Origin: a bacterium
Lineage (GTDB): Archaea > Thermoplasmatota > E2 > JACPAO01 > JAHFTW01
Reading direction: 5' to 3'
NCBI GenBank assembly: GCA_040390065.1
Contig: JAZJZE010000001.1
Span: 337,102-401,101, forward strand
DNA length: 64,000 nucleotides
Shown: positions 1-64,000 of the stretch, piece after piece
Layout of the letters: every line of letters begins with the position of its first letter
Numbering within the stretch: position 1 is the first letter of the stretch
Notes under the pieces: model-generated
What the model was told of the DNA's origin: nothing
Database searches by the model: none
The model's input: only the letters and a program-made list of their open reading frames with translations
Program-made: the position numbers and the translations under genes

Positions 1-44
1 TTGAGGTGCACGTCGAGGAGGTGGAACTTGCGCGCCTTGGGCAT
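1..44 (-). CDS. 5' end of an unidentified CDS running off the window edge
   Basis: Minus-strand ATG at 44..42 followed by open frame MPKARKFHLLDVHL to position 1. Only 14 codons are visible. Confidence 0.2.
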   Translation of the reverse strand, partial: MPKARKFHLLDVHL

Positions 45-51
45 GGCCCGG

Positions 52-2391
52 TCAAGCCCGTCCGGCGTTAGAGGCTTGCCGGCCCTTCGGGGGGCCTGGC
101 GCGGCCGCGAACAGCCACCAGCACGATGGCGACCAGCAGGCCAACCAGGACGAGGGCTGCGCCGCCCAGCACGACCCAGGCGGGGATGCCGGGCGCGGTG
201 GCTGCGGACGTCTCCGGCACGGCCGCCTCGGGGGGTTCATGTCAGATGCCTTGGGCGCGGTGGCTGACGGTGCCGCCGTCGGAGCGGCGACGGCCACCCA
301 GACGGTTTCGACCGCGACGCTGGTGTCCTGGCCGTTGCCGACCTCGAGGGCAAAGCGCAACTGCGTCGCCTGCGACGGAGCGTTGAACGACGGTGTGGCG
401 GAGCTTGCATCGTCCAGGACGACGGCCGGGCCTTCCCACTGGGTCCAGTGGTACGACGTGGCGCCGGTCGAAGCGCTGCCGTCCAGGGCGATGCGCGAGC
501 CGGCGTCGGCGTTCGCTTGGCCAACCACCTGGGCCTGCAGCCCGGAGGCGGTCGGCTGGACGGTGACGGCGACGCCGTCGCTGGCGCCGCGCGAGCCATC
601 CTCGATGGCGACTTCGAGGTAGAACGTCGTCGGTTCCGAGACCGTCGGCGCCTGGAACGTGACGACCGACGTGGTTGCGCCCTGCAAGGCCACGCTAGGG
701 CCCGACGTCTGCGCCCACCGGTATGTGACGCCAGACGCTGCGGTCTGCGCGTGCAGGCTGACCGTGCTGCCGGGGTTGACCATGCGGTCGCGGCCCGCGT
801 CGACGGTCAGCGGGGCCGGAGGCGGCGCGGTCGGCGGCAGGTTGCTGTCAGTTCCCTGCGAACCCGATCCAGACGACGAGCTTGAGGACGAGCCGCCTGC
901 CGAACCGCCGGACCCGCTTGAGCCGCCATTTCCGTTCGACGGATTCGGAGCTGCCACGTGGATCGTACGGCAGCCCTTCGTGCCGACGAGGCCGAGCCGG
1001 TCGTACGGGGTGAGGCACGCGGAGAAGGAGCCGGCATTGCCGTAGATGTGCAACGGCCTGGAGTCGTGCGACAACGCGCCGTCACCGAAGTTCCAGTCCC
1101 AGGCGGACATGACGTCCCCTTGGTCCGGGTCCGTCGAGGAGTCGACGAAGGTGACGGTCTGTCCGGCGACGCCGTCGATGGGGTCTGCGGCGAAGAGCCC
1201 GGTCGGAGGCCGGTCAGGTCCGACAGTGAGCTTGAACGGCGTCGATCCCGTGCAGCCCGCGTCGGAGGCCCTCATCTGCATCGGATAGATGCCTGCGGAC
1301 CCGAGGCCGTCCGTCCACTGGAACGCTCCGGTCGCCGGATTGATGGTCGCGCCCGACGGGATGGTGCCGCCGAGCGAGAACGTCATTGCGTCGTTCTCGA
1401 AGTCCGTGGCCGTGGCCGTGAACTGCAGGACTTGGCCTTCGTTGGCGGTGAAATCGCCCAGGGGCGTGACGACGGGACAGCAGTTGGGGTCGCCGATGGA
1501 GGTCCACGTCTGGGTTGCCGTGTCGGTCGCGCCGAGGCTGTCCGTGATGGTGAGGCTCACCGTCTTTGCGCCGGTTGCCGTGTACGTGTGGGTGGTCGTG
1601 GCGCCGCTTTGCGCCGGTGTCGCGTCGCCGAATGTCCAGGAGGAACTGGTGATGCCGGCCTGCGGGTCCGTCGACGTGCTCGTCGCCGTCACGGTCGAGT
1701 CCTGGCACGTGCCCGGCGAGGTCAAGGAGAAGGAGGCCATGGGGCCGCGCTGGGCGCATGACAGTTGCACGTTGTCGATGAGGACGCCCGCATTGTCGCT
1801 CGACGCCCCAGGCTCGGGGAGGTTCTGGAAACCGATGGCGTAGGTGCCTGCCGCGTTGACCTTGAAGGTCGGCGCAAGCGTCACGGTGCCCCACGCGGCT
1901 TGGTATGCGATGGGCGCCGTGGACGTTGCTGCCGGCAAGGGACGGGCGATGGAGGCGACCGGGATGATGTACGCGCGCAGGGTGTCGGTGGGTGAGAAGG
2001 CGCGCTGCGTCCCCGCCTCACTGAAGCTGAGGGTGAACTGGCCCGTCGGGAAGGTCATCGTGTGGTAGAAGAATCCGGCCTGGTTGCTGGAGCCGTCCAA
2101 GTCGACGAACTTGCCGGTCGTCGTCGCGGCGAAGGTCGCCCCTGGCGCAGTGAAGTCCGCATCCGCGGCCAGCGTGTAGAAGTCCACGGAGCCGCTGAAG
2201 ACCTGCCAGTTGAGCCACGAGGTCTTGCCAAGCTCCTTGGTCCCGCTTGCCGGTGTATCGCCTTCGAAGTTGTCGGAAAACGTCGAGAAGCCCATGCAGT
2301 CGCCACCGGCCTGCGCCGCGCTTTCCGTCACGGCAAGTCCCAATCCAAGCATGAGCATGGCCAAGCATACGCTGACCCAACGAGAAACCAC
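52..2391 (-). CDS. Secreted PKD-domain surface protein; C-terminal membrane anchor is out of frame
   Basis: GTG start and signal peptide (VVSRWVSVCLAMLMLGLGLAVTESAAQA). Two PKD-like modules (WTFGD..HTY, WNFGDG..HIY), a Ser/Gly linker, and two C-terminal repeats paralogous to those of 16650..20099. A TM helix plus basic tail is encoded in another frame at 68..241. Confidence 0.8.
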   Translation of the reverse strand: MVSRWVSVCLAMLMLGLGLAVTESAAQAGGDCMGFSTFSDNFEGDTPASGTKELGKTSWLNWQVFSGSVDFYTLAADADFTAPGATFAATTTGKFVDLDGSSNQAGFFYHTMTFPTGQFTLSFSEAGTQRAFSPTDTLRAYIIPVASIARPLPAATSTAPIAYQAAWGTVTLAPTFKVNAAGTYAIGFQNLPEPGASSDNAGVLIDNVQLSCAQRGPMASFSLTSPGTCQDSTVTATSTSTDPQAGITSSSWTFGDATPAQSGATTTHTYTATGAKTVSLTITDSLGATDTATQTWTSIGDPNCCPVVTPLGDFTANEGQVLQFTATATDFENDAMTFSLGGTIPSGATINPATGAFQWTDGLGSAGIYPMQMRASDAGCTGSTPFKLTVGPDRPPTGLFAADPIDGVAGQTVTFVDSSTDPDQGDVMSAWDWNFGDGALSHDSRPLHIYGNAGSFSACLTPYDRLGLVGTKGCRTIHVAAPNPSNGNGGSSGSGGSAGGSSSSSSSGSGSQGTDSNLPPTAPPPAPLTVDAGRDRMVNPGSTVSLHAQTAASGVTYRWAQTSGPSVALQGATTSVVTFQAPTVSEPTTFYLEVAIEDGSRGASDGVAVTVQPTASGLQAQVVGQANADAGSRIALDGSASTGATSYHWTQWEGPAVVLDDASSATPSFNAPSQATQLRFALEVGNGQDTSVAVETVWVAVAAPTAAPSATAPKASDMNPPRRPCRRRPQPPRPASPPGSCWAAQPSSWLACWSPSCWWLFAAAPGPPKGRQASNAGRA

Positions 2392-2524
2392 ATTTTTTCG
2401 ACACAGACGCAGTACTAGAGGTTTGGGTTGGTCGGTTGCCTCGTCGGTCTATGGATCGCCCGCCACTTCACCAAGGGCCGGCCAGCGGCGTGGCCGGGTC
2501 TGGCGGGGCGCCGTTGTTGCGAGT

Positions 2525-2998
2525 TCAGTTGTGGCCCTGCGTGCCGGGGCAAGCCCAAAGGACGTTCCAGCCGTATTGGTATAGGAGCAGTTCGCAGACC
2601 AGGAGCTGGCCATTCGACAGGCCGTTGGTCGTCCAGGTCACCGTTGCGTTGCGGTCGAAGGCCATGCTCGCCGGCCACTGCATGAACGACGCACAGTCCT
2701 GCGGCACTTGTTCCTGGCCGGCTTGGGCGAGGCAGCGGAGCGCGAGGCCCATGGTCGAGCAGGGGGTCGTGACGATAATCCAGCGGCCGTTCTGGGGATC
2801 GAAGACGCGGGCGTAGTGCTCGCCGCCCGAGCCCCCGGTCTGGACGAAATCGGCGCCGGGTGCAGGGTACGGTTGCTCCGCCGGCTGGGTGGTCACGCAC
2901 TTCGTGTCCGGTGAGCTGGGCGGTGGCGGTCCAGCCCAGGCGGGCGTGGCGGCGAGCAGGACGATGGCGAGGCTGGCGATTGCATACAGGCGTTTCAT
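2525..2998 (-). CDS. Small secreted Cys-containing protein, unknown function
   Basis: Internal ATG at 2998 gives MKRLYAIASLAIVLLAATPAWA signal peptide. 4-nt ATGA overlap with the upstream gene. The longer ORF-track N-terminus is Arg-rich junk. Confidence 0.6.
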   Translation of the reverse strand: MKRLYAIASLAIVLLAATPAWAGPPPPSSPDTKCVTTQPAEQPYPAPGADFVQTGGSGGEHYARVFDPQNGRWIIVTTPCSTMGLALRCLAQAGQEQVPQDCASFMQWPASMAFDRNATVTWTTNGLSNGQLLVCELLLYQYGWNVLWACPGTQGHN

Positions 2999-3765
2999 GC
3001 GTTTTCCTCCGAGACGAAGATCCAGTGATAATCGGCGTCGACCGAGTAAGCGGCCACGGGCGCCATTCCGGCGGGGGCGGCGGCAACGGTGTTGGGCAAG
3101 GTGCCTTGCAGGCTTCCCGCGAGGCTCACGTCGCCGACCCCTTCGCGCGTGCTGGAGTCGAATGCGCCTGCCAGCCCGAGGCCCTGCCCGTGCATGCGCC
3201 AGTCGGCGGACGCCGTGTTGTGGCGCGCAGTCACGCCGCCCAGTCGCAGGTCGAGACTGCCGCCTGCAGTGTCTTGCACGGACCAATGCGCGAGGGCGCT
3301 GTCGGCGCTGCGGTCGATGGTGGCTTGCTGGACGTTGAAGCCGAGCTCGCCCCAGCGGGCGGCCAGCAGCGCATTGTCGACGTAGCCTTCGAGCAGGAAC
3401 AGGTCGGGCGGTCGGCTAGCGTCTGGCGGCGCGACCACGGCGACGAAGGTCATGACGATCCGCACCGTTTCCAGCACGGTGGCGTTGTCGAGCGCCGCGG
3501 ATTTGCACTCGCCGAACCGGGTCGAGACCGGATACACGTTCTCGGTCGTCGGATCGTAGGAGCGCAAGGAGTAGCCGGGGGGCAGGCGGGAGCGCACCGC
3601 GGCCGCGTCGACGGAGTAGGCGGCGTCGATTGCGGTACATCCCTGCAACCAGAAGTCCGCGCCGCGGCCATGGCAGTCCTCGCAGGCCTGGGCCAGAGGC
3701 AGGCGGTCCGGGGGGGTTGCGCATCCGGCCAGGAGCAGGCAGGCAAGTGCCACGCCCAGTCTCAC
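2995..3765 (-). CDS. Lipoprotein, unknown function
   Basis: MRLGVALACLLLAGC lipobox-type signal. 4-nt overlaps with both neighbours suggest an operon with 3762..5384. Confidence 0.65.
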   Translation of the reverse strand: MRLGVALACLLLAGCATPPDRLPLAQACEDCHGRGADFWLQGCTAIDAAYSVDAAAVRSRLPPGYSLRSYDPTTENVYPVSTRFGECKSAALDNATVLETVRIVMTFVAVVAPPDASRPPDLFLLEGYVDNALLAARWGELGFNVQQATIDRSADSALAHWSVQDTAGGSLDLRLGGVTARHNTASADWRMHGQGLGLAGAFDSSTREGVGDVSLAGSLQGTLPNTVAAAPAGMAPVAAYSVDADYHWIFVSEENA

Positions 3766-5384
3766 GTCGAGGCCTCCGCCGTGGCCTCGCGGGTCGGGGG
3801 CGACAGGGTGGGGGCCGGAATGGCGGCGGGCGAGTCGACGGGCAAGGCCGCCATCCCGGCAGCCACGCGCCAGGCGACGGCACGGCCGTGTGCCACGCGC
3901 TCAAGCACGCCTTCCTCTTCCAGCAGCCGCGCGTGGTACAGGACCAGCGGATGCGACGTCACGGCCAGCCCCTGTTCCGTCCAGCTTTGGCGCAACCCTG
4001 CGTAGTCGATGGGCAGGGCGGATTGTCGCACGCCATTGTAGATGCGGGCCCGGATTGGATTGTGCAGGAGCGCCATGGCTTCGAGGTTGGCGGGCGGCGG
4101 ATGCGCTCCACCGGCGTGCAGGAGTTCGGTCATGCCATCGAGCCGGCCGCCGATGGCTTTGGCTCGTTGCAGGACGCGTACATGGAAACGGGTGGTGCTC
4201 TTGCTGAGTCCCAGGTGGCGAGCCATGTCGCCGATGGAGGAGCCTGGCCGGCGCGCGACCTCGCGCAGGATCTCGGCGCGGGCCGGATGCGTGGTGGCGT
4301 TGCGGCGGTGCGCCACGGCCAGTGCGACGAGGGCGGGGCCGCGCAGGATGAGGGCGCCAAGCCCAACGCCCGCCAGGAGCGTGGCGCCCGTGGCCAGCGC
4401 ACTGCGGGAACCGAAGGCTGCGGCGCCGCCGACGCCCAGGTACGTCACGTTGCCAGCAAGGCTCCAATGGGAGGCCGTCTGCTCGTACGAGGCAGCGATG
4501 TGGAGGTCGCCGATCGCCTGGAACATGGCGGTGTCGGCGTCGTAGGATTGCGGTCCGATGTCGACCGCGCCCGTGACGCCCGTGAGCGCCATGTCGCCAA
4601 CGGCGCGGCCGTCGAGGCTCGCGACACAGTGCCGCCAGGTGCCGGCAAATGCTGCATTGGCGGCGCCCGCTTTGGCAATCGCGACGACTTCGTGCCGCAC
4701 GAGGCCGGGGCCGTCGTGGTTGGTGCCGGTCGTGGCAGCACCGGAAGACCATGCCATGGTCCCGCCGTGCAGAAGGACGGTGAGGCCACCGGAGGCTGAT
4801 GGGATGGCCGACGGACCAAGATCGGCGATGCCGCAGGCCCCGGCCGGCGTCGTCGCGGTGGCGTCGGTGTCTGGCAGGTAGCGGCCCTCCGTGAAGCCGG
4901 GCAGCGTGAATGGTTCGAGGCGCTGGTCGCCTTGGGCCTGCAGGGCGCCGACGTAAGGCGCCGACGACAGGAACGGTACGACGAGAAGGGTCGCAGGCAC
5001 GGCCGGAGTACCCTGCGGGAAGAAAGACAGGTTGGGCGCGTCGCCCTCCGCAAGGACGGTTGGTGTCAGGGGTACACTTGTCGACGGCGTCGTCGTCTCC
5101 AAGTAGTCGAAGCGCACGACGCGATAGTGCCAAGCACCCGATGCATCTAGGGCTTTGAGGCCGTCCCCGGCGCCGAGGAGAAGGCTGGCGCGCAGATGGG
5201 CTTCGCCGGAAACCTTGCCGTGCAGGGTCCACGAACCCGTCGCCACGACTTGGCCCTCCAGGTGCCCCGAATCGGCTGCGGCGGGGACCGGGGCGGCCAT
5301 CAGGGCGACCACGGCGAGGCATGCCCCCACGACAGCGAATGCGCCGGTCCGACCGTGCACGAGCTTCCCACCAAATCGAGGCAT
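3762..5384 (-). CDS. Membrane-tethered transcription regulator: signal/TM, ~330-aa extracytoplasmic domain, TM, cytoplasmic double winged-helix (ArsR/TrmB-like)
   Basis: ATG start. N-terminal hydrophobic AFAVVGACLAVVALMAAPVPAAA, second TM ATGATLLAGVGLGALIL followed by HRRN. HTH-like SIGDMARHLGLSKSTTRFHVRVLQRAKAI and a second wHTH-like unit (LVLYHARLLEEEGVLERV). Confidence 0.7.
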   Translation of the reverse strand: MPRFGGKLVHGRTGAFAVVGACLAVVALMAAPVPAAADSGHLEGQVVATGSWTLHGKVSGEAHLRASLLLGAGDGLKALDASGAWHYRVVRFDYLETTTPSTSVPLTPTVLAEGDAPNLSFFPQGTPAVPATLLVVPFLSSAPYVGALQAQGDQRLEPFTLPGFTEGRYLPDTDATATTPAGACGIADLGPSAIPSASGGLTVLLHGGTMAWSSGAATTGTNHDGPGLVRHEVVAIAKAGAANAAFAGTWRHCVASLDGRAVGDMALTGVTGAVDIGPQSYDADTAMFQAIGDLHIAASYEQTASHWSLAGNVTYLGVGGAAAFGSRSALATGATLLAGVGLGALILRGPALVALAVAHRRNATTHPARAEILREVARRPGSSIGDMARHLGLSKSTTRFHVRVLQRAKAIGGRLDGMTELLHAGGAHPPPANLEAMALLHNPIRARIYNGVRQSALPIDYAGLRQSWTEQGLAVTSHPLVLYHARLLEEEGVLERVAHGRAVAWRVAAGMAALPVDSPAAIPAPTLSPPTREATAEAST

Positions 5385-5518
5385 TTATCACCTGTGGCGT
5401 ACGGTTGTTGAACTCGGCCTCTTTCGGCCCAACGTATCTAGACAATAGTGCCCGGATTGGGCCCGCCCTGCCGTGTTTCGCAGTAGCCGTTCCGTTTCGG
5501 GCTTGATGGCCGCGGCGC

Positions 5519-7453
5519 ATGCCACACTTCCCCGTGGGCCCCGCTTCCCGCTGCCCTTGCAGCTTCGGGCATGGACATGGTCCCGACAAACGTCAAGACC
5601 AGGGCCCGAATCGTCACCCTGTGGCTGTCCGCCTGGTGGTTGCATCCCTCGTCCTCTCGGCGGCCGTCGCGGGCGCTGCCCTTCCGGCCCCATCACCCTC
5701 GTTTGCCGGGGGGTCGGCGTACTCGCTGCACATCGTCTGCCCGACGTCGAGTGCCCTGCAGTTCAGCTCCTACTCGCGACCGACCTGTCCCGTCCGCATG
5801 GTGGATACGTCCGAGATGCTTGGCGACCCCGCCTTGGCCATCGACCCGATGGACGGCAACAACCTGGCCATGGCGATGATCCACGGTGCGGTCGACGGCG
5901 GCGGCCCCACGGTGCGCAGTCGCATCGGCCTGCCCTTTACGACGTTCACGTCCAACGACGCAGGTGCCACGTGGGACGACGCCTTTTACCAGTCGCCGCA
6001 GGACCTCGGCAACGCATACGGCGAGCATTCCGCTGCGGCCGTCGACCCGTACGGTCACGTCTACGTCGGTTCCACGTACGCGGTGGGCGAAAGGGGCGGC
6101 CCGTTCCGCTACACGATCGGCGCGCAGAAGTTCGACAGCGTCGAGCAGGTGCGGCAGAAGCAGACGGGTGCCGACGGCTCGTACAACCTCGTCTACGTCG
6201 ACCCGGTGTTCAAGGGCGGGAAGATCCGCCAGACGTGGTTCCTGTTCAACGCGGCCACGGACAACATGACCATGGTGTGGTTCGAGGACCGGGGCAACGC
6301 GCCGTCCGGGTCGGCCACGGTACCCGGCGACGCCCCGCAGGCGGATGCCGATTCCTTGGATGTCCTTCCCGGCTACGCAGCGCGTCGACTTGCGCCGCCG
6401 CCCCACTCGTCACCGCCAGCCAGCAGCGTGGCGCCGCGTGGAACGATCGGCATCGTGTGGACGGGCGTCGGTGACAACGACACGTATCGCCGCCAACCCG
6501 TCGAGTGGTCCATCGGGCCGTGCAGCGGTGCAACGAATCCGGTGCTCTTCGAAGGCTGGCTGTACGTCGGCTGCCAGGCCGACCCGAAGCAGGGGGCGTT
6601 CCCATGGCATCCGGAGACCCAGCCGGGCACGGTGGAGCTGTTTCGCATGGACCCCGACGGCGGCAAGCCCGTCTACATGGGGGCCAGTCCCATCGTTGGC
6701 GGCGCGCCAAAGCTGGGCGTGCGTTCGGATGGCCGGCTTGCCCTGTTGTCGGCCGGCGTCTCCTCGGCCAACGGCTTGGACCTCACTGGCGTCTTCGGGC
6801 ACTACTCCGACGGACGCATCGACTGGACTGGCGTGCACTCGTACTCGGACGGCGTCACTCCTCTGGCCCGCGATGAACGCATCCTGCGCGCCAACATCCA
6901 GGACGTCCTGTACCGCGAGTACTCGGGCGTCGTGCACCTCATCCTGCGCGAGACCATCGAACCGGTGGGCATCGACGCCGTGCAGAAATCCATCGGCCCC
7001 AAGATCCGCAAGTGCTTCGTCGCCTTGGACGAGGATGGCGTCCTGGCCGTGCACCGACTCGACATCGGCAACGTGCTCAACAAGACGGACCCGTTCCTGA
7101 ACTCGCAGCCCGAGATGGCCTACGAGGACTTGAGCGACGACATCGTGCAACTCCCCGCCGCGCCCTTCACGTACAACGGCAAGGACCTTGGCGACACGTA
7201 CCAGCGGGAATTCTTCGCCGTCGGCGACTACGGCGAGGCCATCTTCGCGGAGGTCGTGGAAGTGACCGACCTGCGCTTCGTCCCGCCCGTCCCCGTCATC
7301 GCGGCCGCCCCTGGCATCCCCGCAGCCGCCGCGTCCGGAACGAGCAGCGCGCTCGGAGCCGTCGTCGGCGTCACCACCGGGGCCCTGCTGTTGGCCATGA
7401 TCGCGGCGGGCCGAAAAACGGCGGTCGGCAGCATGGCGAAGATGCGCAAGTGA
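5519..7453 (+). CDS. BNR/Asp-box beta-propeller (sialidase-like fold) surface protein with C-terminal TM anchor
   Basis: Asp-box SNDAGATW. Signal-like VAVRLVVASLVLSAAVAGA (a GTG at 5621 is a plausible alternative start). C-terminal ALGAVVGVTTGALLLAMIAAGRK anchor. Confidence 0.7.
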   Translation: MPHFPVGPASRCPCSFGHGHGPDKRQDQGPNRHPVAVRLVVASLVLSAAVAGAALPAPSPSFAGGSAYSLHIVCPTSSALQFSSYSRPTCPVRMVDTSEMLGDPALAIDPMDGNNLAMAMIHGAVDGGGPTVRSRIGLPFTTFTSNDAGATWDDAFYQSPQDLGNAYGEHSAAAVDPYGHVYVGSTYAVGERGGPFRYTIGAQKFDSVEQVRQKQTGADGSYNLVYVDPVFKGGKIRQTWFLFNAATDNMTMVWFEDRGNAPSGSATVPGDAPQADADSLDVLPGYAARRLAPPPHSSPPASSVAPRGTIGIVWTGVGDNDTYRRQPVEWSIGPCSGATNPVLFEGWLYVGCQADPKQGAFPWHPETQPGTVELFRMDPDGGKPVYMGASPIVGGAPKLGVRSDGRLALLSAGVSSANGLDLTGVFGHYSDGRIDWTGVHSYSDGVTPLARDERILRANIQDVLYREYSGVVHLILRETIEPVGIDAVQKSIGPKIRKCFVALDEDGVLAVHRLDIGNVLNKTDPFLNSQPEMAYEDLSDDIVQLPAAPFTYNGKDLGDTYQREFFAVGDYGEAIFAEVVEVTDLRFVPPVPVIAAAPGIPAAAASGTSSALGAVVGVTTGALLLAMIAAGRKTAVGSMAKMRK

Positions 7454-7611
7454 GGGGCGTCGGAAGCCGCCGTGGCCATGCGGCGGCTGACGGGCCGCGA
7501 TGCAACGCAAAGACCATGCCATCGAGACATGCAATCGGTGGGCGCCGCCGGACACGCCCCGTGGCGCGAACGGTGAAACAACGCAATCCAGCAACGCCGT
7601 CGTCCAGGCGG

Positions 7612-8193
7612 CTAGTATCCAACAGCCCCGCCGCGGATCCTGGGCCGTGGTCCGACCGTGTCCTCGCGGGGCGGGCCGCGCCATGTTCGCCAATGGAGCG
7701 CCACGTCCGTCGGTGTGAAGGAAAGACTGACTGTCATGACGAGCGGCGTCTCTTGCGTCCGCTCCATCCAAGCGCGAATCCATTTGGCTTCTGCGACGTC
7801 CTGTTTCATGTGCATGAGGGCACGGCCCCGCCAAACCTTCCATTCGATGACGGCCAACGGAAAATGGGTTGGCGTCCAGCTCGTGCCGCCCGACTCCCAT
7901 GCGGTGCCATACGGTTCGGGCCAGATGACCAGGTCCTTCGCGATGGCGGCTTTCCGCTTGCCGTTCGTGGCGACGCCGTTGGGGATGCTGACCTCGATTC
8001 CGATCTGGCCGACGTCCTGCAGCGGGCTCCCGGCATGACCAACCTTGGGCAACAGGTGGCGGAAAACGAAGCGATTGACGGCCTCGCGTTCCCGCCCAAC
8101 CCATCCGTCGCCCGCGGCATCCGCCACGAATTCCTGGAGTGCCTCTATGATGACAGTCTGCAGGGTGCGGCAGGATTCGGGGTCGCCCGCCAT
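7612..8193 (-). CDS. Hypothetical protein with PD-(D/E)xK nuclease-like motif
   Basis: ATG at 8193 (MAGDPESCRTLQ..). Motif series IGIEVSI ... KDLVIW ... AVIEWKV resembles the E / D / ExK restriction-endonuclease fold. Lies next to the tRNA-Leu att-like repeats. Confidence 0.5.
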   Translation of the reverse strand: MAGDPESCRTLQTVIIEALQEFVADAAGDGWVGREREAVNRFVFRHLLPKVGHAGSPLQDVGQIGIEVSIPNGVATNGKRKAAIAKDLVIWPEPYGTAWESGGTSWTPTHFPLAVIEWKVWRGRALMHMKQDVAEAKWIRAWMERTQETPLVMTVSLSFTPTDVALHWRTWRGPPREDTVGPRPRIRGGAVGY

Positions 8194-8273
8194 GGGGGAA
8201 TGCCCGGGCGTGCTGCCAGCCACGCTCGGCCAAAGGGGAGCTCCACCATGAGGTTGACGCAACCTCGCGAGCC

Positions 8274-8631
8274 CGCAGCGTTCCTCGCCGCTTCGCGGCA
8301 TCGGCAAACCTGTCCTGGCACCTACGACGTGCTCGCTTCGCTCGCGGTCTCAGTGCACAGGACAGGATTTGGCGCTGCGGCCGCGCAGGCGCAGCCGCAG
8401 CGTTCCTCGCCGCTTCGCGGCATCGGCAAACCCTGCCCATGCACCTGTCTGTCGCCGGCGGGCGCTCGGCGCCGCCGATGCGACGCGACTTAGTGCACAG
8501 GACAGGATTTGGCGCTGCGGCCGCGCAGGCGCAGCCGCAGCGTTCCTCGCCGCTTCGCGGCATCGGCAAACCCTGCCCATGCACCTGTCTGTCGCCGGCG
8601 GGCGCTAGGCGCCGCCGATGCGACGCGACTT
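8274..8631. repeat. Tandem 140-bp repeat (2 full units plus a diverged partial unit), each unit ending in the 3' end of tRNA-Leu
   Basis: AGTGCACAGGACAGGATTT at 8352-8370, 8492-8510 and, in the real tRNA, 8632-8650. Units 8352-8491 and 8492-8631 are nearly identical by eye. Confidence 0.85.
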
Positions 8632-8633
8632 AG

Positions 8634-8715
8634 TGCACAGGACAGGATTTGAACCTGCGAACCACAAAGGAGAAGGCCCTGAACCTTCCGTCGTTGGCCA
8701 CTTGACTACCTGTGC
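8634..8715 (-). tRNA. tRNA-Leu (anticodon CAG), type II, no intron, no encoded CCA
   Basis: Manual cloverleaf: acceptor GCACAGG/CCTGTGC, D arm GTC..GAC, anticodon arm GAAGG-TTCAGGG-CCTTC, long variable arm, T arm GCAGG-TTCAAAT-CCTGT, discriminator A. Confidence 0.85.
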
Positions 8716-8792
8716 ATTTGGGGAAAAGGGCCAGCCCTTGCGGAGGGCTGCATCCGGCCGACTTCAGGTTGGCACTTGAGGGTTGCGCCCAG

Positions 8793-8910
8793 GCGAACCA
8801 CAAAGGGGAAGGCCGTAGCCCTCGGGCCATCAGGTCCGAGGGCGCGACGTGGACGCCGCGAAGCGGCGGCCCGGCCAACCTTCCGTCGTTGGCCACTTGA
8901 CTACCTGTGC
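8793..8910 (-). pseudogene. Truncated, disrupted copy of the tRNA-Leu 5' part
   Basis: The first 34 nt and the next 22 nt (1 mismatch) match the tRNA. The CAG triplet is replaced by a 62-nt two-hairpin insert (8815-8876). No T arm or 3' acceptor strand follows. Confidence 0.75.
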
Positions 8911-8950
8911 AGACGGTTGGGAAGAGGGGAGAAGTGGATTCCCTTGAACC

Positions 8951-9745
8951 TTACATCTCGAGTTCGCCGATGGCGTCCGCGAAGCGCTTGAAGCGCTCGC
9001 CCAGGAGGTCGAGGGCCTTCATGAGGGCGTCCTCGGCCTTGAGCGACCCGTCCGTCTCGAAGCGGAAGATGAACTTGCGGTCGTCGTAGGTGATCTTGAG
9101 GCCGCCCTGCGTCAGCTTCTCGGCTTCGTCCGCGCGGTTGATCTCCTCGGGCTGCAGGATGACGAGCTTGCCGCCATCGAGTCCCAGGATCCCCGCAGGC
9201 GTGCGGGCGACGGCTTCCTTGGCCGCCTCGGGCTTGATCTTGCGATTGTCCAACGTCGCCGTCGGGTAGTACTTGTAGCCGACCGCGGAGCAGACTTGCC
9301 ACTTTGCGTGCTGCGTGCCGTCGCCGAGGATGGCTTCGGCCTCGAGGATGAGGCGCTGGCCTTCCAGGAGGTCAACGAGCGGGACCTTCGCGTCCACGAT
9401 GCTGAACTTCTTGTCCTCGGGCTCGAGGTCGCCGGAGTACACCGTGCACGGGCCCTCCTTGGTGAGGGTGTAGCGCACGAGGTACGTCGGCTTGCCTTCG
9501 GCGTCGACTTGGCCCTTCATGTTGAGCGTGGAGGGGTCGGTCGGCACCGGCAGCAGGCCGATGCGGTGGGCCAGGATCTCGTCGAAGAGCGCGGAGGTGT
9601 TGTCGTAGAACGTCACCTTGTCGATGGCGAGCTTGGGCACTTCCGACAACAGGACGCGGCGCAGGGCATTGACGAAGTACGGGTGAACGCCGTCGATGAC
9701 GAGCTTGCACTCGCGGTCCGTGACGTTGCGAATCTCGATCTTCAT
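8951..9745 (-). CDS. rpoD: DNA-directed RNA polymerase subunit D (Rpo3)
   Basis: MKIEIRNVTDRECKLVIDGVHPYFVNALRRVLLSEVP. Last gene of the S13-S4-S11-RpoD block. A GTG at 9754 is an alternative start. Confidence 0.9.
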   Translation of the reverse strand: MKIEIRNVTDRECKLVIDGVHPYFVNALRRVLLSEVPKLAIDKVTFYDNTSALFDEILAHRIGLLPVPTDPSTLNMKGQVDAEGKPTYLVRYTLTKEGPCTVYSGDLEPEDKKFSIVDAKVPLVDLLEGQRLILEAEAILGDGTQHAKWQVCSAVGYKYYPTATLDNRKIKPEAAKEAVARTPAGILGLDGGKLVILQPEEINRADEAEKLTQGGLKITYDDRKFIFRFETDGSLKAEDALMKALDLLGERFKRFADAIGELEM

Positions 9746-9754
9746 GTCAAGCAC

Positions 9755-10144
9755 CTACACGCGCCGGCCGCGGCGGCCACCCTTCTTGCGGCAGCCGTCG
9801 TGCGGGATGGGAGTGACGTCCTCGATGCGGCCGACCATGATGCCGTTGCGTGCCAGGCCGCGGATGGCGGCTTGGGCGCCGGGGCCGGGGCTGCGGGCCT
9901 TGTTGCCGCCGTAGCCGCGCACGCGGATGTCGACCGTCGTGAAGCCTTTCTCCTTCAGGGCCTCGGCGATGCGCTGGGCGCACGCCATGGCTGCGAAGGG
10001 ACCGCCCTTGTCCTTGTCGGACTTGACGGCCATGCCGCCCGAGGCCTTCGCCACCGTCTCGGCGCCCGTGGCGTCGGTGACGGTGATGAGCACGTTGTTG
10101 TAGCTCGCGAAGATGTGCGCGATGCCGCGCTTGTCGGCGCTCAT
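9755..10144 (-). CDS. rps11: 30S ribosomal protein S11 (uS11)
   Basis: [33 protein letters not shown]; operon position. Confidence 0.95.
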
Positions 10145-10746
10145 GCACTACCTCCCGGACCGGTGGCGCCGGCCGGGGCCGGAGCCTCCGCCAGCGACGG
10201 CGCCGGCGTCTCGAAGCCCTGCGCCTTGGGGCGCACGGGGTGGTTCTCGTCGGCGATGGCGGCGGTGGGGTCGATCATGATCTGTTCCTCTTCGCCGCGG
10301 CGCACGACGTACGACGGCACCGTCACGCGGCGGTCGCCAATCTTGATGTTGCCGTGGCTCACGAACTGGCGCGCCTGCTTGGGCGTGCGGGCCAATCCCT
10401 TGAGGTAGACCTGCGTCTGGAGGCGGCGGTTGAGGACGCGCTCCAGATCCAGGCCCAGCACTTCGTTGAGCGTCGCGTTGTCGCCGAGGTAGCCGCTGCG
10501 CTGCAGGCGGGCGATGAGCAGGCGCGACTCAGTCACGGCCTGTTCGTCCGCCGGGTTGCGCGTGCGGGCGATGAGGGCACGGGCCTGGCCGCGCACGTCG
10601 CGCAGGATGGTCTGGGCCTTCCAGATCTCGGTCTTGTTCTTGAGACCGTACTTGGACTTGACTTCGTTCTCCGCTTTGATGCGTTCGCCTTGCCACGGGT
10701 GGCTCGGCGTGTCGTAGTGGCGGCGGTTGAATTTGGGCTGGCCCAT
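10141..10746 (-). CDS. rps4: 30S ribosomal protein S4 (uS4)
   Basis: [23 protein letters not shown].., S4 domain [26 protein letters not shown]. Confidence 0.95.
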
Positions 10747-11481
10747 CTACTTCTTGCCTCCTGCGGGTTTGGCGGGGGCGCCTGCAGCGGGCTTCGCCGG
10801 GGCTGCGGCCGCCTTGGCCTGGGCACCCTGTGCTGCGCTGGGGGCTGCGGCGGGCTTGGCGCCGCCGAGCGGCTTGGCCCCTCCGCCACCGGCGGCCTTC
10901 GGGGCCGCGGCTGCGGCCGGTGCGCCTTCGGCACCGGGTGCGGGCTGGCCCTCGATCTTGCGCTGCACACCGACAGCGGAGCCGAAGCGTCCGTTGTTCT
11001 TGGTGCGCTGGCCGCGCGTCGGGAGCTTCTTCTCGTGGCGGTGGCCGCGCCAGGAACGGATCTTCTTGAGGCGGTTGAGGTCCTCGCGGAGCATGATGGT
11101 GATCTCGGTGCCGATCATGTGGCGGTCGTCGCCGGACTCGGGGTCCTTGCGGCGGTTGACCATCCACGCGGGCAGCATCTCGGTCAGGCCTTCGATGGCG
11201 GCGTTGACGGCGGCAATCTCGGGGTCCTTGAGGTTCCCGATGCGCTCGTCGGGGTCGACGTTGGCTTCGCGGGCGACGACGTACGCCAGGCGCTTGCCGA
11301 CGCCGGGGACGTAGGCGAGGGCGGTGGCGACGTTCTTCTTGCCGTCCAAGTCGGTGTTGACGAGGCGGACCAGGTGGCGGAAGTCGGGGCCGAACTCGAT
11401 CTTCTTGGCGGGTTCGGATTTCTCCTTCGGCGGGCCTTTCGGGGTCTCCGCCTTCGTGTCGGGCTTGGTGTTCTCTGCCAT
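10747..11481 (-). CDS. rps13: 30S ribosomal protein S13 (uS13) with Ala/Pro/Lys-rich C-terminal tail
   Basis: ATG at 11481 (MAENTKPD..). Core FRHLVRLVNTDLDGKKNV..SWRGHRH. The upstream part of the track ORF overlaps gene 11711..12331 and is rejected. Confidence 0.9.
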   Translation of the reverse strand: MAENTKPDTKAETPKGPPKEKSEPAKKIEFGPDFRHLVRLVNTDLDGKKNVATALAYVPGVGKRLAYVVAREANVDPDERIGNLKDPEIAAVNAAIEGLTEMLPAWMVNRRKDPESGDDRHMIGTEITIMLREDLNRLKKIRSWRGHRHEKKLPTRGQRTKNNGRFGSAVGVQRKIEGQPAPGAEGAPAAAAAPKAAGGGGAKPLGGAKPAAAPSAAQGAQAKAAAAPAKPAAGAPAKPAGGKK

Positions 11482-11626
11482 GGTGACTCCCCCCTCGCCT
11501 CGAAGGGCGCGAGGATCGATGCCGATGCGAACCGTGGAACCGAAGTTCCAGCGGCGTGGCGTGGGCGAACCCACGTCCGCCCGGGTTGCCCCGGACGCTT
11601 CTGCAAGCTTCGCGACAAAGGGGATG

Positions 11627-11634
11627 TATAAAAG
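11627..11634 (-). promoter_or_regulatory. TATA-box-like element (CTTTTATA) upstream of the rps13 operon
   Basis: The only strong A/T octamer in the 11482-11710 spacer. It sits ~145 nt upstream of the rps13 ATG, implying a long leader. Confidence 0.4.
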
Positions 11635-11710
11635 AATTGGGCTGGCCCCGGTGGTGCAAAAGGACTGATGGAAACGAAGGGAAGAGGGGGAGAGGGAGCG
11701 ACCTGTCGGC

Positions 11711-12331
11711 TTACGCGACGATGTAGATGATGCAGACGTTGTGGTTGCCGATGAGGTAGTCGCTGGTGTTGTTGCAGGTGGCAAACGTGGCGCCCGCGGC
11801 GACGTACGCCGTGCCGACGGCGGCGTTGCAGACGATGGAGCCCATGGTGGAGCCGTACGTCAGGGTGGCGCCGACGACGCCGGGGCCGTAGTTGGACGGG
11901 TCGGCGCAGGAGATGTAGACCGCCGACGTGGTCGTGCTGGCAGAGGCCGGCATCGAGATCCCCGTCTCCGTGACGTACACGATCTGGCGCAGCCAGTCGC
12001 CGATGGGCGAGACCGGCGGGTCGCAGGTGCAGGTCGTGGTGCAGCTGCTGCCGAACAGGTAGTTCATCGTCGCCGCGCAGGAGTCGAGGGCGGTGCTGAC
12101 CGCGATGGCGAGCTCCTGGTCGCGCGCGTTGCAGAGGACCGCCGCTTCCTGGGAGACGTACAGCTCGGTGGCGCCAACGACGCCGCCGCTGCCGCCGACA
12201 CTCGGGCAGCGCGTCAGGCACTGCACCGTGCCGCAGATCGTGACGCCGCCGTCGGCCGTCGCCGGGGCGGGGACGGCCAGGATGGCCGTGGCTGCAAGCA
12301 GGCTTGTCGCAAACAGGGTTCGGAGTTTCAT
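11711..12331 (-). CDS. Secreted Cys-rich protein, unknown function
   Basis: ATG at 12331 gives MKLRTLFATSLLAATAILAVPAPATA signal peptide. Many Cys residues, no TM anchor. Confidence 0.65.
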   Translation of the reverse strand: MKLRTLFATSLLAATAILAVPAPATADGGVTICGTVQCLTRCPSVGGSGGVVGATELYVSQEAAVLCNARDQELAIAVSTALDSCAATMNYLFGSSCTTTCTCDPPVSPIGDWLRQIVYVTETGISMPASASTTTSAVYISCADPSNYGPGVVGATLTYGSTMGSIVCNAAVGTAYVAAGATFATCNNTSDYLIGNHNVCIIYIVA

Positions 12332-12384
12332 GCGGTTCACCAGTCCGGCCGTTCCGCCAGACGGTCCGGCATGCCCTGCGCCAC

Positions 12385-13314
12385 TTAAATCTTCAAGGTC
12401 GACAAAATCGGGGAGCCTGGTCGGGGCATTGCGCCGCGGCTCATGGCTTCAACACAACCCGTATCCGGGCACGGCTCCGGGTCGACGGCGACGACCTTGA
12501 TGAGGAAGACGAGTGGTTGCCCGTACAGCGGATGGCCCGCGTGCGCCGCATCCGTGTACGCGTCCTCGGGCGCCAGCCGGACGACGCGCACGGTGTTTGT
12601 GGACAATCCCTTGAGGGCCTTGTTGAAGCCCCGGATGGTCGTGAAGTAGTCCCATGCCGTTCGGTTTCCAGTCGCCGGCCCGACCGGCGTGCCAGCCGTC
12701 GTTGCCGACCACTGTGCGCCGCGTTCGCCGCGTTCGCGGTCGTAGACGTAGACGGGCAGCGCGTCACCGCCATCCCACGAATAGATGGGCGATCGGGCCC
12801 ACCTCGAGTCGTTCTGCACGGCCTCGATGTTGGTGTAGAACAGGGTGCCGTTCTCTAGGAAGCCGGCCGTGAGGACGCGCACGCCGACGCCGGGACGCGC
12901 GACGTCGCCGGGCGTCGGGGCCGCGACCGCCCAGCGCATGTGGCCGGATTGGCTGGCGCGGCACCCGTCCGCTTCGCCGCGCGTCGTCCAGGCCAGCGTG
13001 ACGTTGGCGGTGGTCGCCGTCGCGGGCTGCACCCGCACGCGTACGAGCGACGGCGAGGCCGTGCCGTTTCCTAGCCGCTCGGCGTCCGCCCGCCAGGCGT
13101 CGGGATGGGCGGCGACGGTCGCGTTCCAGTGCAGCCCCGGGGCGTCCTGCAGGACGAGCGTGTCCCATGGCTGGCGGCCGTCGGTCGCCATGAAGTCGGC
13201 GCCGACGTGCGGCGTCGCAAGCAGCGGCACCGCCATGGAACCGCACGCCGTATCCGCGACGCAGCCGGAAAACGGTATGACTGCCAAGGCCCAGAGGAGG
13301 CCCGCCCAACGCAT
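12385..13314 (-). CDS. Lipoprotein with C-terminal FKBP-type peptidyl-prolyl isomerase-like domain
   Basis: MRWAGLLWALAVIPFSGC lipobox. FKBP-like pattern: VRVLTAGFLENGTLFYTN .. IRGFNKALKGL .. VVRLAPEDAY .. PLVFLIKVVAV. Confidence 0.55.
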   Translation of the reverse strand: MRWAGLLWALAVIPFSGCVADTACGSMAVPLLATPHVGADFMATDGRQPWDTLVLQDAPGLHWNATVAAHPDAWRADAERLGNGTASPSLVRVRVQPATATTANVTLAWTTRGEADGCRASQSGHMRWAVAAPTPGDVARPGVGVRVLTAGFLENGTLFYTNIEAVQNDSRWARSPIYSWDGGDALPVYVYDRERGERGAQWSATTAGTPVGPATGNRTAWDYFTTIRGFNKALKGLSTNTVRVVRLAPEDAYTDAAHAGHPLYGQPLVFLIKVVAVDPEPCPDTGCVEAMSRGAMPRPGSPILSTLKI

Positions 13315-13394
13315 GGCCGGCCACGCGGCGCGGCGCGACTTAAGCGTTCCCTGCGTGCATACTGTTCTTCAGGGGCTCGCGTCCTGCGCGACGC

Positions 13395-14516
13395 GTGAAG
13401 GTGACCGTGGTGGGCGGCGGCGTGCTCGGGTGCGCAGGCGCCTTGGGGCTGGCCGATGGGGGGCACGAGGTGACGCTGGTCGAGCGTCGGACCCTTGGCT
13501 CGGGGAACTCCGCGAAAGCGGCGGGCATCCTGTCGTCGTTTGCCTGGAACGACGCGGACTACAAGCTCATCGCCGAGACGCGTGGCGCCATCGGCGAACT
13601 CATCTCGCTCGCCATGGCGGCAGGCGAGCGCAACGCCCGCAATGCTTGGCGGCCGACGCCGTCCATCGTGGTGGGCAAGGGCGACTCGCTGCGGCTGCTC
13701 GACCAATTGCAGGAGCGCGTCGAGCGCCACACGGAGGAATGCGAACGGCTCGACCACCGCAGCGCCGCGCGCGATTTCCCCGAGATGCGGTTCGAGCCAG
13801 GCGAGGAGATCCTCGTGGCGCAGGAGGACGGCATCGTCGAGGTGGGGGATCTCACCGCCGCACTGCGCGCGCGGCTCGTGAGCGAAGGCGTGGCCGTCGT
13901 CGAGAACGGGGCGGATGCCCTTGCCGTGGCGGGCGGCCGGGTGCACGGTGCGGACGCCGTCGTCGTCGCCGCGGGCGTATGGACCGCCCCTCTTGTTGCG
14001 CGCCACGGCGTGCGTCTGCCGGTGCAGAACTACCGGACGCAGCTGGCGAGCCTGGCCATGCCGTCGGAGAACCTGCCCATCGTGCATGACCTGGTGCAGC
14101 ACTTCTACGCGCGGCCCGAGTCGGAGTCCTCCATGATGGCAGGCGACGGCACGCAGTTGCGCCCGTTCGATCCTGAGCACTACAACGAGGCGGCCGATCC
14201 TGAGTTCATCGAGGCCACGGCCGAGCGCGTCGTGCGGCGCTTCGACGATGGCGGCGAGGCGACGGTCCGCTCGGGATGGGCGGGTCTCTGTGTGGCGACT
14301 CCGGACCGGCGTCCGTTGTGCGGTCCGGTCGACGGGGTGGAGGGGCTGTTCGTCCTGACGGGGGACAACGGCTTCGGGGTCATGCGCAGCCTGGCCCTCG
14401 GCGCGAAGCTGGCGGATGCAGTGCGGGGCAGGGTCGACGCCGGCCTCGATCCGCGGCGGTTTGGCAAGGATGCGACGTCCGAGTTCCAGATGCGCGAAGG
14501 ATATGGCGCCCCGTGA
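13395..14516 (+). CDS. FAD-dependent oxidoreductase (DAO/glycine-oxidase-like family)
   Basis: GTG start. Rossmann motif KVTVVGGGVLGCAGALGLADGGHEVTLVE. Length and C-terminal GDNGFG pattern are typical of the DAO family. Confidence 0.75.
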   Translation: MKVTVVGGGVLGCAGALGLADGGHEVTLVERRTLGSGNSAKAAGILSSFAWNDADYKLIAETRGAIGELISLAMAAGERNARNAWRPTPSIVVGKGDSLRLLDQLQERVERHTEECERLDHRSAARDFPEMRFEPGEEILVAQEDGIVEVGDLTAALRARLVSEGVAVVENGADALAVAGGRVHGADAVVVAAGVWTAPLVARHGVRLPVQNYRTQLASLAMPSENLPIVHDLVQHFYARPESESSMMAGDGTQLRPFDPEHYNEAADPEFIEATAERVVRRFDDGGEATVRSGWAGLCVATPDRRPLCGPVDGVEGLFVLTGDNGFGVMRSLALGAKLADAVRGRVDAGLDPRRFGKDATSEFQMREGYGAP

Positions 14517-14593
14517 TGCGACGGTCATCGCATTCCGCGCCATTGAAACGCCGTTTTCCTAGCCCTCGCGATGTCCATACTTGAACAATGACT

Positions 14594-14610
14594 GGATTTC
14601 TGAGAAATCC
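14594..14610. promoter_or_regulatory. Perfect palindrome GGATTTC-TGA-GAAATCC in the promoter region of 14672..16648
   Basis: Seen directly. A further GAAAATCCTTTT patch at 14633-14644 lies ~30-38 nt upstream of ATG 14672. Confidence 0.3.
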
Positions 14611-14671
14611 ATGCGTCGGACTCCGAAAAGACGAAAATCCTTTTCAGGAAAACCAGCGTGAGCCTCAAGGT

Positions 14672-16648
14672 ATGTGGGGAGCACGTGGTGGATTGGGCGC
14701 CGAAGCCGGCGCCCCGAGCAGGGATGAAACGCAGTCGGACCAGGCCCGCCGCGCCTCGCGCGCCCTGTCGGCAGTCGTCCTCGCCTTCCTTGCGACGTTT
14801 GCCGGCCTTGCCATCCCGCTCTTGCCGACCGCGACGGCGGCCCCCGGCGGCGCCGTCTTGGATAACGGCGTCGTCGCCCTCGGCGTCCTGCCACTTGGCA
14901 GCCTCGGCGTCGACAGCGCGGTGATGACGAACTGCAACCGCGCCAACCAGCCGCAGCACGCCGACCCGATCACGCTGCGGCACGACGGCCTGAACTCGGA
15001 CGCCAACTGCCAAGCCTACGAGGCCTGGGGCCTGGCGTATACGGGGGCATCGTCCTGCTGGGCCACGGCCACCAGCGTCGCTGTTCCATGGGCGGGGTTG
15101 AGCTCGCCGCCGCCTACACCTGTGTCCTTCACCGCCACCGCCACGACGGCGGTCTCCGTGGTGACGTGCGGCGACATCCAGATGACCCAATCCTTCAGCC
15201 CGCAGCCGGGATTCCCGCAGATCTTCCGCGACGACATCCAGATCGTCAACACCTGCATGACGTGCACTCTGACGAACGTGCAGTTCCGCCGCACAATGGG
15301 CTGGTTCGACATGAACATGCACACCAACTATGGCGGCAACTGCCAATGCCAGACGGCGCAGGACATCGACACGCTCCCGACGGCGGCGCCGACGCCCGCA
15401 AGCCTCGTCGCGACCGGCCTGGTGGAGCCGTACGCCATCGGCCCGCCGGCGCTCAGCGGCCCCGTGCCCGACCCGACCGTTCCCCTGACGTACGCGGTGC
15501 AAGGCCCCCCAGGCGGCCCCCCAGTGTACCACTTCGCCTACGTGCAGACGCAGTCGATGGTCTACGACCTCAACTTCGGGACCCTCGGTCCGGGAAGCAT
15601 GCAGCCTTTCGTCTTCTACTACGGGGCGGATACGAGCACAGACGCCGCGACGGCGGCCCTCACGACCATCGGGGCGCAGGTGTACAACTACGACAATCCG
15701 GTCCCGAACTGGGACACGCAGGCACCGACCCAGCTCCCCGGGCCTGTCGGCGTGTTTGCCTACCAGGAGCTTCCCAAGATCGACGTGACCCCGCCCGCAG
15801 GGCCGACGGCGAGCCACAAGGGCCAGCAGACGAACGGCTGCGGACTTTCGCCCGTCCAGTTCACCGACTCGTCAACGGCCGGCGGCGCCCCCATCGTGGG
15901 CTGGGCCTGGGACTTTGGCGACGGCAGCACCAGCACCGACCAGAACCCCCTGCACTACTATGGCGGAGAGGGCACGTACGCCGTCACCGAGACGGTCACC
16001 GACGCCAACGGAAACACGAACACCGTTTCGTCCACGGTCGACGTCACGACGACCCAGTGCACGGAACCGACGATCTCACAGTCGGACCCGCAGGGGATCC
16101 GGCCACCGCACGATGGCACCGACCCGGCAATCGCCGGCGCAGACGCGGACGGTGACGGCGTGGCGAACGCCTTGGACAACTGCGTGTTTGCAGCCAACGC
16201 CGATCAAGCCGACAGCGATGCGGACCTGGCCGGCGACGCGTGCGACATCGACGCCGACAACGACGGCTTGGCCAACAACGCGGACAACTGCCCGACGACC
16301 GCGAATCCCAACCAAGAGGACCTCGACGGCAACGGCGAGGGTGACCCATGTGACGACGACCAAGACGGCGACCATGTCCTGAATGGCATGGACAACTGCC
16401 CCACGGTCCCGAACACGCTGCAGGGCGACGTCGACGCAGACGGGGTCGGCGACGCGTGCCAAATCAAGACGCTGCAGGCCTTGGCGGTCGCGCCCACGGC
16501 AAGCCGAGATCTGACGACCGACCGCGGTGTCTCTGCCCCGGCACAGCCGCAGTCCACAGTGCCGCTCCTTCTGCCGGTCAGCATCGCGGCCGCCCTAGGG
16601 GCATTTGCCATCGGCCTCGTTGCAGCCGGCCGCCGGCGGAGGCGGTAG
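14672..16648 (+). CDS. Surface protein with PKD domain, thrombospondin type-3 (Ca-binding) repeats and C-terminal TM anchor
   Basis: Start re-picked at ATG 14672 because 14588-14671 has low third-position GC. PKD ([20 protein letters not shown]). TSP3 array ([45 protein letters not shown]..). Tail [25 protein letters not shown]. Confidence 0.8.
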
Positions 16649-16649
16649 C

Positions 16650-19600
16650 ATGGCGTTCCAGCGGGCCACGCTGCTCGCCCTGGCGCTTGCCGTCCTTGCA
16701 AGTGGGCTGGCCCTGTTTGCCCACACCGCGGCGGCAGGCGGCACCGGGTTCGAGATCCTGGCGGACAGCACATCCGACCATACGGGCGGCAGCCAGGACG
16801 CCGAGATCGTGCGCATCGGCGCCTCGTCCGACGCATCCCGGATCTATTTCTGGGTGAAGGTCGGCGACTCGAGCTCCTCGTATGACCCGACGGCGGCTGC
16901 CAACCACGTCACGGCCCTGACGTTTCCCGTCAACTTGATCGACAAGTTCGGCACCTCCCGCTGGTTCACCAACAAGTACGACACTGCGGGAGCGTGGTCC
17001 GGAGCCGACTTCGCGGTCGGCAACAGCGACTCCGGCTCCTCCACGCAACCGACGCCGTACACCGTCACGTGGGCCTGCAATGAGGTCAAGTATTCAGTCA
17101 GCCGCACGGGCTGGGGCGCCGCGGGTTCGCAAAACCCGGCGGACGGCGATGCCTGGACGGGCATCTGGGTCGATTCCAAGGATTTCGCCGCCGCGACGCT
17201 GTTCGACTCGGCTGGCCGCTCGACGCCCCCACCGGCCGGAACCGGATCCGGTGCATGGACCGTTGGCCAGAACGGAAACACCTGGCAAGACGCACCGACC
17301 CTCTCCGCCCTGACCCCGGTCGGGGACAACAAGGTTCGCGTCTCGTGGTCTGCGGCAGCGGACAACGGTGCCCAAGCCGTCTCCGCCTACCGTGTGTACC
17401 GCAGCGTGAACGGAGTCCTCCCGTTCGGGCTCGTCGCCACGGTGAGCTCCCCGAGCACGACGTACGATGACACGGGCCTCACGACGGGGTCGACGTACGC
17501 CTACAAGGTGTCCGCCGTCAACTGCCCACAACTACCGGCCAAGACGTCGGCGCCACCCGCGGGCGAGCCCTCTTACGTAGGCGGCGAGAGCCTGCGCAGC
17601 GCATCCATGTCCATCGTGCCCGACTTCCGGCCGCTCGCGGCAACCGGGCTTGCGGCTGGATCCCCCACGGCGGACTCGCTGCAGCTGACGTGGACCGCGC
17701 CGACGGACTGCCCCGCGGCATCTTGCACCCCGGCCGGGTCGGGTGGCAGCGGCATCCAGGGCTACAAGGTCTACCGCGGACCGTCGGGCGGCGAAGCCCT
17801 AGTGGACGACGTACTGGCCTCGGCGGTGTGCACACCTGCGTGCGCCTACACCAGTTCGGGCCTGACCGCCGCGACACACTACTGCTACTACATCCGGGCG
17901 TACGACAACTACGCCACGCCGAACCTTGGCCCCGCCTCGGCGGAGGCGTGCGGCGATACGACGTCCAGCGGTCCCACGCCGCCTGCGGCCGTCGCCGATT
18001 CTTTCAACGCAATCAAGGACACGCTCTTGACCGCGACCACTGCGTGCGTTCCGGCAGGCACGCCGGCCGCATCGGGCGGACCGTACGCGGGCGTCGTCTG
18101 CAACGACCAAGACACCGCGAACCACGTCATCACGGCGCTGCTGGTCTCCGGCCCGACCCATATCACGCCCGGAGGGACGTTTTCCCTCGACGCCAAGGGC
18201 GGCGTGACGTACCAGGCGGCGACCGGATACTGCGGCGGCACGGGCGATTCCTTCCAGTACCAACTGAAAGACATCGACACAAACACGCTGCTCAACACGG
18301 TCACGGCCAGCATCGCCGTCGCTTGCACTGCCGCCGACCCGTTCGCCTTGGCGGACTCCTATTCGCTCTCCGAAGACTGCAGCGCCGCTGCGGCCCTCCT
18401 CTGTGCAACGCCCTTTGCGGCAAGCGGGTATCCGGCCTGCGGCGGCACGGCGGGCGTGTTGTGCAATGATGTGAACACCCTCGGCCACGCGATCCGCGCC
18501 ATCCTGGGGGCTGGTGTCCTGCACGGCTCCTTGACGCTCTCGTCGAACGGCGCCTTCTCCTACACGCCCACCGCCAACTATTGCGGCAGCGACGCCTTCA
18601 CCTACACGTTGCACGATGACACCACGGCCGCCGACGTCAACACCGTGGCGGTCACCCTGACGCTTGCATGCGTCAATGACCTGCCGCAGCCGACCAACGA
18701 CAGCTATCTCGTCATCACGAACGCGGCACCGGCCTTGCTGAGCCCGAGTGTGACCGCCACGGACGGCGACCCCGACGCAGGCGTGGCCGCTTCTCCTGCC
18801 GCTTGGAGCACGCTCAGTATCACTGGCGTCACCCTGCCGAACTTTGGCGGCACGGCGACCATCGTCGGCAGCAACATCCGCTACAACCCGGCCGTCGGGT
18901 TCTCCGGTACCGAGACGTTCAGCTACACATTGTCGGACGCCGGCGGCTTGTCCGCAAGCGCCATGGTCAGCATCACCGTCCGCGCCAACCAGCTGCCCCA
19001 TGCCCACTTCGTGGCCAATCCCGGCAGCCCCGTGGTCGGTCAGCCGGTCACGTTCATCGACTCGTCTGCCGACCCGGATCCCGGGGACGCGGTGCAAACC
19101 CGGGCGTGGGACTTCGGCGATGGGTACGCATCCGCCGCGACCAGCCCGACGCACGTCTTCGGAACAATCGGCGGCGCCAAGGTCTGCTTGACGGTCAAGG
19201 ACGGCTTCGGCGCGTTCAGCCTCCCCTACTGCCAGAGTCTGGCCGTGCTCGCGCCGTCCGGTCCAGCCAATCCGCCGGGCTCGGGGCCTGCGCCGCCGAC
19301 CCAGCCTCCGGCACAACCGCCGGCGGAGCAACCGGGGACGCAAGCCTTCCATGTGGATGCCGGGCCGGCCCAACGTGTGCCGGCGGGCTCCGCGGTGACG
19401 CTGCACGCGTCCGCCGCAGGCGCGACCGCCTTCGCTTGGATCCAGACGGCGGGCCCGCACGTCGACCTGCAAGCCGCGGGCACGGCGTCGCCGACGTTTG
19501 CCGCCCCCAAGGTCGCCAATCCGTACGCCGTGCTGTTCTTCGAGGTCACCGCACAGGGTGCGACGCAGAGCGCCGTCGGCGGCGTCATGGTGACCGTGGA

Positions 19601-20099
19601 GGCCGGGCCGGGCCCGGTCGCCGCCGTGAACTCCGACTCCTCCGCCGAGCCAGCGCAGACGGTGGCCCTCGACGCAAGCATGTCCAAGGATGACAACGGC
19701 GAGAGCCTCTCGTACCACTGGACACAGTGGGAAGGGCCGCCCGTCGTCATCGCCGACCCGAACGCGGCCCGGACGACGTTCACTGTCCCCGATGCGCCAT
19801 CCGGTACGAAGCTGCGCTTTGGCCTCGAGGTGAGCGACGGCCAGGCCTCGGGCGTCGCCGTGCAGACCGTCACGGTCGCCCCGTCCTCGATCGAAGTTCC
19901 CCAAGTCCCCGGCGATGGCGAGAAGGCCGCGCAGGACACCGCCGCCGCGGCGCCGGGAGGGGGGGCGTCCGTCCCGCAAGCAGCGGCCGCCGATTCCGGG
20001 GCGAAGGTCGGATTGGCGGTGTGGATCGTCGTAGCAGTTGCTGCCGTAATCGCCGTGGTCCTGCTGGTCGCATTGTGGCCGCGCAAGGGCACCACGTAG
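16650..20099 (+). CDS. Giant adhesin-like surface protein (FN3 x2, cadherin-like Ig repeats x3, PKD, C-terminal repeats, TM anchor)
   Basis: ATG at 16650, directly after the stop of the upstream gene. Signal MAFQRATLLALALAVLASGLALFAHTAAA. FN3 (VRVSWSAA..YRVYRS..YAYKVSAVN). ND..D cadherin-like units. PKD (RAWDFGDGYASAATSPTHVF). Tail LAVWIVVAVAAVIAVVLLVALWPRK. Confidence 0.85.
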   Translation: MAFQRATLLALALAVLASGLALFAHTAAAGGTGFEILADSTSDHTGGSQDAEIVRIGASSDASRIYFWVKVGDSSSSYDPTAAANHVTALTFPVNLIDKFGTSRWFTNKYDTAGAWSGADFAVGNSDSGSSTQPTPYTVTWACNEVKYSVSRTGWGAAGSQNPADGDAWTGIWVDSKDFAAATLFDSAGRSTPPPAGTGSGAWTVGQNGNTWQDAPTLSALTPVGDNKVRVSWSAAADNGAQAVSAYRVYRSVNGVLPFGLVATVSSPSTTYDDTGLTTGSTYAYKVSAVNCPQLPAKTSAPPAGEPSYVGGESLRSASMSIVPDFRPLAATGLAAGSPTADSLQLTWTAPTDCPAASCTPAGSGGSGIQGYKVYRGPSGGEALVDDVLASAVCTPACAYTSSGLTAATHYCYYIRAYDNYATPNLGPASAEACGDTTSSGPTPPAAVADSFNAIKDTLLTATTACVPAGTPAASGGPYAGVVCNDQDTANHVITALLVSGPTHITPGGTFSLDAKGGVTYQAATGYCGGTGDSFQYQLKDIDTNTLLNTVTASIAVACTAADPFALADSYSLSEDCSAAAALLCATPFAASGYPACGGTAGVLCNDVNTLGHAIRAILGAGVLHGSLTLSSNGAFSYTPTANYCGSDAFTYTLHDDTTAADVNTVAVTLTLACVNDLPQPTNDSYLVITNAAPALLSPSVTATDGDPDAGVAASPAAWSTLSITGVTLPNFGGTATIVGSNIRYNPAVGFSGTETFSYTLSDAGGLSASAMVSITVRANQLPHAHFVANPGSPVVGQPVTFIDSSADPDPGDAVQTRAWDFGDGYASAATSPTHVFGTIGGAKVCLTVKDGFGAFSLPYCQSLAVLAPSGPANPPGSGPAPPTQPPAQPPAEQPGTQAFHVDAGPAQRVPAGSAVTLHASAAGATAFAWIQTAGPHVDLQAAGTASPTFAAPKVANPYAVLFFEVTAQGATQSAVGGVMVTVEAGPGPVAAVNSDSSAEPAQTVALDASMSKDDNGESLSYHWTQWEGPPVVIADPNAARTTFTVPDAPSGTKLRFGLEVSDGQASGVAVQTVTVAPSSIEVPQVPGDGEKAAQDTAAAAPGGGASVPQAAAADSGAKVGLAVWIVVAVAAVIAVVLLVALWPRKGTT

Positions 20100-20226
20100 C
20101 CGCCGGCGCCTTCGGCGGTCCCTGACGGTTGAAGGCTCGGGCCCCGGCAACCGGAAAGAGGCTGTTCTTCCCACACATCGCGAGGCCGCCTTATCCAGGG
20201 CACGCGCGTTGGTTGCCCGGGTCCGC

Positions 20227-21210
20227 ATGACACGAACCATCCCCTTGGCGCTTGCCGTGATTGCCGCTGTATCGCTCTTCGTCACGGCCGCCGCCGTCCG
20301 CGGCCCCGAAGGCTCGCCCGCCCCCATCGCGACGCACGCGGCCCCCCTGCCCTCCGTCCAGGAGATTGCTGCGTCGATGTCGGAACCCCCCGTTCGCCAC
20401 ATGATGAAGCCATTCAGCCACGCGCCGGCCGTCACGCTCCCCGTCCCCACCCCGCCGGTCGCGGCTGACGCCCTGCCGTCGGGCGGAGGGAACCTCGTGT
20501 ACCACGGCGGGCCCGTCCAGACGGCCCCCAAGGTCTACCTGGTCTACTGGGGCTGGAACGGCGTCGACCCAGCCAACGTCGAGCCCTACCTCACGGCGTT
20601 CTTCAACGGCGTTGGCGGCACGGGCTGGGCCAACATCCAGACCCAATACTCCAGCATCACCAACCCGACCGGCCAGCTCGCCGGCGTGTGGCACGACAAC
20701 TCGGCTCTACCGCCAACGATCCCCGACCTGTGGCTGCCCGCCGAAGCAATCCGGGCCGAGGCGTACTTCGGATACAGCGCGGACGCCGACTACATCATCG
20801 CGACGCCGCCGTACAGTTCCACGGCGGGCTTCGGCGCGGAATTCTGCGCCTGGCATTCGACCACGACGGACAGCCTGAGCCGCAATGTCGCGTTCACCAA
20901 CCTGCCGTACATGCCGACCATGCCGGAGACCTGCGGCGCCTACTCGGTCAACGGTGGCCTGCCCTACCCGGGCCTTCTCGATGGCGTCAGCATCGTGGCA
21001 GGGCACGAGTACGCCGAGGTCGTGACGGATCCCGTGCCGGTCACCGGATGGGCCGACTCGACCGGCGGCGCCGGCGAGAACGCCGACAAGTGCGCCTGGG
21101 TGACCTCTGGACCCGGCCACATGCAGAACGTCGCCTGGAGCACCGGCACGTTTGCGGTCCAGGGTCTCTGGAGCAACGCCGCCAGCGGTTGTGTCATCAC
21201 GTACCCGTAG
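20227..21210 (+). CDS. Secreted protein, weak resemblance to PHI-1/EXORDIUM family
   Basis: ATG 20227 gives MTRTIPLALAVIAAVSLFVTAAA signal. NLVYHGGPV..VYLVYWG and VAGHEYAEVVTDP recall EXORDIUM-like motifs (from memory; the function call is weak). Confidence 0.6.
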   Translation: MTRTIPLALAVIAAVSLFVTAAAVRGPEGSPAPIATHAAPLPSVQEIAASMSEPPVRHMMKPFSHAPAVTLPVPTPPVAADALPSGGGNLVYHGGPVQTAPKVYLVYWGWNGVDPANVEPYLTAFFNGVGGTGWANIQTQYSSITNPTGQLAGVWHDNSALPPTIPDLWLPAEAIRAEAYFGYSADADYIIATPPYSSTAGFGAEFCAWHSTTTDSLSRNVAFTNLPYMPTMPETCGAYSVNGGLPYPGLLDGVSIVAGHEYAEVVTDPVPVTGWADSTGGAGENADKCAWVTSGPGHMQNVAWSTGTFAVQGLWSNAASGCVITYP

Positions 21211-21270
21211 TTGCCGAGGAATGCGAAATCCATGCCAGGCTCATGAGGGCCCGGCCATGATGCGGCGGCC

Positions 21271-22413
21271 ATGCCTTTGGGCCTGCGTCGCGTCGTGCCG
21301 GCTGCCATCCTGGTCGCCCTCCTCGCCGGGCCGTCCACGGGGCTGGCCCCGACATCGGCGTTGCAGCCGCCCGACGTCGAGTCGTTCTGCGACATGCACA
21401 CCAAGCACTGCGAGCCCGTGCCCCTCGACCTGAGGCAATGGCTGGTCCCGCAGAGCCAACCGATGTCGCAGACGTCGGATTCCGACACACAGCGCTGGCT
21501 CGTGGCGCCGATCCGTGGCTACCTCACGCACGACGAATACCAGATCATCCAAGGCCTGGTGCCGGACATCCCGACTGTGCCGCTCGCAGCACCGCCGGGG
21601 GCCATCAACGAGACAGTCGGGGAAAACGTGACGGTGCACAAGGAGGTTGCCGGCATCACGCTGGACGGCCAGGCCACGCTCAGCGCCACCGTGCTCGTCC
21701 CGCTGCCGCCGGAGCAAGGAGAGGCCCCCGCGGGGTCCGTCCCTTGCACCGACCCGCGCGGCTGTCCTGACCTGACGGTCGACGCCGCCCGGCTTGCCGA
21801 CGGCATCCTCGAGAAGCGCACGTTCACGTCGTCGTCGTGCGCCGTCGTCGAGAACAGCACGTCGCCCGGAACGCGCCGACTCCTGCGTTTCACCTTCGCG
21901 ACGCCGAACATCGGCGACGGCGACCTGCTCATCGGGGACCCCGCCGAGCATCCCTCCTGGTTCCAGTGGGGTGCGTGCCATGGCCATTGGCACTTCAGGC
22001 AGTACGCCGAGTATCGTCTTTGGACGCTGCGGGCGTACGTCGCGTGGCGCCACGCCCGCGACGCCGCCCCGACCGCCACGGCGGCGCAAGTCCTGGCGCA
22101 GCATCCGGAGCTGGCTGCGGGCTTCCTCAGTGGGCACAAGCAGGGATTCTGCGCCATCGATGTCGTGCCCTACGCGCCGCTCGAAGCCCCGCGATACCAA
22201 TCGTGTGCCACCCACCAGGGGATCTCGCGCGGCTGGGCGGACGAGTATGGCTACGCGCTCGACGGCCAGTGGGTGGACATGACCGGCGTGGCGGCCGGCG
22301 CGTACGTGCTCGAAGCGGAAGTGAACCCCGCGCGCTTCTACCAAGAGACGGTGTACACGAACAATTCGGGGGCGCTGCTCGTCGTCATCCCGCCCGACAC
22401 CCCTATCGTGTGA
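21271..22413 (+). CDS. Lysyl oxidase-like copper amine oxidase (LOX family), secreted
   Basis: Collinear with the animal LOX catalytic domain: RRLLRFTF.., WFQWGACHGHWH (cf. WEWHSCHQHYH), GHKQGFCAIDV (cf. GHKASFCLEDT), QGISRGWADEYGYALDGQWVDMTGV..YVLEAEVNP..YTNN. N-terminal signal peptide. Confidence 0.85.
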   Translation: MPLGLRRVVPAAILVALLAGPSTGLAPTSALQPPDVESFCDMHTKHCEPVPLDLRQWLVPQSQPMSQTSDSDTQRWLVAPIRGYLTHDEYQIIQGLVPDIPTVPLAAPPGAINETVGENVTVHKEVAGITLDGQATLSATVLVPLPPEQGEAPAGSVPCTDPRGCPDLTVDAARLADGILEKRTFTSSSCAVVENSTSPGTRRLLRFTFATPNIGDGDLLIGDPAEHPSWFQWGACHGHWHFRQYAEYRLWTLRAYVAWRHARDAAPTATAAQVLAQHPELAAGFLSGHKQGFCAIDVVPYAPLEAPRYQSCATHQGISRGWADEYGYALDGQWVDMTGVAAGAYVLEAEVNPARFYQETVYTNNSGALLVVIPPDTPIV

Positions 22414-22608
22414 TGGTCACCGCAAGTAGGTTCACGGACGCGCCGTTCCTCCGAGAAACATGGCAATTGCGCGGTCGCGGCAAGCGCGGTTGGCAAATGG
22501 TTTCACGCGTTCGTTCTTGGATTTCCCACAAGTCCCGTCAATCATTATCATCGGCGCCCATTATCGACGCCCGCCCGCCGGGACAACCTGGCGGTTGGAG
22601 ACATCGAC

Positions 22609-23616
22609 ATGCACAAGAGAACACTGAGTCTGGGCCTCGCGGCCCTGTTTGCAAGCCTCGCTTTGGCGGGCCCGATCGCATCGGCCCTCCCCGGCGACAA
22701 CCAAGACCTGAGCCGCACGTTCTACATCAACGCGGCCCGCGTCACCACGCCCGGTATCGGCTGGTTCCAGAACACGCCTCATCAGGTCTGTGTCATCGAG
22801 CTCTTCGGTGTCCAAGCCCCTCTCGGCGTCTTCTACTACGAGAGCCTGCGCGTCTACACCAACGCCGGCACGTCGACGACGATCCCTGCCCTCATCCCGC
22901 CGGTCCCGCTCGCTTGCCCGGCCGCCATCAATCCGGCCTGCAACAACCCGGGCCCGGTTGACCCCTGCGCCATCCAGGTCGGCGGCGTTACGCTGGCCGG
23001 TGGCCAGTTCATCAGCCAGGACGCCCTGCACTGCCTCAAGGACGCGGTCAACAACTGCTTCGCCGTCGCCGGCACGCAGGAGTGGACCCTGACGCGCTGC
23101 CCCTACGCGAGCATCGTCTACACGGCCCCCATGGCTCAGGGCAAGGGCACCTTCGCGGGCACCCCCCTCGACGGCGTCCTCATGACCCCCGCCATCCACT
23201 GCACGGCAGGCGCAGCCGGCGCGGCCAGCTTCGACGCCTCGGCCTACATCGACTTCTTCACCGACGGCGAGTCGGGAACGAGCTTCAACATCGTCCCGGT
23301 CGGCACGATCGTGCCGGCCGCCGCTGGTGACAGCTACGTCATCTCGTGCTACAACGTCGACAAGCTCATCCTGTCCGGCGTGCCCATCTCGTCGCACACC
23401 GACCTCGGTGAGGACTCCGAGTCGCACGACTGGGCCCTCGTCCTCGACCAGAACGACGTCCCGGCCAGCCACCAGGCCGCCATCACCGCCCACCTGGGCG
23501 GCGGCAACCTGCAGGGCCTGTACGACCTCAGCGGCCAGAACGGCTGCGATGACGGCTCCAACGTCGCCTACATGGACGTCGACGACCCAGCCGGCGCGAC
23601 CGTCCTGACGCCGTAG
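22609..23616 (+). CDS. Secreted Cys-containing protein, unknown function
   Basis: MHKRTLSLGLAALFASLALAGPIASA signal peptide. High third-position GC. No recognisable domain. Confidence 0.65.
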   Translation: MHKRTLSLGLAALFASLALAGPIASALPGDNQDLSRTFYINAARVTTPGIGWFQNTPHQVCVIELFGVQAPLGVFYYESLRVYTNAGTSTTIPALIPPVPLACPAAINPACNNPGPVDPCAIQVGGVTLAGGQFISQDALHCLKDAVNNCFAVAGTQEWTLTRCPYASIVYTAPMAQGKGTFAGTPLDGVLMTPAIHCTAGAAGAASFDASAYIDFFTDGESGTSFNIVPVGTIVPAAAGDSYVISCYNVDKLILSGVPISSHTDLGEDSESHDWALVLDQNDVPASHQAAITAHLGGGNLQGLYDLSGQNGCDDGSNVAYMDVDDPAGATVLTP

Positions 23617-23633
23617 AGCGGTCCTGAGACCAT

Positions 23634-23659
23634 CCCTTTCCCCCTTTTCCTCCGTTTTT
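23634..23659 (+). terminator. Oligo-T rich stretch (archaeal terminator-like) after 22609..23616
   Basis: CCCTTTCCCCCTTTTCCTCCGTTTTTCG starts 18 nt after the stop codon. Confidence 0.4.
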
Positions 23660-23686
23660 CGTCGGCGAACCTGCTAGCGATGAGTG

Positions 23687-23694
23687 GGAAATCC
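23687..23694 (+). promoter_or_regulatory. TATA-like GAAATCCA about 30 nt upstream of ATG 23719
   Basis: The spacing fits a leaderless or short-leader archaeal promoter. The same WWATCC(A) core recurs upstream of other genes here. Confidence 0.35.
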
Positions 23695-23718
23695 AGTCAA
23701 CCTTGAAGGCGGCCCCAC

Positions 23719-26700
23719 ATGTCGACGGCTGCTTTTCCCATGACCGGCCCAACGACAACCTCACGCCGGCCATCCGGCGCAATCCTCGCAGCCTTGGTTG
23801 CACTCCTCGTCCTTCCTGCACTCCCCGCCGAGGCCGCGACCCCGCAGGACGTGTGGGTCCAGGCGACCGATGCCGTCGTGGCCCGCGCTCCCGCCAGCCT
23901 CCTCGACGAGCCGGATTTCCGTAATGCCAGCGCCCACCATGCCTACCGCACCGCCATGCTGGATGCCAGCGTTGCCCATGCCACCGCCTTGGCCCACGCG
24001 CTCTGGGAGGAAGCACAGAACGCGCCGAACCCGGCCCAGCAGTACTTGTATGAGCTGGCCAACGAGACGCAAGCCAACGCCGGTCGCATCGACCACGCGA
24101 GCGCGCGCATGGCCGCCCTCGAGGCCGGAGACCTGCACGCAAACCAGCTCGAAATCCTCCTCACCGCGGCCAACGTCCTTGCCGATGCCGAACAGGAACA
24201 CGTGCACGCCGTCGGGTACTTGATGCCCGAGCAGTCCGTCGACGTCTTCCGCTCCGAGACCGGGCGATACTCGTTTGCCCACCCCGTCGCCATGGCCGGC
24301 GACCTCGCGGCCGCGACCGAACGCATCCTCGATCTCGTGCCGGCGCCATCCGGGCCGCGGGCCGACCTTGCGGGCATGGCCCAGCGGATCAACGGGCTCT
24401 CGCTGCCCACGTTCCAGTGGCCGGTCGCCCATCCCGGCATCGTCGAGGAGACGGCGCGTCGAATCTATGCATACTCGGCTCTCCAGGGCAACACGACGGT
24501 CGCCGAGCTTGACGCAGTGATCCAGCAGTTGCCCGCTGAACGTCAGCGTCTGCAGGATGCCGGATATGACGGCGTGCATATCGTCGAAGTGCAAGGTGAT
24601 GCCTCCTGGTGGCTGACGCAGGCCCGGGCCGACCCCGACTCTGCAGTCACCGCTGGCGTCGTGCGCAGCCAAGCGGCGTACGCGCACGGTGCCATCCTGG
24701 AGGCCAACCTGCTCGCTGCTCCGGCCAACCGGCCGTCGTCGGCGGCCATGTGGATTGGCCTTGCGTGTGCGGGAGTTGCCCTCGTGGGCGGCCTGTGGTG
24801 GCGCGGACGCCGAAGGTCTGGCGGGCGGAAGGGCAAGGCGCTCCTTGGGCTGCTGGCACTGCTCATGGTGCTGCCACCGGTCCAGGGTGCGCTTGGAATG
24901 GCCGCCGTCAACGACCCGTCCGCCCCGCCGACCGTCGTCCCCGGCCCCGAAGGTGGAGCCTGGGGTTCTGCCGCCGCCCTTGCCAACGGCACACTGCTGT
25001 TTGCCTGGCCGTCCTGTCCCGGCACGTTCGTGGACGGGTGCTCCGACCTCTACCTGCGCATGTACGACCCAGTGGCCGACAAATGGAGCGCGTCGTGGCG
25101 CGCCGTCGACGACCTGTACCACGTCTCGATTGCCAAAGTGTTCCTCGTTGGGGCGGACGTCCACGTCGTCTGGGAGGAACAGCTGGGCAACGCGACCGCC
25201 CCCGTCGTCCTCGTCCATTGCGTGCTGTCCGGTCGCACGTGCGGCGCCCGCGAAACGTTCACGGACACCGCCGGAACGGCCATCATGTTCAGCGGCGCCG
25301 TCGGCGGCAACGGCCACCTGCGGATCGCCTACTTGCGCTCTGACCTGATGCAGGTGCATGTGCGCGAATGGTCGAGTGCCGGCTGGGGAGCCGACAAACG
25401 CTTCGACACGGGCTCGTCCCTGCAGACGCGCCCCAACGTCCTATGCGGGACCGACGGCGCCTGCTACGTCACATGGGAGGAGGGCGTGCCCGGATCCAAG
25501 GAGACGAAGGACCGGCGCGTCGAACTCGCCATCGTCGATGCCGGCGCAGATGTCGCCCGCAAAGTCATCACGGTCCCAGCCCAGGGCTCCTTCCAGCAGA
25601 TGGCCGCCGCCTTCCCCATCCCCGAGGGCGTCGGGGCCCTGTACGGCACGCAGCGGGACTTGTTCTTCGCGGTCCTCGACCCGGCCACGGGCCAATGGTC
25701 GGCGGCCACCAACGTGTCGCGCGGGCATCCGCCCACGGCCCCAGCCCTCGTGGGCGCGTACACGCTGGGCGGCGGTGACGTGCTTGCCGTGTGGCAGACC
25801 GGGACGGTCAACACGTTCCAGATGTGGGCGGCACGGCGCTCCGGCGGCTTCTGGCTCGCTCCCGAGCTGCTCGTCGGCAAACCCTACCAAGAACACATGT
25901 TCGTCCCGATGGCGCAGCCCCAAGCGTCGGGCGACCTGGTGTTGGCGTGGACCGGCAATGGGCCCGGCATCGCGGACAATATCCTGCTCACACGCCGCAT
26001 CGCCGGCGGCACGGCCCCGCCCCCAGGGCCTCCGACCGTGACGTGGCGCGAGCCTCGTGCTGGCGGCTGGACGGGTTCGGCCGTCGACCTGGCAGCGCAA
26101 CTCGAATTCGCCGCGACGCCGGACGCCGCCTCCGTGGTGCTCACCGTCGACGGCCGGGCGCTCGCAACGACGTTGTCGCCCGACGGCCACGCGCACGCAC
26201 GTGCGACGGGGCTTGCCGAAGGGGCGCACCACGTGACGCTGCATGCTGCAGACCGCTTGGGAGCAGCCTGCGATGAGCAATGGGATTTCGCCGTCGATGC
26301 AACGGCGCCGGCACTGAGTGTGCAGATCGTGGGTCCCGCGACATCCGCGTCTGCGCCCTGGGCAAACCAGGTGCTGACGGTCGTCGCCTCGGCTCCACAG
26401 GATGGCGGCAGCCCCGTCCACTTGCAGGTCGACCATGATGCCGCGGGCGATTGGCGCGACGCCACGGCGGCCGGCTGGAAGGCTGTCGGGCTGGTGCCGT
26501 CGATCATTGGTGCCGCCGTGCCCGAGAACCGCCTTCTCGACGTTCGCCTTCGTGCGGTCGATGACGCGGGGAACGTTGCCCTTGGCTCGCCGATGGCCCT
26601 TGGCTGGGACGCCACCCCGCCCCTGATGCAAGGCGGGCCGGCCCCGACGACGCGGCCAGGCCGGGTTCCTCTCCTCTTGACGGACCAGGCCGCAGCGGGA

Positions 26701-27228
26701 TCTCCACTCCACTACGAACTCCAGGTGTCGGGGCCCGGCGGCAACGCGCAGCAGACCTCCATGGACGGCATGGTCATCCTTCCCGCGGAAGGAACATGGC
26801 AAGTCCGTGGGCGCGCATCCGACGCCGCCGGAAATGCACAATCAATCGGCCCGTGGACCGTCGTGGTGGACGGCACGCCGCCGACGGTCTCGGTGGCGTG
26901 GCAGGGCGACGACTTCCGTCTCACCGCCAGCGACGCGGGAGGCCTCGCCCATGTGGCCATGACGGCTGGCGACGGCCGGCCCATCGAGTCGAACGCGACC
27001 GGCACCTCGGCGGCGTCGGATGGCCGCTGGGAGGGCGCCCCCATCGGGGTCAACGTCCGCGACGCGGCCGGAAACGAACTGTCGGGTTTCATTGCAGAGT
27101 CCGGCGGCCAACTCGTCGCGTCGGCGCCGGAAAAGCCGGCGGGGAAGTCGACGCCGGCACTGCCCCTCGCGCTGGTCGGCCTGGCCGTGCTGGGCCTTGC
27201 CCTAGGCCGGAGGCGCCAGGATGGCTGA
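23719..27228 (+). CDS. Large envelope protein: signal peptide, helical ectodomain, TM-basic loop-TM hairpin, beta-propeller-like region, Ig-like repeats, C-terminal TM anchor
   Basis: ATG start. LAALVALLVLPALPAEA signal. Internal AAMWIGLACAGVALVGGLWWRGRRRSGGRKGKALLGLLALLMVLPPVQGALG. Tail LPLALVGLAVLGLALGRRR. Confidence 0.8.
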   Translation: MSTAAFPMTGPTTTSRRPSGAILAALVALLVLPALPAEAATPQDVWVQATDAVVARAPASLLDEPDFRNASAHHAYRTAMLDASVAHATALAHALWEEAQNAPNPAQQYLYELANETQANAGRIDHASARMAALEAGDLHANQLEILLTAANVLADAEQEHVHAVGYLMPEQSVDVFRSETGRYSFAHPVAMAGDLAAATERILDLVPAPSGPRADLAGMAQRINGLSLPTFQWPVAHPGIVEETARRIYAYSALQGNTTVAELDAVIQQLPAERQRLQDAGYDGVHIVEVQGDASWWLTQARADPDSAVTAGVVRSQAAYAHGAILEANLLAAPANRPSSAAMWIGLACAGVALVGGLWWRGRRRSGGRKGKALLGLLALLMVLPPVQGALGMAAVNDPSAPPTVVPGPEGGAWGSAAALANGTLLFAWPSCPGTFVDGCSDLYLRMYDPVADKWSASWRAVDDLYHVSIAKVFLVGADVHVVWEEQLGNATAPVVLVHCVLSGRTCGARETFTDTAGTAIMFSGAVGGNGHLRIAYLRSDLMQVHVREWSSAGWGADKRFDTGSSLQTRPNVLCGTDGACYVTWEEGVPGSKETKDRRVELAIVDAGADVARKVITVPAQGSFQQMAAAFPIPEGVGALYGTQRDLFFAVLDPATGQWSAATNVSRGHPPTAPALVGAYTLGGGDVLAVWQTGTVNTFQMWAARRSGGFWLAPELLVGKPYQEHMFVPMAQPQASGDLVLAWTGNGPGIADNILLTRRIAGGTAPPPGPPTVTWREPRAGGWTGSAVDLAAQLEFAATPDAASVVLTVDGRALATTLSPDGHAHARATGLAEGAHHVTLHAADRLGAACDEQWDFAVDATAPALSVQIVGPATSASAPWANQVLTVVASAPQDGGSPVHLQVDHDAAGDWRDATAAGWKAVGLVPSIIGAAVPENRLLDVRLRAVDDAGNVALGSPMALGWDATPPLMQGGPAPTTRPGRVPLLLTDQAAAGSPLHYELQVSGPGGNAQQTSMDGMVILPAEGTWQVRGRASDAAGNAQSIGPWTVVVDGTPPTVSVAWQGDDFRLTASDAGGLAHVAMTAGDGRPIESNATGTSAASDGRWEGAPIGVNVRDAAGNELSGFIAESGGQLVASAPEKPAGKSTPALPLALVGLAVLGLALGRRRQDG

Positions 27229-27901
27229 CCCCGTGGAAAACGGCAATCCAGGCAGGGCGGAAGGTCCCGGGGCGAGCCCTGGTCCCCACCATTGGACGCG
27301 ACGCAACTCGCCCTCCCCCCGAAAGGCTGAAACACATGCACGCCTCTCCCGGAATGTGGTCGTGCCCGGTCTCCTGGTCCAGGATAGCGCGGGCCGGCCC
27401 TCCGCCGACGGCGAAGTGACCCGCCGACTCGCAGTCGTCGCCCGGATCCTCGCCGAGCAGCCCGGCTGCACGATCCAGGAAGTCGCACTCCAGCTGCAGT
27501 GCAGCCACACGACGGCCGCGTATCACCTCTCCAAGATGGCCGCGGCGGGCCGCGTCCTGCAGCGCCGCGAAGGAAGGGTCGTGCGCCACTACTTGGCCGG
27601 CGATGAGACGCCCGCCGCCTGGCTGCGCGCGTTTGTCGCGGAACCCAAGCGCCGCGAGCTTGCGGTCACCCTCGGCGGCACCGAACGCCGCGAATGGCCG
27701 GTGAACAAGCTTGCCCGCCACATCGGAATGCATCACGGATGGGTCATGCGATCGCTGCGCATGCTCGAGACGCAGCGCTTCATCGTCCTCATTCGGCCCC
27801 GCGCCAGGTATTACGTGCAACGGACCGCCGCGTTGCAGCAGGCGCTGCAAGAGGCGCAAACGGTTCGCGTTGTCGTCGAAGTCGTGACGGACCCGTCGTA
27901 G
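27221..27901 (+). CDS. Double winged-helix transcription regulator (ArsR/TrmB-like), soluble
   Basis: ATGGCTGA start/stop overlap with 23719..27228. HTH units TIQEVALQLQCSHTTAAYHLSKMAAAGRV and PVNKLARHIGMHHGWVMRSLRMLETQRFIV. Confidence 0.7.
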   Translation: MADPVENGNPGRAEGPGASPGPHHWTRRNSPSPRKAETHARLSRNVVVPGLLVQDSAGRPSADGEVTRRLAVVARILAEQPGCTIQEVALQLQCSHTTAAYHLSKMAAAGRVLQRREGRVVRHYLAGDETPAAWLRAFVAEPKRRELAVTLGGTERREWPVNKLARHIGMHHGWVMRSLRMLETQRFIVLIRPRARYYVQRTAALQQALQEAQTVRVVVEVVTDPS

Positions 27902-27966
27902 GGCCGGAACCGCGAGGCCGGCCGGGCCCCTGCAGAAAGTCGTGCTGACTCGAACGGAGTGCGGAC

Positions 27967-28241
27967 CTAGAGGTCATTGCATAACCTCCAGGAGGTCTGC
28001 GCGCGCCGGTTTGCAAGGAGTGCTAGGAGGTTGGGCCGACTTCGTGGCAGCGCCACGACGAGGTCCAGGCGACGACGCAATCCGCCGCAAAGCGGCGCGC
28101 CCTTGCGGGTCGTTTTCCGGCCACACACTCCTGGCGCCGGCGGTCTTGGCGGACTTCCGGCCCGCCGGCGACCGCCCCCGCCAGGATCGCGAAGGCCGGA
28201 AAACGACGCAGGCACCCTGGAAGCTATGCAATGACCTCTAG
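27967..28241. mobile_element. MITE-like element, 275 bp, ~26-bp terminal inverted repeats
   Basis: Left end CTAGAGGTCATTGCATAACCTCCAGG. Reverse complement of right end CTAGAGGTCATTGCATAGCTTCCAGG (24/26 match). No ORF of transposase size. Sits between convergent genes. Confidence 0.7.
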
Positions 28242-29743
28242 TGTTCGCTTCGTCGTGGGCGGCGCGACGGCCAGCCCCCAAGCAGGCTACGCAGAGCTGG
28301 ATCGCCCTCTGCGTCTTCGTGGAGGGTCGGGTCATGGCGGCGAGCGATGTCCAGCCAGGCGAGCGCGTCGTCGCGCAGGTCCAATCGGGCGAAGGTGCGC
28401 GCAGCCGTCAAGGCGTTGCTTGCCATCGCCTCTCCTTCATCGGCCGGGAACCGACGCTGCGCCTCTTGGTGGTCGCGGCGGGCCAGGTCGGCCTTTCCCA
28501 AGGCGCCATGGCAGCGGGCCCGCACTGCGTACGCGTCAGCGCACGATGGATCGAGTCGGATGGCCCGCGTGGCCCAGCGCCGCGCCTGTCGCCAGGCGGA
28601 ATCCTCCGCACTCGTGTGCGCGTGGGCCAATGCCCGGGAGGCGGCGGCGCGGCGGCGCGGACTCACGCGGGTCGGCAGGCGACGCCGCAGCAGGGCGGCG
28701 ATTGCGATTGCCACGAGAGCGGCGCCTAGAAGGTCAAGCCATAGCCATCCAGCGGGTCCAGGCGACGTGGCCATCGTCGCTGGGGACGTGGGGCCGGCCG
28801 TCTGCCCCGAGACCGCTACCGGGATGCCCGATTGAGCGGGGCCTGCCCGCAGCTTGAGGCTGCCCTCGAGGTGGAGGGTCAGACCGCCAACCGGCCCAGC
28901 CACCCCATCGCGCACGAGCGTGCCGACCGGGTTGTGCAGGTCGAGGCGGCCTTGGACGACCATCTCTGGCTGCTGCACGTAGACGAAGGCGATGTCGCCC
29001 AACTCGCTGGGGACGGTGAGCGCGCCGTGGGTGACTTCGAGGAATGCTTCCTGGTCGCGGGTCGCCCCGGGGTCCGCGCTCGGCCCGGCAAGGGGTTGCA
29101 TGCCCGTCGGAATGGAAACCCTTCCTTCCAGACTGTCGAGTTGCACGTCCCACTGCCAAAGGGCCAGGACGAAGTCTCCGGTGATGGTCGCGTTGGCAGG
29201 CGCGCACGGCTGCATGTGCACGGCTGCCTGGACGTCCGCCGTCAGCGTCGCGTGGACGCCGAGTTGGGAACTGTAGGTGAGGCTCTGGGCGTTCGTCGGC
29301 CGAGCGACGTTGCAGGTGATGGAATCGGTCCAGACTGGGGGCGCGTGGCCGGGCATCGGCTGCACGACGAACCAGTAGCCAGGTCGGTTCACGATTCCCG
29401 TGACGCTCGCAGCGTGGTAGTCGTTCTCGCTGTGATGGCGCCCCTGGGGCTGGCTCGCGATGATGCCGTGGACGACGATGTCCGCTTCGTCCACGACCAG
29501 GTGCAGGGCGTCTGCCCGCAGGGAGAAGGGCGACGAGGCCTGGGCATTGCTTGGGGCTCCTACAGGGACGTTGCCGCCCGAGGCCAACTCGAACGCACCC
29601 AGCGGGCCGCTTGTCGCGGTGAGGCCCGTGAGGTCGGCTTGGCTGACGGTCAGGGACCCCTGCACGTCGCTAGCCTCGGCAAGGCCGGCCATCGCAAGGA
29701 CAGCACAAATCAAGGCGGCGGGGAGGAGAGCGCGGGCCGTCAC
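28238..29743 (-). CDS. Single-pass membrane protein: extracytoplasmic domain plus cytoplasmic TPR-like repeats
   Basis: GTG at 29743, 7 nt after the stop of the upstream gene, gives (M)TARALLPAALICAVLAMAGLAEA signal. TM GWLWLDLLGAALVAIAIAALLRRR. C-terminal TPR-like helices (AYAVRARCHGALGKADLARRDHQEAQR). Confidence 0.7.
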   Translation of the reverse strand: MTARALLPAALICAVLAMAGLAEASDVQGSLTVSQADLTGLTATSGPLGAFELASGGNVPVGAPSNAQASSPFSLRADALHLVVDEADIVVHGIIASQPQGRHHSENDYHAASVTGIVNRPGYWFVVQPMPGHAPPVWTDSITCNVARPTNAQSLTYSSQLGVHATLTADVQAAVHMQPCAPANATITGDFVLALWQWDVQLDSLEGRVSIPTGMQPLAGPSADPGATRDQEAFLEVTHGALTVPSELGDIAFVYVQQPEMVVQGRLDLHNPVGTLVRDGVAGPVGGLTLHLEGSLKLRAGPAQSGIPVAVSGQTAGPTSPATMATSPGPAGWLWLDLLGAALVAIAIAALLRRRLPTRVSPRRRAAASRALAHAHTSAEDSAWRQARRWATRAIRLDPSCADAYAVRARCHGALGKADLARRDHQEAQRRFPADEGEAMASNALTAARTFARLDLRDDALAWLDIARRHDPTLHEDAEGDPALRSLLGGWPSRRPRRSEH

Positions 29744-29750
29744 GAGGCGA

Positions 29751-30272
29751 TCAGACCGGTGGCGGGAGGAGGCATTCCGTCCGGAGGTCGTAGAACGGGA
29801 AGCTCGGCAGCGAACGCACAATATTGGTGCAGTACGGGTACGGGAACAGGGTGCCGTCAATCAGGGTGGGCAGGCCGAGGGTGCCGAACACGCCGTTGTA
29901 GAGGGGTGGCGAGTGGACTACGATGGCTGCGGGGCCCTCGCCATCAGCCGTGATGGCGGCGATGCTGAAGACCGTCGGCATGGGGTCCGCCGCCGTCGTG
30001 AAGGTGAGGAGCGGGCCTTCGTAGACAATCTGGGCGTTGGCCTTGATGACGTAGCTCGTCACCGGGTTGGAGCCCGCGATGACGGGCGGGTCCCAGCGCA
30101 GCGCCACCGTGTTGGTGCTGTCGTCGTAGGCCGCGTTGACATGCGTCGGCATGCCGGGCGGCGTGTTGACTGGGTCGGCGTAGGTCGAGGCAGGAACGAG
30201 GATCATGAACAGGGCCGTCAGGAGGATGGCAGTAAAGGGTCGCGTCACGGGACAATCCACCACGGTTGGCAC
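29751..30272 (-). CDS. Secreted fibronectin type III domain protein
   Basis: FN3 pattern (VALRWDPP..VTSYVIKAN). Signal TRPFTAILLTALFMILVPASTYA. A GTG at 30248 is a likely alternative start. Confidence 0.65.
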   Translation of the reverse strand: MPTVVDCPVTRPFTAILLTALFMILVPASTYADPVNTPPGMPTHVNAAYDDSTNTVALRWDPPVIAGSNPVTSYVIKANAQIVYEGPLLTFTTAADPMPTVFSIAAITADGEGPAAIVVHSPPLYNGVFGTLGLPTLIDGTLFPYPYCTNIVRSLPSFPFYDLRTECLLPPPV

Positions 30273-30337
30273 AGAGCCGCGGCATATAGATGGGCGCCGT
30301 TCTTTTCATTCATCCATAGAGCGATGCGATGATGCCT

Positions 30338-30353
30338 GGATTTGCGGTAAATC
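30338..30353. promoter_or_regulatory. Imperfect palindrome GGATTT-GCGGT-AAATC in the divergent promoter region
   Basis: Seen directly in the 30273-30375 spacer. A CATATAGA TATA-like patch lies at 30283-30290. Confidence 0.3.
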
Positions 30354-30375
30354 TGCATTGGCCTGAAGATGGCCG

Positions 30376-30936
30376 GTGGTCTTCGGCCGCGTGGTGGTGC
30401 CGGGACCTTCGAGTCGACATCGGCTACGCAAGCCGAACGTGAATCGCAACCGCATCGAGGACACGGTCCGGCGCAGTCCGGGTGTCACCAAGAGCGAGTT
30501 GGCGCGCCTTTTGGGGCTTGGCTGGGGGACCATCTCCCATCACTTGGCCTTCCTCGAAAGCCAGGGCATCGTTGCGGCGTTCCCCGTCGGCAAGGGCGTA
30601 CGCCTGTACCCGGCTGGGCGCCCCGAGGCCCGTCTTCTCGCCGTCCTGTCGGATGGTCCCGGCGCCGCGCTCACGGCATTGCTGGCGCACCGCCCCGGCC
30701 AGACGCTCAGCGACCTGAGCCGCGGCCTCGGAATCTCCCGCAAGATCGTCCGCCGCCACCTCGGGCAGTTGGGCCGCGAGGGACTCGTCGGCGAGGCCGG
30801 CATGCACCGGCGCCGCTACTTCCTCCATGAAGGCGCGGCCGAGCGGGCCCAAGGCCTGCCCATCGAGGCTCCGGCGCCGCGCCTCTTCGTCGTCGCGAAC
30901 CAACCGGTGCTCCAGTCGGCAAGTCAGCCGGGGTAA
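30376..30936 (+). CDS. Double winged-helix transcription regulator (ArsR/TrmB-like), soluble
   Basis: HTH units TKSELARLLGLGWGTISHHLAFLESQGIV and TLSDLSRGLGISRKIVRRHLGQLGREGLV. Start uncertain (GTG 30376 or GTG 30439). Confidence 0.7.
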   Translation: MVFGRVVVPGPSSRHRLRKPNVNRNRIEDTVRRSPGVTKSELARLLGLGWGTISHHLAFLESQGIVAAFPVGKGVRLYPAGRPEARLLAVLSDGPGAALTALLAHRPGQTLSDLSRGLGISRKIVRRHLGQLGREGLVGEAGMHRRRYFLHEGAAERAQGLPIEAPAPRLFVVANQPVLQSASQPG

Positions 30937-30939
30937 GGT

Positions 30940-32340
30940 CTACGCTTCGTCGACGGCGTCGCCAACGCGGCCGGCCGCGACGCCGCCACCGCCCATCTGC
31001 GCGCCCGTCTTCGAGGTCTTCACGAAGACGCGCGGCTTGCGCAGCACGAACTCATCGAAGAACGCTGCCCAGGCGACGATGCTCAGCATGGTGTAATACA
31101 CGGGGAGGAAGGGCAGGGCGGCCACTTCGCGCCATTCGTGGCGGACACCGTCGATGGCATCGCGCACCATCATCGTGGCCCAGGACACAAACGGCGCCAC
31201 GGCGGCCGCCGTCCAGATCCAAGTCCATTGCGACGGCAAGGCCCCCACGTCGTACCCGAAGCGCCCAAGGATGCCAAGCGGCAGCAGCAGGATCAGCGCC
31301 ATCGGGATGAAGACGTATACGAACGTGAGGTACAGGTCGAGGCGCGGCAGGGCACGCACGCGCAGGCGATGGATGCGCGGCAAGTAGTGGGCTGCAACCT
31401 GGAACCAGCCGCGCGCCCAGCGCTTGCGTTGCGCCCACCAGGCCGCAAGGCGGGCGGGGTTCTCCTCGTGGGTCTGGATGCCCGGGTCGACGCGCAGGCG
31501 GCCGCCGCTGGCGTGGATGCGCACCGAGTAGTCGATGTCCTCGACGAGCTGCTCCTCCGAGTAGCCGCCGACGCGGTCGAACACCGACCGCCGGAAGAAC
31601 ACCTGGCCACCGCCGAAGAACGTGAAGCCGGAGGCCAGCTGTCGGGCGTAGATGTCGCCGCGTTCCAGGATGTCGCGCTCGATGCGCATCATGAGCGCCA
31701 GGGGCGATTCGCGGCCGTTCAGCCCAATGGCGCGTCCCTTGATGCAGTCGAGCTTCGGGTCGGCGAGGAACCAGCGGGCGGCGCGCTGCACGGCGTCGGG
31801 CTTGAGGACTTGGTCGGCGTCGAGGCCAACGAGGATGTCGCCGTGGCACTGCGCCACACCGTCGTTGAAGGCAGCGGACTTGCCCGGCCGGCCGCCGGAG
31901 CGCTCGAACACGCGGAAGCGCGGGTCGCGTTCGGCCTGGTCGCGAAGGAGTTGCTGCGTGCCGTCGTTCGAGCGCGATTCGCAGACGTACAGGAACTCGA
32001 TGCGGTCACGCGGATAGTCGACGTGGGCGAGGGCCGCCATGGACCGCGGCAGGACGTTGGCCTCGTTGTACGTGGGGATGAGGATGGTGACGCGCGGCCA
32101 TTCGGCGCCGTCGGGCTTGGCGGGCGGTTCCGGGTTGCGGCGCAGCCCCGCGATGCACGAGCCGTAGGTCCGCACGAGGGGGAACGCCATGAGGGCCACG
32201 AGGACCACGCCGACCACGGCGAAGTAGTGGGGCACGAAGAAGCCGGGGACGAGCAGCAGGAGCGTGCAAGCCAGCATGGCGAGCGTGGTGGCGACGATCT
32301 CGCCCCAGTCCGGGCGGTCGCGGTGCAGGCTCACTTCCAT
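30940..32340 (-). CDS. Membrane-embedded family-2 glycosyltransferase, processive beta-glycan synthase type
   Basis: ATG at 32340 (MEVSLHRD..). N-terminal TMs. Motifs LDADQ (DxD), VEDIDYS (ED), QRKRWARG (QxxRW). C-terminal TM bundle. Confidence 0.85.
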   Translation of the reverse strand: MEVSLHRDRPDWGEIVATTLAMLACTLLLLVPGFFVPHYFAVVGVVLVALMAFPLVRTYGSCIAGLRRNPEPPAKPDGAEWPRVTILIPTYNEANVLPRSMAALAHVDYPRDRIEFLYVCESRSNDGTQQLLRDQAERDPRFRVFERSGGRPGKSAAFNDGVAQCHGDILVGLDADQVLKPDAVQRAARWFLADPKLDCIKGRAIGLNGRESPLALMMRIERDILERGDIYARQLASGFTFFGGGQVFFRRSVFDRVGGYSEEQLVEDIDYSVRIHASGGRLRVDPGIQTHEENPARLAAWWAQRKRWARGWFQVAAHYLPRIHRLRVRALPRLDLYLTFVYVFIPMALILLLPLGILGRFGYDVGALPSQWTWIWTAAAVAPFVSWATMMVRDAIDGVRHEWREVAALPFLPVYYTMLSIVAWAAFFDEFVLRKPRVFVKTSKTGAQMGGGGVAAGRVGDAVDEA

Positions 32341-33761
32341 GGCATGGCCTCTTCGAGGATGGACTCCGCCCGGACGGGCGCGACGGCGGGGGCGGCGGGC
32401 AAGGCGGGCTCCGCGCCGGTTTTGGACGTCTTCACGTACACCGGCTTCGTCCGCAGCACGAACTCGTCGAGGAAGGCGCTTGCGAACACGGCGCCCTGCA
32501 GGACAAGGTAGGGCCAAAGGAGCGGCACGGCCAACCACTCGACGGCCGCGTGCTTCACGCCGTCGCGCCGGTCGTGCCACCACATGCCGATCCAGGCCAC
32601 GGTGGGCATCGCCGCGAAGAAGATGCCGCCGAAGGTCTCGACGGCTTGCGGGAAGAACGTGCGGACGTGGATGCCGAGGAAGGGCATGATGACGAACGGC
32701 AGCGTCATCAGCAGCACGACCGGCAGGAGCGAGAACGCGAGGTTGTAGAACAGGTCGGCGCGCATGCCAAGCGGTGCGCGGTTCATGGTCGACAGGTGCG
32801 GCAGGTAGCGCTCCACCAGTTGCATGCCGCCGCGCGTCCAGCGCGTGCGCTGCGCCCACCACGCCGACCAGTTGGCCGGGTGCTCCTCATGGCTAATCAC
32901 GAACGGGTCGACGACAAGGCGGTAGCCGGCCTGGTGGATGCGCACCGAGAAGTCGATGTCCTCGATCAGGACCTCCTCGTCGAAGCGGCCGATCTGCTCG
33001 AACAGGCTGCGGCGGAAGAACGCCTGGCCGCCGCCGAAGAACGTGAAGCCGCCGACGACCTCGCGGAAGTAGGTCTCGCCGCGCTCGACGACGTCGCGTT
33101 CGAGCGTCGTGCACAGGGCCAGCGTCGACTCCGTCGCGTTCACGGCCATGGGGCGACCCTTCACGCAGGCGATGTTCGGGTCCGACAGGAACCAGCGCAC
33201 GGCGCGCTCGATGGCGTCCGGCTTGAGGGCGTGGTCCGCGTCCAAGGAGACCAGGATTTCGCCCGTGCAGTGGTCGAGGCCGAAGTTGCACGCCGCCGCC
33301 TTGCCGCCGCGCTTGTCGTTTCGTTCGACCGGCACGATGCGCGCGTCGCGTTCGGCAAAGGAGCGGATGATCGCGGCCGTCGCGTCGGTGCTGCGCTTCT
33401 CGTAGACGTACACGAACTCGATGCGGTCGCGGGGGTAGCGCACATGCTCCATCGCAGCCATCGTGCGTGGCAGGACCGCCGCCTCGTTGTAGGCGACGAT
33501 GAGGACGGACACGGTCGGCCACTCGATGCCGTCGGGCTTTGCCGGGGGGTCCACGGGGCGTCGACCGGTCAGGATCGTGGCCGCCAGGGTGCGCACGCCG
33601 AGGATGGCCAGGCCGACGAAGCCGGCGGTGGCAAGCACGCGGAAGTAGCCGTCGACGTACAGGCCGGGGGCGAGGGCCAGGAGGAGCAGGCCGAGGCCGA
33701 TGCCGAGCTTGCGCGCCACGTCGCGTGGCCGTGCGCGCCTGCCCGACAGCTTGACCTCCAT
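32331..33761 (-). CDS. Membrane-embedded family-2 glycosyltransferase, processive type (paralogue of 30940..32340)
   Basis: ATG at 33761 (MEVKLSGRR..). Motifs LDADH, IEDIDFS, QRTRWTRG. 10-nt overlap with the downstream paralogue. Confidence 0.85.
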   Translation of the reverse strand: MEVKLSGRRARPRDVARKLGIGLGLLLLALAPGLYVDGYFRVLATAGFVGLAILGVRTLAATILTGRRPVDPPAKPDGIEWPTVSVLIVAYNEAAVLPRTMAAMEHVRYPRDRIEFVYVYEKRSTDATAAIIRSFAERDARIVPVERNDKRGGKAAACNFGLDHCTGEILVSLDADHALKPDAIERAVRWFLSDPNIACVKGRPMAVNATESTLALCTTLERDVVERGETYFREVVGGFTFFGGGQAFFRRSLFEQIGRFDEEVLIEDIDFSVRIHQAGYRLVVDPFVISHEEHPANWSAWWAQRTRWTRGGMQLVERYLPHLSTMNRAPLGMRADLFYNLAFSLLPVVLLMTLPFVIMPFLGIHVRTFFPQAVETFGGIFFAAMPTVAWIGMWWHDRRDGVKHAAVEWLAVPLLWPYLVLQGAVFASAFLDEFVLRTKPVYVKTSKTGAEPALPAAPAVAPVRAESILEEAMPWK

Positions 33762-33860
33762 CGCATTGTCTCCCGGGCAGGCCCCACCGGACCCGCCGCA
33801 CCCTCGCACGACCTCCCCACATTCATGAAGGTATGGGTTGACTTCCTTCCTGGGGCGAGG

Positions 33861-33866
33861 AAAAAA
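33861..33866 (-). terminator. T6 run 14 nt downstream of the 33880..35640 stop codon
   Basis: GGAAAAAAGG on the plus strand. Archaeal oligo-T terminator-like. Confidence 0.3.
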
Positions 33867-33879
33867 GGCGGCGTTGCGG

Positions 33880-35640
33880 CTACCGGTGGTAGGCCGCGTC
33901 GAAGTCCTTGCGGGCCGTTGCATCCTTCAGGATGGTCGCGGCGTAGACGTCGGATCCGGCCAGCCGGCCCGCCTCGCCCGTGTGCCGTGTGTCCGCCCAG
34001 AAGACCGTGGCCGATTCCTTGCTCGTGTCCAGCCCGATGTAGTCGCCGATGAAGGGCGCGCCGCTCTGGTGGTGGCCGAGGTCGCCATCGAACGAGCGCT
34101 CCGTCACGCGCACGTTGGGGTGGAAACTGTCGCCGCCGTTGTCCGAATAGGCGTAGTACACGTCGAGCAGGCGGTTGTCCGGCGAGTTGCGCCGGTCGTA
34201 CCACGCGACGTGCACCCCGCCCAGCGGGTCGACGTCGACCCAGGGCACGAATTGGTCGCCCTTCTCCGTGTCGCTGACGCGCACCGGTGCACTCCAGGCC
34301 ATGCCATCGTCGGAGTGCCGCATCATGAGCTGCACGTCCGTGTTGACGCGCCCGGTCTGCTCGGCGTAGACGACGTAGCGCCGGCCATCGTGGGCCCCGC
34401 CGGATGTATCGATGGCGAGCACCGGGTACGTGGCGACGCGGAAATGGCTGGGTCCGGTTCCGTCGCGCGGGCCGACGCTTGGGTCGGACTTGATGGGCGA
34501 GATGGTGAACGTCGACATGACGGGGGCGAAAACGGTGCCGCCGGGTGTGACCGTCCCTTCCGTGTACGACAGTTGGTCGCCGTTCGGGTGGACGCCCACG
34601 GGCAGGGTTCCGTCGGTGTCGGCCGCCCAGATGACAGCGACGCGCGGCATGCCGCCGGGACCGTTGGGCAGATACTGCGGCATGGAGAATTGCGAATCGA
34701 GGCCGCTCGACGTGCCGGGGGCGAACGTGTGCTGCGGGCCCCAGGTCTTGCCACCGTCCATGCTCTCGCAATAACTGATGACGCTCGTCGACTGCGCGAG
34801 CAGGCCGGTCGGGTCGGGGACGCCGCTGGGCAGCGGCGGCGTCGAGTAGTACGGTGTCCACGTCACGATCGCATGGTCGCCGCCCGGCTGCAACGCGAAC
34901 CACTGCTTGTCATTGAATTGGATGCCGTTGTCGCCGACACCGCAGAACGAGATGGCGCCGAAGGTCTTGCCGCCGTCCGTGCTGGTTGCGAAGTAGATCT
35001 GTGTTGCCGTGGTGGCGTCCGTCGACCCCGGATAGACCGGGTTGGGCTGGCTCGGAACCTGACCGGCATGCGCACCGCCGTAGTTGAGGCCCGAGAACAC
35101 GAAGGTGCCATCGTCGTCGAACGCCACGACCGGGTCCGTGTTGCAGGTGTTTCCAGAGATGGCGCTTGGACGCTTGTCGCCGGGGAAGCCAGGCATGAGG
35201 TCGTCGTTCCACGTCAGGCCGCCGTCCAGGCTGGAGAACGTGCCCATCCACACGTTGTATTTCCCGCAACCTGCGCCGCCCCCGAGGTAGGAGACCGTGT
35301 AGTCCTTCGCGCCGCCCGCGACGTTGAGCGGGTTCGTCGGATTCACGGCGACGGACACCTCGTTGCCCGGCCCATGCTGCGTCGTCCAGTCCATCGTGTG
35401 GTTGTCGACGAGCGGATGCGTCACGCGATGGTTGCACTCGTCGATGCCGGCCTGCGACGCCGCCGCCCCGATGCGGTAGCCGGCATTGCACAGGAAGATG
35501 GTGTACGGTGCGGCGCCCGCCAGGTCGGAGTCGGTCGCCGTCGGGGGCAACGCCGGCCCCGTGTCGTCGCTGCCGCCGAAACAGCCGGCCAGCAAGGGGA
35601 CCAGAAACGCCGCCAGGGCAAGTGCGGGCTTTGCCTTCAT
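33880..35640 (-). CDS. BNR/Asp-box beta-propeller lipoprotein (sialidase/glycosidase-like fold)
   Basis: MKAKPALALAAFLVPLLAGC lipobox. Asp-boxes SLDGGLTW, STDGGKTF, SMDGGKTW, HSDDGMAW, SDNGGDSF. Confidence 0.8.
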   Translation of the reverse strand: MKAKPALALAAFLVPLLAGCFGGSDDTGPALPPTATDSDLAGAAPYTIFLCNAGYRIGAAASQAGIDECNHRVTHPLVDNHTMDWTTQHGPGNEVSVAVNPTNPLNVAGGAKDYTVSYLGGGAGCGKYNVWMGTFSSLDGGLTWNDDLMPGFPGDKRPSAISGNTCNTDPVVAFDDDGTFVFSGLNYGGAHAGQVPSQPNPVYPGSTDATTATQIYFATSTDGGKTFGAISFCGVGDNGIQFNDKQWFALQPGGDHAIVTWTPYYSTPPLPSGVPDPTGLLAQSTSVISYCESMDGGKTWGPQHTFAPGTSSGLDSQFSMPQYLPNGPGGMPRVAVIWAADTDGTLPVGVHPNGDQLSYTEGTVTPGGTVFAPVMSTFTISPIKSDPSVGPRDGTGPSHFRVATYPVLAIDTSGGAHDGRRYVVYAEQTGRVNTDVQLMMRHSDDGMAWSAPVRVSDTEKGDQFVPWVDVDPLGGVHVAWYDRRNSPDNRLLDVYYAYSDNGGDSFHPNVRVTERSFDGDLGHHQSGAPFIGDYIGLDTSKESATVFWADTRHTGEAGRLAGSDVYAATILKDATARKDFDAAYHR

Positions 35641-35707
35641 GCTGCAACGGCACTGGCCTGCGCTTCATCACGTTTGGGGCATTGGTGCGGATGGAGCCGG
35701 CCTTCCG

Positions 35708-37051
35708 TCAGTACGATTCCAAGGTACGCTGCAGGCGGCACCGGGCCAGGAGGTCCGCATGGGCCTGCCACGTCTTGAACTGGCAGTGCCGGTCGATGTG
35801 GCGCAGTGCGGATTCGACGTCTTCGAAGACGAGCGGCCGAGCGGCCATCGTCAAGCGGGACACTTCGCGCACGACCCAGACGCCAAGCGGTGTCGTGTAG
35901 TCGTCGGTAATCTCGCGTAGGACGATTGCGGTCGCCTGGCGGCCAGTCGCAATCATGTGTTCGAGGACGGCCAGTCGCGTGGCGTAGTATCCCCCCGCGG
36001 TGGCGGCGTACGTCGTGCGGCCCGCGTGGTCTTCCCAGTCCGCCTCCACGATCCCGGATGCCCCCTCGGCCAGGGGCATGCCAGAGCTGGCCCAAAAACT
36101 CCCCTTCAGCCAGGCCTCGATGGATTCGAACCCCCAAACGCGCGGCAGCAGAAGCGCGAAAAAGCGGTTGCCGAAGCGCTCGCCGACGTGCAGAATCGGT
36201 TTGTCGATGGTCGGCAGGTCACGCACCTTCTCGATCAAGGCCTTGCCGACCTGGTCGTCCGTCGCCGTGATGGCCCAACGCGTCGGCACGAGCTTGCGGT
36301 TCTGCCCGAGGCCGAGCAGGCCCGCCGAGAGCACCCGTTCCAATTGGTACACCGAGGTGCCGCCGGCGTACAGGCCCGCGATGGCTTCGCCGGCCCGCAA
36401 GTCGGTGTCGCCCGCCGCGCGTTCGAGGGGCCGCTCGACGCGCACGTTCTCGGCAAGTGTGGCGCGCTCCACTTCGGCGCTCGGCCCGTGCGGTGGGGCA
36501 AAGTCGCCCACGGTCGGGGCACCGAAACGCGGGGCTTTTGCCAGATGCACCTCGGTGTCGATGGGCCGGGCGGCGAGCGCGAGCTCTTGGCTGAGGCGGG
36601 TGATGCGGTCGGGGGAGAACACGTCGCCGGCAAGCCGCGCCACGTCGCGCACGGCCACTTTGTGCGTGGTGCGCAGCAGGCTCGAGCGCAGGCCCACGAT
36701 GTCCGGGATGGTCATGCCAAGCCACTCTGCGGGCGAGTCGAGGCGGCGCGCGGCGTCGGCCTCGCGGTGCTCGGGGGGCAACATCGGGCCGATTGCCACA
36801 TTGGGGTATCCATGGCGGCCGACGAACAGGCTCGGCGGCGAACTGCCAAACACGTCGCGCCCCAGATGTCCCCCCTCGCGCACGACCTTGGGCATCTGCG
36901 AGCGGATCTTCTGCAACAGCGGGCAGGGGTCGTAGCCGCAGAGCATTCTCGCCCCCTTGCACGAGACGCAGAGCCTCGGGTCGATGGTGGCGAGGACCTG
37001 ATCCAGCTCCGTGCCGTCGCCATGGCCACCACACGCTTTAAGAATCCCCAA
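35708..37051 (-). CDS. Nre-family (archaeal DNA-repair-associated) protein
   Basis: N-terminal LCVSCKGARMLCGYDPCP motif and ~445-aa length recall archaeal NreA-type proteins (from memory). The only in-frame start is TTG 37051. Confidence 0.55.
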   Translation of the reverse strand: MGILKACGGHGDGTELDQVLATIDPRLCVSCKGARMLCGYDPCPLLQKIRSQMPKVVREGGHLGRDVFGSSPPSLFVGRHGYPNVAIGPMLPPEHREADAARRLDSPAEWLGMTIPDIVGLRSSLLRTTHKVAVRDVARLAGDVFSPDRITRLSQELALAARPIDTEVHLAKAPRFGAPTVGDFAPPHGPSAEVERATLAENVRVERPLERAAGDTDLRAGEAIAGLYAGGTSVYQLERVLSAGLLGLGQNRKLVPTRWAITATDDQVGKALIEKVRDLPTIDKPILHVGERFGNRFFALLLPRVWGFESIEAWLKGSFWASSGMPLAEGASGIVEADWEDHAGRTTYAATAGGYYATRLAVLEHMIATGRQATAIVLREITDDYTTPLGVWVVREVSRLTMAARPLVFEDVESALRHIDRHCQFKTWQAHADLLARCRLQRTLESY

Positions 37052-37065
37052 GGGGAGGCCGACAC

Positions 37066-38487
37066 ATGGGCAGGGCCACCGTCGCAGTCGCCGTCTTGGC
37101 GCTGTTTGCCGCGGGGTGCGCCGTGCCCGCGCCGACCCATCTGCCCGGTCGGACGCCGCCCGAGACGCCGCTCGAGATCCCGACCGTGGGCGTCATGGAA
37201 GGCGCCTTCGCGGTCATGCATCGTGGCGGCACCTTGTCCTTCGGCTTGTCCGCAGGCGCAGCCAACCTCACGCTCTTTGCGCCCGACGACCACCGCGTCG
37301 CCGGCTTCCGACTCGATACGATCCACGCACGCCTCGACATGCAGGCGGCCGCGGGTGAATACGTCATGGTCGCCGTGCCGCAGAGGCAGGTCGCCATCGG
37401 GTTCTGGGTCGCGTCGGCGGGGGAAACGCTGCCCGTGCTGCGCAAGTTGCCGTGGGTGTCCGGATTCGCCGTGCTCGCCGATGACAACTCCTTGCCGACC
37501 GAAGGCATGCTGCCGGGCGCCGGCCCATCGGTCCGCCAAGTGAACGTGACCGTGGAGGCGCCCCCTGTGTGGGCCGTGGCACTCGTCGCCGCCGGCGAAT
37601 ACCAGGACCTTGAAGTCGAGTTGCACACCGACGCGGGCGCCCTCCTCGAGGCCAGCAGTGCCGGGAGCCCGTTCGGCCTGCTCGTGCCCCTGCCCGCCCT
37701 GCAAGGCCATCAGGAGTGGAGCGTGCCTGCAAAGACCTACCTCGGCAGCGCCTCGGGCCACGTGGTGGCTGGCGTCGTGCGCTACACGGCCCTCGACGGC
37801 GCCATTCTGCTGACCTGGACGACGTACAGCCGGGCGGGTCACCTCTCCGCGGTCGCCACGGAGCCCTCCCCGACCGGCTTCTCGTACGGTCCGCTCGGGC
37901 CTCGCCCGCTCTTGGCCCACGTCAGCGGCGACGCCGCGAAGCTGACCCTTGCAGCGCCGGACCCCATGGCCGGCCCCGGCATCGTGCAAGTGTGGGACCC
38001 GGACGATCACCCCCTCGGGCCGTTTCGCGTCCCTGCGGGTGCCAACGTCAGCCTGCCCGTGCACCGTGGCGGCGCCTACATCTTCCTCGTCCTCAACGGC
38101 ACGGTCGAACTCGGGGCCGACGACGCCCCGGCGGACCAGTCCCTGTACACGTTGCCGGTGGAGGCACAGCAATTCCCCCTCCGCCGCAGCAGCGTGAGCG
38201 GCCGCTTCGTCGAGGAGACGCAACCCATGGCCGTGGCAACGGGCGCAGTCCCCTTCGGCTTGCAGGCATCCGTCATTTCGCCCTCCACGGCAATCGGATT
38301 CTGCTCCGACGACGTCCACCTCCAGGTCTTGCAGGGGAACGCGACGATCGGCTCGAACGGCCCGGGCGACTGGTGGCAGGCGGCCATTTTCATGGACGGG
38401 CAGCCACTGCAGATCCATTCGACGGGCTTCGGCGAGGACAGCTGCGAGCAAGCCGGCGTCGACCTCTTGTCCTTTTCCCGCCCGTAG
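37066..38487 (+). CDS. Lipoprotein, unknown function
   Basis: MGRATVAVAVLALFAAGC lipobox. High third-position GC. Only 14 bp from the divergent Nre-like start. Confidence 0.65.
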   Translation: MGRATVAVAVLALFAAGCAVPAPTHLPGRTPPETPLEIPTVGVMEGAFAVMHRGGTLSFGLSAGAANLTLFAPDDHRVAGFRLDTIHARLDMQAAAGEYVMVAVPQRQVAIGFWVASAGETLPVLRKLPWVSGFAVLADDNSLPTEGMLPGAGPSVRQVNVTVEAPPVWAVALVAAGEYQDLEVELHTDAGALLEASSAGSPFGLLVPLPALQGHQEWSVPAKTYLGSASGHVVAGVVRYTALDGAILLTWTTYSRAGHLSAVATEPSPTGFSYGPLGPRPLLAHVSGDAAKLTLAAPDPMAGPGIVQVWDPDDHPLGPFRVPAGANVSLPVHRGGAYIFLVLNGTVELGADDAPADQSLYTLPVEAQQFPLRRSSVSGRFVEETQPMAVATGAVPFGLQASVISPSTAIGFCSDDVHLQVLQGNATIGSNGPGDWWQAAIFMDGQPLQIHSTGFGEDSCEQAGVDLLSFSRP

Positions 38488-38532
38488 CCGCACGGCCCCG
38501 GGCCTTATGAGTCGCCGGACCTTGGCGCCCGC

Positions 38533-39882
38533 GTGGACCTCGTCTGCCCCCTCGATTTCCGCTACGGCCGCCCGGAGATGAAGGCCCTGTGGACGGAAGA
38601 GCGGCGCCTGCGGTACCTGCTGCAAGTCGAGGCGGCACTCGCCCACGCCCACGCCGCCACGGGCACCATCCCGAAGGACGCGGCCAAGCGCCTGCAGAAG
38701 GTCGCCGATTCGGGCAAGGTCAAGGCGGACCGCGTCAAGGCCATCGAGGCCGAGATCAAGCACGACCTCATGGCGGTCGTCAAGGCGATGACGGAGGTCG
38801 CGGGCGCCGCCGATGGCAAGTACATCCACCTCGGGGCGACGAGTTACGACATCATCGACACGGCCAACTCGCTGCAGTTCCGCGACGCCATCGCCGTGCT
38901 TCGCGGCGGCCTGCGCGCTCTTCGCGACGCCCTCCTCAAGCAGGCCGATGCCCACCGGCACACGACCATGCTCGGCCGCACACACGGACAAGCCGCCGTC
39001 CCCATCACATTCGGTCTCAAGATGGCCGTGTTCGCAAGCGAAGTCGGGCGCCACCTCGAGCGCCTCGCCGAGGTCGAACCCCGCGTCGCCGTCGGCATGA
39101 TGAGCGGCGCCACGGGCAGCATGGCGGCCTTCCGCGGCAAGGGCATCCAGGTCCAAGCCGCCGTGTGCGCCAAACTCGGCCTTCGGCCCGTGACGGCGTC
39201 GACCCAGATCATCCAGCGCGACCGCTACATCGAACTCTTTGGCCTCATCGCGAACATCGCGACCAGCCTTGAGAAGTTCAGCACCGAAGTGCGCACCCTG
39301 CAGCGCAGCGAGATCGGCGAAGTGGCCGAGGGCTTCGACGCCAAGAAGCAGGTCGGCAGCTCCACCATGCCGCACAAGCAGAACCCCATCACCTCGGAAC
39401 AAGTCACAGGACTTGCCCGCCTCGTTCGCTCGATGGTCTTGCCTGTGTGGGAGAACGCCGTGCAATGGAACGAGCGCGACTTGGCCAACTCGGCGCCAGA
39501 GCGCTTCCTGCACCCGCACGCCTTCATCCTCCTCGACCACATCACGCACCAGATGGCCAAAGTCTTCCGTGAACTGCGGGTCCGCCCAGACCGGATGCAG
39601 GACAACATGGACCGCGCCCAGGGCCTCATGATGGCCGAATCGGTCATGATCTCGTTGACCGAGAAGGGCGTCGGCCGGCAGGAAGCCCACGAGATGTCGC
39701 GCGCAGCCTCGATGAAGGCCATCGCCAAGAACGTCCACCTGCGCGTCGCCCTCGCCGCCGACAAGCGCATCGTCAAGCTGCTTGGCAAGAAAGGCCTCGC
39801 CGACGCGATGGACCCGGCCAAGTACGTCGGCCCCGTCGACGCCATCATCGACCAGGTCATCGCCGAGACGAAGTCGTTGTGA
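38533..39882 (+). CDS. purB: Adenylosuccinate lyase
   Basis: GTG start. FRYGRPEM.., GATSYDIIDTA, TMLGRTHGQAAVPITFG, signature GSSTMPHKQNPITSE. Confidence 0.92.
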   Translation: MDLVCPLDFRYGRPEMKALWTEERRLRYLLQVEAALAHAHAATGTIPKDAAKRLQKVADSGKVKADRVKAIEAEIKHDLMAVVKAMTEVAGAADGKYIHLGATSYDIIDTANSLQFRDAIAVLRGGLRALRDALLKQADAHRHTTMLGRTHGQAAVPITFGLKMAVFASEVGRHLERLAEVEPRVAVGMMSGATGSMAAFRGKGIQVQAAVCAKLGLRPVTASTQIIQRDRYIELFGLIANIATSLEKFSTEVRTLQRSEIGEVAEGFDAKKQVGSSTMPHKQNPITSEQVTGLARLVRSMVLPVWENAVQWNERDLANSAPERFLHPHAFILLDHITHQMAKVFRELRVRPDRMQDNMDRAQGLMMAESVMISLTEKGVGRQEAHEMSRAASMKAIAKNVHLRVALAADKRIVKLLGKKGLADAMDPAKYVGPVDAIIDQVIAETKSL

Positions 39883-39965
39883 ATCCGCGGGACCGGCGGG
39901 CCGCCTGGGCCTGTCGTAGCCACAAGGGATAACCTCCCGTTGCATCGTCTGCGACCAGGATTCCC

Positions 39966-41333
39966 ATGGCCGTCCGACCTCGCACCTACCTCATGTTCGC
40001 CGCTGTCCTGCTGGTCCTGGCGACGCTTGCCTCAACCGCTCCCGGATTTGCCACAGCCCAGCCCTCGCCGACCGGCCAGGTCGAGAAAGCCGCAGGCGAC
40101 CTCGTGCCGACGACGGACCTGGCAATGACGTTCGCCTCGGGCACCGTCACGCCCGCCGTGGGCGTCTTGCAGGACCTCTACGAGCCGACCGTCACGGTTT
40201 CCGGGACGGGAGCCATCTATGTGGCTGGCCACGTCATCGGCGCCTACTCGACCGGCACGCCCGCCTACGTGAGCAACAACAACGGCGTGTCGTGGACGCA
40301 ACTGCCCGCCGTCTCCAGCGTGTCCACCGCGCCCGTCCAGGGCTCGGCCCAGCCCGGCGGCGACGAGGGCATCGTCGTCGCGGACGGCACCGGTCGCGCG
40401 TGGCTCGTCGACATGGGCGCCCAGGGCATGTCCGTCACCGGGTATTGCGGCAATGGCGCCAACGTGTGCTACACGCTGCCTGACGCGTGGAGTCCGAACC
40501 AGTCGGTGGCCTCCGGATGCGGTGTGGCCTCGGTCGCGACCGACAGGCCTTGGGCAGCCTACGCCAACAACCAACTCCTGCTCGTGAACAACGGGTACCT
40601 CGGGACAGCTGGAAACCGCGTCCAGTTGAGCCTGCTGAACGTCGCCCCCGGCGTTGCGCCCCCTGTCACGCCGCCGTTCTGGAACGGCTGCGCCAGCGCC
40701 GCTGGCTTCATTCCTGGCGTGCCTGCCTTGCGGGGCTCCGATGGCCGGTACGTGATTCCGCACGTCCAAGGCGCCAACTTGCGCGTCATCACGGGAACGA
40801 CGCTTGTCCCCAGCGCAACCACGACCGACTTCGCCGTCGCCTCGACGGACCTTGCGTGCCCAGGCAGCGGCTACGGCGCCAACTGGGGTTTCTCCACAGT
40901 CAGTCAGCCCGGCACGTTCTATGTCACGGCCGCGAAGGACGCCACACACTTCAGTGTCTCGGCCACCACGACCGGCACCACGTTCAAGACGGGAACGTTC
41001 GCGACGGTCGCGGGCAACATCGCGTTCCTGTGGATCTCGGGCTCGCAGCTCGCGGAGGGCGCCCTCGTGAGTTGGGCGGAGGACAACGGGTCCTGCTTCA
41101 ACCCGACTTTCTACGCAGCGCACATCAAGCTTGACGCCACCGGCACGCCCGTCATCAGTGACATCACGACGATCGGCGCCGTCAACGGCGCATGCGGCGA
41201 CCTCATGGGCTCCAGCCTGAGCCCGAGCGGCAACGCCTACGTCGTGGTCTTCGCGCAGCCCAACGGATGCACTGACTTCCCCTTGGTGACGCCGCTGCGG
41301 GTGTACAAGCAGACGGCCGGCCCCATCCTGTAG
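39966..41333 (+). CDS. Secreted beta-propeller-like protein (single Asp-box-like motif)
   Basis: Signal MAVRPRTYLMFAAVLLVLATLASTAPGFA. SNNNGVSW Asp-box-like motif. No anchor. Confidence 0.6.
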   Translation: MAVRPRTYLMFAAVLLVLATLASTAPGFATAQPSPTGQVEKAAGDLVPTTDLAMTFASGTVTPAVGVLQDLYEPTVTVSGTGAIYVAGHVIGAYSTGTPAYVSNNNGVSWTQLPAVSSVSTAPVQGSAQPGGDEGIVVADGTGRAWLVDMGAQGMSVTGYCGNGANVCYTLPDAWSPNQSVASGCGVASVATDRPWAAYANNQLLLVNNGYLGTAGNRVQLSLLNVAPGVAPPVTPPFWNGCASAAGFIPGVPALRGSDGRYVIPHVQGANLRVITGTTLVPSATTTDFAVASTDLACPGSGYGANWGFSTVSQPGTFYVTAAKDATHFSVSATTTGTTFKTGTFATVAGNIAFLWISGSQLAEGALVSWAEDNGSCFNPTFYAAHIKLDATGTPVISDITTIGAVNGACGDLMGSSLSPSGNAYVVVFAQPNGCTDFPLVTPLRVYKQTAGPIL

Positions 41334-41386
41334 ACCGACGCGACGCGGGGCGCTAGGCCTAAGGGCGCGTTGCACGTCCGACGCGC

Positions 41387-42724
41387 GTGGACAACCAGCC
41401 CGCCCGGGAAATCCAGCGCCCCCGCGGCACCCGCGACTTCGCCCCGGCCGAGATGGCCGTGCGTCGTCACGTGGCCGACCAGATGCGCGGCGTGTTTGCG
41501 CGTTTCGGGTACCGCGAGGTGCAGACGCCGGCCTTCGAGGAACTCGGTTTGTTCACGGCGAAATCTGGCGAGGGCATCGTCGAGGAATTGTACAACTTCA
41601 AGGACAAGGGCGAGCGCGACATGTGCCTGCGGCCGGAACTGACGGCTCCCGTCATGCGCATGTATTTCCAGGAACACTTCAACGACCCGAAGCCCATCAA
41701 GTGGTTCTACCACGGCGCGTGCTACCGCTACGACCGGCCGCAGGCAGGGCGCTACCGAGAATTCTGGCAGTTCGGCTGCGAGCAGATTGGTGCGGGAACG
41801 CCGTTGGCCTACGCCGAGCTGCTGGCCTTGGCGGACGCTGTCATGCGCGAAGTCGGGCTCGTCGAGCGCGAGTTCTTCGTCGGCCATGTCAAGATCCTGA
41901 AGCACTGCGTGGACACCTTCGGCTTCGACGCCGCCACGCGCGGCAAGCTCATGCGCGCCATCGACAAGGGCGACCGGGCCGAGGTGCAGCGGCTCGCGGA
42001 TGCGAAGGGCGGATGCGAAGCGGCGCTCGACCGGCTCTTCCTCATCATGGACGCGCCGACGGTCGCGGCCGCGCGCCACGCTCTGCTGATCGACGCGACG
42101 TCCGTGTCGGAGGACGACGCTGAACTGCGGGCTGACCTCGCCGACCTCGATGCGGCGCTTCGCTTCCTCGACGGGTTCGGTGTGAAGGGCGTGCGGCTCA
42201 ACCTCGGCATCGCCCGCGGCCTCGACTACTACACGGGCATCGTCTTCGAGATGCATTGCCCCATCCTCGGCGCCGAGAAGCAACTCCTGGGAGGCGGCGG
42301 CTACGACCTCTCGGCCGTCTTTGGCGGCCAGCCGACGCCCACGATGGGCTTCGGGCTCGGGTTCGACCGCACGATCGTCGCACTCGAGAAACAGGCGGAA
42401 CTCGCCGGCCAGAAGACTGCCTTCCCCGCGCACGCCGGACCTGCCGCGTACTTTGCCGCCCTCTCGGACGCCGCCGCCGCGAAGGTGCTGCCAATCGTCT
42501 CGGGGCTGCGCGCAAACGGCCTCGTCGTGGAGCTGGACCTCGCTGGCCGCAAGCCAGGCGCCGTGGCCAAGCACGCCGACGCGGTTGGGGCACGGACCCT
42601 TGTCATCCTAGGCGACCGCGACCTCGAAGCCGGCAAGGCGCAGGTCAAGGACCTCGCCACGGGGAACACCGAGGACGTGGCAATCGATGCCCTGCCTGCC
42701 TGGTTCGTTCGGCACCGTACCTGA
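41387..42724 (+). CDS. hisS: Histidyl-tRNA synthetase
   Basis: GTG start. RGTRDF, FGYREVQTPAFEE, LRPELTAPV, YHGACYRYDRPQAGRYREF class II motifs. Confidence 0.92.
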   Translation: MDNQPAREIQRPRGTRDFAPAEMAVRRHVADQMRGVFARFGYREVQTPAFEELGLFTAKSGEGIVEELYNFKDKGERDMCLRPELTAPVMRMYFQEHFNDPKPIKWFYHGACYRYDRPQAGRYREFWQFGCEQIGAGTPLAYAELLALADAVMREVGLVEREFFVGHVKILKHCVDTFGFDAATRGKLMRAIDKGDRAEVQRLADAKGGCEAALDRLFLIMDAPTVAAARHALLIDATSVSEDDAELRADLADLDAALRFLDGFGVKGVRLNLGIARGLDYYTGIVFEMHCPILGAEKQLLGGGGYDLSAVFGGQPTPTMGFGLGFDRTIVALEKQAELAGQKTAFPAHAGPAAYFAALSDAAAAKVLPIVSGLRANGLVVELDLAGRKPGAVAKHADAVGARTLVILGDRDLEAGKAQVKDLATGNTEDVAIDALPAWFVRHRT

Positions 42725-42818
42725 CCGCGAGGTGTATGCCCGCGCGCGGCGTTTCGTGCGCATGGCCCCTCTTGCCGCGATGCGGTGCCTGAAGCGACGC
42801 CCCGATCGTCCGGCCGCC

Positions 42819-43565
42819 ATGGGACTGCGTGTCCTTGCCGTCTGCGTCGTTCTGTTGCTGGCCGGCTGCTCCGGCTCGTCCAAGCAGGATTCCTCGTCGC
42901 CATCCGCCGCGCGCCCCGCCACGTCCTCGTCGGCAGCCCCTCCACCGCCGCCTCCACCTCTGGCGCCGATGCCGCCGCCTCCGCAGGCGCAGCCCGAGCA
43001 GCCGCCGCAGACGTACCGCGTCCTCAAGGTGGACTTGTGGCTGAACGGGACCGGGCCGCCAGCGCCGCCGCCCGCCAACCCGGTGCCTTGCGACGACGAC
43101 GGTTCGGCCCAGGCCGACTTCGGGACGCAGATGCTGCACTTGCGCGGCGACGGACACGATTTCGTCGTGGGCCAGACGGCGCTTGTCACATACGTTGTCC
43201 CCCGGCTGCACGACCCATCCGTCCCGCTTGGCGAATGCCCGCCGGAAGGCGAGCCCCAGTTCGACGCATGGGACGCTGGCAACCAAACGTTCGCCTACGT
43301 CCTGCACGGCCACCGGGAACGCGTCGCCATCGAACCGACCGGTTTCGGCGTCCGCGCCGACGGTGTGGCGCTCGCGGCGGGCAAGTCGACGGAGCGAGCC
43401 GTGCGCTTCGATTGGACCCAGCCGTCCGACGGCGCGCACTACCGCTACGTTGGCCTCCTGCGTGTGACGTTCGTCGGCTTCTGGTCCTACACCAAGGTGA
43501 ACGAGGCCTTCAGCTCGAACGGCCCAGGCTACGACGCGGGCGAAGGAAACTGGCACGTTGGCTGA
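42819..43565 (+). CDS. Lipoprotein with poly-proline linker, unknown function
   Basis: ATG 42819 gives MGLRVLAVCVVLLLAGC lipobox (ATG 42762/42780 also possible). Followed by the APPPPPPPLAPMPPPPQAQPEQPPQ linker. Confidence 0.6.
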   Translation: MGLRVLAVCVVLLLAGCSGSSKQDSSSPSAARPATSSSAAPPPPPPPLAPMPPPPQAQPEQPPQTYRVLKVDLWLNGTGPPAPPPANPVPCDDDGSAQADFGTQMLHLRGDGHDFVVGQTALVTYVVPRLHDPSVPLGECPPEGEPQFDAWDAGNQTFAYVLHGHRERVAIEPTGFGVRADGVALAAGKSTERAVRFDWTQPSDGAHYRYVGLLRVTFVGFWSYTKVNEAFSSNGPGYDAGEGNWHVG

Positions 43566-43597
43566 GCTTGGCCAGCGCGCAGGTGGGGGCGCGCCCG

Positions 43598-43807
43598 TCA
43601 ACCGCCACTGAACGCCGACAGCAGGACAAGGGTCTCGCCATCGACGACGGGCTCGTCCTCGGGGACCGGCGTCGAGCCGCGAATGGCAAGCGTGTGGTCC
43701 GGCGATTGACCGACGGCGCGAAGCACGTCCCCAACCGTCGCACCGGGCGACAAGGCGACGTCGCGGGGCGGCTCTCGGGCGGGTCGGAAGACAATGCGGA
43801 CCTGCAA
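43598..43807 (-). CDS. ThiS/MoaD-family ubiquitin-like small protein (SAMP-like) ending in Gly-Gly
   Basis: 69 aa. ..ATVGDVLRAVG..VPEDEPVVDGETLVLLSAFSGG*. TTG start 1 nt after the tRNA-Ser 3' end. Confidence 0.6.
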   Translation of the reverse strand: MQVRIVFRPAREPPRDVALSPGATVGDVLRAVGQSPDHTLAIRGSTPVPEDEPVVDGETLVLLSAFSGG

Positions 43808-43808
43808 G

Positions 43809-43891
43809 CGCCGAGGGCAGGATTTGAACCTGCAAATCCAGGGGACACTGGTTTTCGAGACCAGCGCAATACCGGGTTATGCGACCTCGGC
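43809..43891 (-). tRNA. tRNA-Ser (anticodon CGA), type II
   Basis: Manual cloverleaf: acceptor GCCGAGG/CCTCGGC, anticodon arm CTGGT-CTCGAAA-ACCAG, variable arm, T arm GCAGG-TTCAAAT-CCTGC, discriminator G. Confidence 0.88.
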
Positions 43892-44308
43892 AGGTAAGTC
43901 GGCCGACTTGTGGCCGCTATTTCCAGGTTTCGTGCCGTGCGAGCGCGACGCGCGAGCCATCAGGGGGTCGCGGGGGGCGGTAAGCCCCCCCGCAGGTCCG
44001 CGGGGCCGCAGGCCCCGCTGCCCAAATGATCGACCTGTTTGCAGGTCGAGGGACACTGGTTTTCGAGACCAGCGCAATACCGGGTTATGCGACCTCGGCA
44101 GGTAAGTCGGCCGACTTGTGGCCGCTATTTCCAGGTTTCGTGCCGTGCGAGCGCGACGCGCGAGCCATCAGGGGGTCGCGGGGGGCGGTAAGCCCCCCCG
44201 CAGGTCCGCGGGGCCGCAGGCCCCGCTGCCCAAATGATCGACCTGTTTGCAGGTCGAGGGACACTGGTTTTCGAGACCAGCGCAATACCGGGTCATGCGA
44301 CCTCGGCA
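43842..44308. repeat. Tandem 208-bp repeat (2 full units plus a truncated third), each carrying the first 50 nt of tRNA-Ser plus a 158-nt hairpin-rich spacer
   Basis: Units 43842-44049 and 44050-44257 are identical by eye. The third copy ends ~44308 with one substitution (44294). The ORF track shows the same 66-aa peptide twice (43877..44077, 44085..44285). Confidence 0.9.
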
Positions 44309-44340
44309 GAAGGGCGCTGGGGCGGAGGCCAGGGCTCGCC

Positions 44341-44348
44341 TATATTCC
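44341..44348. promoter_or_regulatory. TATA-like TATATTCC between the tRNA-Ser repeat array and the subtilase gene
   Basis: The only A/T-rich patch in the spacer. ~38-45 nt upstream of ATG 44386 and ~35-40 nt upstream of the outermost tRNA 5' fragment on the other strand. Confidence 0.3.
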
Positions 44349-44385
44349 CATTTCGAGGGGCCGCAGGTCGACCCACCCAAACCTC

Positions 44386-45420
44386 ATGTGGGCGGCGCCG
44401 ATAGGATACGCCGTGCGCAAGCGCCTGGCCATGGCCGCCCTCGTCCTCATGCTTCTGCCGGCCGTTCCGGCCCGCGCCGCCGACCCTGGCGACGGCATCG
44501 TGATCGCCGTTCTCGACACGGGCGTCGACTCGAGCCACCCGGAACTGAAGGACCGCGTCGAGCGCATGAGTTTCTACCGATCCCCCATCCCGCCGGTTCC
44601 CGGCTTGCCAGACCCGACGACGCTTCAGCCGGACCCCGATGGCCACGGCACGGCGGCGGCGAGCGTCGCGGCGGCCAAGTCGTTCGGCGTCGCCTCCGGC
44701 GCCCGCATCCTGGACATGCAGGTCAGCGCCCGCTACACGCAAGGCGCCCTCGACCCGACGGCGGAGGAAGCGGCCACGCGTGCGATGGATGAACTGCTGC
44801 GCCACCACGGCGGCAACGGCACGGCGGGACCGCGCGTCGTGCTGCTGTCCTTCGCGAACAACTTGACGGCATCCGGGGCCGCGACCTTGGCCGCGCAGGC
44901 GCACGACCTGTGGGATGCGGGCGTCCTTGTCATCGTGCCTGCGGGCAGCCACTCGCCGCTTCACGACAGCCCATACGTCGTCACCGTCGGCGACCGCGAC
45001 GCTACGTGTGCAGCGGGCGTTCCGGCGGCCGGCGTCCTCAAGCCCGACCTGGCGGCCGCGGCTCGCAACGTCAAGGTGGCGACGCCTGGAACGCCCACGG
45101 GCGGCCAAGGCCAGGCGTCGGGCACCGCGTTTGCATCGGCGTCCGTCGCCGGGGCCGCGGCCCTCATGTGGCAGGCCCGTCCTGGACTTCCCGTCGCCGC
45201 GCTCGCCGCCATCATGCGTGACACGGCGGCCGACAAGGCCGCAGCCGGTCCCGACGGGTGCACCGGTTTCGGCGCCTTGGACGCGGAGGCGGCCGTCGTC
45301 GCCGCGAAAGCCTGGAGCGATCCCGTTCCGCCGGGCACCCCATCAGCGGCCAAGTCGCCGATGCCGATCGGCCCCTTGGTCGCGCTGGTCCTGTTGGCCT
45401 TGGCGGCTCGTCGGAGGTAG
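44386..45420 (+). CDS. Subtilisin-like serine protease (S8) with C-terminal TM anchor
   Basis: ATG 44386 (or 44431). Catalytic-triad contexts VLDTGVD, HGTAAAS, SGTAFASASVAG. Signal LAMAALVLMLLPAVPARA. Tail PIGPLVALVLLALAARRR. The upstream part of the track ORF lies in the repeat array. Confidence 0.85.
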   Translation: MWAAPIGYAVRKRLAMAALVLMLLPAVPARAADPGDGIVIAVLDTGVDSSHPELKDRVERMSFYRSPIPPVPGLPDPTTLQPDPDGHGTAAASVAAAKSFGVASGARILDMQVSARYTQGALDPTAEEAATRAMDELLRHHGGNGTAGPRVVLLSFANNLTASGAATLAAQAHDLWDAGVLVIVPAGSHSPLHDSPYVVTVGDRDATCAAGVPAAGVLKPDLAAAARNVKVATPGTPTGGQGQASGTAFASASVAGAAALMWQARPGLPVAALAAIMRDTAADKAAAGPDGCTGFGALDAEAAVVAAKAWSDPVPPGTPSAAKSPMPIGPLVALVLLALAARRR

Positions 45421-45421
45421 C

Positions 45422-45613
45422 ATGACGGCCGATGCCGAAGAGTGCCAGACCTGCCAGGCGCCGCTGTCATGGGTCGACGCCGCCTACTCCTGCGCCCTCG
45501 ACTGCACGTTCTGCCCTGATTGCGCGGAGCAATACGGCCACGTCTGCCCCAATTGCTCCGGCGAGCTGACCATGCGGGCCCGCAAGACGCAGCCAGTAGG
45601 CCCTCGGCGATGA
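45422..45613 (+). CDS. Small Cys-rich zinc-ribbon protein (DUF1272-like)
   Basis: 63 aa MTADAEECQTCQAPL..YSCALDCTFCPDCAEQYGHVCPNCSGELTMR. ATG 1 nt after the subtilase stop. Confidence 0.6.
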   Translation: MTADAEECQTCQAPLSWVDAAYSCALDCTFCPDCAEQYGHVCPNCSGELTMRARKTQPVGPRR

Positions 45614-46134
45614 CGGTGTCCGTCTTCGTCGGCGTCAGCGTCGACGGCTTCCTGGCGCGCCCCGACGGCGGCCTCGATTGGCTCCCCTCGCCTGGCGGCG
45701 ATGACGCAGGCTATGCCGACTTCATGGCCGGCATCGACGCCCTCGTCATGGGACGAAAGACGTTCGAGACCGCCCTTGGATTCGGCAAGTGGCCGTACAC
45801 CGGCAAGCGCGTCGTGGTCCTGAGCAGCAAGCCCGTCGACCTCGCGGCCGTACGCGGCCACCGCGTCGAAGCGATGGCGGGCACGCCCGCCGACATCGTG
45901 GAGCGCCTTGCGTTGACGGGGGCCCGGAACTTGTACGTCGATGGCGGAGCGACCATCCAGGGCTTCCTGCGCGACGGCCTCGTCGACCGGCTCATCGTCA
46001 CGCGCGTCCCCGTCCTCATCGGCCAAGGCATCCCCCTGTTCGGGCCGCTTGCCAACGACGTCCGACTGCGGCAGGTGGCGACGCGCACGTTTTCCGGTGG
46101 CTTGGTCCAGACCGAATATGCAGTCGTCCGCTGA
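45610..46134 (+). CDS. RibD C-terminal/dihydrofolate-reductase-like family protein
   Basis: ATGA overlap with the upstream gene. VSVDGFLARPDGGLDWL..DALVMGRKTFE..LYVDGGATIQGFLRDGLVDRLIVTRVPVLIG. Confidence 0.8.
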   Translation: MTVSVFVGVSVDGFLARPDGGLDWLPSPGGDDAGYADFMAGIDALVMGRKTFETALGFGKWPYTGKRVVVLSSKPVDLAAVRGHRVEAMAGTPADIVERLALTGARNLYVDGGATIQGFLRDGLVDRLIVTRVPVLIGQGIPLFGPLANDVRLRQVATRTFSGGLVQTEYAVVR

Positions 46135-46445
46135 CCCTGGAAGGCGCCCCATCACCTCTTTATACCCCCCCTCCGTCGCCGCGTTTAGCAGCTTCACCAG
46201 ACGCTGTCGGGCAATGCCTTGTGCAACCCGGTGCGGCAAGTCCGCCTTCCAGTGATGGAGGGCCCCCTTGGACATGCAGCAGGCGTCACGGTGGAACCGC
46301 GTCGAAGTCCTTCGGGACCTCGGCAGTCATCCGTCTTGGGCGATAGGGGCTCTTCCACGATCTCGTGGTGGAACCACCCGTTCCAAACACCAGGCGCGAC
46401 GGCGGCATAGGGGCCGCCTGACCGTCAGCACAGGAGACACATCAC

Positions 46446-47447
46446 ATGGGCAAACGTTCTCACCCGCGACAGGGCTCGATGGGGTTCTACCCCCGCAAGC
46501 GCGCGCGCTCCACCGTCCCGCACGTCAAGGCCTGGGCCGCTGACGCCGGACAACCGAAACTGCAGGGCTTCGCCGGCTACAAGGCCGGCATGACGCACGC
46601 CTTGGTCATCGACTACCGGCCGACCTCCGACACGTCGGGCCAGGAAGTCCGCATGCCCGTCACCGTCATCGAGACGCCGCCCATGGGCGTCGTCGCGGTC
46701 CGCCTGTACGAGAACACCCCGTACGGCCTCAAGACCATCACCGAGATCTGGGCCGACAAGGTCGACCAGCGCCTCGACAACCGCCAGCCCCTCGGCAAGC
46801 AGGCCGACGTCGCCGCGAACTGGAAACTCGTGAGCGAGTCCGTCATCGCCGATGTCCGCGTCCTGGCCCACACGCAGCCCGTCGAAGTGACCGGCGTCGA
46901 CTCGAAGATCCCCGAGATCATGGAGATCCGCGTCGGCGGCGGCGACCTCAAGGCCCGCGTCGAATACGCCAAGTCCATCCTGGGCAAGACCATCTCGGTC
47001 GACCAGGCACTCAAGTCCGGCCAGATGATGGACGCCCTTGCCATCACGAAGGGCTACGGGTTCGAGTCGCGCGTCGTGCGCTTCCACACCAAGTTGCTCT
47101 CGCACAAGAACTCCAAGCACCGCCGCATGATCGGCACCCAGGGCTCCTGGCACCCGAACTGGGTCCAGAGCACGGTCCCGAACGACGGCCAGCGCGGCTT
47201 CCACCAGCGCACGGAGTACAACAAGCGCGTCCTCAAGATCGGCACCGATGGCGCCGAGATCACGCCTGCCGGCGGCTTCCCGCACTACGGCGTCGTGCGC
47301 AACGGCTACATCATCGTGCACGGCAGCATCCCGGGCCCGACGCGCCGCCTCATCCGCATGCGCGACGCCGTCCGCTACACGCGCGGCATCGAGGTCCAGC
47401 AGGCCGACATCCGCTACGTCTCCACCGCCAGCAAGCAGGGGGCCTGA
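46446..47447 (+). CDS. rpl3: 50S ribosomal protein L3 (uL3)
   Basis: MGKRSHPRQGSMGFYPRKRA..; first gene of the conserved L3-to-SecY order. Confidence 0.95.
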   Translation: MGKRSHPRQGSMGFYPRKRARSTVPHVKAWAADAGQPKLQGFAGYKAGMTHALVIDYRPTSDTSGQEVRMPVTVIETPPMGVVAVRLYENTPYGLKTITEIWADKVDQRLDNRQPLGKQADVAANWKLVSESVIADVRVLAHTQPVEVTGVDSKIPEIMEIRVGGGDLKARVEYAKSILGKTISVDQALKSGQMMDALAITKGYGFESRVVRFHTKLLSHKNSKHRRMIGTQGSWHPNWVQSTVPNDGQRGFHQRTEYNKRVLKIGTDGAEITPAGGFPHYGVVRNGYIIVHGSIPGPTRRLIRMRDAVRYTRGIEVQQADIRYVSTASKQGA

Positions 47448-47449
47448 AG

Positions 47450-48211
47450 ATGACGAAGATCACGATCCATAACAAGGAAGGCAAGTCGGCCGGCTCGGTC
47501 GAACTGCCCGCCGTCTTCGACACGCCGCTGCGCATCGACCTCATCCGCAAGGCCGTCAACGTGGCCCAAGCCAACCGCCGCCAGCGCTACGGCGCCATGC
47601 CGGTGGCCGGCGAGCGCCCGTCCGTCGAGTGGCCCGGCAAGGGCAAGGGCATGGCCCGCACGCCGCGCATGAAGCAGGCCGACGGCGCAGCCTTCGTGCC
47701 CAACGCGTACCACGGCCGCCGCGCCCACCCGCCCGAGTCGCGCCACTTCTGGACCGAGAAGATCAACACGAAGGAGCGCCGCCTCGCCATCGCGTCGGCC
47801 CTCGCGGCGACCGCCAACGGCGCCATCGTGCGCGCCCGCGGCCACAAGGTCGACGACAAGCTCGCCCTCCCCGTCATCGTGACGGACGACGCCATCGGCG
47901 CCGCGAAGACCAGCGACCTCGCCGACATCTTCGGCAAGCTAGGACTCGCCGGCGACCTCGAGCGCGCCAAGAACGGCGTGCACGTGCGCGCCGGCATGGG
48001 CAAACTCCGCGGCCGCCGCTACAGGACCCCGAAGTCGGTCCTCCTCGTCACGGCCGACGGCAAGGCCCCGGGCGCACGCAACCTTGCTGGCGTCGAGGTC
48101 GTCGCGGCCCGCAACCTGTCGGCCGAACACCTCGCCCCCGGCGGCGACGCCGGCCGCCTCACGGTCTTCACGCAAGGCGCCATCGCCGCCATCCAGGAGG
48201 CCTTCCAATGA
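47450..48211 (+). CDS. rpl4: 50S ribosomal protein L4 (uL4)
   Basis: Operon position; KAVNVAQANRRQRYG..GKGMARTPR motif. Confidence 0.93.
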   Translation: MTKITIHNKEGKSAGSVELPAVFDTPLRIDLIRKAVNVAQANRRQRYGAMPVAGERPSVEWPGKGKGMARTPRMKQADGAAFVPNAYHGRRAHPPESRHFWTEKINTKERRLAIASALAATANGAIVRARGHKVDDKLALPVIVTDDAIGAAKTSDLADIFGKLGLAGDLERAKNGVHVRAGMGKLRGRRYRTPKSVLLVTADGKAPGARNLAGVEVVAARNLSAEHLAPGGDAGRLTVFTQGAIAAIQEAFQ

Positions 48212-48468
48212 TTGACCCGCACGACGTCCTCCTGCACCCGATGGTGACGGAGAAGACCATGATGCTCATGGACCGCAACAACTCGCTCGAGTTCCTGGTG
48301 CGCCGCACCGCGAACAAGCCCGAGATCAAGTCGGCCATCGAGCAGCTCTTCGACTGCAAGGTCGCGACCGTCAACACCCGCATCACGAAGGACGGCAAGC
48401 GCGCCATCGTCAAGTTCGCGGGCGAGACGACTGCTGAGGACATCGGCATGCGCATCGGGGTGTTCTAA
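48208..48468 (+). CDS. rpl23: 50S ribosomal protein L23 (uL23)
   Basis: ATGA overlap with rpl4. MIDPHDVLLHPMVTEKTMMLMDRNNSLEFLV. Confidence 0.93.
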   Translation: MIDPHDVLLHPMVTEKTMMLMDRNNSLEFLVRRTANKPEIKSAIEQLFDCKVATVNTRITKDGKRAIVKFAGETTAEDIGMRIGVF

Positions 48469-48525
48469 GTGAGCATTCCACAGATTGCCAATGGGAACTC
48501 ACCGACAATCCAGGGGGGTTTCTAG

Positions 48526-49233
48526 ATGGGAAAGCGCATCCTGACACGCCGCCGCGGAGCCATGGCCCCGCGCATGCTGTCGCCCAGCCACCGCCACTCC
48601 GGCAACGTCAGCTACCCGGTCAACTTCACGGGCAGCGGCACGGTCGAGAAGCTCGACCACGCCCCGGGCCGCACCTGCATCCTCGCCACCCTGAAGCTCT
48701 CGGACGGCAAGGAGCTCCTGCACATCGCGAGCGAAGGCATGTCGGTCGGGCAGGTCGTGACCTTCACGGCCACGACGCAGATCCTCCCCGGCAACGTCAC
48801 CATCGTCTCCAAGATTCCGGAAGGCACCCCGATCTACAACATCGAGGCGCGCCCCAACGACGGCGGCAAGTTCGTCCGCACCGCCGGCACGGCCGCCGAG
48901 ATCGTCACGCACGCGGAGGGCCGCACGGTCATCCGCATGCCTTCGGGCAAGTTCCGTGACTGCCACCCGCTGGCCCGCGCCACCATCGGCCTCATCGCCG
49001 GCGGCGGCCGCGGCGACAAACCGTTCCTCAAGGCCGGCAAAGTGTACCACCACATGCGCGCCCGTGGCCAACGCTGGCCCCGCGTGCGCGGTGTCGCCAT
49101 GAACCCCGTGGACCACCCCCACGGCGGCGGCGCACACAACTTCCGTGGCGGTCAGACCTCGGTGGCTCGCGGGGCACCCCCGGGCCGCAAGGTCGGCAAG
49201 ATCGCACCCAGCCGAACCGGCATGAGGAGGTAA
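48526..49233 (+). CDS. rpl2: 50S ribosomal protein L2 (uL2)
   Basis: MGKRILTRRRG..; VAMNPVDHPHGGG motif. Confidence 0.95.
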   Translation: MGKRILTRRRGAMAPRMLSPSHRHSGNVSYPVNFTGSGTVEKLDHAPGRTCILATLKLSDGKELLHIASEGMSVGQVVTFTATTQILPGNVTIVSKIPEGTPIYNIEARPNDGGKFVRTAGTAAEIVTHAEGRTVIRMPSGKFRDCHPLARATIGLIAGGGRGDKPFLKAGKVYHHMRARGQRWPRVRGVAMNPVDHPHGGGAHNFRGGQTSVARGAPPGRKVGKIAPSRTGMRR

Positions 49234-49237
49234 TTCC

Positions 49238-49702
49238 ATGGCAAAACGCGTCATCGTCAACGTCGGCGCCGCCCGCCGCAAGCTGCGCAAGGCAAAGGCG
49301 GTCATCGAGACCCGCTCCAAGAAGGAGTTCCTGTACCGTGGCAAGAGCCTCGCAGAGTTGCAGGCCATGCCCCTGGACCAGGTGCTGCCCCTGCTGCCGA
49401 GCCGCACCCGCCGCCTCTACACCCGCGGTGTGAAGCCGGAGGAGAAGCGCTTCCTCGAGAAGGTCGAGGCCGCCAAGCCCGGCGAGGTCGTGCGCACGCA
49501 CTACCGCCACATGGGCATCCTGCCGCGCTTTGTCGGCAAGATCGTCGCCGTGCACAACGGCCACGAGTTCCAGAACGTGACGGTCCAGCCGGAGATGATC
49601 GGCCACCGCCTCGGCGAGTTCGCGATCACCACGAAGGCCTGCATCCACTCGGGTGTGGGTGTCGGTGCGACACGGTCGAGCAAGCATGTCCCCCTGAAGT
49701 GA
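49238..49702 (+). CDS. rps19: 30S ribosomal protein S19 (uS19)
   Basis: VAVHNGHEFQNVTVQPEMIGHRLGEFAITT; operon position. Confidence 0.95.
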   Translation: MAKRVIVNVGAARRKLRKAKAVIETRSKKEFLYRGKSLAELQAMPLDQVLPLLPSRTRRLYTRGVKPEEKRFLEKVEAAKPGEVVRTHYRHMGILPRFVGKIVAVHNGHEFQNVTVQPEMIGHRLGEFAITTKACIHSGVGVGATRSSKHVPLK

Positions 49703-50322
49703 TTGCCATGGCGACCTACTACTCCACCGTCAGCGATTCCGAAACCACCGCTCGCGCCTATGGCCGCGACCTGGACTGCTCCCCGAAGAGCGGCCGCAAC
49801 GTCGCCCGCGCCATCAAGGGCATGCCCGTCGCGCGCGCCAAGACCTTCCTGCAGGAAGTTGCCGAGCTCAAGACGCCGGTCCCCTTCAAGGTCCGCAACC
49901 GCAAGATCCACCACCGGCGCGGCCAGGGCTTCGGCCCCGGCAAGTACCCGGTCGGCACGGTCACGCGTATGCTCAAGGTGCTCGAGTCCGCCGAGGCGAA
50001 CGCCGAATACAAGGGGCTCGACAAGGAGCGCCTCGTCATCACGCACGCCACGGCCTACCAAGGCACCGTGAACCAGGCGTTCACGCCGCGCGCCCAGGGC
50101 CGCGCAACGCCGCACTACAACCGCAAGTGCAACTTCGAGGTCATCGTCAGCGTCATCGAGGAGGACGAGGAGTCGGCGTCGCCCCGCAAGGGCCGCGCCG
50201 CCAAGTCCGCCAAGACCGCGAAGCCGAAGGCAGAGAAGGGCGAGAAGGCCGAGGCCAAGGGCGCCAAGGCCGACAAGCCGGCCCCGAAGGCCACGAAGGA
50301 GTCCAAGGGAGCTGAGAACTGA
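49699..50322 (+). CDS. rpl22: 50S ribosomal protein L22 (uL22) with Lys/Ala/Glu-rich C-terminal tail
   Basis: ARAYGRDLDCSPKSGRNVARAIKGM. GTG 49699 overlaps the rps19 stop (ATG 49708 is an alternative). Confidence 0.92.
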   Translation: MIAMATYYSTVSDSETTARAYGRDLDCSPKSGRNVARAIKGMPVARAKTFLQEVAELKTPVPFKVRNRKIHHRRGQGFGPGKYPVGTVTRMLKVLESAEANAEYKGLDKERLVITHATAYQGTVNQAFTPRAQGRATPHYNRKCNFEVIVSVIEEDEESASPRKGRAAKSAKTAKPKAEKGEKAEAKGAKADKPAPKATKESKGAEN

Positions 50323-51191
50323 TGGCAGTCGAACGCAAATTCATCAAGGAATCCGTCAACCGCCTCCTGGTCAAGGATTTCGTCAAGAAGGAGACCGAGC
50401 GCGCCGGCTACGGCGGCATGGACATCCAGCGCACGCCGCTCGGTACCCGCGTCAACATCGTCGCCGAGCGCCCGGGCATGGTCATCGGCCGCCGCGGCGA
50501 GACCATCAACAAGCTCACCTCCCGCCTGCACGGCGAGTTCGGCCTCGAGAACCCGCAGATCTCCGTCGAAGAGCCGAACTACAACCCCGGCTTGAACGCG
50601 CAGATCATGGCCATCAAGGTCGCCGAGTCCCTGGAGCGCGGCTGGCACTTCCGCCGCGTCGGCCACAGCACCGTCCAGCGCGTCATGGCATCCGGCGCCC
50701 AGGGCGTCATCGTCGAGATCGCCGGCAAGCTCACGGGCCAGCGCAAGCGCCGCGAGAAATTCATCGCCGGCCACGTCAAGTACTGCGGCGAGACGGCCCT
50801 CACCCTGATGGACGTCGGCTACGCCCAGTGCAAGAAGAAGCTCGGCATCATCGGCTGCACCGTCCGCATCATGAAGAAGGACGCCCACCTGCCCGACGAA
50901 GTCAAGATCTTCGCGCCCGGCGAGAAGGATGCCGCAGAGGCAGCCCGCAAGGCCCGCGTCGCCCAGCAGGCCGCTGGCGTCCAGACCGTGGCACCCGACT
51001 TCGGCGGCGGCGCCGCAGCCGGAGCCAGCCCGCAGACCGGCACGGCATCCCCCGCCCCGGCAGCGCCGGCGGCCCCGGCCGGCCCCCGCATGCCCGCATC
51101 GTCGGGACCGGTGGAGCCGCCCTCGAAGACGGGCGACCGCCGCGAGCGCAAGTCCTTTACCGTCGGCGGCACCTCGGGAGGTAGCCAATAA
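50322..51191 (+). CDS. rps3: 30S ribosomal protein S3 (uS3)
   Basis: MAVERKFIKESVNRLLVKDFV.. KH domain; long Ala/Pro-rich C-terminal tail. Confidence 0.95.
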   Translation: MAVERKFIKESVNRLLVKDFVKKETERAGYGGMDIQRTPLGTRVNIVAERPGMVIGRRGETINKLTSRLHGEFGLENPQISVEEPNYNPGLNAQIMAIKVAESLERGWHFRRVGHSTVQRVMASGAQGVIVEIAGKLTGQRKRREKFIAGHVKYCGETALTLMDVGYAQCKKKLGIIGCTVRIMKKDAHLPDEVKIFAPGEKDAAEAARKARVAQQAAGVQTVAPDFGGGAAAGASPQTGTASPAPAAPAAPAGPRMPASSGPVEPPSKTGDRRERKSFTVGGTSGGSQ

Positions 51192-51445
51192 TGCTCAAGG
51201 CCAACGAAGTCCGCGCCATGCCCAAGGAAGACCGCAAGTCCCGTCTGTCGGAACTGCGCCGGGAACTCATGCAGGAGCGCGGCATCCAGGCCATGGGCGG
51301 CTCGACGCCGAACCCCGGCAAGATTCGCACGCTGCGCCGCGAGATTGCGCGCATCCTGACCATCCAAAACGAAGATGTCCATGGTATCAAGCGTGGCCCG
51401 GCGGTCGTCGTCGCCGGCCGCGCCAAGAAGGAGTCCGCGAAGTGA
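51191..51445 (+). CDS. rpl29: 50S ribosomal protein L29 (uL29)
   Basis: MLKANEVRAMPKEDRKSRLSELRRELMQER; TAATG junction with rps3. Confidence 0.93.
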   Translation: MLKANEVRAMPKEDRKSRLSELRRELMQERGIQAMGGSTPNPGKIRTLRREIARILTIQNEDVHGIKRGPAVVVAGRAKKESAK

Positions 51446-51482
51446 ATTCCGACGTCTCCCGGGCAGCCCGCGGAGGCCCGCA

Positions 51483-51776
51483 GTGATCTGCGACACCTGT
51501 GGCCTTCCCAAGGAGATTTGCGTGTGCGAGGACATCGCACGCGAGCAGCAGGAGATCCGCATCACGACGGACTCGCGCCGCTACGGCAAGAAGATGACGA
51601 TCGTCGACGGCATCGTCGACAGCACCATCAGCCTGGACAACCTCCTCTCGACCCTGAAGTCGAAGTGCGCTTGCGGTGGCACCATCAAGGAAGGCGCCAT
51701 CGAGTTGCAGGGCGACCACGCCAAGAAGGTCCAGAAAGTGCTTCTCGAGATGGGATTCCAGGCCCGCGTTGAGTGA
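51483..51776 (+). CDS. sui1: Translation initiation factor aSUI1 (eIF1 homologue)
   Basis: GTG start. ICDTCGLPKEICVCE..RRYGKKMTIVDGI..CACGGTIKEGAIELQGDH. Confidence 0.88.
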   Translation: MICDTCGLPKEICVCEDIAREQQEIRITTDSRRYGKKMTIVDGIVDSTISLDNLLSTLKSKCACGGTIKEGAIELQGDHAKKVQKVLLEMGFQARVE

Positions 51777-52016
51777 GCATTTCGCAGAATCCCTTCGGTC
51801 CGTCATCCATCTGGATGCCTCGCAGATTGACCAAACCGGGAAAAAACAATCCGTGGAATCTGCTCCCAGTCCGCGCCATTGCAAGACGTGCAAGAGCTCA
51901 CCAGGGGGATACCTGAGATCTCGGGGGAATCTGTGGATTGGTGGCGGGTACTCCGCAACGAGCGCACCAAGGCCTGTTCGACGGCGTTCAGGAACGTCGG
52001 CTGCCTCGGCTCTCCC

Positions 52017-52412
52017 ATGACCCGCTCGCGGCCGCAAGACTCGCCTGAGACGCAGACCATCCTCCAAGCCGCAGTCGGCATCCACAACTGGCTCGGCGGC
52101 GGCCACCCGTGGGCAGCGTACCGCGAAGCGTTGGCATGCGAGTTCGCGCTGCGCGCCATCCCGTTCTGGCGCGAGCCGTTTCGTCCCGGCCACGCCGTCG
52201 ACTTCCTCTGCTCTCCGGGAATCGTCGTGGACGTGCAGCGCGACGTGGACGACGGCCGCGAACGCGACGTGCACGAGGTGCTGCAGGAGACCGGCCTGGC
52301 GTTCGGGCTTCGCCTGGATTTCGCGGGCCCATGCCTCGAAGTGCACCAGATCTGCCTCCGTCACGGGCCCAACCTGGTTTTTCAACGGCCGGCGCCCTCG
52401 GCCGCGTCGTGA
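52017..52412 (+). CDS. Hypothetical protein inserted in the r-protein operon; weak DUF559/Vsr-like endonuclease resemblance
   Basis: ATG 52017. High third-position GC. Its stop overlaps the rnp1 GTG start (GTGA). The segment AIPFWREPFRPGHAVDFLCSPGIVVDVQRD..RDVHEVLQETGL loosely recalls the DUF559 core. Confidence 0.4.
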   Translation: MTRSRPQDSPETQTILQAAVGIHNWLGGGHPWAAYREALACEFALRAIPFWREPFRPGHAVDFLCSPGIVVDVQRDVDDGRERDVHEVLQETGLAFGLRLDFAGPCLEVHQICLRHGPNLVFQRPAPSAAS

Positions 52413-52702
52413 AGCGCACCATCCCCCGGCTCGAGGGGGCCGCGCGGGCCGTCGCCCGGGGCGAACTCATTGGCCTTGCCGTGGCCGTCGTGGAGTCGAC
52501 CGACCCCGGGCTGGTGGGCTTGGCCGGCGTCGTCGTGGACGAAACCCTCCGGACCCTGGTGGTTCGGCGTGGCGATGGGCGCGAAATGCGCGTCGGCAAA
52601 CCCGGGACCACCTTCGAATTCGCTTCAGCCGGCGGTCGTGTTCGTATCCCCGGCGCTGCCATCGAGTTCCGCCCCGAGGACAGGACCAAGAAGGTCCGGT
52701 AG
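52409..52702 (+). CDS. rnp1: RNase P protein component 1 (Rpp29/Pop4)
   Basis: GELIGLAVAVVESTDPGLVGLAGVVVDETLRTLVV..FRPEDRTKK; the expected gene between L29/SUI1 and S17. Confidence 0.88.
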   Translation: MKRTIPRLEGAARAVARGELIGLAVAVVESTDPGLVGLAGVVVDETLRTLVVRRGDGREMRVGKPGTTFEFASAGGRVRIPGAAIEFRPEDRTKKVR

Positions 52703-53023
52703 GGGAAAACCGTCCTTGTCTGCGTGGTCGTGGTGTCGGTGGTGGTGGGCTCCGCCGTCGCCGGTGGGCGCGCCGTCGTCCGGCGCGGCGGCGTCCGCCT
52801 TGTCGCCCTGCTTCAAGGTTTGGGGCTCGATTGGCGCCGAGGCCACGGGTTGCGGCCCCTCGGCGTGGGCGCTTCCCGGGACCAAGGACTGCTGCAGGGC
52901 GGTCGGCGCGGCAAACGGCCGGCCAACCTTCCCCAGGTCCGCACGGTCGGGAAAGGCGACGACGGGGGCAAGGAGGACGAACGCCATGAGCGCGCCCAAG
53001 ATGGGACTTGACAGGTCCCTCAA
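52625..53023 (-). CDS. Possible small secreted His-rich protein (antisense, overlaps the rnp1 3' end)
   Basis: MRDLSSPILGALMAFVLLAPVVAF hydrophobic N-terminus, GGAHHHRHHDHADKDG cluster, mostly GC-ending codons. However, 78 nt overlap rnp1 convergently. Confidence 0.3.
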   Translation of the reverse strand: MRDLSSPILGALMAFVLLAPVVAFPDRADLGKVGRPFAAPTALQQSLVPGSAHAEGPQPVASAPIEPQTLKQGDKADAAAPDDGAPTGDGGAHHHRHHDHADKDGFPLPDLLGPVLGAELDGSAGDTNTTAG

Positions 53024-53165
53024 GGTTGCCCCTCACGACGGCGGCACGCGCGCATGCCCACGCTCTTGGCGCGGTGGGGCCAGATACCTTGCGACAAAAT
53101 TGCCCGCATGGGGCCAGCGACCCCTGACCTGCAAGCTTATCGCGGGGCCCACCCTGGACGCAGCC

Positions 53166-53381
53166 ATGCCTGGAACGTATGCGGTCACGAAGCGGGGCCT
53201 CAAGGGCGAACCCCTCGAGATCCGCTGCGAGTCGCACGAGGGTTGCACCTGGACCATGAAATCCACCGGCCCCAAGTCCGACCGCGACCCCATCTTCGAG
53301 GCGCAGTGGAAGAACCACATGATGGAGGCCAAGACACCCGACGTGCAGGCCTTCGGCCACCTGCGCCGCTCCCGCAAGTAG
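53166..53381 (+). CDS. Hypothetical small protein (71 aa)
   Basis: MPGTYAVTKRGLKGEPLEIRCESHEGCTWTMKSTGPKSDRDPIFEAQWKNHMMEAK.. Strongly GC-ending codons and non-repetitive composition. Start could be further upstream. Confidence 0.45.
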   Translation: MPGTYAVTKRGLKGEPLEIRCESHEGCTWTMKSTGPKSDRDPIFEAQWKNHMMEAKTPDVQAFGHLRRSRK

Positions 53382-53388
53382 GTGCCCC

Positions 53389-53610
53389 GTGGACCAGCAC
53401 AAGCGCATCGCCCACCTCAAGGATCTGCAGAACGAGAACGACATCCTGCTGCACCAGATGCAGGACCACTTGGCGAAACTGCAGCGCCACCACGCCTCCC
53501 GGGAACGCGACCGCGGCATGCTGCACGCCACCAAGGCCATCGCGCGCGCCGAGAAGGAGAAGCGCTGGCTGGACAGGCAGATGCGCAACGAGTCGAAGCG
53601 TTCGAGCTGA
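53389..53610 (+). CDS. Hypothetical coiled-coil small protein (73 aa)
   Basis: GTG start 8 nt after the previous stop, with AGGTG just upstream. (M)DQHKRIAHLKDLQNENDILLHQMQDHLAKLQRHH.. GC-ending codons. Confidence 0.5.
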   Translation: MDQHKRIAHLKDLQNENDILLHQMQDHLAKLQRHHASRERDRGMLHATKAIARAEKEKRWLDRQMRNESKRSS

Positions 53611-53802
53611 TCCGCTTCACAAGGGGCCGCCGGGGCGAAGCAACGCAGTGACCGGCTACCAAATCGTGCGACGGTGGCGACGCGAATGGGGTGCCCGCAT
53701 GGCCGGATTCGGGCCCTACGGAATCACCGATGACACCGATGAAACCGAGACGACCTTTGGGTGGGCCGGTGAAGCTCGCGTTTCTTCAGGCTTGCAAGGA
53801 CG

Positions 53803-53886
53803 GGCGGCCTGGGAGAACAGGAACTTCGTAGAGAGAAGGAGAACGGGTTCCGGTTCTCCGGTCGTCTCCTGTTCTCCCAGGCCGCC
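53803..53886. other. 84-nt hairpin with a perfect 20-bp stem and an inner 7-bp stem
   Basis: GGCGGCCTGGGAGAACAGGA (53803-53822) is the exact reverse complement of 53867-53886. Inner stem GGAGAAC/GTTCTCC. Lies in a non-coding spacer. Confidence 0.8.
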
Positions 53887-53978
53887 GTTGCCCGAAAGAC
53901 CAGGAACCCGTGGAAAACCGGGAAAAAGCGGTTCGCTTTCTTCGGGGGCTTCCCGATCTTTCAGGCCCCCCGAAGCGC

Positions 53979-53986
53979 TTATATCC
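53979..53986 (+). promoter_or_regulatory. TATA-like TTATATCC upstream of rps17
   Basis: Best A/T patch in the spacer. ~193 nt upstream of ATG 54179, implying a ~170-nt structured leader. AGGAG Shine-Dalgarno-like at 54164-54168. Confidence 0.4.
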
Positions 53987-54178
53987 AACGGGGAGTCCCC
54001 GACTCCTAGCAACAGGTGCTGTGGCGTCTCCCGCCGCAATGCCTGGGACCGTATCTAGCCCGACAAACGGCCGGGTCGCAGTCGTCGAGGATTCGTTACC
54101 CTCGGAGGCTGCTAAGGCAACGGAATCTTCCTCCTGGAAGACACCCGTTTCCGCCGCAACACAGGAGAAGTCAATCCC

Positions 54179-54664
54179 ATGCCCAACCGCGACATCGGCA
54201 TCGACGTCAAGGCTCCCGCGCGCGAGCCGGCCCCAGGCGACCGCCTGAACCCATTCAACGGCAGCCTGCCCATCCGCGGCAGCGTCATCGTCGGCACCGT
54301 CGTGTCGGCCAAGATGCAAGGCACCGCCATCGTCGAGAAGCAGCACCAGCGCCTCGTCGAGAAGTTCGAGAGGTACGAGAAGCGCACCCGCCGCTACGCT
54401 GCCCACGTCCCCTCCAACATCGACGTCCACGAGGGCGATGAGGTCTCCATCGCGGAATGCCGCCCCATCTCCAAGACCGTGACCTTCGTCGTCGTCGAGA
54501 ACCGCGGCAACCCGGCCGCCGTCCGCGCCGTCCCGGCCCGCAACGTCCCCGCCAAGCCGGAGCCCAAGGCCAAGCCCATCCCCGCGTCGGCCGAGAAGCC
54601 GGCCGCCGGCAAGGCCGCCGCCCCCGCCGCCAAGCCCGCGAAGGCCCCCAAGAAGGAGGCCTAG
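54179..54664 (+). CDS. rps17: 30S ribosomal protein S17 (uS17) with Ala/Pro/Lys-rich C-terminal tail
   Basis: RGSVIVGTVVSAKMQGTAIVE..YEKRTRRYAAHVP..EGDEVSIAECRPISKT. Confidence 0.93.
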   Translation: MPNRDIGIDVKAPAREPAPGDRLNPFNGSLPIRGSVIVGTVVSAKMQGTAIVEKQHQRLVEKFERYEKRTRRYAAHVPSNIDVHEGDEVSIAECRPISKTVTFVVVENRGNPAAVRAVPARNVPAKPEPKAKPIPASAEKPAAGKAAAPAAKPAKAPKKEA

Positions 54665-54667
54665 GAC

Positions 54668-55069
54668 ATGCGTGGAATCCCCGGCAACGTCACGCGTGGC
54701 CTGCCCCGCGGCGCCCGCATGGAAGTCATCGACAACACGGGCGCCAAGGAAGTCGAGATCGTCATGGTCCCCAAGCTGGGCGGCGTCATGAAGCGCTACC
54801 CGGCCGCCGGTGTCGGCGACATGATCATCGTCTCCGTCAAGAAGGGTACGCCCGAGATGCGTCGCCAGATTCTCTACGCCGTCGTCGTCCGCCAGCGCCG
54901 CCCCTACAAGCGCGCCGACGGCACCACCGTCCAGTTCGAGGACAACGCGTGCGTCATCATCAACGAGGAGGACGGCGAAGTGAAGGGTTCCCAGATCAAG
55001 GGGCCCGTCGCGAAGGAAGCCGCTGCCCGCTGGCCCCGCATCGCCGCAACCGCGGCCACGATCATCTGA
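54668..55069 (+). CDS. rpl14: 50S ribosomal protein L14 (uL14)
   Basis: ARMEVIDNTGAKEVEIV..GDMIIVSVKKG..RQRRPYKRADGT. Confidence 0.95.
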   Translation: MRGIPGNVTRGLPRGARMEVIDNTGAKEVEIVMVPKLGGVMKRYPAAGVGDMIIVSVKKGTPEMRRQILYAVVVRQRRPYKRADGTTVQFEDNACVIINEEDGEVKGSQIKGPVAKEAAARWPRIAATAATII

Positions 55070-55078
55070 GGTGACACC

Positions 55079-55606
55079 ATGTTCCGCTCCCGCTCCGTCC
55101 AGAACCGCAAATTCCGCACCGCCTCCACGCAGCCCCGAAAGCAGCGCAAGGCGATGTACGACGCGCCGCAGCACATTGCCCGCAAGGCGCTGGCCAGCCA
55201 CCTCTCCGAGGAGTTGCTGCTGAAGTACAACCGCCGCAGCCTCACCGTCATCAAGGGCGACGAGGTCAAGGTCCTGCGCGGCGACTTTGCCGGCAAGTCG
55301 GGCAAGATTATTGGCATCGATGTCCCGGCTCGCCGCGTCACCGTCGACGGTGTCGTGAACAAGAAGGCGGACGGCACCGAGGTCGCCCGCTCCATCCACC
55401 CGTCCAACCTGCTCCTGGTCAAGCTCAACCTCGAGGACAACCGCCGCCGCGAGAAACTCGCCGAGGCCGAAGAGTCCACGAAGATGGGCACCTCCAAGAA
55501 GGCGGCCAAGCAGCCGTCCAACAAGGGCAAGCCCGCCAAGAAGGAGGCCCCCGCCAAGGCGGAGGCCAAGCCTGAGCCGAAGAAAGAAGTGGAAGTGAAG
55601 GTATGA
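55079..55606 (+). CDS. rpl24: 50S ribosomal protein L24 (uL24) with Lys/Ala-rich C-terminal tail
   Basis: KQRKAMYDAP..LTVIKGDEVKVLRGDFAGKSGKI KOW motif. Confidence 0.93.
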   Translation: MFRSRSVQNRKFRTASTQPRKQRKAMYDAPQHIARKALASHLSEELLLKYNRRSLTVIKGDEVKVLRGDFAGKSGKIIGIDVPARRVTVDGVVNKKADGTEVARSIHPSNLLLVKLNLEDNRRREKLAEAEESTKMGTSKKAAKQPSNKGKPAKKEAPAKAEAKPEPKKEVEVKV

Positions 55607-56325
55607 GCAAGCACCTGAAGCGCCTGGCAAGCCCGCGTTCGTGGGCGATCCCGCGCAAGACCAACGTCTACACGACGAAGCCCCGCCCCGGCGCGCACCC
55701 CATCGAGCGCGCCCTGCCCCTGGCGACCATCGTGCGCGACGTCCTCCAGCTCACCACCACGGGCCGCGAAGCCCGCCGCGTCATCGGCGCCGGCGAGGTC
55801 ATGGTCGACGGCCGCGTCGTCAAGGAACCCAAGTTCGCCGTCGGCTTCATGGACGTCGTCACCGTCGTGAAGCTCGGCAAGTCCTGGCGCGTCGTCGTCG
55901 ACGAAAAGGCCCGCCTCCGCCTGGCCCCCATCGAGTCGGCCCAGGCCGCGTGGAAGCTCGTCCAGATCGACGACAAGACGACCGTCTCCGGCGGCCGCAC
56001 CCAACTCAACTTCCACGACGGGCGCAACCTGCTAGTCAAGAAGGACGATTACAAGACCGGCGACGTCCTGCGCATGGAGCTCCCGTCGCAGAAGATCCTC
56101 GGCCACTTCCCCTTGAAGGAAGGCGCCCAGGTCTTCATCACGTCCGGCCGCCACGCCGGCGAAGTGGCGCCCGTCAAGGCCATCGAGGTCACGCGCAGCC
56201 ACAAGCCCAACCTCATCCACCTCGCCGTCGGCGACGTCGCGTTCACGACCATCAAGCCGTACGCGTTCCCCATCGGCGACAAGTCCAACATGCCCTCCAG
56301 CACGGCGGTGAAGACGATTGTCTAA
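55603..56325 (+). CDS. rps4e: 30S ribosomal protein S4e (eS4)
   Basis: MSKHLKRLASPRSWAIPRKTNVYTTKPRPGAH; ATGA overlap with rpl24. Confidence 0.95.
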   Translation: MSKHLKRLASPRSWAIPRKTNVYTTKPRPGAHPIERALPLATIVRDVLQLTTTGREARRVIGAGEVMVDGRVVKEPKFAVGFMDVVTVVKLGKSWRVVVDEKARLRLAPIESAQAAWKLVQIDDKTTVSGGRTQLNFHDGRNLLVKKDDYKTGDVLRMELPSQKILGHFPLKEGAQVFITSGRHAGEVAPVKAIEVTRSHKPNLIHLAVGDVAFTTIKPYAFPIGDKSNMPSSTAVKTIV

Positions 56326-57031
56326 GAATGAAAACAAGGGCGAGAACACCCGCGAGAACAAGTCCGGCAAGGACGCGCAGGGCTTCACGATCAAGGCCGA
56401 GAAGGCCGACAAGCCCGCCGCCAAGCCGGGCGCCAAGAACCCGTTGGCCACCGTGTACCCGGACCGCAAGCGCGCGGCCAAGGTCGCCAGGCCGGTCCTC
56501 ACCAAGATGGCCGCGGGCGCCACGAACCCGATGACGGTGCCCCGCATCGCCAAGGTCACCGTCAACATCGGTGTCGGCGACTCCGGCGAGAAGCTGGAGA
56601 AGGCCGAGAAGGTCCTGGCCAAGCTCACCGGCTGCAAGCCCGTGCGCACGCTCGGCCGCGAGATGAACCGCGAACTGAACGTCCGCCTCGGCCAGCCCAT
56701 CGGCTGCAAGGTCACCCTGCGCGGCGAGGACGCCGACTCGTTCGTCAAGCGCGCCCTCTACACGCGCAAGAACAAGGTGTACGAGTACTCCTTCGACAAC
56801 CAGGGCAACCTGCAGTTCGGCGTCACCGACTACACGAACTTCGAGGGCGAGCGCTACGACCCCGAGATCGGCGTCTTCGGCATGGACGTCTGCATCACGC
56901 TCGAGAAGCCGGGCTTCCGCGTCAAGCGCCGCCGCATGGTCGCGGCCAAGATCCCGGCCCAGCACCGCGTCACCCGCGACGAGGCCAAGGCCTTCCTGTC
57001 CAAGAAATTCGCCATCGAGGTGGTTGGATGA
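56318..57031 (+). CDS. rpl5: 50S ribosomal protein L5 (uL5), possibly with ~60-aa Lys/Ala-rich N-terminal extension
   Basis: Core [24 protein letters not shown]... TTG 56318 overlaps the rps4e stop. ATG 56507 would give a conventional N-terminus. Confidence 0.9.
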
Positions 57032-57189
57032 CACTGCAAATGAAGACACGCAAGGTGTACAAGGGCGTCTACGAAGGCTGCCGCCGCTGCGGCCAGATGC
57101 GCTCCATGGTCCGCCGCTACGGACTGCGCCTGTGCCGCCACTGCTTCCGCGAATCTGCGCGTGACCTGGGCTTCAAGAAGTACTCCTAG
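57028..57189 (+). CDS. rps14: 30S ribosomal protein S14 (uS14, zinc-ribbon type)
   Basis: Not in the ORF track (53 aa). Hand translation: [57 protein letters not shown] overlap with rpl5. Confidence 0.9.
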
Positions 57190-57200
57190 GAGGAAATGAC

Positions 57201-57590
57201 ATGCAAAACGATCCTCTCGCCGACGCTCTGACCGTTCTTCGCAACGCCGAGCGCGCATCCAAGACCGAAGCCACCATCACCCCGGCCAGCAAGCTGGTCG
57301 GCCGCGTCCTCAAGGTCATGCAGGAGCAGGGCTACATCGGCCCCTTCGAGTACCAAGACGACGGCAAGGGCGGCCTGTACAAGGTCACGCTCGTGGGCGC
57401 CATCAACAACTGTGGCGTCATCAAGCCCCGCTACGCCATCAAGGTCGGGGAGTTCGACCACTGGGAGTCGCGCTTCCTTCCGGCGCGCGACTTCGGTTCG
57501 CTCATCCTCACCACCACGGGTGGCGTGATCGACCAATACAAGGCCAAGGAGGCCGGCACCGGCGGACGGTTGCTGGCGTACGTTTACTGA
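57201..57590 (+). CDS. rps8: 30S ribosomal protein S8 (uS8)
   Basis: MQNDPLADALTVLRNAERA..; GGAGG 8 nt upstream. Confidence 0.95.
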   Translation: MQNDPLADALTVLRNAERASKTEATITPASKLVGRVLKVMQEQGYIGPFEYQDDGKGGLYKVTLVGAINNCGVIKPRYAIKVGEFDHWESRFLPARDFGSLILTTTGGVIDQYKAKEAGTGGRLLAYVY

Positions 57591-57599
57591 GGTGAATGG

Positions 57600-58145
57600 A
57601 TGTCCAAAGTCGCTGAAACCATCCACAAGATCCCCGTCCCCGCCGGTGTCACCGTCACGGTCGGGCCGAACAACAACAAGACCGTCGTGAAGGGCCCCAA
57701 GGGGACCCTGCAGCGGCCGTTCCGCAGCCTTTCCGTGAAGGTCCGTATGGACGGCGCCACGGTCGTCGTATCCAAGGAATTGCCCCGGCGCAAGGAGAAG
57801 GCCATGGCCGGAACCTACGCGGCGCACATCCAGAACATGATCAAGGGAGTCACGAACGGCTGGACCTACCAGATGAAGGCCGTGTTCAACCACTTTCCCA
57901 TCAAGATGACCATCCACGGCGATGCGTTCCACGTCGAGAACTTCCTCGGGGAGCGCTCGCCGCGCGTCGCACGCATCGAGCCGGGCGTCAAGATCACCGT
58001 GAAGGGCGCCGACGTCACGCTCGAGGGCGTCGACCTCACCGCGGTCTCGCAGACCGCCGCCAACATCGAAGGCTGCACCAAGATCCGCAACAAGGACATC
58101 CGCGTCTTCCAGGACGGCGTGTACATCACGAACAAGGGGGCCTAA
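57600..58145 (+). CDS. rpl6: 50S ribosomal protein L6 (uL6)
   Basis: VTVGPNNNKTVVKGPKGTLQRPF..; operon position. Confidence 0.95.
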   Translation: MSKVAETIHKIPVPAGVTVTVGPNNNKTVVKGPKGTLQRPFRSLSVKVRMDGATVVVSKELPRRKEKAMAGTYAAHIQNMIKGVTNGWTYQMKAVFNHFPIKMTIHGDAFHVENFLGERSPRVARIEPGVKITVKGADVTLEGVDLTAVSQTAANIEGCTKIRNKDIRVFQDGVYITNKGA

Positions 58146-58147
58146 GC

Positions 58148-58705
58148 ATGACTCCGGACAAGAAGAAGGAATCCGCCGCCAAGAAGGCCGGCGAGAAGGC
58201 CCGCGCGAAGGCCGCAGCCAAGAAGGACACCAAGGAGCACAAGCCGGCCGCCACCGACGGCAAGCCGGAACCCAAGGCCGAGTCCTACAAGGCCCGCGCC
58301 AAGCCCAAGCTCACCGCCGACCAGAGCCAGGCCCTCGGCCTGCGCCGCGAGAAGCAGTCCAAGCGCCCAGCGTTCCGCCGCCACGAATGGTGGCGCTACG
58401 TCAAGCTCGGCGGCAAGAACGCCCCGTGGCGCGTCCCGAGCGGCATCCACTCCAAGGTGCGCCGCCACTTCAAGTACCGTCCGCCGGTCGTCTCGATTGG
58501 CTACCGCGGCCCCGCCGACGTGCGCGGGCTGCACCCGTCGGGCTTCGAGGAAGTGCTCGTGTACAACCCCGAGCAGCTCGCGAAGATCGACAAGACCACG
58601 CAGGCGGCCCGCATCGGCGGCACCGTCGGCGGCCGCAAGGCCAAGCTCATCGTGGAGGCCGCCGACAAGGCCGGCATCCGCGTCCTCAACCGAGGTGAGA
58701 ACTGA
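58148..58705 (+). CDS. rpl32e: 50S ribosomal protein L32e (eL32) with Lys/Ala-rich N-terminal extension
   Basis: Core RPAFRRHEWWRYVKLG..WRVPSGIHSKVR. Confidence 0.93.
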   Translation: MTPDKKKESAAKKAGEKARAKAAAKKDTKEHKPAATDGKPEPKAESYKARAKPKLTADQSQALGLRREKQSKRPAFRRHEWWRYVKLGGKNAPWRVPSGIHSKVRRHFKYRPPVVSIGYRGPADVRGLHPSGFEEVLVYNPEQLAKIDKTTQAARIGGTVGGRKAKLIVEAADKAGIRVLNRGEN

Positions 58706-59169
58706 TGGCCGATCTGCGCAACCAGAAGCGCCTGGCAGCCTCCGTCATGAAGGTGGGCGCCAGCCGCATCCGCATCGACCCTGACCGCAACGACGAGGTC
58801 GCGACGGCGGTGACCCGCGGCGACGTGCGCAAGCTCGTCTCCGGCGGCGTCATCACGGCCGTCCAGAAGACCGGCGTCTCACGCGGCCGCGGCCGCAAGA
58901 TCGCATCCCAGAAGGCCAAGGGCCGCCGCACCGGCCCCGGCTCCCGCAAGGGCGCCGCCAACGCCCGCACGCCGCGCAAGGCGACGTGGGTCGGCCGCAT
59001 CCGGGCGCTGCGCGACGAGCTGCGTGTCCTTCGCGAGAAGGGCGCCATCGACGCCGCCGCGTACCGCGACTACTATGTGCGCGCGAAGGGCGGACAGTTC
59101 CGCTCCCGCGCCCACTTGCGCACCCACATGAAGACTGAAGGCGCCCTCTCCGAAGAGGTGGCAATCTAA
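58705..59169 (+). CDS. rpl19e: 50S ribosomal protein L19e (eL19)
   Basis: MADLRNQKRLAASVMKVGASRIRIDPD. Confidence 0.95.
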   Translation: MADLRNQKRLAASVMKVGASRIRIDPDRNDEVATAVTRGDVRKLVSGGVITAVQKTGVSRGRGRKIASQKAKGRRTGPGSRKGAANARTPRKATWVGRIRALRDELRVLREKGAIDAAAYRDYYVRAKGGQFRSRAHLRTHMKTEGALSEEVAI

Positions 59170-59765
59170 TGGCAACCTCACCCCGCACCCGCGTCCCGTT
59201 CCGCCGCCGCCGCCAAGGCAAGACCGACTACCGCCGCCGCCTGGCCCTGCTGCGCTCCGAGGAGACCCGCCTGGTCGTCCGCCGCACCAGCGCCAACGTC
59301 ATCGTGCAGTTCGTCGACTGGGACCAGAACGGCGACCTCGTGAAGGCCACCGCCGTCGCCCAGGAACTCGCCAAGCTCGGCTGGGAAGGATCCAGCAAGA
59401 ACACTCCCGCAGCGTACCTGACCGGTCTCCTGGCCGGCAAGCGCGCTGCTGCCGCCGGCGTCTCGTCGGCGGTCCTCGACATCGGCCGCCGCCCGCCCAC
59501 GAAGGGCTCGCGCGTCTTTGCCGCCCTCAAGGGCGTCCTGGACGCCGGCATCGACGTGCCACACGGCGAGGATGGCATCTACCCCAGTGAAGAGCGCCTG
59601 AACGGGGCGTTCCTGGACCTGGAAACGAACTTCAACGCTGTCAAGGCCAAGATTGGGTCTGGAGACCAGAAGGGCTCTGGACCCGCGAGCGCTGCCCACA
59701 AGGGCAGTGCGGTCGGCGCCACGCCGAAGGCATCGGCAGCTAAGTCCAACGACGAGGAAGAATAA
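59169..59765 (+). CDS. rpl18: 50S ribosomal protein L18 (uL18)
   Basis: RVPFRRRRQGKTDYRRRLALLRSEETRLVVRRT. Confidence 0.95.
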   Translation: MATSPRTRVPFRRRRQGKTDYRRRLALLRSEETRLVVRRTSANVIVQFVDWDQNGDLVKATAVAQELAKLGWEGSSKNTPAAYLTGLLAGKRAAAAGVSSAVLDIGRRPPTKGSRVFAALKGVLDAGIDVPHGEDGIYPSEERLNGAFLDLETNFNAVKAKIGSGDQKGSGPASAAHKGSAVGATPKASAAKSNDEEE

Positions 59766-59766
59766 C

Positions 59767-60678
59767 ATGGCCGACGCTCCAAGCAGTCCAGCCCCCCGCG
59801 CGCCGCGTGCCGCGGGCGAAGCGCCCCGCTCCGGCGGATTCGGTGGCCCCCGCGGCGGCGGAGGCGGCTTCGGCGGCCCCCGCCCCGGCGTGCGCCCAGA
59901 CGGCCGCCGCTCCGCCCCGCGTGGCGGCTCGCGCGATGGCGCCCCGCGCCGCCGCCGCGACGACGACGCACCCAAGCTGCCGTGGGTCCCCAAGACCCGC
60001 CTTGGCAAGATGGTCAAGTCCGGCGACGTGAAGTCGATGAGCGAGGCACTGGCCACGAAGCTGCCGCTTCGCGAACCCGAGATCGTCGACGCACTCCTCC
60101 CGGAACTCGCCGATGAAGTCCTCAACATCAACATGGTCCAACGCATGACCGACTCCGGCCGCCGCGTCCGCTTCAGCATCACCGCTGTCACGGGCAACAA
60201 GGACGGCTTCGTCGGCCTCGGCATGGCGAAGGGCAAGGAAGTCGGCCCCACGATCAAGCGCGCCATCGACCGCGCGAAGATCAACATGATCGAAGTCAAG
60301 CGCGGCTCCGGCTCGTGGCAGTCGGGCGCCGGCGCCCCCGCCAACTCGGTGCCGTTCAAGCTGTTCGGCAAGTGCGCCTCGACCGAAGTCACCATCAAGC
60401 CGGCGCCGCAGGGCACCGGCCTCGTCGGCGGCAAGACCGCCCGCGCCGTCCTCGGACTCGCGGGCGTGCACGACGCGTGGATCTACACGCGCGGCCAGAC
60501 CGGCACGACCACGAACTACGCCAAGGCACTGTTTGCGGCTCTGAAGAACGTCGAGGACATGGAGATGACGCCAGCCCAGCGCTCGCGCATCCAGATGGTC
60601 TCTGGCGCCCAGAAGGCCATCGCACCGCGCCCGGTCGAGCAGCCGCCGGTGGCGGCCCCTGAAGGAGGCGCGGCATGA
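59767..60678 (+). CDS. rps5: 30S ribosomal protein S5 (uS5) with ~75-aa Arg/Gly-rich N-terminal extension
   Basis: ATG 59767 (MADAPSS..). GGFGGPRGGGGGFGGPRPG stretch, then core WVPKTRLGKMVKSG..VTGNKDGFVGLGMAKGKEV. Confidence 0.92.
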   Translation: MADAPSSPAPRAPRAAGEAPRSGGFGGPRGGGGGFGGPRPGVRPDGRRSAPRGGSRDGAPRRRRDDDAPKLPWVPKTRLGKMVKSGDVKSMSEALATKLPLREPEIVDALLPELADEVLNINMVQRMTDSGRRVRFSITAVTGNKDGFVGLGMAKGKEVGPTIKRAIDRAKINMIEVKRGSGSWQSGAGAPANSVPFKLFGKCASTEVTIKPAPQGTGLVGGKTARAVLGLAGVHDAWIYTRGQTGTTTNYAKALFAALKNVEDMEMTPAQRSRIQMVSGAQKAIAPRPVEQPPVAAPEGGAA

Positions 60679-61298
60679 GCACGGCCCGCCCCCCGATGGC
60701 GCACCGCGTCGGCTCCAAGACGGGAGCCTTCACCATCATCCGCCTGCGCGGCACGCAGAACCTCAACCCCAAGACGAAGGACACGCTGCGCTACCTGCGC
60801 CTCAACCGCGTCAACCACGCCGTCGTCCTGCCGCAGAACGAGACGACCATCGGCATGCTCCAGGTCGCCAAGGACTACGTCACTTGGGGCGAGGTCGACG
60901 CTGCAACGTTGTCCAGCGTCATCAAGTCGCGCGGCCGCGTCGTCGGCAACGGTCCCCTCACGGAGGCCCACGTCGCGAAGCACACGCCGTTCAAGACCAT
61001 CGACGCACTGGCCTCGGCCATCGTCGAGGGCAAGTTCCGCTACCAGGACGTGCCCGAGGTCAAGCCCCTGTTCCGCCTGCACCCGGCCCGCAACGGCCTG
61101 GAAGGCATCAAGCGCTCCGTCCAGGTGGGCGGCGCGCTCGGCTACCGCGGCCCGGCCATCAACAAGCTGCTTGGCAAGATGATCCACAGCGACAACGAGG
61201 GCACGGGCTCGACGGCGCCGAAACAGACCGTCAAGCAGCCCGCGAAGGTCGCCGCCACCTCCGTCCGCGCGGGCGCCCAGACATCGGGAGGTGCCTGA
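60675..61298 (+). CDS. rpl30: 50S ribosomal protein L30 (uL30)
   Basis: FTIIRLRGTQNLNPKTKDTLRYLRLNRVNHAVV; ATGA overlap with rps5. Confidence 0.93.
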   Translation: MSTARPPMAHRVGSKTGAFTIIRLRGTQNLNPKTKDTLRYLRLNRVNHAVVLPQNETTIGMLQVAKDYVTWGEVDAATLSSVIKSRGRVVGNGPLTEAHVAKHTPFKTIDALASAIVEGKFRYQDVPEVKPLFRLHPARNGLEGIKRSVQVGGALGYRGPAINKLLGKMIHSDNEGTGSTAPKQTVKQPAKVAATSVRAGAQTSGGA

Positions 61299-61299
61299 G

Positions 61300-61845
61300 A
61301 TGGCATCGGGTGGCAAAGCCAAGAAGATGCGCGGCAACCACACGCACGGACGCGGCAAGAAGGCCGGCCGTGGCGCGGGTCTGCAGGGCGGCCGCGGCCG
61401 CGCCGGCGCCAACAAGCACCGCTACCTCATGTTGCAGGTGCTCGGCGGCAAGCACGCCCACATGGCGGCCAAGCCGTGGGGCCGCATCGGCTTCAAGTAC
61501 CGCAGCCGCGACGGCAACCCGAAGCCGGAGTCGCTCAACGTCGGTGACCTCGCCCTGGTCTTCCCGGGCAAGTCCGACATCGACCTGACGCTCGCGGGCT
61601 ACGGCAAGTTGCTGGGTTCCGGCGACGTCGCTGGCAAGTTCACGGTCAAGGTGGAGTCGGCCTCGGCCGGCGCCATCGCGAAGGTCAAGAAGGCCGGCGG
61701 CAACGTCGTCCTCCCGGCCGGCGCCTCCCCAGAGGAGAAGGCCGCAGCGGCGAAGGCAGCCCAATCCAAGGCCGCGGCCGCCAAGCCCGCAGCAAAGGGT
61801 GCCCCCGCCAAGCCGGCGGACAAGCCCGCTCCGGCCAAGCCGTAG
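61300..61845 (+). CDS. rpl15: 50S ribosomal protein L15 (uL15) with Ala/Lys/Pro-rich C-terminal tail
   Basis: MASGGKAKKMRGNHTHGRGKKAGRGAGLQGGRG. GGGAGGTG upstream. GTG 61291 is an alternative start. Confidence 0.92.
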   Translation: MASGGKAKKMRGNHTHGRGKKAGRGAGLQGGRGRAGANKHRYLMLQVLGGKHAHMAAKPWGRIGFKYRSRDGNPKPESLNVGDLALVFPGKSDIDLTLAGYGKLLGSGDVAGKFTVKVESASAGAIAKVKKAGGNVVLPAGASPEEKAAAAKAAQSKAAAAKPAAKGAPAKPADKPAPAKP

Positions 61846-61944
61846 ATAGGTCAGGCCCGTTTTCCCCTTCTTTCCCTTCCTTCAAGTCCGAGCCCTTAAG
61901 AGGGAACCCTCTTTGGGCGCAACAATCCCCGGCTGGTCCCACAC

Positions 61945-63537
61945 ATGGCAGACACGGAGAAACGCAGTTCCCTCTACGCACTGGAGCCCCTCATCAAGAG
62001 GTGGCCTGCGGTCACGAAGCCTGAGGGTCACGTCTCGTTCAAGACGAAGCTCCTCTGGACGACCATTTGTCTCCTGCTGTACTTCGCGCTGTCGAACATC
62101 CCGCTCTTCGGGGTGTCGAACCAGCAGCTCGACATCTTTGCGAGCTTCCGCGCCGTCTTGGCCGGCCAGTCCGGCACTTTGATGCACCTGGGCATCGGCC
62201 CCATCGTCACCGGGTCCATCGTGATGCAGCTCTTCACGGGCGCCAAGATCATCAAGCTCGACCTCACGAAGGACGAGGACAAGGCGATCTACCAGGGCGC
62301 CCAGAAGATCATGGTCCTGCTGTTCATCTTCATCGAAGCCATCCCGCAAGTGTACGGCTTCCTCAACCCGGACCCGAAGTTCATCTCCTGGTTTGGCAGC
62401 CACAACATCGGCGGCGGCGAGGCCTGGTCCCGCAGTGTCATCATCGCGCAGTTGGCTCTCGGCGCCATCATCGTCTTCCTGATGGACGAACTCATCTCCA
62501 AGTGGGGTATCGGTTCGGGCATTTCGCTCTTCATCGCGGCCGGTGTGAGCCAGTCGCTGTTCCAAGGCACCTTGTCTTGGCAGCCGTCGAACGCGGGCCT
62601 TGGCAACCACTACAACCCCATCACGAACCCGCCCGTCGGGGCCATTCCCATGGCGGGATACGTGTTCTGGAACCGTGACTTGCAAAGCATGGTGCATGGG
62701 CAAGGCTTCGAGAACGTCTTCATCGGCGGCGGCAACTTCCCCAACCCACTCATCGCCTTCTTCGGCACGATCATGATCTTCATGTTCGTGGTCTACGCGG
62801 AAGCAAGCCGCATCGAGTTGCCCCTCGCGCACGGCAAGGTCCGCGGCGCCCGCGGCCGCTACCCGCTGCGCCTCATCTACGCCTCGAACATCCCGGTCAT
62901 CCTGATGGCCGCGCTGCTCGCGAACATCAACATCTTCAGCCTGCTTCTCTGGCAGCACCCAACGTTCAGTCACATCCCCGGCATCGGCCACTCCTGGTGG
63001 GTCGGCACGTACGAGACCGGCGGCGGCTCGACGCAGCCCATCGCCGGCGGCGCCTGGTACCTGCAGCAGTTCCGAGGATTGTCCGATTGGTTCCTGCCCC
63101 TGTTCGACCCGCGCTACAGTGGGCTTGCCCACGGCCACGTGTGGTGGCAGATCCTCATCAAGATCACGTTGTTCCTGGGCCTCTTCATCGGCGGCTCCAT
63201 CATGTTCGCCAAGTTCTGGGTCGACACGACGAACATGGGCCCCCATGACGTGGCCAAGCAGATCGAGAAATCCGGCATGCAGATTCCCGGCTTCCGCCGT
63301 GACCCGCGCGTGCTGGAGAAGGTCCTCGAACGCTACATTCCAACTCTTACCATCATCGGTGGTGCGACGGTCGGTGCTCTGGCAGCCGTTGCCGACATGA
63401 TCGGTACCGTCGGCCAGGCGTCCGGTACTGGATTGCTGCTCTGCGTCGGCATTTTCATGAGGATGTACGAGCAGATTGCGAAGGAACAGGTCATGGAAAT
63501 GCACCCCGTGCTCCGTGGCTTCTTCGGCGCGGAATAG
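61945..63537 (+). CDS. secY: Preprotein translocase subunit SecY
   Basis: 530 aa, 10-TM pattern, LLWTTICLLLYFALSNIPLFGV.. Follows rpl15 as in all prokaryotic spc-type operons. Confidence 0.95.
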   Translation: MADTEKRSSLYALEPLIKRWPAVTKPEGHVSFKTKLLWTTICLLLYFALSNIPLFGVSNQQLDIFASFRAVLAGQSGTLMHLGIGPIVTGSIVMQLFTGAKIIKLDLTKDEDKAIYQGAQKIMVLLFIFIEAIPQVYGFLNPDPKFISWFGSHNIGGGEAWSRSVIIAQLALGAIIVFLMDELISKWGIGSGISLFIAAGVSQSLFQGTLSWQPSNAGLGNHYNPITNPPVGAIPMAGYVFWNRDLQSMVHGQGFENVFIGGGNFPNPLIAFFGTIMIFMFVVYAEASRIELPLAHGKVRGARGRYPLRLIYASNIPVILMAALLANINIFSLLLWQHPTFSHIPGIGHSWWVGTYETGGGSTQPIAGGAWYLQQFRGLSDWFLPLFDPRYSGLAHGHVWWQILIKITLFLGLFIGGSIMFAKFWVDTTNMGPHDVAKQIEKSGMQIPGFRRDPRVLEKVLERYIPTLTIIGGATVGALAAVADMIGTVGQASGTGLLLCVGIFMRMYEQIAKEQVMEMHPVLRGFFGAE

Positions 63538-63917
63538 CGCGCAGCGCGTTCCGCCGACGGGAGCCGGAGCCGGGCGCATCCAGGCCAGGTTCCCGCAATG
63601 TGCTCGCAGCGAGGCCCGCAGGGCCGAGCGGACCTACGGCTGCGCCTCAGCGCGGCCGTAGGGCACGAAGGGCGACGCCGCAGCGTCGCCCGACAGCAGA
63701 TTGCGAAGGAACAGGTCATGGAGATGCATCCGGTTCTGCGCGGCTTCTTCGGGGCCGAATAGCGCGCAGCGCTTCGGCCTTCGAAGGCCGTGCAGAACAG
63801 CGCGCCCGAGCGATGCGAAGCGAGCGTGGGCAAGCGGACCCTGCGGTTGCGCTTCAGCGCGACCGCAGGGGTGGCGAGCGACGCCGCAGCGTCGCGAGCC
63901 GTGCTCCGTGGCTTCAC
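63470..63917 (+). repeat. Re-copied secY 3' end: second 78-bp copy at 63695-63772, third 17-bp fragment at 63899-63915, separated by related hairpin-rich spacers
   Basis: Copy 2 encodes the same 21 residues plus stop as the secY C-terminus, with 8 third-position differences. Spacer hairpins at 63633-63662 / 63839-63870 and 63671-63690 / 63878-63895. Confidence 0.85.
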
Positions 63918-64000
63918 CCGACCCTGCGCAACATTCAGGAAAGCCCGGGTTGGTCAGGCGAAACCTTGTCGGCCCTCAACGTCGGCCAGCCCCGCCGCTC

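Follow-up and report, generated by a model that had tools for sequence, protein, structure and literature searches.

A gene for a secreted lysyl oxidase (LOX) family enzyme lies in a surface-protein island at 14.6–30.9 kb of the window (the whole 64,000-nucleotide stretch of archaeal DNA analyzed here). The enzyme has the catalytic residues and modeled fold of animal LOX, several of its neighbors recur in shuffled order at related LOX loci, and the island genes share a palindromic box. We tentatively favor, with a little less than even confidence, the explanation that the island is a co-regulated envelope module in which LOX would oxidize amines on co-expressed surface proteins and the resulting aldehydes would cross-link the envelope.

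The host is an uncultured, high-GC, Thermoplasmatota-like soil archaeon. Equivalog matches to archaeal RpoD, uS4, uL3, uS3, uL5, and SecY are present in the genome, which is archaeal despite the "bacterium" label on its NCBI record. The five consecutive plus-strand genes described in the initial annotation, A, B, C, LOX (gene D), and E, are present where it placed them, and the NCBI gene calls on the contig have identical starts (MES2153845–MES2153850). The intergenic gaps are 1 nt (A–B), 127 nt (B–C), 60 nt (C–LOX), 195 nt (LOX–E), and 102 nt (E–F), with the plus-strand run extending past position 23616 through F and a winged-helix (wHTH) gene, I (Table 1). Based on hydropathy, from which the topology of the island proteins is predicted throughout, A, B, C, LOX, and E alike begin with a hydrophobic signal-like segment, and no product lacks an export or anchor signal.

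Table 1. Genes and putative regulatory elements of the LOX island (coordinates within the window)
Feature	Coordinates	Strand	Description
Box	14594..14610		Perfect GGATTTC-TGA-GAAATCC, 14/14, 62 nt upstream of A start codon
A	14672..16648	+	Anchored PKD and thrombospondin type-3 repeat surface protein, 658 aa
B	16650..20099	+	Anchored FN3/cadherin-like/Big_9/PKD surface protein, 1149 aa
C	20227..21210	+	Secreted 327-aa protein, large uncharacterized family
Half-site GAAATCCA	21225..21232	+	46 nt upstream of LOX start
LOX	21271..22413	+	Secreted long-form lysyl-oxidase-family copper amine oxidase, 380 aa
Box	22519..22535		GGATTTC-CCA-CAAGTCC, 12/14, 73 nt upstream of E start
E	22609..23616	+	Secreted Cys-rich protein, 335 aa, 10 Cys, rare family
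Half-site GAAATCCA	23688..23695	+	31 nt upstream of F start
F	23719..27228	+	Envelope protein, 1169 aa, multi-domain, membrane-anchored
I	27221..27901	+	ArsR/MarR-like winged-helix regulator; overlaps F stop by 8 nt
H	28238..29860	-	Membrane protein: signal peptide, ~330-aa ectodomain, TM, cytoplasmic TPR-like tail
J	29751..30272	-	Small secreted single-FN3 protein, translationally coupled to H
Box-like palindrome	30338..30354		GGATTTG-CGG-TAAATCT, 11/14, divergent J/HTH intergenic region
HTH186	30376..30936	+	Double winged-helix ArsR/MarR-like regulator, 186 aa, divergent from J–H

LOX is laid out as a predicted signal peptide, an N-terminal extension of ~130 aa, and a catalytic domain at about residues 155–378. 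It matches the Pfam Lysyl_oxidase family (PF01186) with an E value of 1.9e-22 (80.4 bits; cutoff 20.4) and hLOXL2 (PDB 5ZE3) with an E value of about 8e-13 in phmmer (7.7e-13). The copper triad C236-H237-x-H239-x-H241, which aligns to CHRHYH of LOXL2, does not vary across the 15- and 60-sequence alignments or among the island paralogs. The LTQ precursors K290 and D324-x-Y326, aligning to GHKASFC and DMY of LOXL2, are likewise invariant in alignments of up to 60 sequences, and both the copper His triad and the LTQ Lys and Tyr are unchanged in all 12 island LOX copies. In an AF2 model, the catalytic domain has a pLDDT >90, and the top Foldseek match of the model is 5ZE3 (E = 1.8e-13, probability 1.00, rmsd 2.7 Å over 221 columns), with unrelated structures ranking below it. 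The Pfam match, motifs, fold, and predicted signal peptide thus bear out the secreted LOX homolog proposed from the initial annotation. Judged from sequence and model, LOX is catalytically intact and predicted to be secreted.

Related long-form LOX genes cluster together in a rough neighbor-joining tree and differ from short-form archaeal LOX genes, which have unrelated gene contexts, both in their neighbors and in the N-terminal extension. The long-form sample comprises 8–9 mostly short metagenomic contigs, all of one archaeal lineage. LOX is often duplicated or fused at these loci, and its copies include two conserved paralog types (a and b), both of which have a box of their own. The order LOX-E-F-I / H-J in the window becomes J-H-LOX-E-F in L105, E-F-J-H-LOX-LOX-G in L003, H-LOX-LOX-G in L103, G / LOX::LOX-E-F in L001, G / LOX-LOX-F-S8 in L085, F-E / LOX-LOX-S8 ... 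J-H in L002, and LOX-J-H in L106. Gene order and orientation are therefore rearranged while adjacency is kept, and the flanking genes differ. Since the partners are only 24–32% identical across loci, the adjacency of LOX to its partners has survived long divergence. None of 80 other LOX loci has E, F, J, or full-length G; the exceptions there are a weak G-like match in L004 (1.7e-14) and an H-like match in L015, whose LOX sides with the long forms. The conserved LOX partners lie mostly outside positions 14672–23616 and comprise E, F, J–H, the winged-helix regulators, and, in relatives, G and an S8 protease.

F is the most constant of these partners. It lies beside LOX in six of nine long-form loci (the window, L001, L002, L003, L085, and L105) and is present wherever the flanks of a related LOX reach far enough, the contigs of L103, L106, and L089 being too short to show it. 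The five homologs outside the window are full length, with 24–30% identity, and a reciprocal search from F yielded no more family members. From its N-terminus, F is predicted to contain a signal peptide, a helical ectodomain of ~300 aa, a TM-RRR-TM hairpin, a ~350-aa region with 6–7 "DGxxHxxW" repeats, which we infer to be propeller-like, Big_13-like Ig domains (Pfam Big_13, 1.3e-5), and a C-terminal TM anchor. PDB profile matches of F are confined to the Ig region.

E, described from the outset as secreted and Cys-rich, in agreement with its cysteines and signal-like segment, matches no Pfam or NCBIfam family, and its AF2 model has a pLDDT of 28. It is a conserved neighbor of LOX in five loci, with homologs at 28–31% identity in L001, L002, and L003 and a further one in L105. 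Only four database relatives of E were found, two of which are paralogs within one MAG. L085 lacks E, and an E paralog in L084 lies apart from any LOX. H, which probably starts at a GTG at 29743 and has its predicted TM segment at residues 373–391, is 28% identical over 430 aa to a gene adjoining LOX in L003, and HMM matches to it occur in L003, L103, L105, L106/107, L002, and L015. It is preceded by J (fn3, 1.5e-3 in Pfam) in L003, L105, L106/107, and L002, as in the window, and occurs without J in L103 and L015. Related loci also encode G, a giant protein of >3000 aa that adjoins LOX in four loci, and an S8 protease. The window has no copy of G.

The island genes share a palindromic box with the consensus GGATTTC-N3-GAAATCC. 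In the window, GAAATCCA occurs 9 times, compared with 0.79 expected, a count reached by none of 100 shuffles, with the promoter regions of A, LOX, E, and F accounting for five of the nine copies. Boxes matching at least 12/14 positions number 10 in 152 kb of island loci versus one in the other 97 loci (1.43 Mb), a frequency ~90-fold over background, and all 10 are intergenic and upstream of island genes. Island genes in most related loci are preceded by such full boxes or by weaker matches: a full box occupies the LOX-upstream position in L003 and L103, an 11/14 match does so in L085, and a near-identical copy of the J/HTH palindrome, TGATTTGCGGTAAATCC, lies upstream of LOXa in L103. We consider the box a putative shared operator of the island transcription units.

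Two regulators are encoded in the window, and island regulator genes were seen only there and in L002. I, whose true start may lie further downstream than 27221, matches HTH_20 (2e-6, Pfam) and is 34–38% identical to three wHTH genes of L002; HTH186 matches HTH_5 (3e-15, Pfam) and is 27–30% identical to the L002 island regulators. Both resemble ArsR/SmtB repressors in matching that winged-helix model at E values of about 1e-10 (7e-11 for I and 6e-11 for HTH186) and in that every transcription unit is preceded by an inverted repeat. In contrast to established members of the family, they score below the curated NCBIfam cutoff (41.8 and 42.1 bits versus 55) and are found in only two island loci, and their binding to the repeat is a candidate interaction, with I the candidate box-binding protein. 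By analogy with ArsR-type regulators, a metal (Cu) link to the copper enzyme LOX would be natural.

Under the envelope-module explanation, the regulators would turn on the island units together. LOX would be exported and its N-terminal extension perhaps cleaved off, a removal suggested by the parallels with animal pro-LOX, which loses its N-terminal region, and with a Haloterrigena enzyme activated by truncation. LOX would then oxidize primary amines, most likely the few lysine side chains of F and G, to aldehydes, with A and B as possible further substrates in the window genome. Condensation of these aldehydes would yield covalent cross-links, by which the envelope would be stiffened or tethered. 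The original proposal that LOX cross-links the surface proteins encoded next to it holds up in part: LOX is conserved beside the large anchored proteins F (six loci) and G (four loci), but not beside A and B. Several observations weigh against the envelope-module explanation. The partner proteins are lysine-poor (0.4–2% K), and the alignments of E, F, and G contain no column in which lysine is invariant. Collagen-like (GXY)n repeats were not found in A, B, C, E, F, H, or J, nor elastin-like KAAK motifs in any neighbor, in the window or in relatives; the sole (Gxx)n run, of 15 residues, is in the L001 copy of G. The absences of E from L085 and of G from the window, and the isolated E paralog in L084, also count against it, as do the finding of regulator genes in the window and L002 only, the sample of 8–9 mostly short contigs, and the relaxed specificity of the characterized archaeal LOX (PMC6452851).

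That specificity raises an alternative that we judge unlikely but worth weighing, namely that LOX works outside the cell as an amine oxidase of broad specificity, and that the surface proteins are co-regulated members of the secretome encoded nearby but not its substrates. Such an enzyme would scavenge nitrogen, detoxify amine antibiotics or polyamines, or produce H2O2. The only characterized archaeal LOX, HTU-LOX from Haloterrigena turkmenica, oxidizes lysine-containing peptides and proteins and is BAPN-sensitive, and it accepts many small amines, including taurine and glycine, as well as aminoglycosides and polymyxin (PMC6452851). Short-form LOX genes in L007 and L008 adjoin genes for an arginine decarboxylase and an MMPL transporter, and lysine-poor island proteins would suit coexistence with a promiscuous amine oxidase. 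However, this alternative leaves unexplained both the retention of F, E, J–H, and G through rearrangement at such low identity and the common operator, and the long-form clade is distinct from the short forms in context and N-terminal extension. HTU-LOX resembles the island enzyme as an archaeal LOX-family protein with a hydrophobic N-terminus, and its activation by N-terminal truncation (PMC6452851) would fit a pro-region comparable to the ~130-aa extension of the island LOX. The two differ, by description, in that no conserved gene context is reported for HTU-LOX, which was called cryptic and has low expression (PMC6452851), whereas the island LOX belongs to a Thermoplasmatota-like long-form clade with partners and an operator.

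LOX might instead mature one dedicated partner, for example by giving F or E a modification of the aldehyde or quinone type or by linking F to G through one site. Its action would then be specific, in contrast to a general cross-linking of the matrix. The presence of F at every related locus with long enough flanks, the small number of lysines per partner, and the two box-bearing paralog types, which suggest two specificities, are consistent with this idea, but the lack of an invariant lysine column in E, F, and G speaks against it, and we consider it quite improbable.

The initial annotation interpreted A, B, and their neighbors as a eukaryote-style extracellular matrix toolkit. Its domain descriptions of A and B are supported by Pfam matches above the cutoffs: TSP_3 (2e-26, 91.8 bits, in three stretches) and PKD_4 (3e-16) in A, and fn3 (3e-13, 50.2 bits), Cadherin_5 (8e-16, 58.1 bits), Big_9 (1e-25, 90.4 bits), PKD_4 (1e-14), and K319L-like PKD (6e-18, 65.2 bits) in B, with PKD_4 reaching 59.7 bits in A/B. 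The eukaryotic comparison over-reads these domains, as the closest curated NCBIfam families are bacterial (myxobacterial MtsC, tandem-95 repeat, and BapA/LapF adhesins), and the domains are ordinary, common prokaryotic surface modules. A and B share repeat modules and membrane anchoring with these adhesins, but their matches, such as the MtsC-like region of A (2e-32), fall below the family cutoffs and reflect domain-level similarity only. Moreover, their predicted anchors are archaeal-style C-terminal TM segments followed by basic residues and not MYXO-CTERM.

C has no match in Pfam even at E ≤ 10, Phi_1 included, nor in NCBIfam or among PDB sequences. Its family has 2,408 representative relatives, and two of 25 members matched Phi_1 (PF04674; best, 8.3e-5), so the family may be remotely homologous to Phi_1/EXORDIUM. 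Of the earlier label "secreted EXORDIUM-like," the signal-like segment stands, while the EXORDIUM link is faint.

Homologs of A, B, and C were found neither in the eight related long-form loci nor in the 80 further LOX loci; what resembles B in other loci is generic PKD/FN3 similarity only. The neighborhood of LOX and these adhesins is thus not conserved, an outcome that the initial annotation itself had named as refuting its proposal. A, B, and C are lineage-specific surface genes that joined the island, A and B as accessory genes. The A–B pair is probably co-regulated with LOX, although it is not a conserved partner, because A has a perfect copy of the box that marks LOX, E, F, and J/HTH. 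This probable co-expression, the adjacency of A, B, C, LOX, and E on one strand, and the 20 lysines of B, the most of any protein in the window's island, would fit the proposal that LOX specifically cross-links A and B as an archaeal counterpart of the animal matrix toolkit. Weighed against the absence of A, B, and C from the eight related and 80 other LOX loci, the bacterial affinities of the domains, the lack of collagen- or elastin-type motifs, and the mere three lysines of A, we regard this proposal as very unlikely. Least probable of all is that LOX hitch-hiked in an island rich in variable surface genes and that synteny reflects common ancestry only; all loci do come from one lineage, but adjacency persists despite differing order, orientation, and flanking genes, at 24–32% partner identity and with the ~90-fold enriched box upstream of island genes.

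Animal lysyl oxidases underpin connective tissue. The archaeal enzyme shares with LOX and LOXL1-4 the PF01186 domain, the CHxHxH motif, the GHKxxFC Lys, the DxY Tyr, and conserved cysteines, and its predicted fold superposes on 5ZE3. It is likewise a predicted secreted protein with an N-terminal extension before the catalytic domain, encoded beside large extracellular proteins. In contrast to the animal system, the island has no collagen, elastin, GXY/KAAK motifs in the window, or SRCR domains; its partners are unrelated, uncharacterized envelope proteins; the gene sits in a prokaryotic island with a putative palindromic operator and winged-helix regulators; and the archaeal cross-linking is inferred.

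Bacterial and archaeal LOX homologs have been on record since 2015, when Grau-Bove et al. surveyed them and reported thaumarchaeal and euryarchaeal groups (PMC4448552). The surveyed homologs have a simple architecture of signal peptide and LOX domain, as does the island enzyme. The authors did not settle on a function and thought it unlikely that these enzymes cross-link the collagen-like proteins of bacteria (PMC4448552). Our LOX scan found the same patchy distribution in Actinomycetota, Myxococcota, Proteobacteria, Acidobacteriota, and Verrucomicrobiota as that study. Neither it nor other literature that we found mentions the F/E/J/H/G neighborhood or the box.

The native role of prokaryotic LOX has been called cryptic or enigmatic (PMC6452851, PMC4448552). 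This locus and its relatives supply a conserved neighborhood, a common operator, and candidate substrates (F, G, E, and J–H and, in the window genome, also A/B), so the role is now open to direct experiments. They also define the new protein families E, F, G, H, and J in a testable functional context. A wider reading, which we hold to be rather unlikely, is that a lineage of wall-less Thermoplasmatota-like soil archaea uses a dedicated LOX system to build a protein envelope held together by covalent cross-links, an independently assembled analog of animal extracellular matrix cross-linking. In it, one or two LOX paralogs under a common, possibly copper-responsive ArsR-type operator would oxidize lysines of F, giant G, and accessory adhesins such as A/B. 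Such a dedicated system would be the first native function of a prokaryotic LOX. If the cross-linking itself is true, it would represent a new mode of envelope stabilization in archaea without a cell wall and would inform the question of whether matrix chemistry based on LOX is older than animals.

By the archaeal equivalog models that its RpoD, uS4, uL3, uS3, uL5 and SecY match, the window is archaeal DNA, despite the label "bacterium" that NCBI gives to the deposited record and the source MAG. Homologues of the island genes were found only in MAGs labelled Thermoplasmatota. GC content is flat across the 64-kb window (64-71%, or 0.64-0.71), and nothing in the base composition suggests that the island was recently transferred. 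NCBI's own gene calls (island proteins MES2153845-MES2153850; locus tags V4510_017xx-018xx) give the same starts for the five plus-strand genes described in the initial annotation, here A to E, with D encoding the lysyl oxidase (LOX). All five products have a hydrophobic N-terminus, and those of A and B end in a transmembrane (TM) segment followed by basic residues. A and B are 1 nt apart, and the remaining gaps measure 60-195 nt.

Coordinates of features in the window and at three other LOX loci (L001, L007 and L008)
Feature	Position	Strand	Content
FAD-dependent amine oxidoreductase gene	13395-14516	+	Directly upstream of the island
Perfect palindrome	14594-14610		GGATTTC-TGA-GAAATCC, upstream of A
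A	14672-16648	+	Pfam TSP_3 (E = 2e-26, three stretches), PKD_4 (3e-16)
B	16650-20099	+	Pfam fn3, Cadherin_5, Big_9, PKD_4, K319L-like PKD
C	20227-21210	+	No Pfam or NCBIfam match
D (LOX)	21271-22413	+	Pfam Lysyl_oxidase, 80.4 bits (cutoff 20.4)
E	22609-23616	+	No Pfam or NCBIfam match
F	23719-27228	+	Signal peptide, then ~300-aa helical ectodomain, then TM-RRR-TM hairpin (remaining parts in text)
I	27221-27901	+	wHTH protein
F stop/I start overlap	27221-27228		8 nt, annotated start of wHTH gene I
J stop/H start overlap	29743-29751		9 nt, probable GTG start of H
HTH	30376-30936	+	186-aa wHTH protein
tRNA-Ser(CGA) gene	43808-43891	-	
Tandem repeat	43842-44309		208-bp unit x2.2 at 99% identity
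Subtilase-like fragment match	44488-44559		24 aa
L001 LOX-LOX fusion	10001-11929		One 642-aa protein
L007 short-form LOX region	2010-6879		LOX beside MMPL-family transporter and arginine decarboxylase
L008 short-form LOX region	2666-7744		LOX beside MMPL-family transporter and arginine decarboxylase

Intact and predicted to be exported, the product of D, which the initial annotation had called a lysyl-oxidase homologue, is a real lysyl oxidase by four independent tests. In addition to the Pfam match, phmmer recovered human LOXL2 (5ZE3) at 8e-13 with the CHxHxH, GHKxxFC and DxY motifs aligned, and C236, H237, H239, H241, K290 and Y326 do not vary in either of two homologue alignments (15 and 60 sequences). 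The AlphaFold model has a pLDDT >90 over residues ~155-378, and its sole significant PDB match is 5ZE3 (E = 1.8e-13, rmsd 2.7 Å, 221 columns). The catalytic domain is preceded by a ~130-aa extension, predicted by AlphaFold with moderate confidence to form two helices and a beta-hairpin; this extension, in which the long-form clade differs from the short-form one, is missing from most homologues. LOX is mostly duplicated as tandem paralogue types a and b (L002, L003, L085 and L103), and every island copy, the fusion included, keeps the catalytic motifs. In a rough neighbor-joining tree, the island-associated copies cluster apart from the short-form clade. The amine oxidoreductase gene next to the island encodes a protein similar to ThiO, sarcosine oxidase and D-amino-acid dehydrogenase, with every match below the NCBIfam cutoff; that a second amine-oxidising enzyme adjoins LOX may be coincidence.

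We collected LOX loci in three sets: contigs encoding the closest LOX homologues, 80 loci from species-representative genomes (spanning Thermoplasmatota, Actinomycetota, Myxococcota, Sphaerotilus/Burkholderiales, Verrucomicrobiota and Acidobacteriota) and loci reached through partner proteins. Across these loci, tblastn with A, B and C returned nothing past isolated PKD/FN3 domain similarity. The initial annotation had suggested that LOX cross-links its adjoining TSP3, FN3, cadherin-like and PKD adhesins as a eukaryote-style extracellular matrix toolkit; it had itself named the lack of a conserved LOX-adhesin neighbourhood in related genomes as a refutation, and for A, B and C these loci show no such conservation. 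The modules of A and B are ordinary prokaryotic surface modules, and their nearest curated families, all matched below cutoff, are bacterial (the MtsC cohesion protein, tandem-95 repeat and the BapA/LapF adhesins). The toolkit reading is thus not supported.

The proposed likeness of C to EXORDIUM proteins is weak: 2 of 25 sampled family members reach Phi_1 (best 8e-5), and C itself has no Phi_1 match even at E ≤ 10. The family in question is uncharacterised and very large, with 2408 representatives at E ≤ 1e-3. C is its N-terminal domain (~240 aa), which frequently occurs joined to Ig, PKD, DUF11 or Kelch modules. No PDB relative of the family was found by sequence-profile search. In the family alignment, the invariant residues (C207, H210, H260-E261-x-x-E264, D287 and four Cys) look like a metal or active site.

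The genes that are conserved around LOX lie mostly outside the A-E interval, to the right of LOX in the window, and their homologues are present on every related long-form LOX contig with enough flank. Identities between loci are low for E (28-31%), F (24-30%, full length), H (28% over 430 aa) and G (27-32% over ~2,700 aa), and gene order, orientation and flanking genes vary, indicating that these genes have stayed neighbours despite long divergence and reshuffling. Conserved linkage thus ties LOX to exported and anchored envelope proteins.

Gene order at the island loci and genes preceded by the box (palindrome GGATTTC-N3-GAAATCC, scored out of 14)
Locus	Gene order	Box upstream of
Window	LOX-E-F-I(wHTH) / H-J(-) / HTH	A (perfect palindrome); E (12/14); J/HTH divergent region (11/14)
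L105	J-H-LOX-E-F	E
L003	E-F-J-H-LOX-LOX-G	LOXa, LOXb, E
L103/L104	H-LOX-LOX-G	L103: LOXb; LOXa (weaker)
L001	G(-) / LOX::LOX fusion-E-F	LOX (weaker)
L085	G(-) / LOX-LOX-F-S8	F, S8; LOX (weaker)
L002	F(-)-E(-) / LOX-LOX-S8 / wHTH / J-H, plus two more wHTH	J; LOX (weaker)
L106/L107	LOX-J-H	
L089	LOX at contig end	LOX (weaker)

Among the other 80 LOX loci, E, F, G and J are absent, apart from one weak G-like ORF in L004 (1.7e-14). In other Thermoplasmatota the surroundings of short-form LOX genes are unrelated to the island and include housekeeping genes; the neighbours of the L007 and L008 copies hint that the role of their clade has to do with polyamines or agmatine. A word-based protein search for further F relatives recovered F alone, and a metagenome scan with the F alignment returned 13 loci, all via generic Ig-like "DxAGN" repeats only; none of the 13 carries LOX, E or a full-length F. 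An S8 protease accompanies the island in L002 and L085; in the window, the subtilase-like fragment match is the only trace of one. This fragment lies just past a tandem repeat that begins inside the tRNA-Ser(CGA) gene, so that the tRNA sequence is in part found again downstream. The repeat could be an integration scar or an att-site duplication.

None of the partner families (F, E, H, J, G and I/HTH) has a curated model. The stretch of ~350 aa after the hairpin of F contains invariant tryptophans and the "DGxxHxxW" motif, which recurs periodically 6-7 times; Big_13-like Ig domains (Pfam match 1.3e-5) and a C-terminal TM anchor follow. It is from the periodic motif and the tryptophans only that we infer a propeller-like fold for the middle region; BLAST detected no internal repeats there, and a PDB profile search with the F family gave Ig-domain matches only, plus a designed propeller at an E-value of 0.14. 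E is a predicted secreted protein with 10 Cys and belongs to a rare family, with four database relatives, two of which are paralogues in the same MAG; AlphaFold2 on a four-sequence alignment yielded an unusable model (pLDDT 28.5). Paralogue P0121 is 86% identical to E and carries an extra Cys-rich C-terminal extension. Paralogue P0122 (53% identical) is encoded in the same MAG about 217 genes from the window by locus tags, at L084, where its neighbours are RHS-repeat, Kelch/IgGFc-binding and cadherin-like/PKD surface proteins; neither LOX nor F adjoins it, and no box lies upstream.

G, a predicted secreted protein of >3000 aa with faint PKD/FN3 signals only, is absent from the window. H comprises a signal peptide, an ectodomain, a TM segment and a cytoplasmic TPR-like tail, and J is a predicted secreted FN3 protein of ~150 aa. 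The overlap of J and H, which recurs in L105, suggests that J is translationally coupled to H, and the F/I overlap likewise points to coupling. I and the 186-aa HTH protein are ArsR/MarR-like winged-helix proteins homologous to the three L002 regulators.

GAAATCC(A) is present upstream of A, LOX and F. The window contains nine copies of GAAATCCA versus 0.79 expected, a number reached in 0 of 100 shuffles, and five of the nine precede the starts of A, LOX, E and F by 31-91 nt. Boxes scoring at least 12/14 number 10 in 152 kb of island loci, all intergenic, versus 1 in 1.43 Mb of the other 97 loci; none occurs in the rest of the window or in the individually checked short-form Thermoplasmatota LOX loci. 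The island genes thus share a common cis-element. We read the box as the putative operator of a regulon, bound most plausibly by the island wHTH proteins. Because A carries the box, the A-B pair is, on this reading, probably co-regulated with LOX in this genome, though not a conserved partner.

LOX enzymes oxidise primary amines, protein lysines included, to aldehydes, which condense spontaneously. The island would serve as an envelope module, its LOX modifying or cross-linking F and G and, in this genome, possibly A and B. In the main rival reading, LOX serves nutrition or defence as an extracellular amine oxidase, and co-regulation is all that ties it to the secretome. This rival draws its strength from the exported island proteins, which are strongly lysine-depleted (0.4-1.8% K, and 0.4-2% for the partner proteins, with 5.5-6.2% in the cytoplasmic uS4, uL3 and PurB of the same window), from the lack of an invariant lysine in E, F or G as a possible substrate site (K179 of E is kept among paralogues and not among orthologues), from the lack of collagen- or elastin-like motifs in the island proteins, and from the promiscuity of Haloterrigena LOX towards small amines (PMC6452851). 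The depletion may be a general secretome trait of the organism or an adaptation to a secreted lysine oxidase. As for modification or cross-linking of envelope proteins, the Haloterrigena enzyme also acts on lysine-containing peptides and proteins; N-terminal truncation activates it, and it is sensitive to BAPN (PMC6452851).

The LOX family was already known in archaea (PMC4448552), NCBI names the product a lysyl oxidase family protein, and the function of prokaryotic LOX is still called enigmatic (PMC6452851). The prokaryotic-LOX literature checked makes no mention of operon or genomic context, and we found no link of LOX to Thermoplasmatota or archaeal S-layers in a literature coverage that was limited, so that absence is not proof. 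This locus yields a conserved LOX envelope island with a putative operator and named candidate substrates.

Follow-up and report, generated by a model that had tools for sequence, protein, structure and literature searches.

Organization of the locus

We have analysed a window, that is, the whole stretch of 64,000 nt (GCA_040390065.1 JAZJZE010000001.1:337102-401101), from an archaeon, in which two overlapping genes encode membrane glycosyltransferases of family GT2. The features considered here are as follows.

33880..35640, minus strand: BNR/Asp-box lipoprotein of 586 aa, 118 nt upstream of GT2A and in the same orientation (lipobox, Asp-boxes, AF2 model)
32331..33761, minus strand: GT2A, a 476-aa membrane GT2, deposited as MES2153856.1 (ORF translation, Pfam, AF2, Foldseek)
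30940..32340, minus strand: GT2B, a 466-aa paralogue of GT2A, deposited as MES2153855.1 (ORF, alignment, motif coordinates)
30376..30936, plus strand: double winged-helix (ArsR-type) regulator (Pfam HTH_5, HTH_24, HTH_20)
29751..30272, minus strand: small protein, secreted, in which an FN3/Ig-like domain is only weakly indicated; leads the two-gene unit that it forms with the TM protein
28238..29743, minus strand: ORFan membrane protein, TM-"TPR" (hydropathy, start candidates)
14517..30939, no strand: lineage-specific segment of 16.4 kb, flanked by GT2B and DAO (13395..14516), which are convergent

Both GT2 ORFs were found on the minus strand as originally predicted, with an overlap of exactly 10 nt between the TGA stop of GT2A (32333..32331) and the ATG of GT2B (32340..32338). 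The two proteins are 48% identical across 448 aa (E 1e-133), and GT2A is named 'glycosyltransferase family 2 protein' on deposit. The DxD, ED and QxxRW motifs originally noted in both proteins were recovered by translation, as DAD (33234..33242), ED (32958..32963) and QRTRW (32838..32852) in GT2A and as DAD (31813..31821), ED (31537..31542) and QRKRW (31417..31431) in GT2B, and the expected N- and C-terminal TM helices are present in the AF2 model. In the GT-A domain of GT2A, the corresponding residues are D126, D174xD176, E267-D268 and Q304RTRW308. In a 51-sequence family alignment including both window copies, the D, DxD, ED and QRxRW motifs are invariant, and all 26 invariant family positions are retained in GT2A and GT2B. 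Near the C-terminus, a conserved motif reads VYVKTSKTG in GT2A (32415..32441) and VFVKTSKTG in GT2B (31003..31029).

The AlphaFold2 model of GT2A (pLDDT 92.2, pTM 0.89) predicts a cellulose-synthase-like fold. The modelled layout comprises two N-terminal TM helices (12-30, 39-64), a cytosolic GT-A domain, an interface helix and C-terminal hydrophobic helices (331-362, 372-399, 406-435); from the model and hydropathy, only 4-5 membrane helices are predicted. Its best PDB neighbours in Foldseek are PcManGT, BcsA and HAS (TMq 0.55-0.64). The Pfam models Glycos_transf_2, Glyco_tranf_2_3 and Glyco_trans_2_3 score far over their cut-offs for the GT2s, and Glyco_transf_21 is also over threshold (45.7 bits, cut-off 21.7).

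Placement within family GT2

Within family GT2, the profile comparisons support grouping GT2A and GT2B with BcsA, PgaC and HAS and not with the synthases of dolichyl- or undecaprenyl-phosphate sugars. R. sphaeroides BcsA is matched by the family profile with 132 bits over positions 47-412, an alignment that begins at the second N-terminal TM helix, spans the GT domain, IF2 and TM5/6 and extends into the region after TM6, whereas DPMS, GtrB and ArnC are matched with 39-45 bits over the N-terminal half only. The best NCBIfam scores of the two GT2s are those of PgaC/IcaA (TIGR03937; 123 and 110 bits, family cut-off 422) and CelA (BcsA, TIGR03030; 94 and 80 bits, cut-off 699), followed by MftF (83 and 79) and NodC (39 and 55). 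The scores are far lower for polyprenyl-phosphate sugar synthases and for lipid glycosyltransferases (ArnC 31, HpnI 35, AglJ 22). Since the top scores belong to glycan-chain-forming enzymes, we counted them for a BcsA/PgaC-class reading.

The original prediction took the motif set as the signature of processive beta-glycan synthases. The motif set stands and the class placement is supported, but QxxRW is insufficient proof of processivity: the ceramide glucosyltransferase aligns with the family profile at query 44-309, the QxxRW region included, so this motif alone is not diagnostic, and it occurs in single-addition lipid glycosyltransferases too.

Comparison with known systems

The poly-beta-1,6-GlcNAc synthase PgaC/IcaA (E. 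coli b1022) is of similar size (441 aa, compared with 466-476) and shares with the GT2s the layout of two N-terminal TM helices, GT-A and C-terminal TM helices as well as the D, DxD, ED and QRxRW motifs. In hhalign, it is again the best match (99.8%, E 2e-28, 26% identity over 242 columns), although this alignment is confined to the GT domain and IF2 (84-341), without the C-terminal membrane part. Compared with the PgaC system, the GT2s are without PgaD, the PgaB deacetylase/hydrolase and PgaA.

BcsA (PDB 4hg6, 4p00, 5ej1; E. coli b3533) matches the fold of GT2A with TMq 0.60-0.64 and has an hhalign probability of 99.4. Its HAKAGN, FFCGS and TED motifs correspond to GGKAAA, FFGGG and VED in the GT2s, and DxD and QRxRW are found in both. 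On the other hand, the GT2s are about half the size of BcsA, without N-terminal TM1-2, TM7-8 and the PilZ domain, the last of which implies no c-di-GMP control; BcsB, BcsC and BcsZ are also missing. The C-terminal motif of the family, V-[YF]-V-[KT]-[TS]-x-[KR]-[TS]-G, lies 138 aa past QRxRW behind a long hydrophobic helix, and its [YF]xxTxK core is placed where the FxVTxK gating loop of BcsA would be; in E. coli BcsA, this loop (KFNVTAKGG) lies at the equivalent position, 124 aa past QRIRW. With a PSSM of the motif, the gating loop of E. coli BcsA came no higher than third and nothing scored above the shuffle null; gating-loop homology has no statistical support.

Class I hyaluronan synthase (HAS; Chlorella virus, Xenopus; PDB 7sp9, 8smn) is a single-protein synthase-translocase without partner subunits. 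The fold of 7sp9 matches that of GT2A with TMq 0.63 (rmsd 5.3 Å over 450 columns), but identity is only 12-15% and the profile reaches 29-62 bits over part of the GT domain. Viral and vertebrate HAS have two further C-terminal TM helices.

The top PDB match of the GT2s, by sequence (E 1.6e-24 with the single sequence, 3e-39 with the profile) and by fold, is PcManGT, the membrane mannosyltransferase of Pyrobaculum calidifontis (PDB 6yv7-9), an archaeal GT2 having, as do GT2A and GT2B, a 'minimal cellulose-synthase-like fold'. PcManGT is reportedly dolichyl-phosphate dependent. Its gene lies within a cluster rich in glycosyltransferase genes, whereas the GT2 family is usually solitary. PcManGT has 355 aa and three TM helices (PMC10569066), binds GDP-Man and uses D223 as the catalytic base (PMC12595478); going by its title as cited in PMC8993221, it was published as an N-glycan-pathway mannosyltransferase. 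D223 aligns with D268 of GT2A, and the alignment ends before QRxRW, where PcManGT reads WRIRRA.

Comparative neighbourhoods

We compared about 80 loci from Halobacteria, Nanohaloarchaea and Thermoplasmatota, in which the family gene is usually single and without a conserved partner. Of about 83 non-redundant loci, only three have a tandem pair; accordingly, the heteromeric synthase that had been proposed is not a family property. The order BNR-GT2A-GT2B is kept in three genomes, and in the related loci L001 and L008 a gap of 62 nt takes the place of the overlap between the GT2 genes. The GT2A of the window shares 85% and 78% identity with its counterparts in relatives, whereas GT2B reaches only about 50% with any of them (48.6% and 50% with the GT2B at the same position in L001 and L008). 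In a neighbour-joining tree, the GT2A clade, the GT2B clade of the relatives and the window GT2B form three separate lineages, with the window GT2B on a long branch of its own; built on one alignment, the tree is weak evidence.

As predicted, canonical partners are absent: a Pfam scan of the neighbouring genes in the window found no BcsB, PilZ, PgaB-type deacetylase or PgaD. The sole recurring neighbour of the family is a PMT_2-type GT-C glycosyltransferase, a class using polyprenyl-phosphate-linked donors. It accounts for 9 of 129 immediate neighbours (any other family, at most 4), in three independent arrangements with mutually unrelated subfamilies and orientations, and hints at lipid-linked chemistry.

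The regulator, the secreted protein and the TM-"TPR" protein had been regarded as parts of an exopolysaccharide system. The regulator does contain two winged-helix stretches in Pfam (residues 23-80 and 99-147); its gene converges on GT2B, leaving 3 nt between the two, and is separated by 103 nt from the FN3 gene, which runs divergently. The FN3 assignment of the small secreted protein is weak (19 bits, cut-off 25). For the membrane protein, the TM assignment holds, with a signal peptide or TM segment at residues 39-57, an outer domain of about 330 aa, one TM helix (373-391) and a C-terminal helical tail, but the TPR signals in this tail are sub-threshold (Pfam E 0.06-0.2; NCBIfam 19 bits, cut-off 32). 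Its real start is probably GTG 29743, 7 nt past the FN3 stop, or ATG 29692, not 29860, and no homologue other than itself was found among 5.8 billion proteins.

No homologues of these three genes, or of the other wHTH gene of the segment, were detected beside the GT2 pair by tblastn in the two closest relatives, or beside GT2 in any of the approximately 80 loci. The 16.4-kb segment, which also contains large adhesin-like secreted proteins, a lysyl-oxidase-like gene and a second wHTH regulator, is missing in the closest relatives (those with GT2A 85% and 78% identical); in relatives, DAO and GT2 are separated by 8 nt (P0095 contig), 58 nt (L001) and about 1.4 kb (L008). The wHTH, FN3 and TM proteins are an unrelated, recently inserted module outside the conserved unit. 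The original prediction had itself named missing conservation of the flanking genes as one of two observations that would speak against it, and the flanking genes are unconserved.

The BNR lipoprotein

The protein upstream of GT2A carries a lipobox (LAGC, 35581..35592). Five Asp-boxes had been reported for it, of which those at residues 137, 220, 293 and 499 are canonical and that at 443 (SDDGMAW) is degenerate. From its AF2 model (pLDDT 89.9), the protein is predicted to be a sialidase-fold six-bladed beta-propeller of unassigned substrate specificity. It resembles GH33 sialidases in its propeller and Asp-boxes, with NanA, the M. viridifaciens sialidase and Neu2 as top Foldseek matches. However, identity is 10-15% with large insertions, TMq is 0.35-0.40, every Pfam BNR model is under its cut-off, and GH93 arabinanases and PL25 ulvan lyases match as well as sialidases do. 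In the family, no more than two arginines reach ≥90% conservation, so that an Arg triad is not evident and a catalytic site of the sialidase type is unproven. The NCBI entry is called 'sialidase family protein', and the more than 400 homologues are chiefly proteins of this name from Thermoplasmatota.

The BNR gene adjoins GT2 solely in four closely related genomes, namely the window, L001, L008 and the P0095 contig, the last with a single GT2. BNR orthologues at 51-54% identity are located away from GT2, and GT2 orthologues at 54-57% identity have no neighbouring BNR. A T6 run lies past the BNR stop codon.

Discussion

GT2A and GT2B are best explained as two copies from a lineage-specific tandem duplication within an uncharacterised archaeal family of minimal cellulose-synthase-like enzymes. 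We put at about even chances that each works by itself, as a minimal inverting GT2 of the BcsA/PgaC class, and produces an oligo- or polysaccharide with beta linkages at the membrane; such self-sufficiency fits a single gene without conserved neighbours in the loci compared. The GT-A domain would lie at the cytoplasmic face, anchored by the two N-terminal TM helices, and would bind an NDP-sugar through D126, D174xD176 and a metal ion. D268 of the ED motif may serve as the catalytic base, and W308 of QRxRW may grip the growing acceptor by its non-reducing end where a membrane groove or channel opens, the groove being formed from the interface helix and the C-terminal helices. Repeated beta-linked sugar addition could then push the product into the membrane or through it with no need for dedicated partners. 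The analysis shows the motif set, the fold and the absence of partners; what we say on processivity and export, on the sugar and on whether A and B work alone or together is inferred. The BcsA tunnel is said to consist of six TM helices and, considering that only 4-5 are predicted here, a closed translocation channel is undemonstrated.

PcManGT as top PDB match counts against this explanation and favours its main rival, a lipid-acceptor glycosyltransferase that adds one or a few sugars to a membrane-embedded acceptor, either a dolichyl-phosphate(-linked glycan), the kind put forward for PcManGT, or an archaeol/GDGT glycolipid, which we consider possible but rather doubtful. The few TM helices, without an equivalent of BcsA TM7/8, would then be a 'half tunnel' for lipid and not a polymer export channel, and the product would serve envelope glycosylation, in some lineages through the adjacent PMT_2-type GT-C. 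The Glyco_transf_21 score and the prevalence of PMT_2-like neighbours are in line with this; in L008, the GT2 pair comes after two PMT_2 genes and a DPMS/GtrA-ManC fusion, and in Thermoplasmata relatives the gene lies within a conserved housekeeping block (HisRS-ADSL-NreA-GT2-DAO), as expected for a core envelope function. However, no PMT_2 gene is adjacent to the pair in this window, the PcManGT alignment stops before the RW of a motif that is invariant in the family, the profile reaches further into the membrane part of BcsA than into that of PcManGT, and scores are low for ceramide GlcT (30 bits), HpnI (35), ArnC (31-45) and DPMS (42). That the two copies are subfunctionalised, each working independently and differing from the other in donor, linkage or acceptor, with a fast-evolving GT2B of new specificity, is unlikely: the divergence of the window GT2B and the three lineages of the tree suggest it, but both copies keep all invariant positions, there are no known specificity-determining residues, and the tree is from one alignment.

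We consider very unlikely the dedicated exopolysaccharide or biofilm system originally predicted, with a GT2A-GT2B heteromer or two polymers, the BNR protein as trimming hydrolase, the wHTH regulator and the FN3 and TM-TPR proteins as its extracellular and membrane accessories. Synthase-dependent bacterial polysaccharide systems typically include a hydrolase (bcsZ and pgaB in the E. coli operons), and the conserved BNR-GT2A-GT2B order, the gene overlap and the intact catalytic residues of both copies agree with such a system. On the other side stand the absence of the flanking genes from the other loci, the ORFan TM-TPR protein, the convergent regulator sharing its divergent spacer with FN3, the T6 run, the separated GT2 genes of L001 and L008, the relative with BNR and a single GT2, the separate locations of BNR and GT2 orthologues and the unproven sialidase-type site. 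As system parts, the flanking genes are largely refuted by the comparative neighbourhoods, and the BNR link is confined to a narrow clade. GT2A and GT2B accordingly represent an uncharacterised enzyme family and not a new multi-gene polysaccharide system. Within that narrow clade, the BNR lipoprotein, which nothing requires, may act on the GT2 product outside the cell.

Gene Organization of the Locus

The window has a G+C content of about 68% and is archaeal, and Pfam scans place archaeal ribosomal and RNA-polymerase genes on both sides of the locus. On the minus strand, NreA, a lipoprotein with an Asp-box propeller (BNR) and two adjacent membrane GT2 glycosyltransferases (GT2A and GT2B) follow one another from upstream to downstream:

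35708..37051, minus strand, NreA (Pfam Nre_N and Nre_C)
33880..35640, minus strand, BNR lipoprotein, 586 aa
32331..33761, minus strand, GT2A, membrane GT2
30940..32340, minus strand, GT2B, membrane GT2
30376..30936, plus strand, double-wHTH gene, convergent with GT2B
29751..30272, minus strand, small secreted protein whose FN3 signal is below the Pfam threshold
28238..29743 or 28238..29692, minus strand, membrane protein with a non-significant "TPR" signal, downstream of GT2B

The sequence observation behind the original prediction is confirmed, with small corrections. The two GT2 genes overlap by exactly 10 nt, from the ATG of GT2B to the TGA of GT2A, and the products are 48% identical. When the coordinates were translated, the DAD, ED and QR(T/K)RW motifs were found in both proteins where they had been placed. 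Five Asp-boxes had been counted in BNR; the lipobox is present and four boxes are canonical, but the fifth is degenerate. The genes described as encoding an FN3 protein and a TM-TPR protein do encode a secreted and a membrane protein, respectively, but neither domain assignment holds at the Pfam threshold.

In the deposited record, a contig of 421,768 bp with the organism label "bacterium", two of the proteins MES2153855-57 are named "glycosyltransferase family 2 protein" and the third "sialidase family protein". The taxonomic labels disagree, since the source is deposited as a bacterium, yet the window carries the archaeal NreA and, as another archaeal mark, a gene for an RNA-polymerase subunit that has Rpb3/Rpb11-type domains. 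The closest relative (the L009 entry) is labelled 'uncultured Halobacteriales archaeon', and the relatives that follow it bear the label Thermoplasmata or Thermoplasmatota. Two secreted proteins without Pfam matches flank ADSL and NreA. The product of 39966..41333 (plus strand) has an Asp-box-like SNNNGVSW and may be another propeller, and that of 37066..38487 (plus strand) is kept beside NreA in the related locus L001, where identity is 48%, with weak conservation in L002.

Conservation and History of the Locus

The two closest related loci, L001 (GCA_964627625.1) and L008 (a Logan contig), carry GT2A proteins 85% and 78% identical to that of the window, respectively, and share the gene order NreA ... 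BNR - GT2A - GT2B ... DAO, where DAO is an FAD oxidoreductase gene. The distance between DAO and GT2 is 58 nt in L001, about 1.4 kb in L008 and 8 nt in the P0095 contig, a related genome with a single GT2. Since DAO lies near GT2 in the relatives but at 13395..14516 in the window, the intervening sequence is a lineage-specific segment:

14517..30939, 16.4-kb segment with the convergent genes GT2B and DAO at its two ends; the closest relatives lack it
14588..16648, very large secreted protein with TSP3 and PKD
16605..20099, very large secreted protein with Big_9, cadherin, FN3 and PKD
21271..22413, plus strand, Lysyl_oxidase-domain protein, 380 aa (Pfam E 1.9e-22)
23719..27228, very large secreted protein, 1169 aa

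The segment also carries two wHTH regulators and genes of unassigned family, and it looks like a surface-protein island. The Lysyl_oxidase family is unusual for an archaeon, and its gene sits amid adhesin-like genes.

The original prediction had joined the GT2 pair, BNR, the wHTH regulator, the FN3 protein and the TM-TPR protein in a six-gene exopolysaccharide system. The comparative neighbourhoods speak against this grouping. The wHTH, FN3 and TM genes all lie inside the 16.4-kb segment, and tblastn detected no homologue of either wHTH, of the FN3 or TM protein, or of the large secreted proteins (14.6-27.2 kb) at the L001 and L008 loci. The TM protein had no homologue except itself among 5.8 billion proteins. 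Accordingly, the apparent system breaks down into a duplicated conserved core gene, a clade-specific propeller gene and an unrelated, recently inserted module, and we consider the six-gene reading very unlikely.

The FN3 and TM genes are 7 nt apart, and the wHTH and FN3 genes share a 103-nt, AT-richer divergent spacer; the wHTH protein is the natural candidate regulator of the FN3/TM pair. As a regulator of the GT2 pair, it was rejected for its convergent orientation to GT2B and its lack of conservation in relatives. A T-run after a gene is an archaeal terminator-like signal. On the minus strand, 13 nt past the BNR stop (33880) and before the 118-nt gap to GT2A, a T6 run (33862..33867) stands out in this 68% G+C genome; it may be a terminator between the two genes, and it counts weakly against their obligatory co-transcription.

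In more distant Thermoplasmata, a single GT2 occurs in the order HisRS-ADSL-NreA-GT2-DAO or similar, without BNR (57%, 55% and 56% identity to GT2A in L002, L010 and L011, respectively). A JGI contig with a BNR orthologue (60% identity) has the order NreA-BNR-GT2(single)-DAO, and BNR orthologues with 54% and 51% identity are found at other sites that lack a nearby GT2. The simplest reading of these gene orders would be nested accretion at a conserved spot, in which a single core GT2 was joined by BNR in a sub-clade, GT2 was then duplicated (window, L001 and L008), and the 16.4-kb segment was inserted in the window lineage only. GT2B of the window is about 50% identical to all relatives, including the positional GT2B of L001 (48.6%), whereas GT2A is 85% identical to its L001 counterpart. 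A neighbour-joining tree shows a GT2A clade, a clade of the relatives' GT2B and the window GT2B apart from both. By these comparisons, the two copies appear to be old or fast-evolving. Duplication of GT2, the adjacent propeller gene and the insertion represent local history and not a new system.

Propeller Lipoprotein

The AlphaFold2 model of BNR (pLDDT 89.9) is a six-bladed propeller, which together with the Asp-boxes agrees with the GH33 fold. The best Foldseek matches were the sialidases NanA, that of M. viridifaciens and Neu2, but GH93 arabinanases and PL25 ulvan lyase matched equally well, all with TMq of 0.35-0.40 and 10-15% identity. More than 400 homologues, mainly from Thermoplasmatota, carry the NCBI label "sialidase family". 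In an alignment of 72 family sequences, R401 is invariant, R552 is at least 90% conserved, and Y534, E94 and several Asp residues are also conserved; a third conserved Arg for a sialidase triad was not seen in this alignment. Considering that the fold alone matches, that GH93 and PL25 are equally close and that no Arg triad is evident, we did not adopt a sialidase function. BNR is best described as a predicted extracellular, membrane-anchored propeller of sialidase fold with a plausible, putative glycan-processing role. Its linkage to GT2 is limited to four closely related genomes.

Motifs, Domains and Fold of GT2A and GT2B

Both GT2 proteins fall into the Pfam group Glycos_transf_2 / Glyco_tranf_2_3 / Glyco_trans_2_3. 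A family alignment of 51 sequences, including both window copies, has 26 invariant columns, and the window copies keep all of them, among them D126, K154, D174, D176, E267, D268, Q304, R305, R307 and W308. They include the D, DxD, (T/E)ED and Q(Q/R)xRW motifs that mark the GT-A domain of the BcsA/PgaC/HAS/NodC class.

In the confident AlphaFold2 model of GT2A built on this alignment (pLDDT 92.2, pTM 0.89), a pair of TM helices at the N-terminus leads into the GT-A domain, and QRTRW sits on a long interface helix (298-325). Further hydrophobic helices follow at 331-362, 372-399 and 406-435, and a short strand (441-444) precedes a disordered tail. The number of predicted membrane helices is only 4-5 (12-30, 39-64, 331-362, 372-399 and 406-435), as the last may be an interface helix rather than a membrane helix. 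Positive-inside reasoning places the GT domain, in this predicted topology, on the cytoplasmic side between TM helices. In a Foldseek search against the PDB, PcManGT, the membrane mannosyltransferase of Pyrobaculum calidifontis, matched with E 3e-18, BcsA with E 4e-18 and TMq 0.60-0.64, and hyaluronan synthases with TMq up to 0.63 (rmsd 5.3 Å); the matches to these three groups ranged from E 1e-15 to 1e-18 and TMq 0.55-0.64. The model and these matches give a cellulose-synthase-like fold, in which the GT domain sits on interface helices with a TM bundle.

Two terminal elements are also conserved, namely the N-terminal M-[ED]-V-x-L (GT2A residues 1-5; 33747..33761) and the C-terminal VYVKT (within residues 441-449; 32415..32441), and both are predicted strands. 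Pairing of the two strands above the active site could create a lid or an auto-inhibitory element.

Comparison with Known GT2 Classes

Neither GT2A nor GT2B reached any NCBIfam equivalog cut-off.

Scores of GT2A and GT2B against NCBIfam models of chain-forming and related enzymes
PgaC_IcaA (TIGR03937): 123 and 110 bits, cut-off 422
CelA (TIGR03030): 94 and 80 bits, cut-off 699
MftF: 83 and 79 bits, cut-off 280
BcsA (NF008558): 70 and 67 bits, cut-off 992

Models of polyprenyl-phosphate sugar synthases and lipid glycosyltransferases gave only 20-45 bits, including 22 bits for AglJ and 31 bits for ArnC. The family profile aligned with R. sphaeroides BcsA over positions 47-412, covering the second N-terminal TM helix, GT, IF2 and TM5/6 and reaching into the segment past TM6. 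In hhalign, the alignment with E. coli PgaC (99.8%) ended at IF2 (column 341) and that with E. coli BcsA (99.4%) at TM5 (column 369), both short of the C-terminal membrane part. In contrast, for DPMS, GtrB and ArnC the alignment was confined to the N-terminal half of the GT domain (about 83-197, 39-45 bits). The full-length similarity and lack of QxxRW that mark DPMS, GtrB, ArnC and AglD-J were not found in the family, which keeps QRxRW invariant. Therefore, the family belongs in the cellulose-synthase-like branch of GT2, and membership of the DPMS/GtrB class fails on these alignments.

On the one hand, the processive-synthase signature of the original prediction stands on motifs and predicted fold, and both proteins are cellulose-synthase-like membrane GT2s in the broad sense. 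On the other hand, their HMM scores relative to the cut-offs, their partner genes and their domain content place them outside the PgaC/IcaA and BcsA families proper. The profile alignment shows no equivalent of BcsA TM7/8, and the family resembles a BcsA core minus TM1-2, TM7-8 and PilZ; GT2A ends about 30 aa past its VYVKTSKTG motif, leaving no room for a C-terminal PilZ. As predicted, the canonical partners are absent: Pfam scans found no PilZ, BcsB or deacetylase in the window, and no PilZ or BcsB among 129 neighbours of family loci. No PgaB/IcaB-type deacetylase or small two-TM (PgaD/IcaD-like) partner is conserved near the family genes.

The conserved C-terminal motif V-[YF]-V-[KT]-[TS]-x-[KR]-[TS]-G lies 138 residues past QRxRW, behind a long hydrophobic helix, and the gating loop of E. 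coli BcsA (KFNVTAKGG) lies 124 residues past QRIRW, behind IF3. In a scan of E. coli BcsA and PgaC with a PSSM built from family positions 437-449, this loop ranked third, and nothing scored above the shuffle null. The resemblance to the FxVTxK gating loop thus has no statistical support and serves as a lead only.

PcManGT is the closest solved structure by sequence and fold, and GT2A D268 aligns with its D223, but the alignment stops at residue 305. The window proteins keep QRxRW and extra helices, whereas PcManGT-like membrane mannosyltransferases, reported as Dol-P-dependent, have a three-helix 'half tunnel' and no QxxRW. Ceramide glucosyltransferase, which also has QxxRW, aligns with the family over 44-309. 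In terms of how they work, PgaC, BcsA and the single-protein hyaluronan synthases come closest to the family.

The GT2 Family and Its PMT_2 Neighbours

A scan of 185,579 species genomes yielded 184 relatives. Among the best 79 loci, most belong to Halobacteria from a wide range of genera; the others are from Nanohaloarchaea, Thermoplasmatota and MAGs of Methanosarcinales (a few) and Planctomycetota (several). When the ORFs of 88 loci were clustered all-against-all, full-length tandem GT2 pairs occurred only in the window, L001/L009 and L008, and no neighbour family recurred at up to 5 kb from GT2 in more than 8 loci. When the 129 immediate neighbours were assigned to Pfam, 220 different families were counted, topped by PMT_2, a family of GT-C glycosyltransferases, with 9 occurrences; all others had at most 4. 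The PMT_2-like genes fall into subfamilies that tblastn leaves unconnected, and they show three arrangements around GT2:

directly downstream of GT2 and co-oriented with it, in seven haloarchaeal loci (L014, L015, L017, L025, L026, L028, L033)
divergent, upstream of GT2, in five loci (L005, L024, L044, L059, L060)
two copies directly upstream of GT2A (L008:6631-9867), beside a DPMS/GtrA-ManC fusion

Real gaps between GT2 and the downstream PMT_2-like gene are about 44-375 nt. By a rough estimate rather than a calculation, chance is an unlikely source of three independent juxtapositions with a class that accounts for about 0.1-0.3% of the genes in a genome. No PMT_2 gene lies beside the GT2 pair in the window.

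Proposed Mechanism and Alternatives

We consider it an even call that GT2A and GT2B are each chain-forming membrane enzymes adding beta-linked sugars repeatedly. In this mechanism, each enzyme would use an NDP-sugar donor, and D268 would be the catalytic base, as suggested by its alignment with D223 of PcManGT. The acceptor would be held by W308 at the mouth of a membrane groove or channel, where beta-linked sugars would be added to it over and over, and the oligo- or polysaccharide product would be released into or across the membrane. This reading is favoured because QRxRW is invariant, the BcsA alignment reaches into the membrane part and chain-forming enzymes lead the HMM ranking. What counts against it is the small number of TM helices, the top PDB match to PcManGT, the presence of QxxRW in ceramide glucosyltransferase and the repeated association with GT-C enzymes, which use lipid-linked donors. 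These points favour instead a transferase acting on a lipid-linked acceptor in envelope glycosylation, the main alternative, which we regard as the less probable of the two and, taken alone, somewhat unlikely.

A more specific proposal is improbable in our estimation. The family may represent the smallest cellulose-synthase-type enzyme, approximately a BcsA TM3-6 core with a gating-loop-like tail, which, either alone or as a dimer, would cooperate with PMT_2-type GT-C enzymes. In Halobacteria, Nanohaloarchaea and Thermoplasmatota, the two enzymes would make up an undescribed pathway for an envelope glycan. Possibly, the GT-C enzyme decorates or attaches a translocated beta-glycan on the outside of the cell, or GT2 makes and flips a lipid-linked oligosaccharide donor. 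In this scheme, the tandem pair of the window would represent a heterodimeric elaboration.

Archaeal cellulose/PNAG-synthase-like GT2 genes are routinely annotated as such, including relatives named by JGI, and have been invoked as ancient biofilm genes (PMC10086821); the window pair therefore adds to a known class. Literature searches found no characterised archaeal member of this clade. If a beta-glycan is made and exported with 4-5 membrane helices and no partners, the family would set a lower size limit for synthase-translocases and point to an undescribed envelope polymer in haloarchaea and soil/sediment Thermoplasmatota. If the enzymes instead serve lipid-carrier glycosylation, the full D/DxD/ED/QRxRW set does not imply a polysaccharide synthase, which calls for caution in annotation.

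Further Observations on Family Members

In two Thermoplasmata loci with a single GT2, the gene upstream of it, in divergent orientation, encodes a stand-alone CheY-like receiver (Response_reg; L002:9425-9853, minus strand; L092:4129-4524, minus strand) and could be a regulatory link to GT2; no such gene lies beside GT2 in the window. Some contigs binned as Planctomycetota carry family members with 35-42% identity to GT2A (L057, L063, L067, L072, L073, L074 and L076; Phycisphaerae, Pirellulales and Sedimentisphaerales), reflecting either inter-domain transfer or binning errors. Homologues of Salinibaculum litoreum and Halostella pelagica are plasmid-borne (L075 and L079; CP046868.1 and CP040681.1). 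In L075 (CP046868.1), Pfam identified a Bat-like PAS-GAF-HTH_10 regulator adjoining GT2, together with unknowns, none of them conserved elsewhere. The plasmid-borne copies indicate that the haloarchaeal gene is at least sometimes accessory and mobile.

Follow-up and report, generated by a model that had tools for sequence, protein, structure and literature searches.

The window analysed here, a 64-kb stretch of archaeal DNA with a G+C content of 68%, contains ribosomal protein operons and genes for RNA polymerase subunit D, HisRS, and a SAMP2-type ubiquitin-like protein. Its nearest public relatives are MAGs labelled Thermoplasmatota or Thermoplasmata, and an exact look-up of its SAMP2 and S8 proteins returned no record. 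The tRNA-Ser(CGA) array described below lies between the SAMP2 gene and a divergent S8 subtilase gene (Table 1), and the adjacency of SAMP2 and tRNA-Ser is conserved in relatives (whose loci are cited by L numbers).

Table 1 Features of the tRNA-Ser(CGA) array and its neighbourhood, and the tRNA-Leu(CAG) gene of the same window
Feature	Position	Strand	Details
tRNA-Leu(CAG)	8634-8715	-	Surrounding repeat region 8273-8911
SAMP2-type ubiquitin-like protein gene	43598..43807	-	Pfam PF21965; starts 1-2 nt past the tRNA 3' end
Intact tRNA-Ser(CGA), sole complete gene of the array	43809..43891	-	ARAGORN; Rfam RF00005, 57.2 bits
Innermost repeat copy	within 43809..43891	-	First 50 nt of the intact tRNA-Ser(CGA)
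Spacer S, copy 2 (158 nt)	43892..44049	-	100% identical to copy 1
Promoter-like motif GAAACCTGGAAATA	43918..43931	-	AAATA at -31..-27 of the intact tRNA
Hairpin 3 of spacer copy 2	43993-43970		tRNA orientation; followed by the promoter motif and a 26-nt leader
Hairpin 2 of spacer copy 2	44018-44000		tRNA orientation
Hairpin 1 of spacer copy 2	44049-44030		tRNA orientation
Middle copy, tRNA positions 1-50	44050..44099	-	Pseudogene fragment; truncated tRNA match of 25.8 bits, weak, below the gathering score
Spacer S, copy 1 (158 nt)	44100..44257	-	Identical to copy 2; promoter motif at 44126-44139
Outermost copy, tRNA positions 1-50	44258..44307	-	A14 to G at 44294; behind the native upstream flank
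Native promoter-like motif GAAATGGGAATATA	44341..44354	-	Ends 34 nt 5' of the outer fragment
S8 subtilase gene, divergent from the array	44386..45420	+	Pfam PF00082; gene call in the Logan assembly

Anatomy of the tRNA-Ser(CGA) array

Tandem Repeats Finder reported an array at 43842-44309 with a period of 208, 2.2 copies, 99% matches and a score of 929, and a repeat search of the window found the units 43842-44049 and 44050-44257 to be 100% identical. A block of 52 nt occurs three times, at 43842, 44050 and 44258, with a single mismatch in the third copy (44294). The initial annotation was thus correct in describing three copies of the tRNA 5' half at 208-bp spacing. The block runs from tRNA position -2 to +50, in the variable loop; one border of the repeat is thus a gene terminus and the other an internal loop position, as in att-type repeats. 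The start of the intact gene is placed at 43808 or 43809, depending on the caller (ARAGORN, Rfam), and Rfam found only tRNA in the array. The middle copy runs directly into hairpin 1 and has no variable, T or acceptor arm. The substitution at 44294, confined to the outer copy, changes the universally conserved A14, which is A in all 12 related genomes, to G. Both spacers hold the hairpins TCGACCTG-CAAA-CAGGTCGA and GCGGGGCC-TGC-GGCCCCGC, matching the CAAA-loop and GC-rich types that had been claimed for each spacer.

Two further readings of the copies were rejected. Split tRNA or tRNA-half genes of the Nanoarchaeum type do not fit, since an intact 83-nt tRNA is present and the sequence after the 5' copies folds into self-contained hairpins. 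A tRNA intron is likewise at odds with the intact gene, and no bulge-helix-bulge context was visible by eye.

The neighbourhood of the tRNA varies among relatives. The SAMP2 gene starts 1-3 nt past the tRNA-Ser 3' end in the window and in L005, L006, L007, L014 and L032, and tRNA-Ser 3' processing could yield a leaderless SAMP2 mRNA. In L004, L008, L025 and L034, the promoter-tRNA segment is inverted, with SAMP2 and the tRNA diverging from one short spacer.

The junctions of the array were compared with a second assembly (Logan, k=31, run SRR26324623), which was probably built from the same reads as the MAG and is therefore independent in algorithm only. One Logan contig stops exactly 30 nt into the repeat (window 43871), and the next opens at window 44264, which is exactly 30 nt short of the substitution at 44294. 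As these contig ends fall at the repeat borders, both junctions are present in the reads. It should be noted that a k=31 graph represents the unit as a loop without a fixed traversal count, and the breaks at both borders would also be expected if the second full unit were false and the true order were native promoter, 5' fragment, one spacer and tRNA. However, the source contig of 421,768 bp indicates that the assembler resolved the region with some evidence, and the tRNA-Leu locus likewise has two near-identical units, which differ by one base. We therefore rate such an assembly artefact as distinctly improbable, a judgement made separately because it is compatible with each of the readings discussed below. 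Even if it were true, the core of the structure, i.e., two promoters and a duplicated 5' part, would remain. The exact identity of the two units could partly reflect the assembler's resolution of the repeat.

Promoter motifs and the affinities of flank and spacer

A search of both strands of the 64 kb gave three occurrences of the pattern GAAA-N3-8-A[AT]ATA, each upstream of one of the three 5' copies. Within GGAAATAG, the AAATA occupies -31 to -27 relative to both inner copies, and the outer copy carries a different patch, GAAATGGGAATATA, ending at -34, giving a distance of 27-34 nt across the three copies. The latter motif sits within the 76-nt gap preceding the divergent S8 protease gene. 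In relatives, GAAAY-N3-4-(G/C)AAATA precedes tRNA-Ser(CGA) in 13/13 loci from 12 genomes, with the promoters being of a GAAATG or a GAAACC type. These comparative data support the conserved motif as the putative promoter of tRNA-Ser(CGA), and its occurrence at 43918..43931 is likely the working promoter of the intact gene. The proposal in the initial annotation that each unit comprises a promoter and the 5' part of the tRNA therefore holds at the sequence level, with the motif kept in all relatives examined and absent elsewhere in the window. A scan for sigma-70 promoters and intrinsic terminators gave 0 sites, but it is of bacterial type and uninformative for an archaeon.

The inner and native motifs differ at 5/14 positions, and beyond the 14-nt motif the outer flank cannot be aligned with the promoter and leader of the spacer. 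Each piece was compared separately with the 240-nt region preceding the tRNA in each of 11 relatives, and dinucleotide shuffles served as the control; these comparisons use non-coding segments of 30-70 nt from metagenome contigs. The 76-nt outer flank had its best match in the promoter of L007 (24/29, z 5.8), which is among the closest relatives by its S8 and DUF1272 proteins. The promoter and leader of the spacer best matched L004 (29/35, z 8.9) and L034 (z 7.6), two distant lineages with the GAAACC-type motif. For spacer positions 2-67, comprising hairpins 1 and 2, the single relative with a match was L025 (54/70, z 12; blastn E 1.4e-5; nhmmer E 5e-4), where the segment lies at -143..-79 relative to the tRNA-Ser. 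L025 is also distant (51-52% amino-acid identity in SAMP2 and DUF1272) and repeats the layout of the array, in the order native-type promoter with a decayed TATA-like box, hairpin segment, second promoter, and tRNA. It retains both hairpins, with one compensatory change. With its hairpin segment and its promoter best matching different relatives, the spacer has a mosaic history.

In L006, L007 and L032, which share the gene order of the window, the site is empty, the promoter being followed by the tRNA without an insert. The 208-bp unit is also absent from eight other related genomes, L025 having a homolog of the hairpin part only. The initial annotation had pointed to the spacer and to the tRNA-Ser loci of relatives as places where mobility might be seen; these comparisons yielded the empty sites and the L025 homolog, but apart from that syntenic homolog no second spacer copy was confirmed in the window or in the loci of 34 relatives (L003-L036).

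Identity between the copies stops sharply at -2 and +50, and the flanks are unrelated, suggesting that two molecules sharing only the tRNA sequence were joined. These sharp limits, together with the different affinities of the flanks, disfavour a recent duplication of the resident flank. A simple tandem duplication of that kind was rejected, since outer flank and spacer are unalignable and have different nearest relatives. With the outer flank resembling a close relative, and the promoter and hairpins of the spacer resembling distant ones, insertion is favoured over a recent local duplication.

We give about even odds to the view that a single-crossover (Campbell-type) insertion into tRNA-Ser(CGA), within its first 50 nt, left the array as its scar, which was later doubled. 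DNA from a related lineage would have recombined within the conserved tRNA sequence. This DNA, circular or circularised, would have brought GC-rich hairpins over ~100 nt, followed by a tRNA-Ser promoter of its own, a short leader, and the 5' part of the tRNA. One crossover would then yield the order seen here, in which the native promoter and a 5' fragment precede the insert, and the imported promoter is followed by a 5' part fused to the native 3' part. The native promoter would be left on a useless 5' fragment, the outer copy, which is already mutated at A14, and the imported promoter and 5' part would be placed ahead of the native 3' part to give a working gene, the remainder of the insert being 158 nt. 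Either host homologous recombination or an integrase from a pTN3-like, 5'-targeting element may have been the agent. Unequal homologous recombination at the 52-bp direct repeats accounts best for the doubling to two identical 208-bp units and is all that stacking would need, although a second identical insertion could have had the same outcome. The outer two units are probably without function, save for possible truncated transcripts. The argument in the initial annotation that DNA entering the 5' part of a tRNA gene must bring a promoter is sound. As genes of an element are absent, we refer to the array as a scar or remnant.

Several points weigh against the scar reading. The array and the rest of the 64 kb yielded no recombinase or element gene, and apart from hairpins the insert holds nothing but DNA similar to the region upstream of tRNA-Ser. 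The mosaic history of the spacer, the shortness of the compared segments, and a possible share of the assembler in the two exact units also count against it. The only homolog of the spacer, in L025, is syntenic, which fits an old local feature as well. Such a feature could have arisen by an old in-situ tandem duplication of the promoter-tRNA-Ser unit, without foreign DNA; the upstream copy would have decayed, the 5' parts would have been kept alike by gene conversion or unequal crossing-over, and the 208-bp unit would have been amplified recently. We regard this origin as unlikely, while still giving it some weight. Gene conversion should homogenise the flanks too, which is at odds with the abrupt end of identity, and the two promoters, differing as they do in sequence, each have a different nearest relative. 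The hairpin segment shows no significant similarity to a tRNA 3' part or to a leader plus 5' part, the local alignments with both being no better than those of dinucleotide shuffles. Moreover, the segment is absent from all closer relatives, so that many independent losses would be needed. A reverse-complement match in the hairpin segment (ACCTGCAAA..CAGG) had an uncorrected p of ~0.03 and was not relied on. The shared short motifs CCTGATGGC, CGCGACCCC and GCGGACCTRCGG are common in such GC-rich DNA and were discarded, as they were not enriched.

Searches for an element and comparison with known systems

No recombinase or transposase was found by Pfam among the plausible ORFs of the 64-kb window. 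The ORFs reading through the array had no Pfam or PHROG match and contained no integrase fragment or int(N)/int(C) halves, and the 158 nt between the repeats hold no integrase gene, no element genes, and no recognisable cargo. A 70-aa ORF across the outer copy and hairpins, compared with 1.84 billion proteins, matched only two irrelevant Cys-rich repeat proteins. Exact scans of 2.9 million viral contigs with a 26-mer of the 5' part, hairpin 1, the hairpin core, and a tRNA-Leu 28-mer gave no match. By blastn, phage records returned only the tRNA-Ser of a halovirus, and plasmid records returned nothing. A first pattern scan of metagenomes gave 0 matches; with a shorter pattern, 23 loci were recovered, of which four were relevant, with a single copy in each. 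The suggestion that the unit is a mobile element therefore found no backing in a recombinase within the 64 kb, in a second copy, or in viral, phage or plasmid matches, and the mobility of the 208-bp unit is unproven. An insertion of the IS200/IS605 type or of a MITE was also considered and rejected, because the Ser unit has no terminal inverted repeats with short target duplications.

The design of a promoter plus the 5' part of a tRNA, which the initial annotation could not assign to a described family, is already known from the pTN3-like elements of Thermococcales (PMC8371274, PMC5495485). Their integrases use as att the 5' half of a tRNA gene, with 41 bp shared and a minimal site of tRNA-Leu 2-44 (PMC5495485; PMC8371274). 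Integration separates the intact tRNA from its original promoter and brings it under the element-borne integrase promoter (PMC5495485; PMC8371274), while the native promoter retains a 5' fragment (PMC5495485 S2 Fig legend; PMC8371274 section 18). According to a 2021 review, targeting of the 5' half with an imported promoter is unique to the pTN3-like group of Thermococcales among archaeal integrases (PMC8371274). Like the sites of pTN3 and TKV4 (SSV-family suicidal integrases), the array repeats the 5' part of a tRNA, here positions 1-50, and its candidate promoter differs in type from the native one. The pTN3 integrase also inverts DNA between att sites, and the tRNA is flipped relative to SAMP2 in L004, L008, L025 and L034. 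However, pTN3 is an 18-kb plasmid or provirus with its att inside the integrase gene, which leaves int(N)/int(C) halves, whereas the array has 158 nt between repeats and no integrase fragment. The phylum also differs (Thermoplasmatota), and the repeat extends to the variable loop of a class II tRNA.

The array further resembles the attL/attR remnants of Thermococcaceae islands and Prochlorococcus tycheposons, in which the repeat is part of a tRNA and one complete gene is accompanied by a partial one. In those systems, successive integrations push older copies outward, and degenerate remnants are found (PMC9897764; bioRxiv 10.1101/2020.12.28.424599). However, those repeats enclose 9-23 kb or more with an integrase and cargo and are nearly all duplications of the 3' part, whereas the units in the window and its relatives are 93-208 bp long, gene-free and, for the array, located on the 5' side and promoter-bearing. 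CIMEs of Streptococcus ICE families are att-bounded segments without recombination genes that are found in tandem at integration sites. The unit of the array is likewise att-bounded and free of recombination genes. Unlike it, CIMEs are kilobase-sized and have a known autonomous partner that uses their att site, whereas the window, the loci of the 34 relatives, the 2.9 million viral contigs, and the phage and plasmid records yielded none. In bacteria, SXT/R391 enters the 5' end of prfC, and SXT/R391 and dusA elements supply a promoter or a new 5' end. For dusA-specific integrases, the integration site is dusA (PMC4482086). These elements resemble the proposed insert in restoring the 5' end and expression of their target, but they are bacterial, large and integrase-encoding, and their targets are protein genes.

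Repeats at other gene ends in the window and in relatives

Structures of the same kind lie on both sides of tRNA-Leu(CAG), the window's second tRNA. On the native flank, 196 nt upstream, there is a perfect 35-nt copy of its positions -1..+34, the end of which falls in the anticodon loop. In L033, the closest relative (Rpo3 94% identical), the tRNA-Leu lies directly on the native flank and the copy is absent, i.e., the site is empty. Downstream of the tRNA-Leu in the window are two 140-nt units, 99% identical, and a third partial unit. At the end of each full unit is a tRNA copy covering the T loop through 5 nt beyond the 3' end; each unit folds into a long, very stable stem, with this 3' copy base-paired to an inverted complement (z -6.3). 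L033 has an orthologous tRNA-Leu array that shares a 28-mer but differs in unit structure.

The third locus is the 3' end of secY (+). Its last 78 nt (63470-63547) recur 225 nt downstream at 63695-63772 with 90% identity, and a third short copy lies at about 63900 (region 63470-63920). The eight differences between the 78-nt copies are all synonymous and the encoded peptide is identical, so the copies diverged as working genes, in different genomes. The secY repeat is direct evidence for a xenologous insertion at a sister locus, which argues against the old duplication at tRNA-Ser proposed above. At secY, the two GC-hairpin spacers share homology (z 12.7), and a resemblance to the tRNA-Leu unit is possible.

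Related genomes carry further partial copies of tRNA-Ser. L034 (5540-5670) and L035 (4840-5020), both on JGI contigs, have identical HisRS but differ by 93 nt, present after the tRNA-Ser in L035. This 93-nt unit is bounded by a 16-nt repeat, ATCCTGCCCTCGGCGC, corresponding to the tRNA-Ser from the T loop to the 3' end. Its spacer resembles units downstream of the tRNA-Ser in L025, which carries copies of the tRNA-Ser 3' end there. The 93-nt difference between strains with identical HisRS shows that such units are gained or lost at strain level. On the 5' side, L005 (7017-7152), L007 (4785-4850) and L016 (about 850-928) have 8-11 nt copies of the tRNA-Ser 5' end in the leader, followed by a hairpin and an imperfect complement. 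In L005, the leader copy resembles a mini-tRNA of 51 nt whose acceptor stem (GCCGAGG...CCTCGGC) is intact.

Some of these observations favour the old in-situ duplication. The unit sizes of 93-208 nt approximate one tRNA gene plus a spacer; the leaders of L005, L007 and L016 supply other partial or internally deleted tRNA-Ser copies; and the downstream tRNA-Leu array is common to the window and L033, yet its units are more alike within than between genomes.

We also considered whether the 208-bp unit is an active, non-autonomous miniature cassette that excises as a small circle, is put back by a tyrosine recombinase acting in trans from another locus, and stacks through successive integrations, with sister cassettes at tRNA-Leu and secY. 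The complete identity of the two units would agree with this, as would the positions of the borders in loops, the usual crossover sites of integrases (the variable loop at tRNA-Ser, the anticodon and T loops at tRNA-Leu). The patchy spread among relatives and the presence/absence difference between L034 and L035 point in the same direction, although deletion between repeats explains the latter equally well. The hairpin modules of the three loci may be related, with pairwise Smith-Waterman z values of 7.7 and 5.4 for the Ser, Leu and secY spacers. However, leave-one-out nhmmer failed to recover the three loci, missing the Ser spacer and giving the Leu unit an E of 1.4. The lack of a recombinase in the 64 kb, of the same cassette at a second site, and of matches in viral contigs and phage or plasmid records also weighs against an active cassette, and a 208-bp DNA circle is near the limit of DNA bendability. 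We therefore find the active cassette very doubtful. By the same token, it is a long shot that this Thermoplasmatota lineage harbours a whole family of gene-free, hairpin-rich cassettes of 90-210 bp that are mobilised in trans and stack in tandem. It is just as improbable that their targets would be the ends of conserved genes (tRNA-Ser 5', tRNA-Leu 5' and 3', secY 3'), and we have equally little confidence that each cassette would bring a replacement gene end, plus a promoter on the 5' side. If true, such a family would represent miniature non-autonomous integrative elements, standing to integrative elements as MITEs do to transposons.

Two other repeats were observed in the window. A 275-bp MITE-like segment at 27967-28241, with 35-nt inverted repeats that are 86% complementary (CTAGAGGTCATTGCATAACCTCC...), is flanked by an HTH regulator gene on one side and an unknown ORF on the other. 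At 30940-33923 (-), two adjacent family-2 glycosyltransferase paralogs have DNA that is 72-77% identical over several blocks, at an offset of about 1421 nt.

On the scar reading, which we prefer, an outcome of the pTN3 type appears in an uncultured, high-GC lineage of Thermoplasmatota, with the element itself absent. Such tRNA fragments can be miscalled as tRNA genes, such repeats break short-read assemblies, and the fragments put extra candidate promoters beside essential genes. Four gene ends within 64 kb carry scars of like kind and relatives differ at strain level, suggesting that conserved gene ends in this lineage may be regular break-and-join points for DNA exchange.
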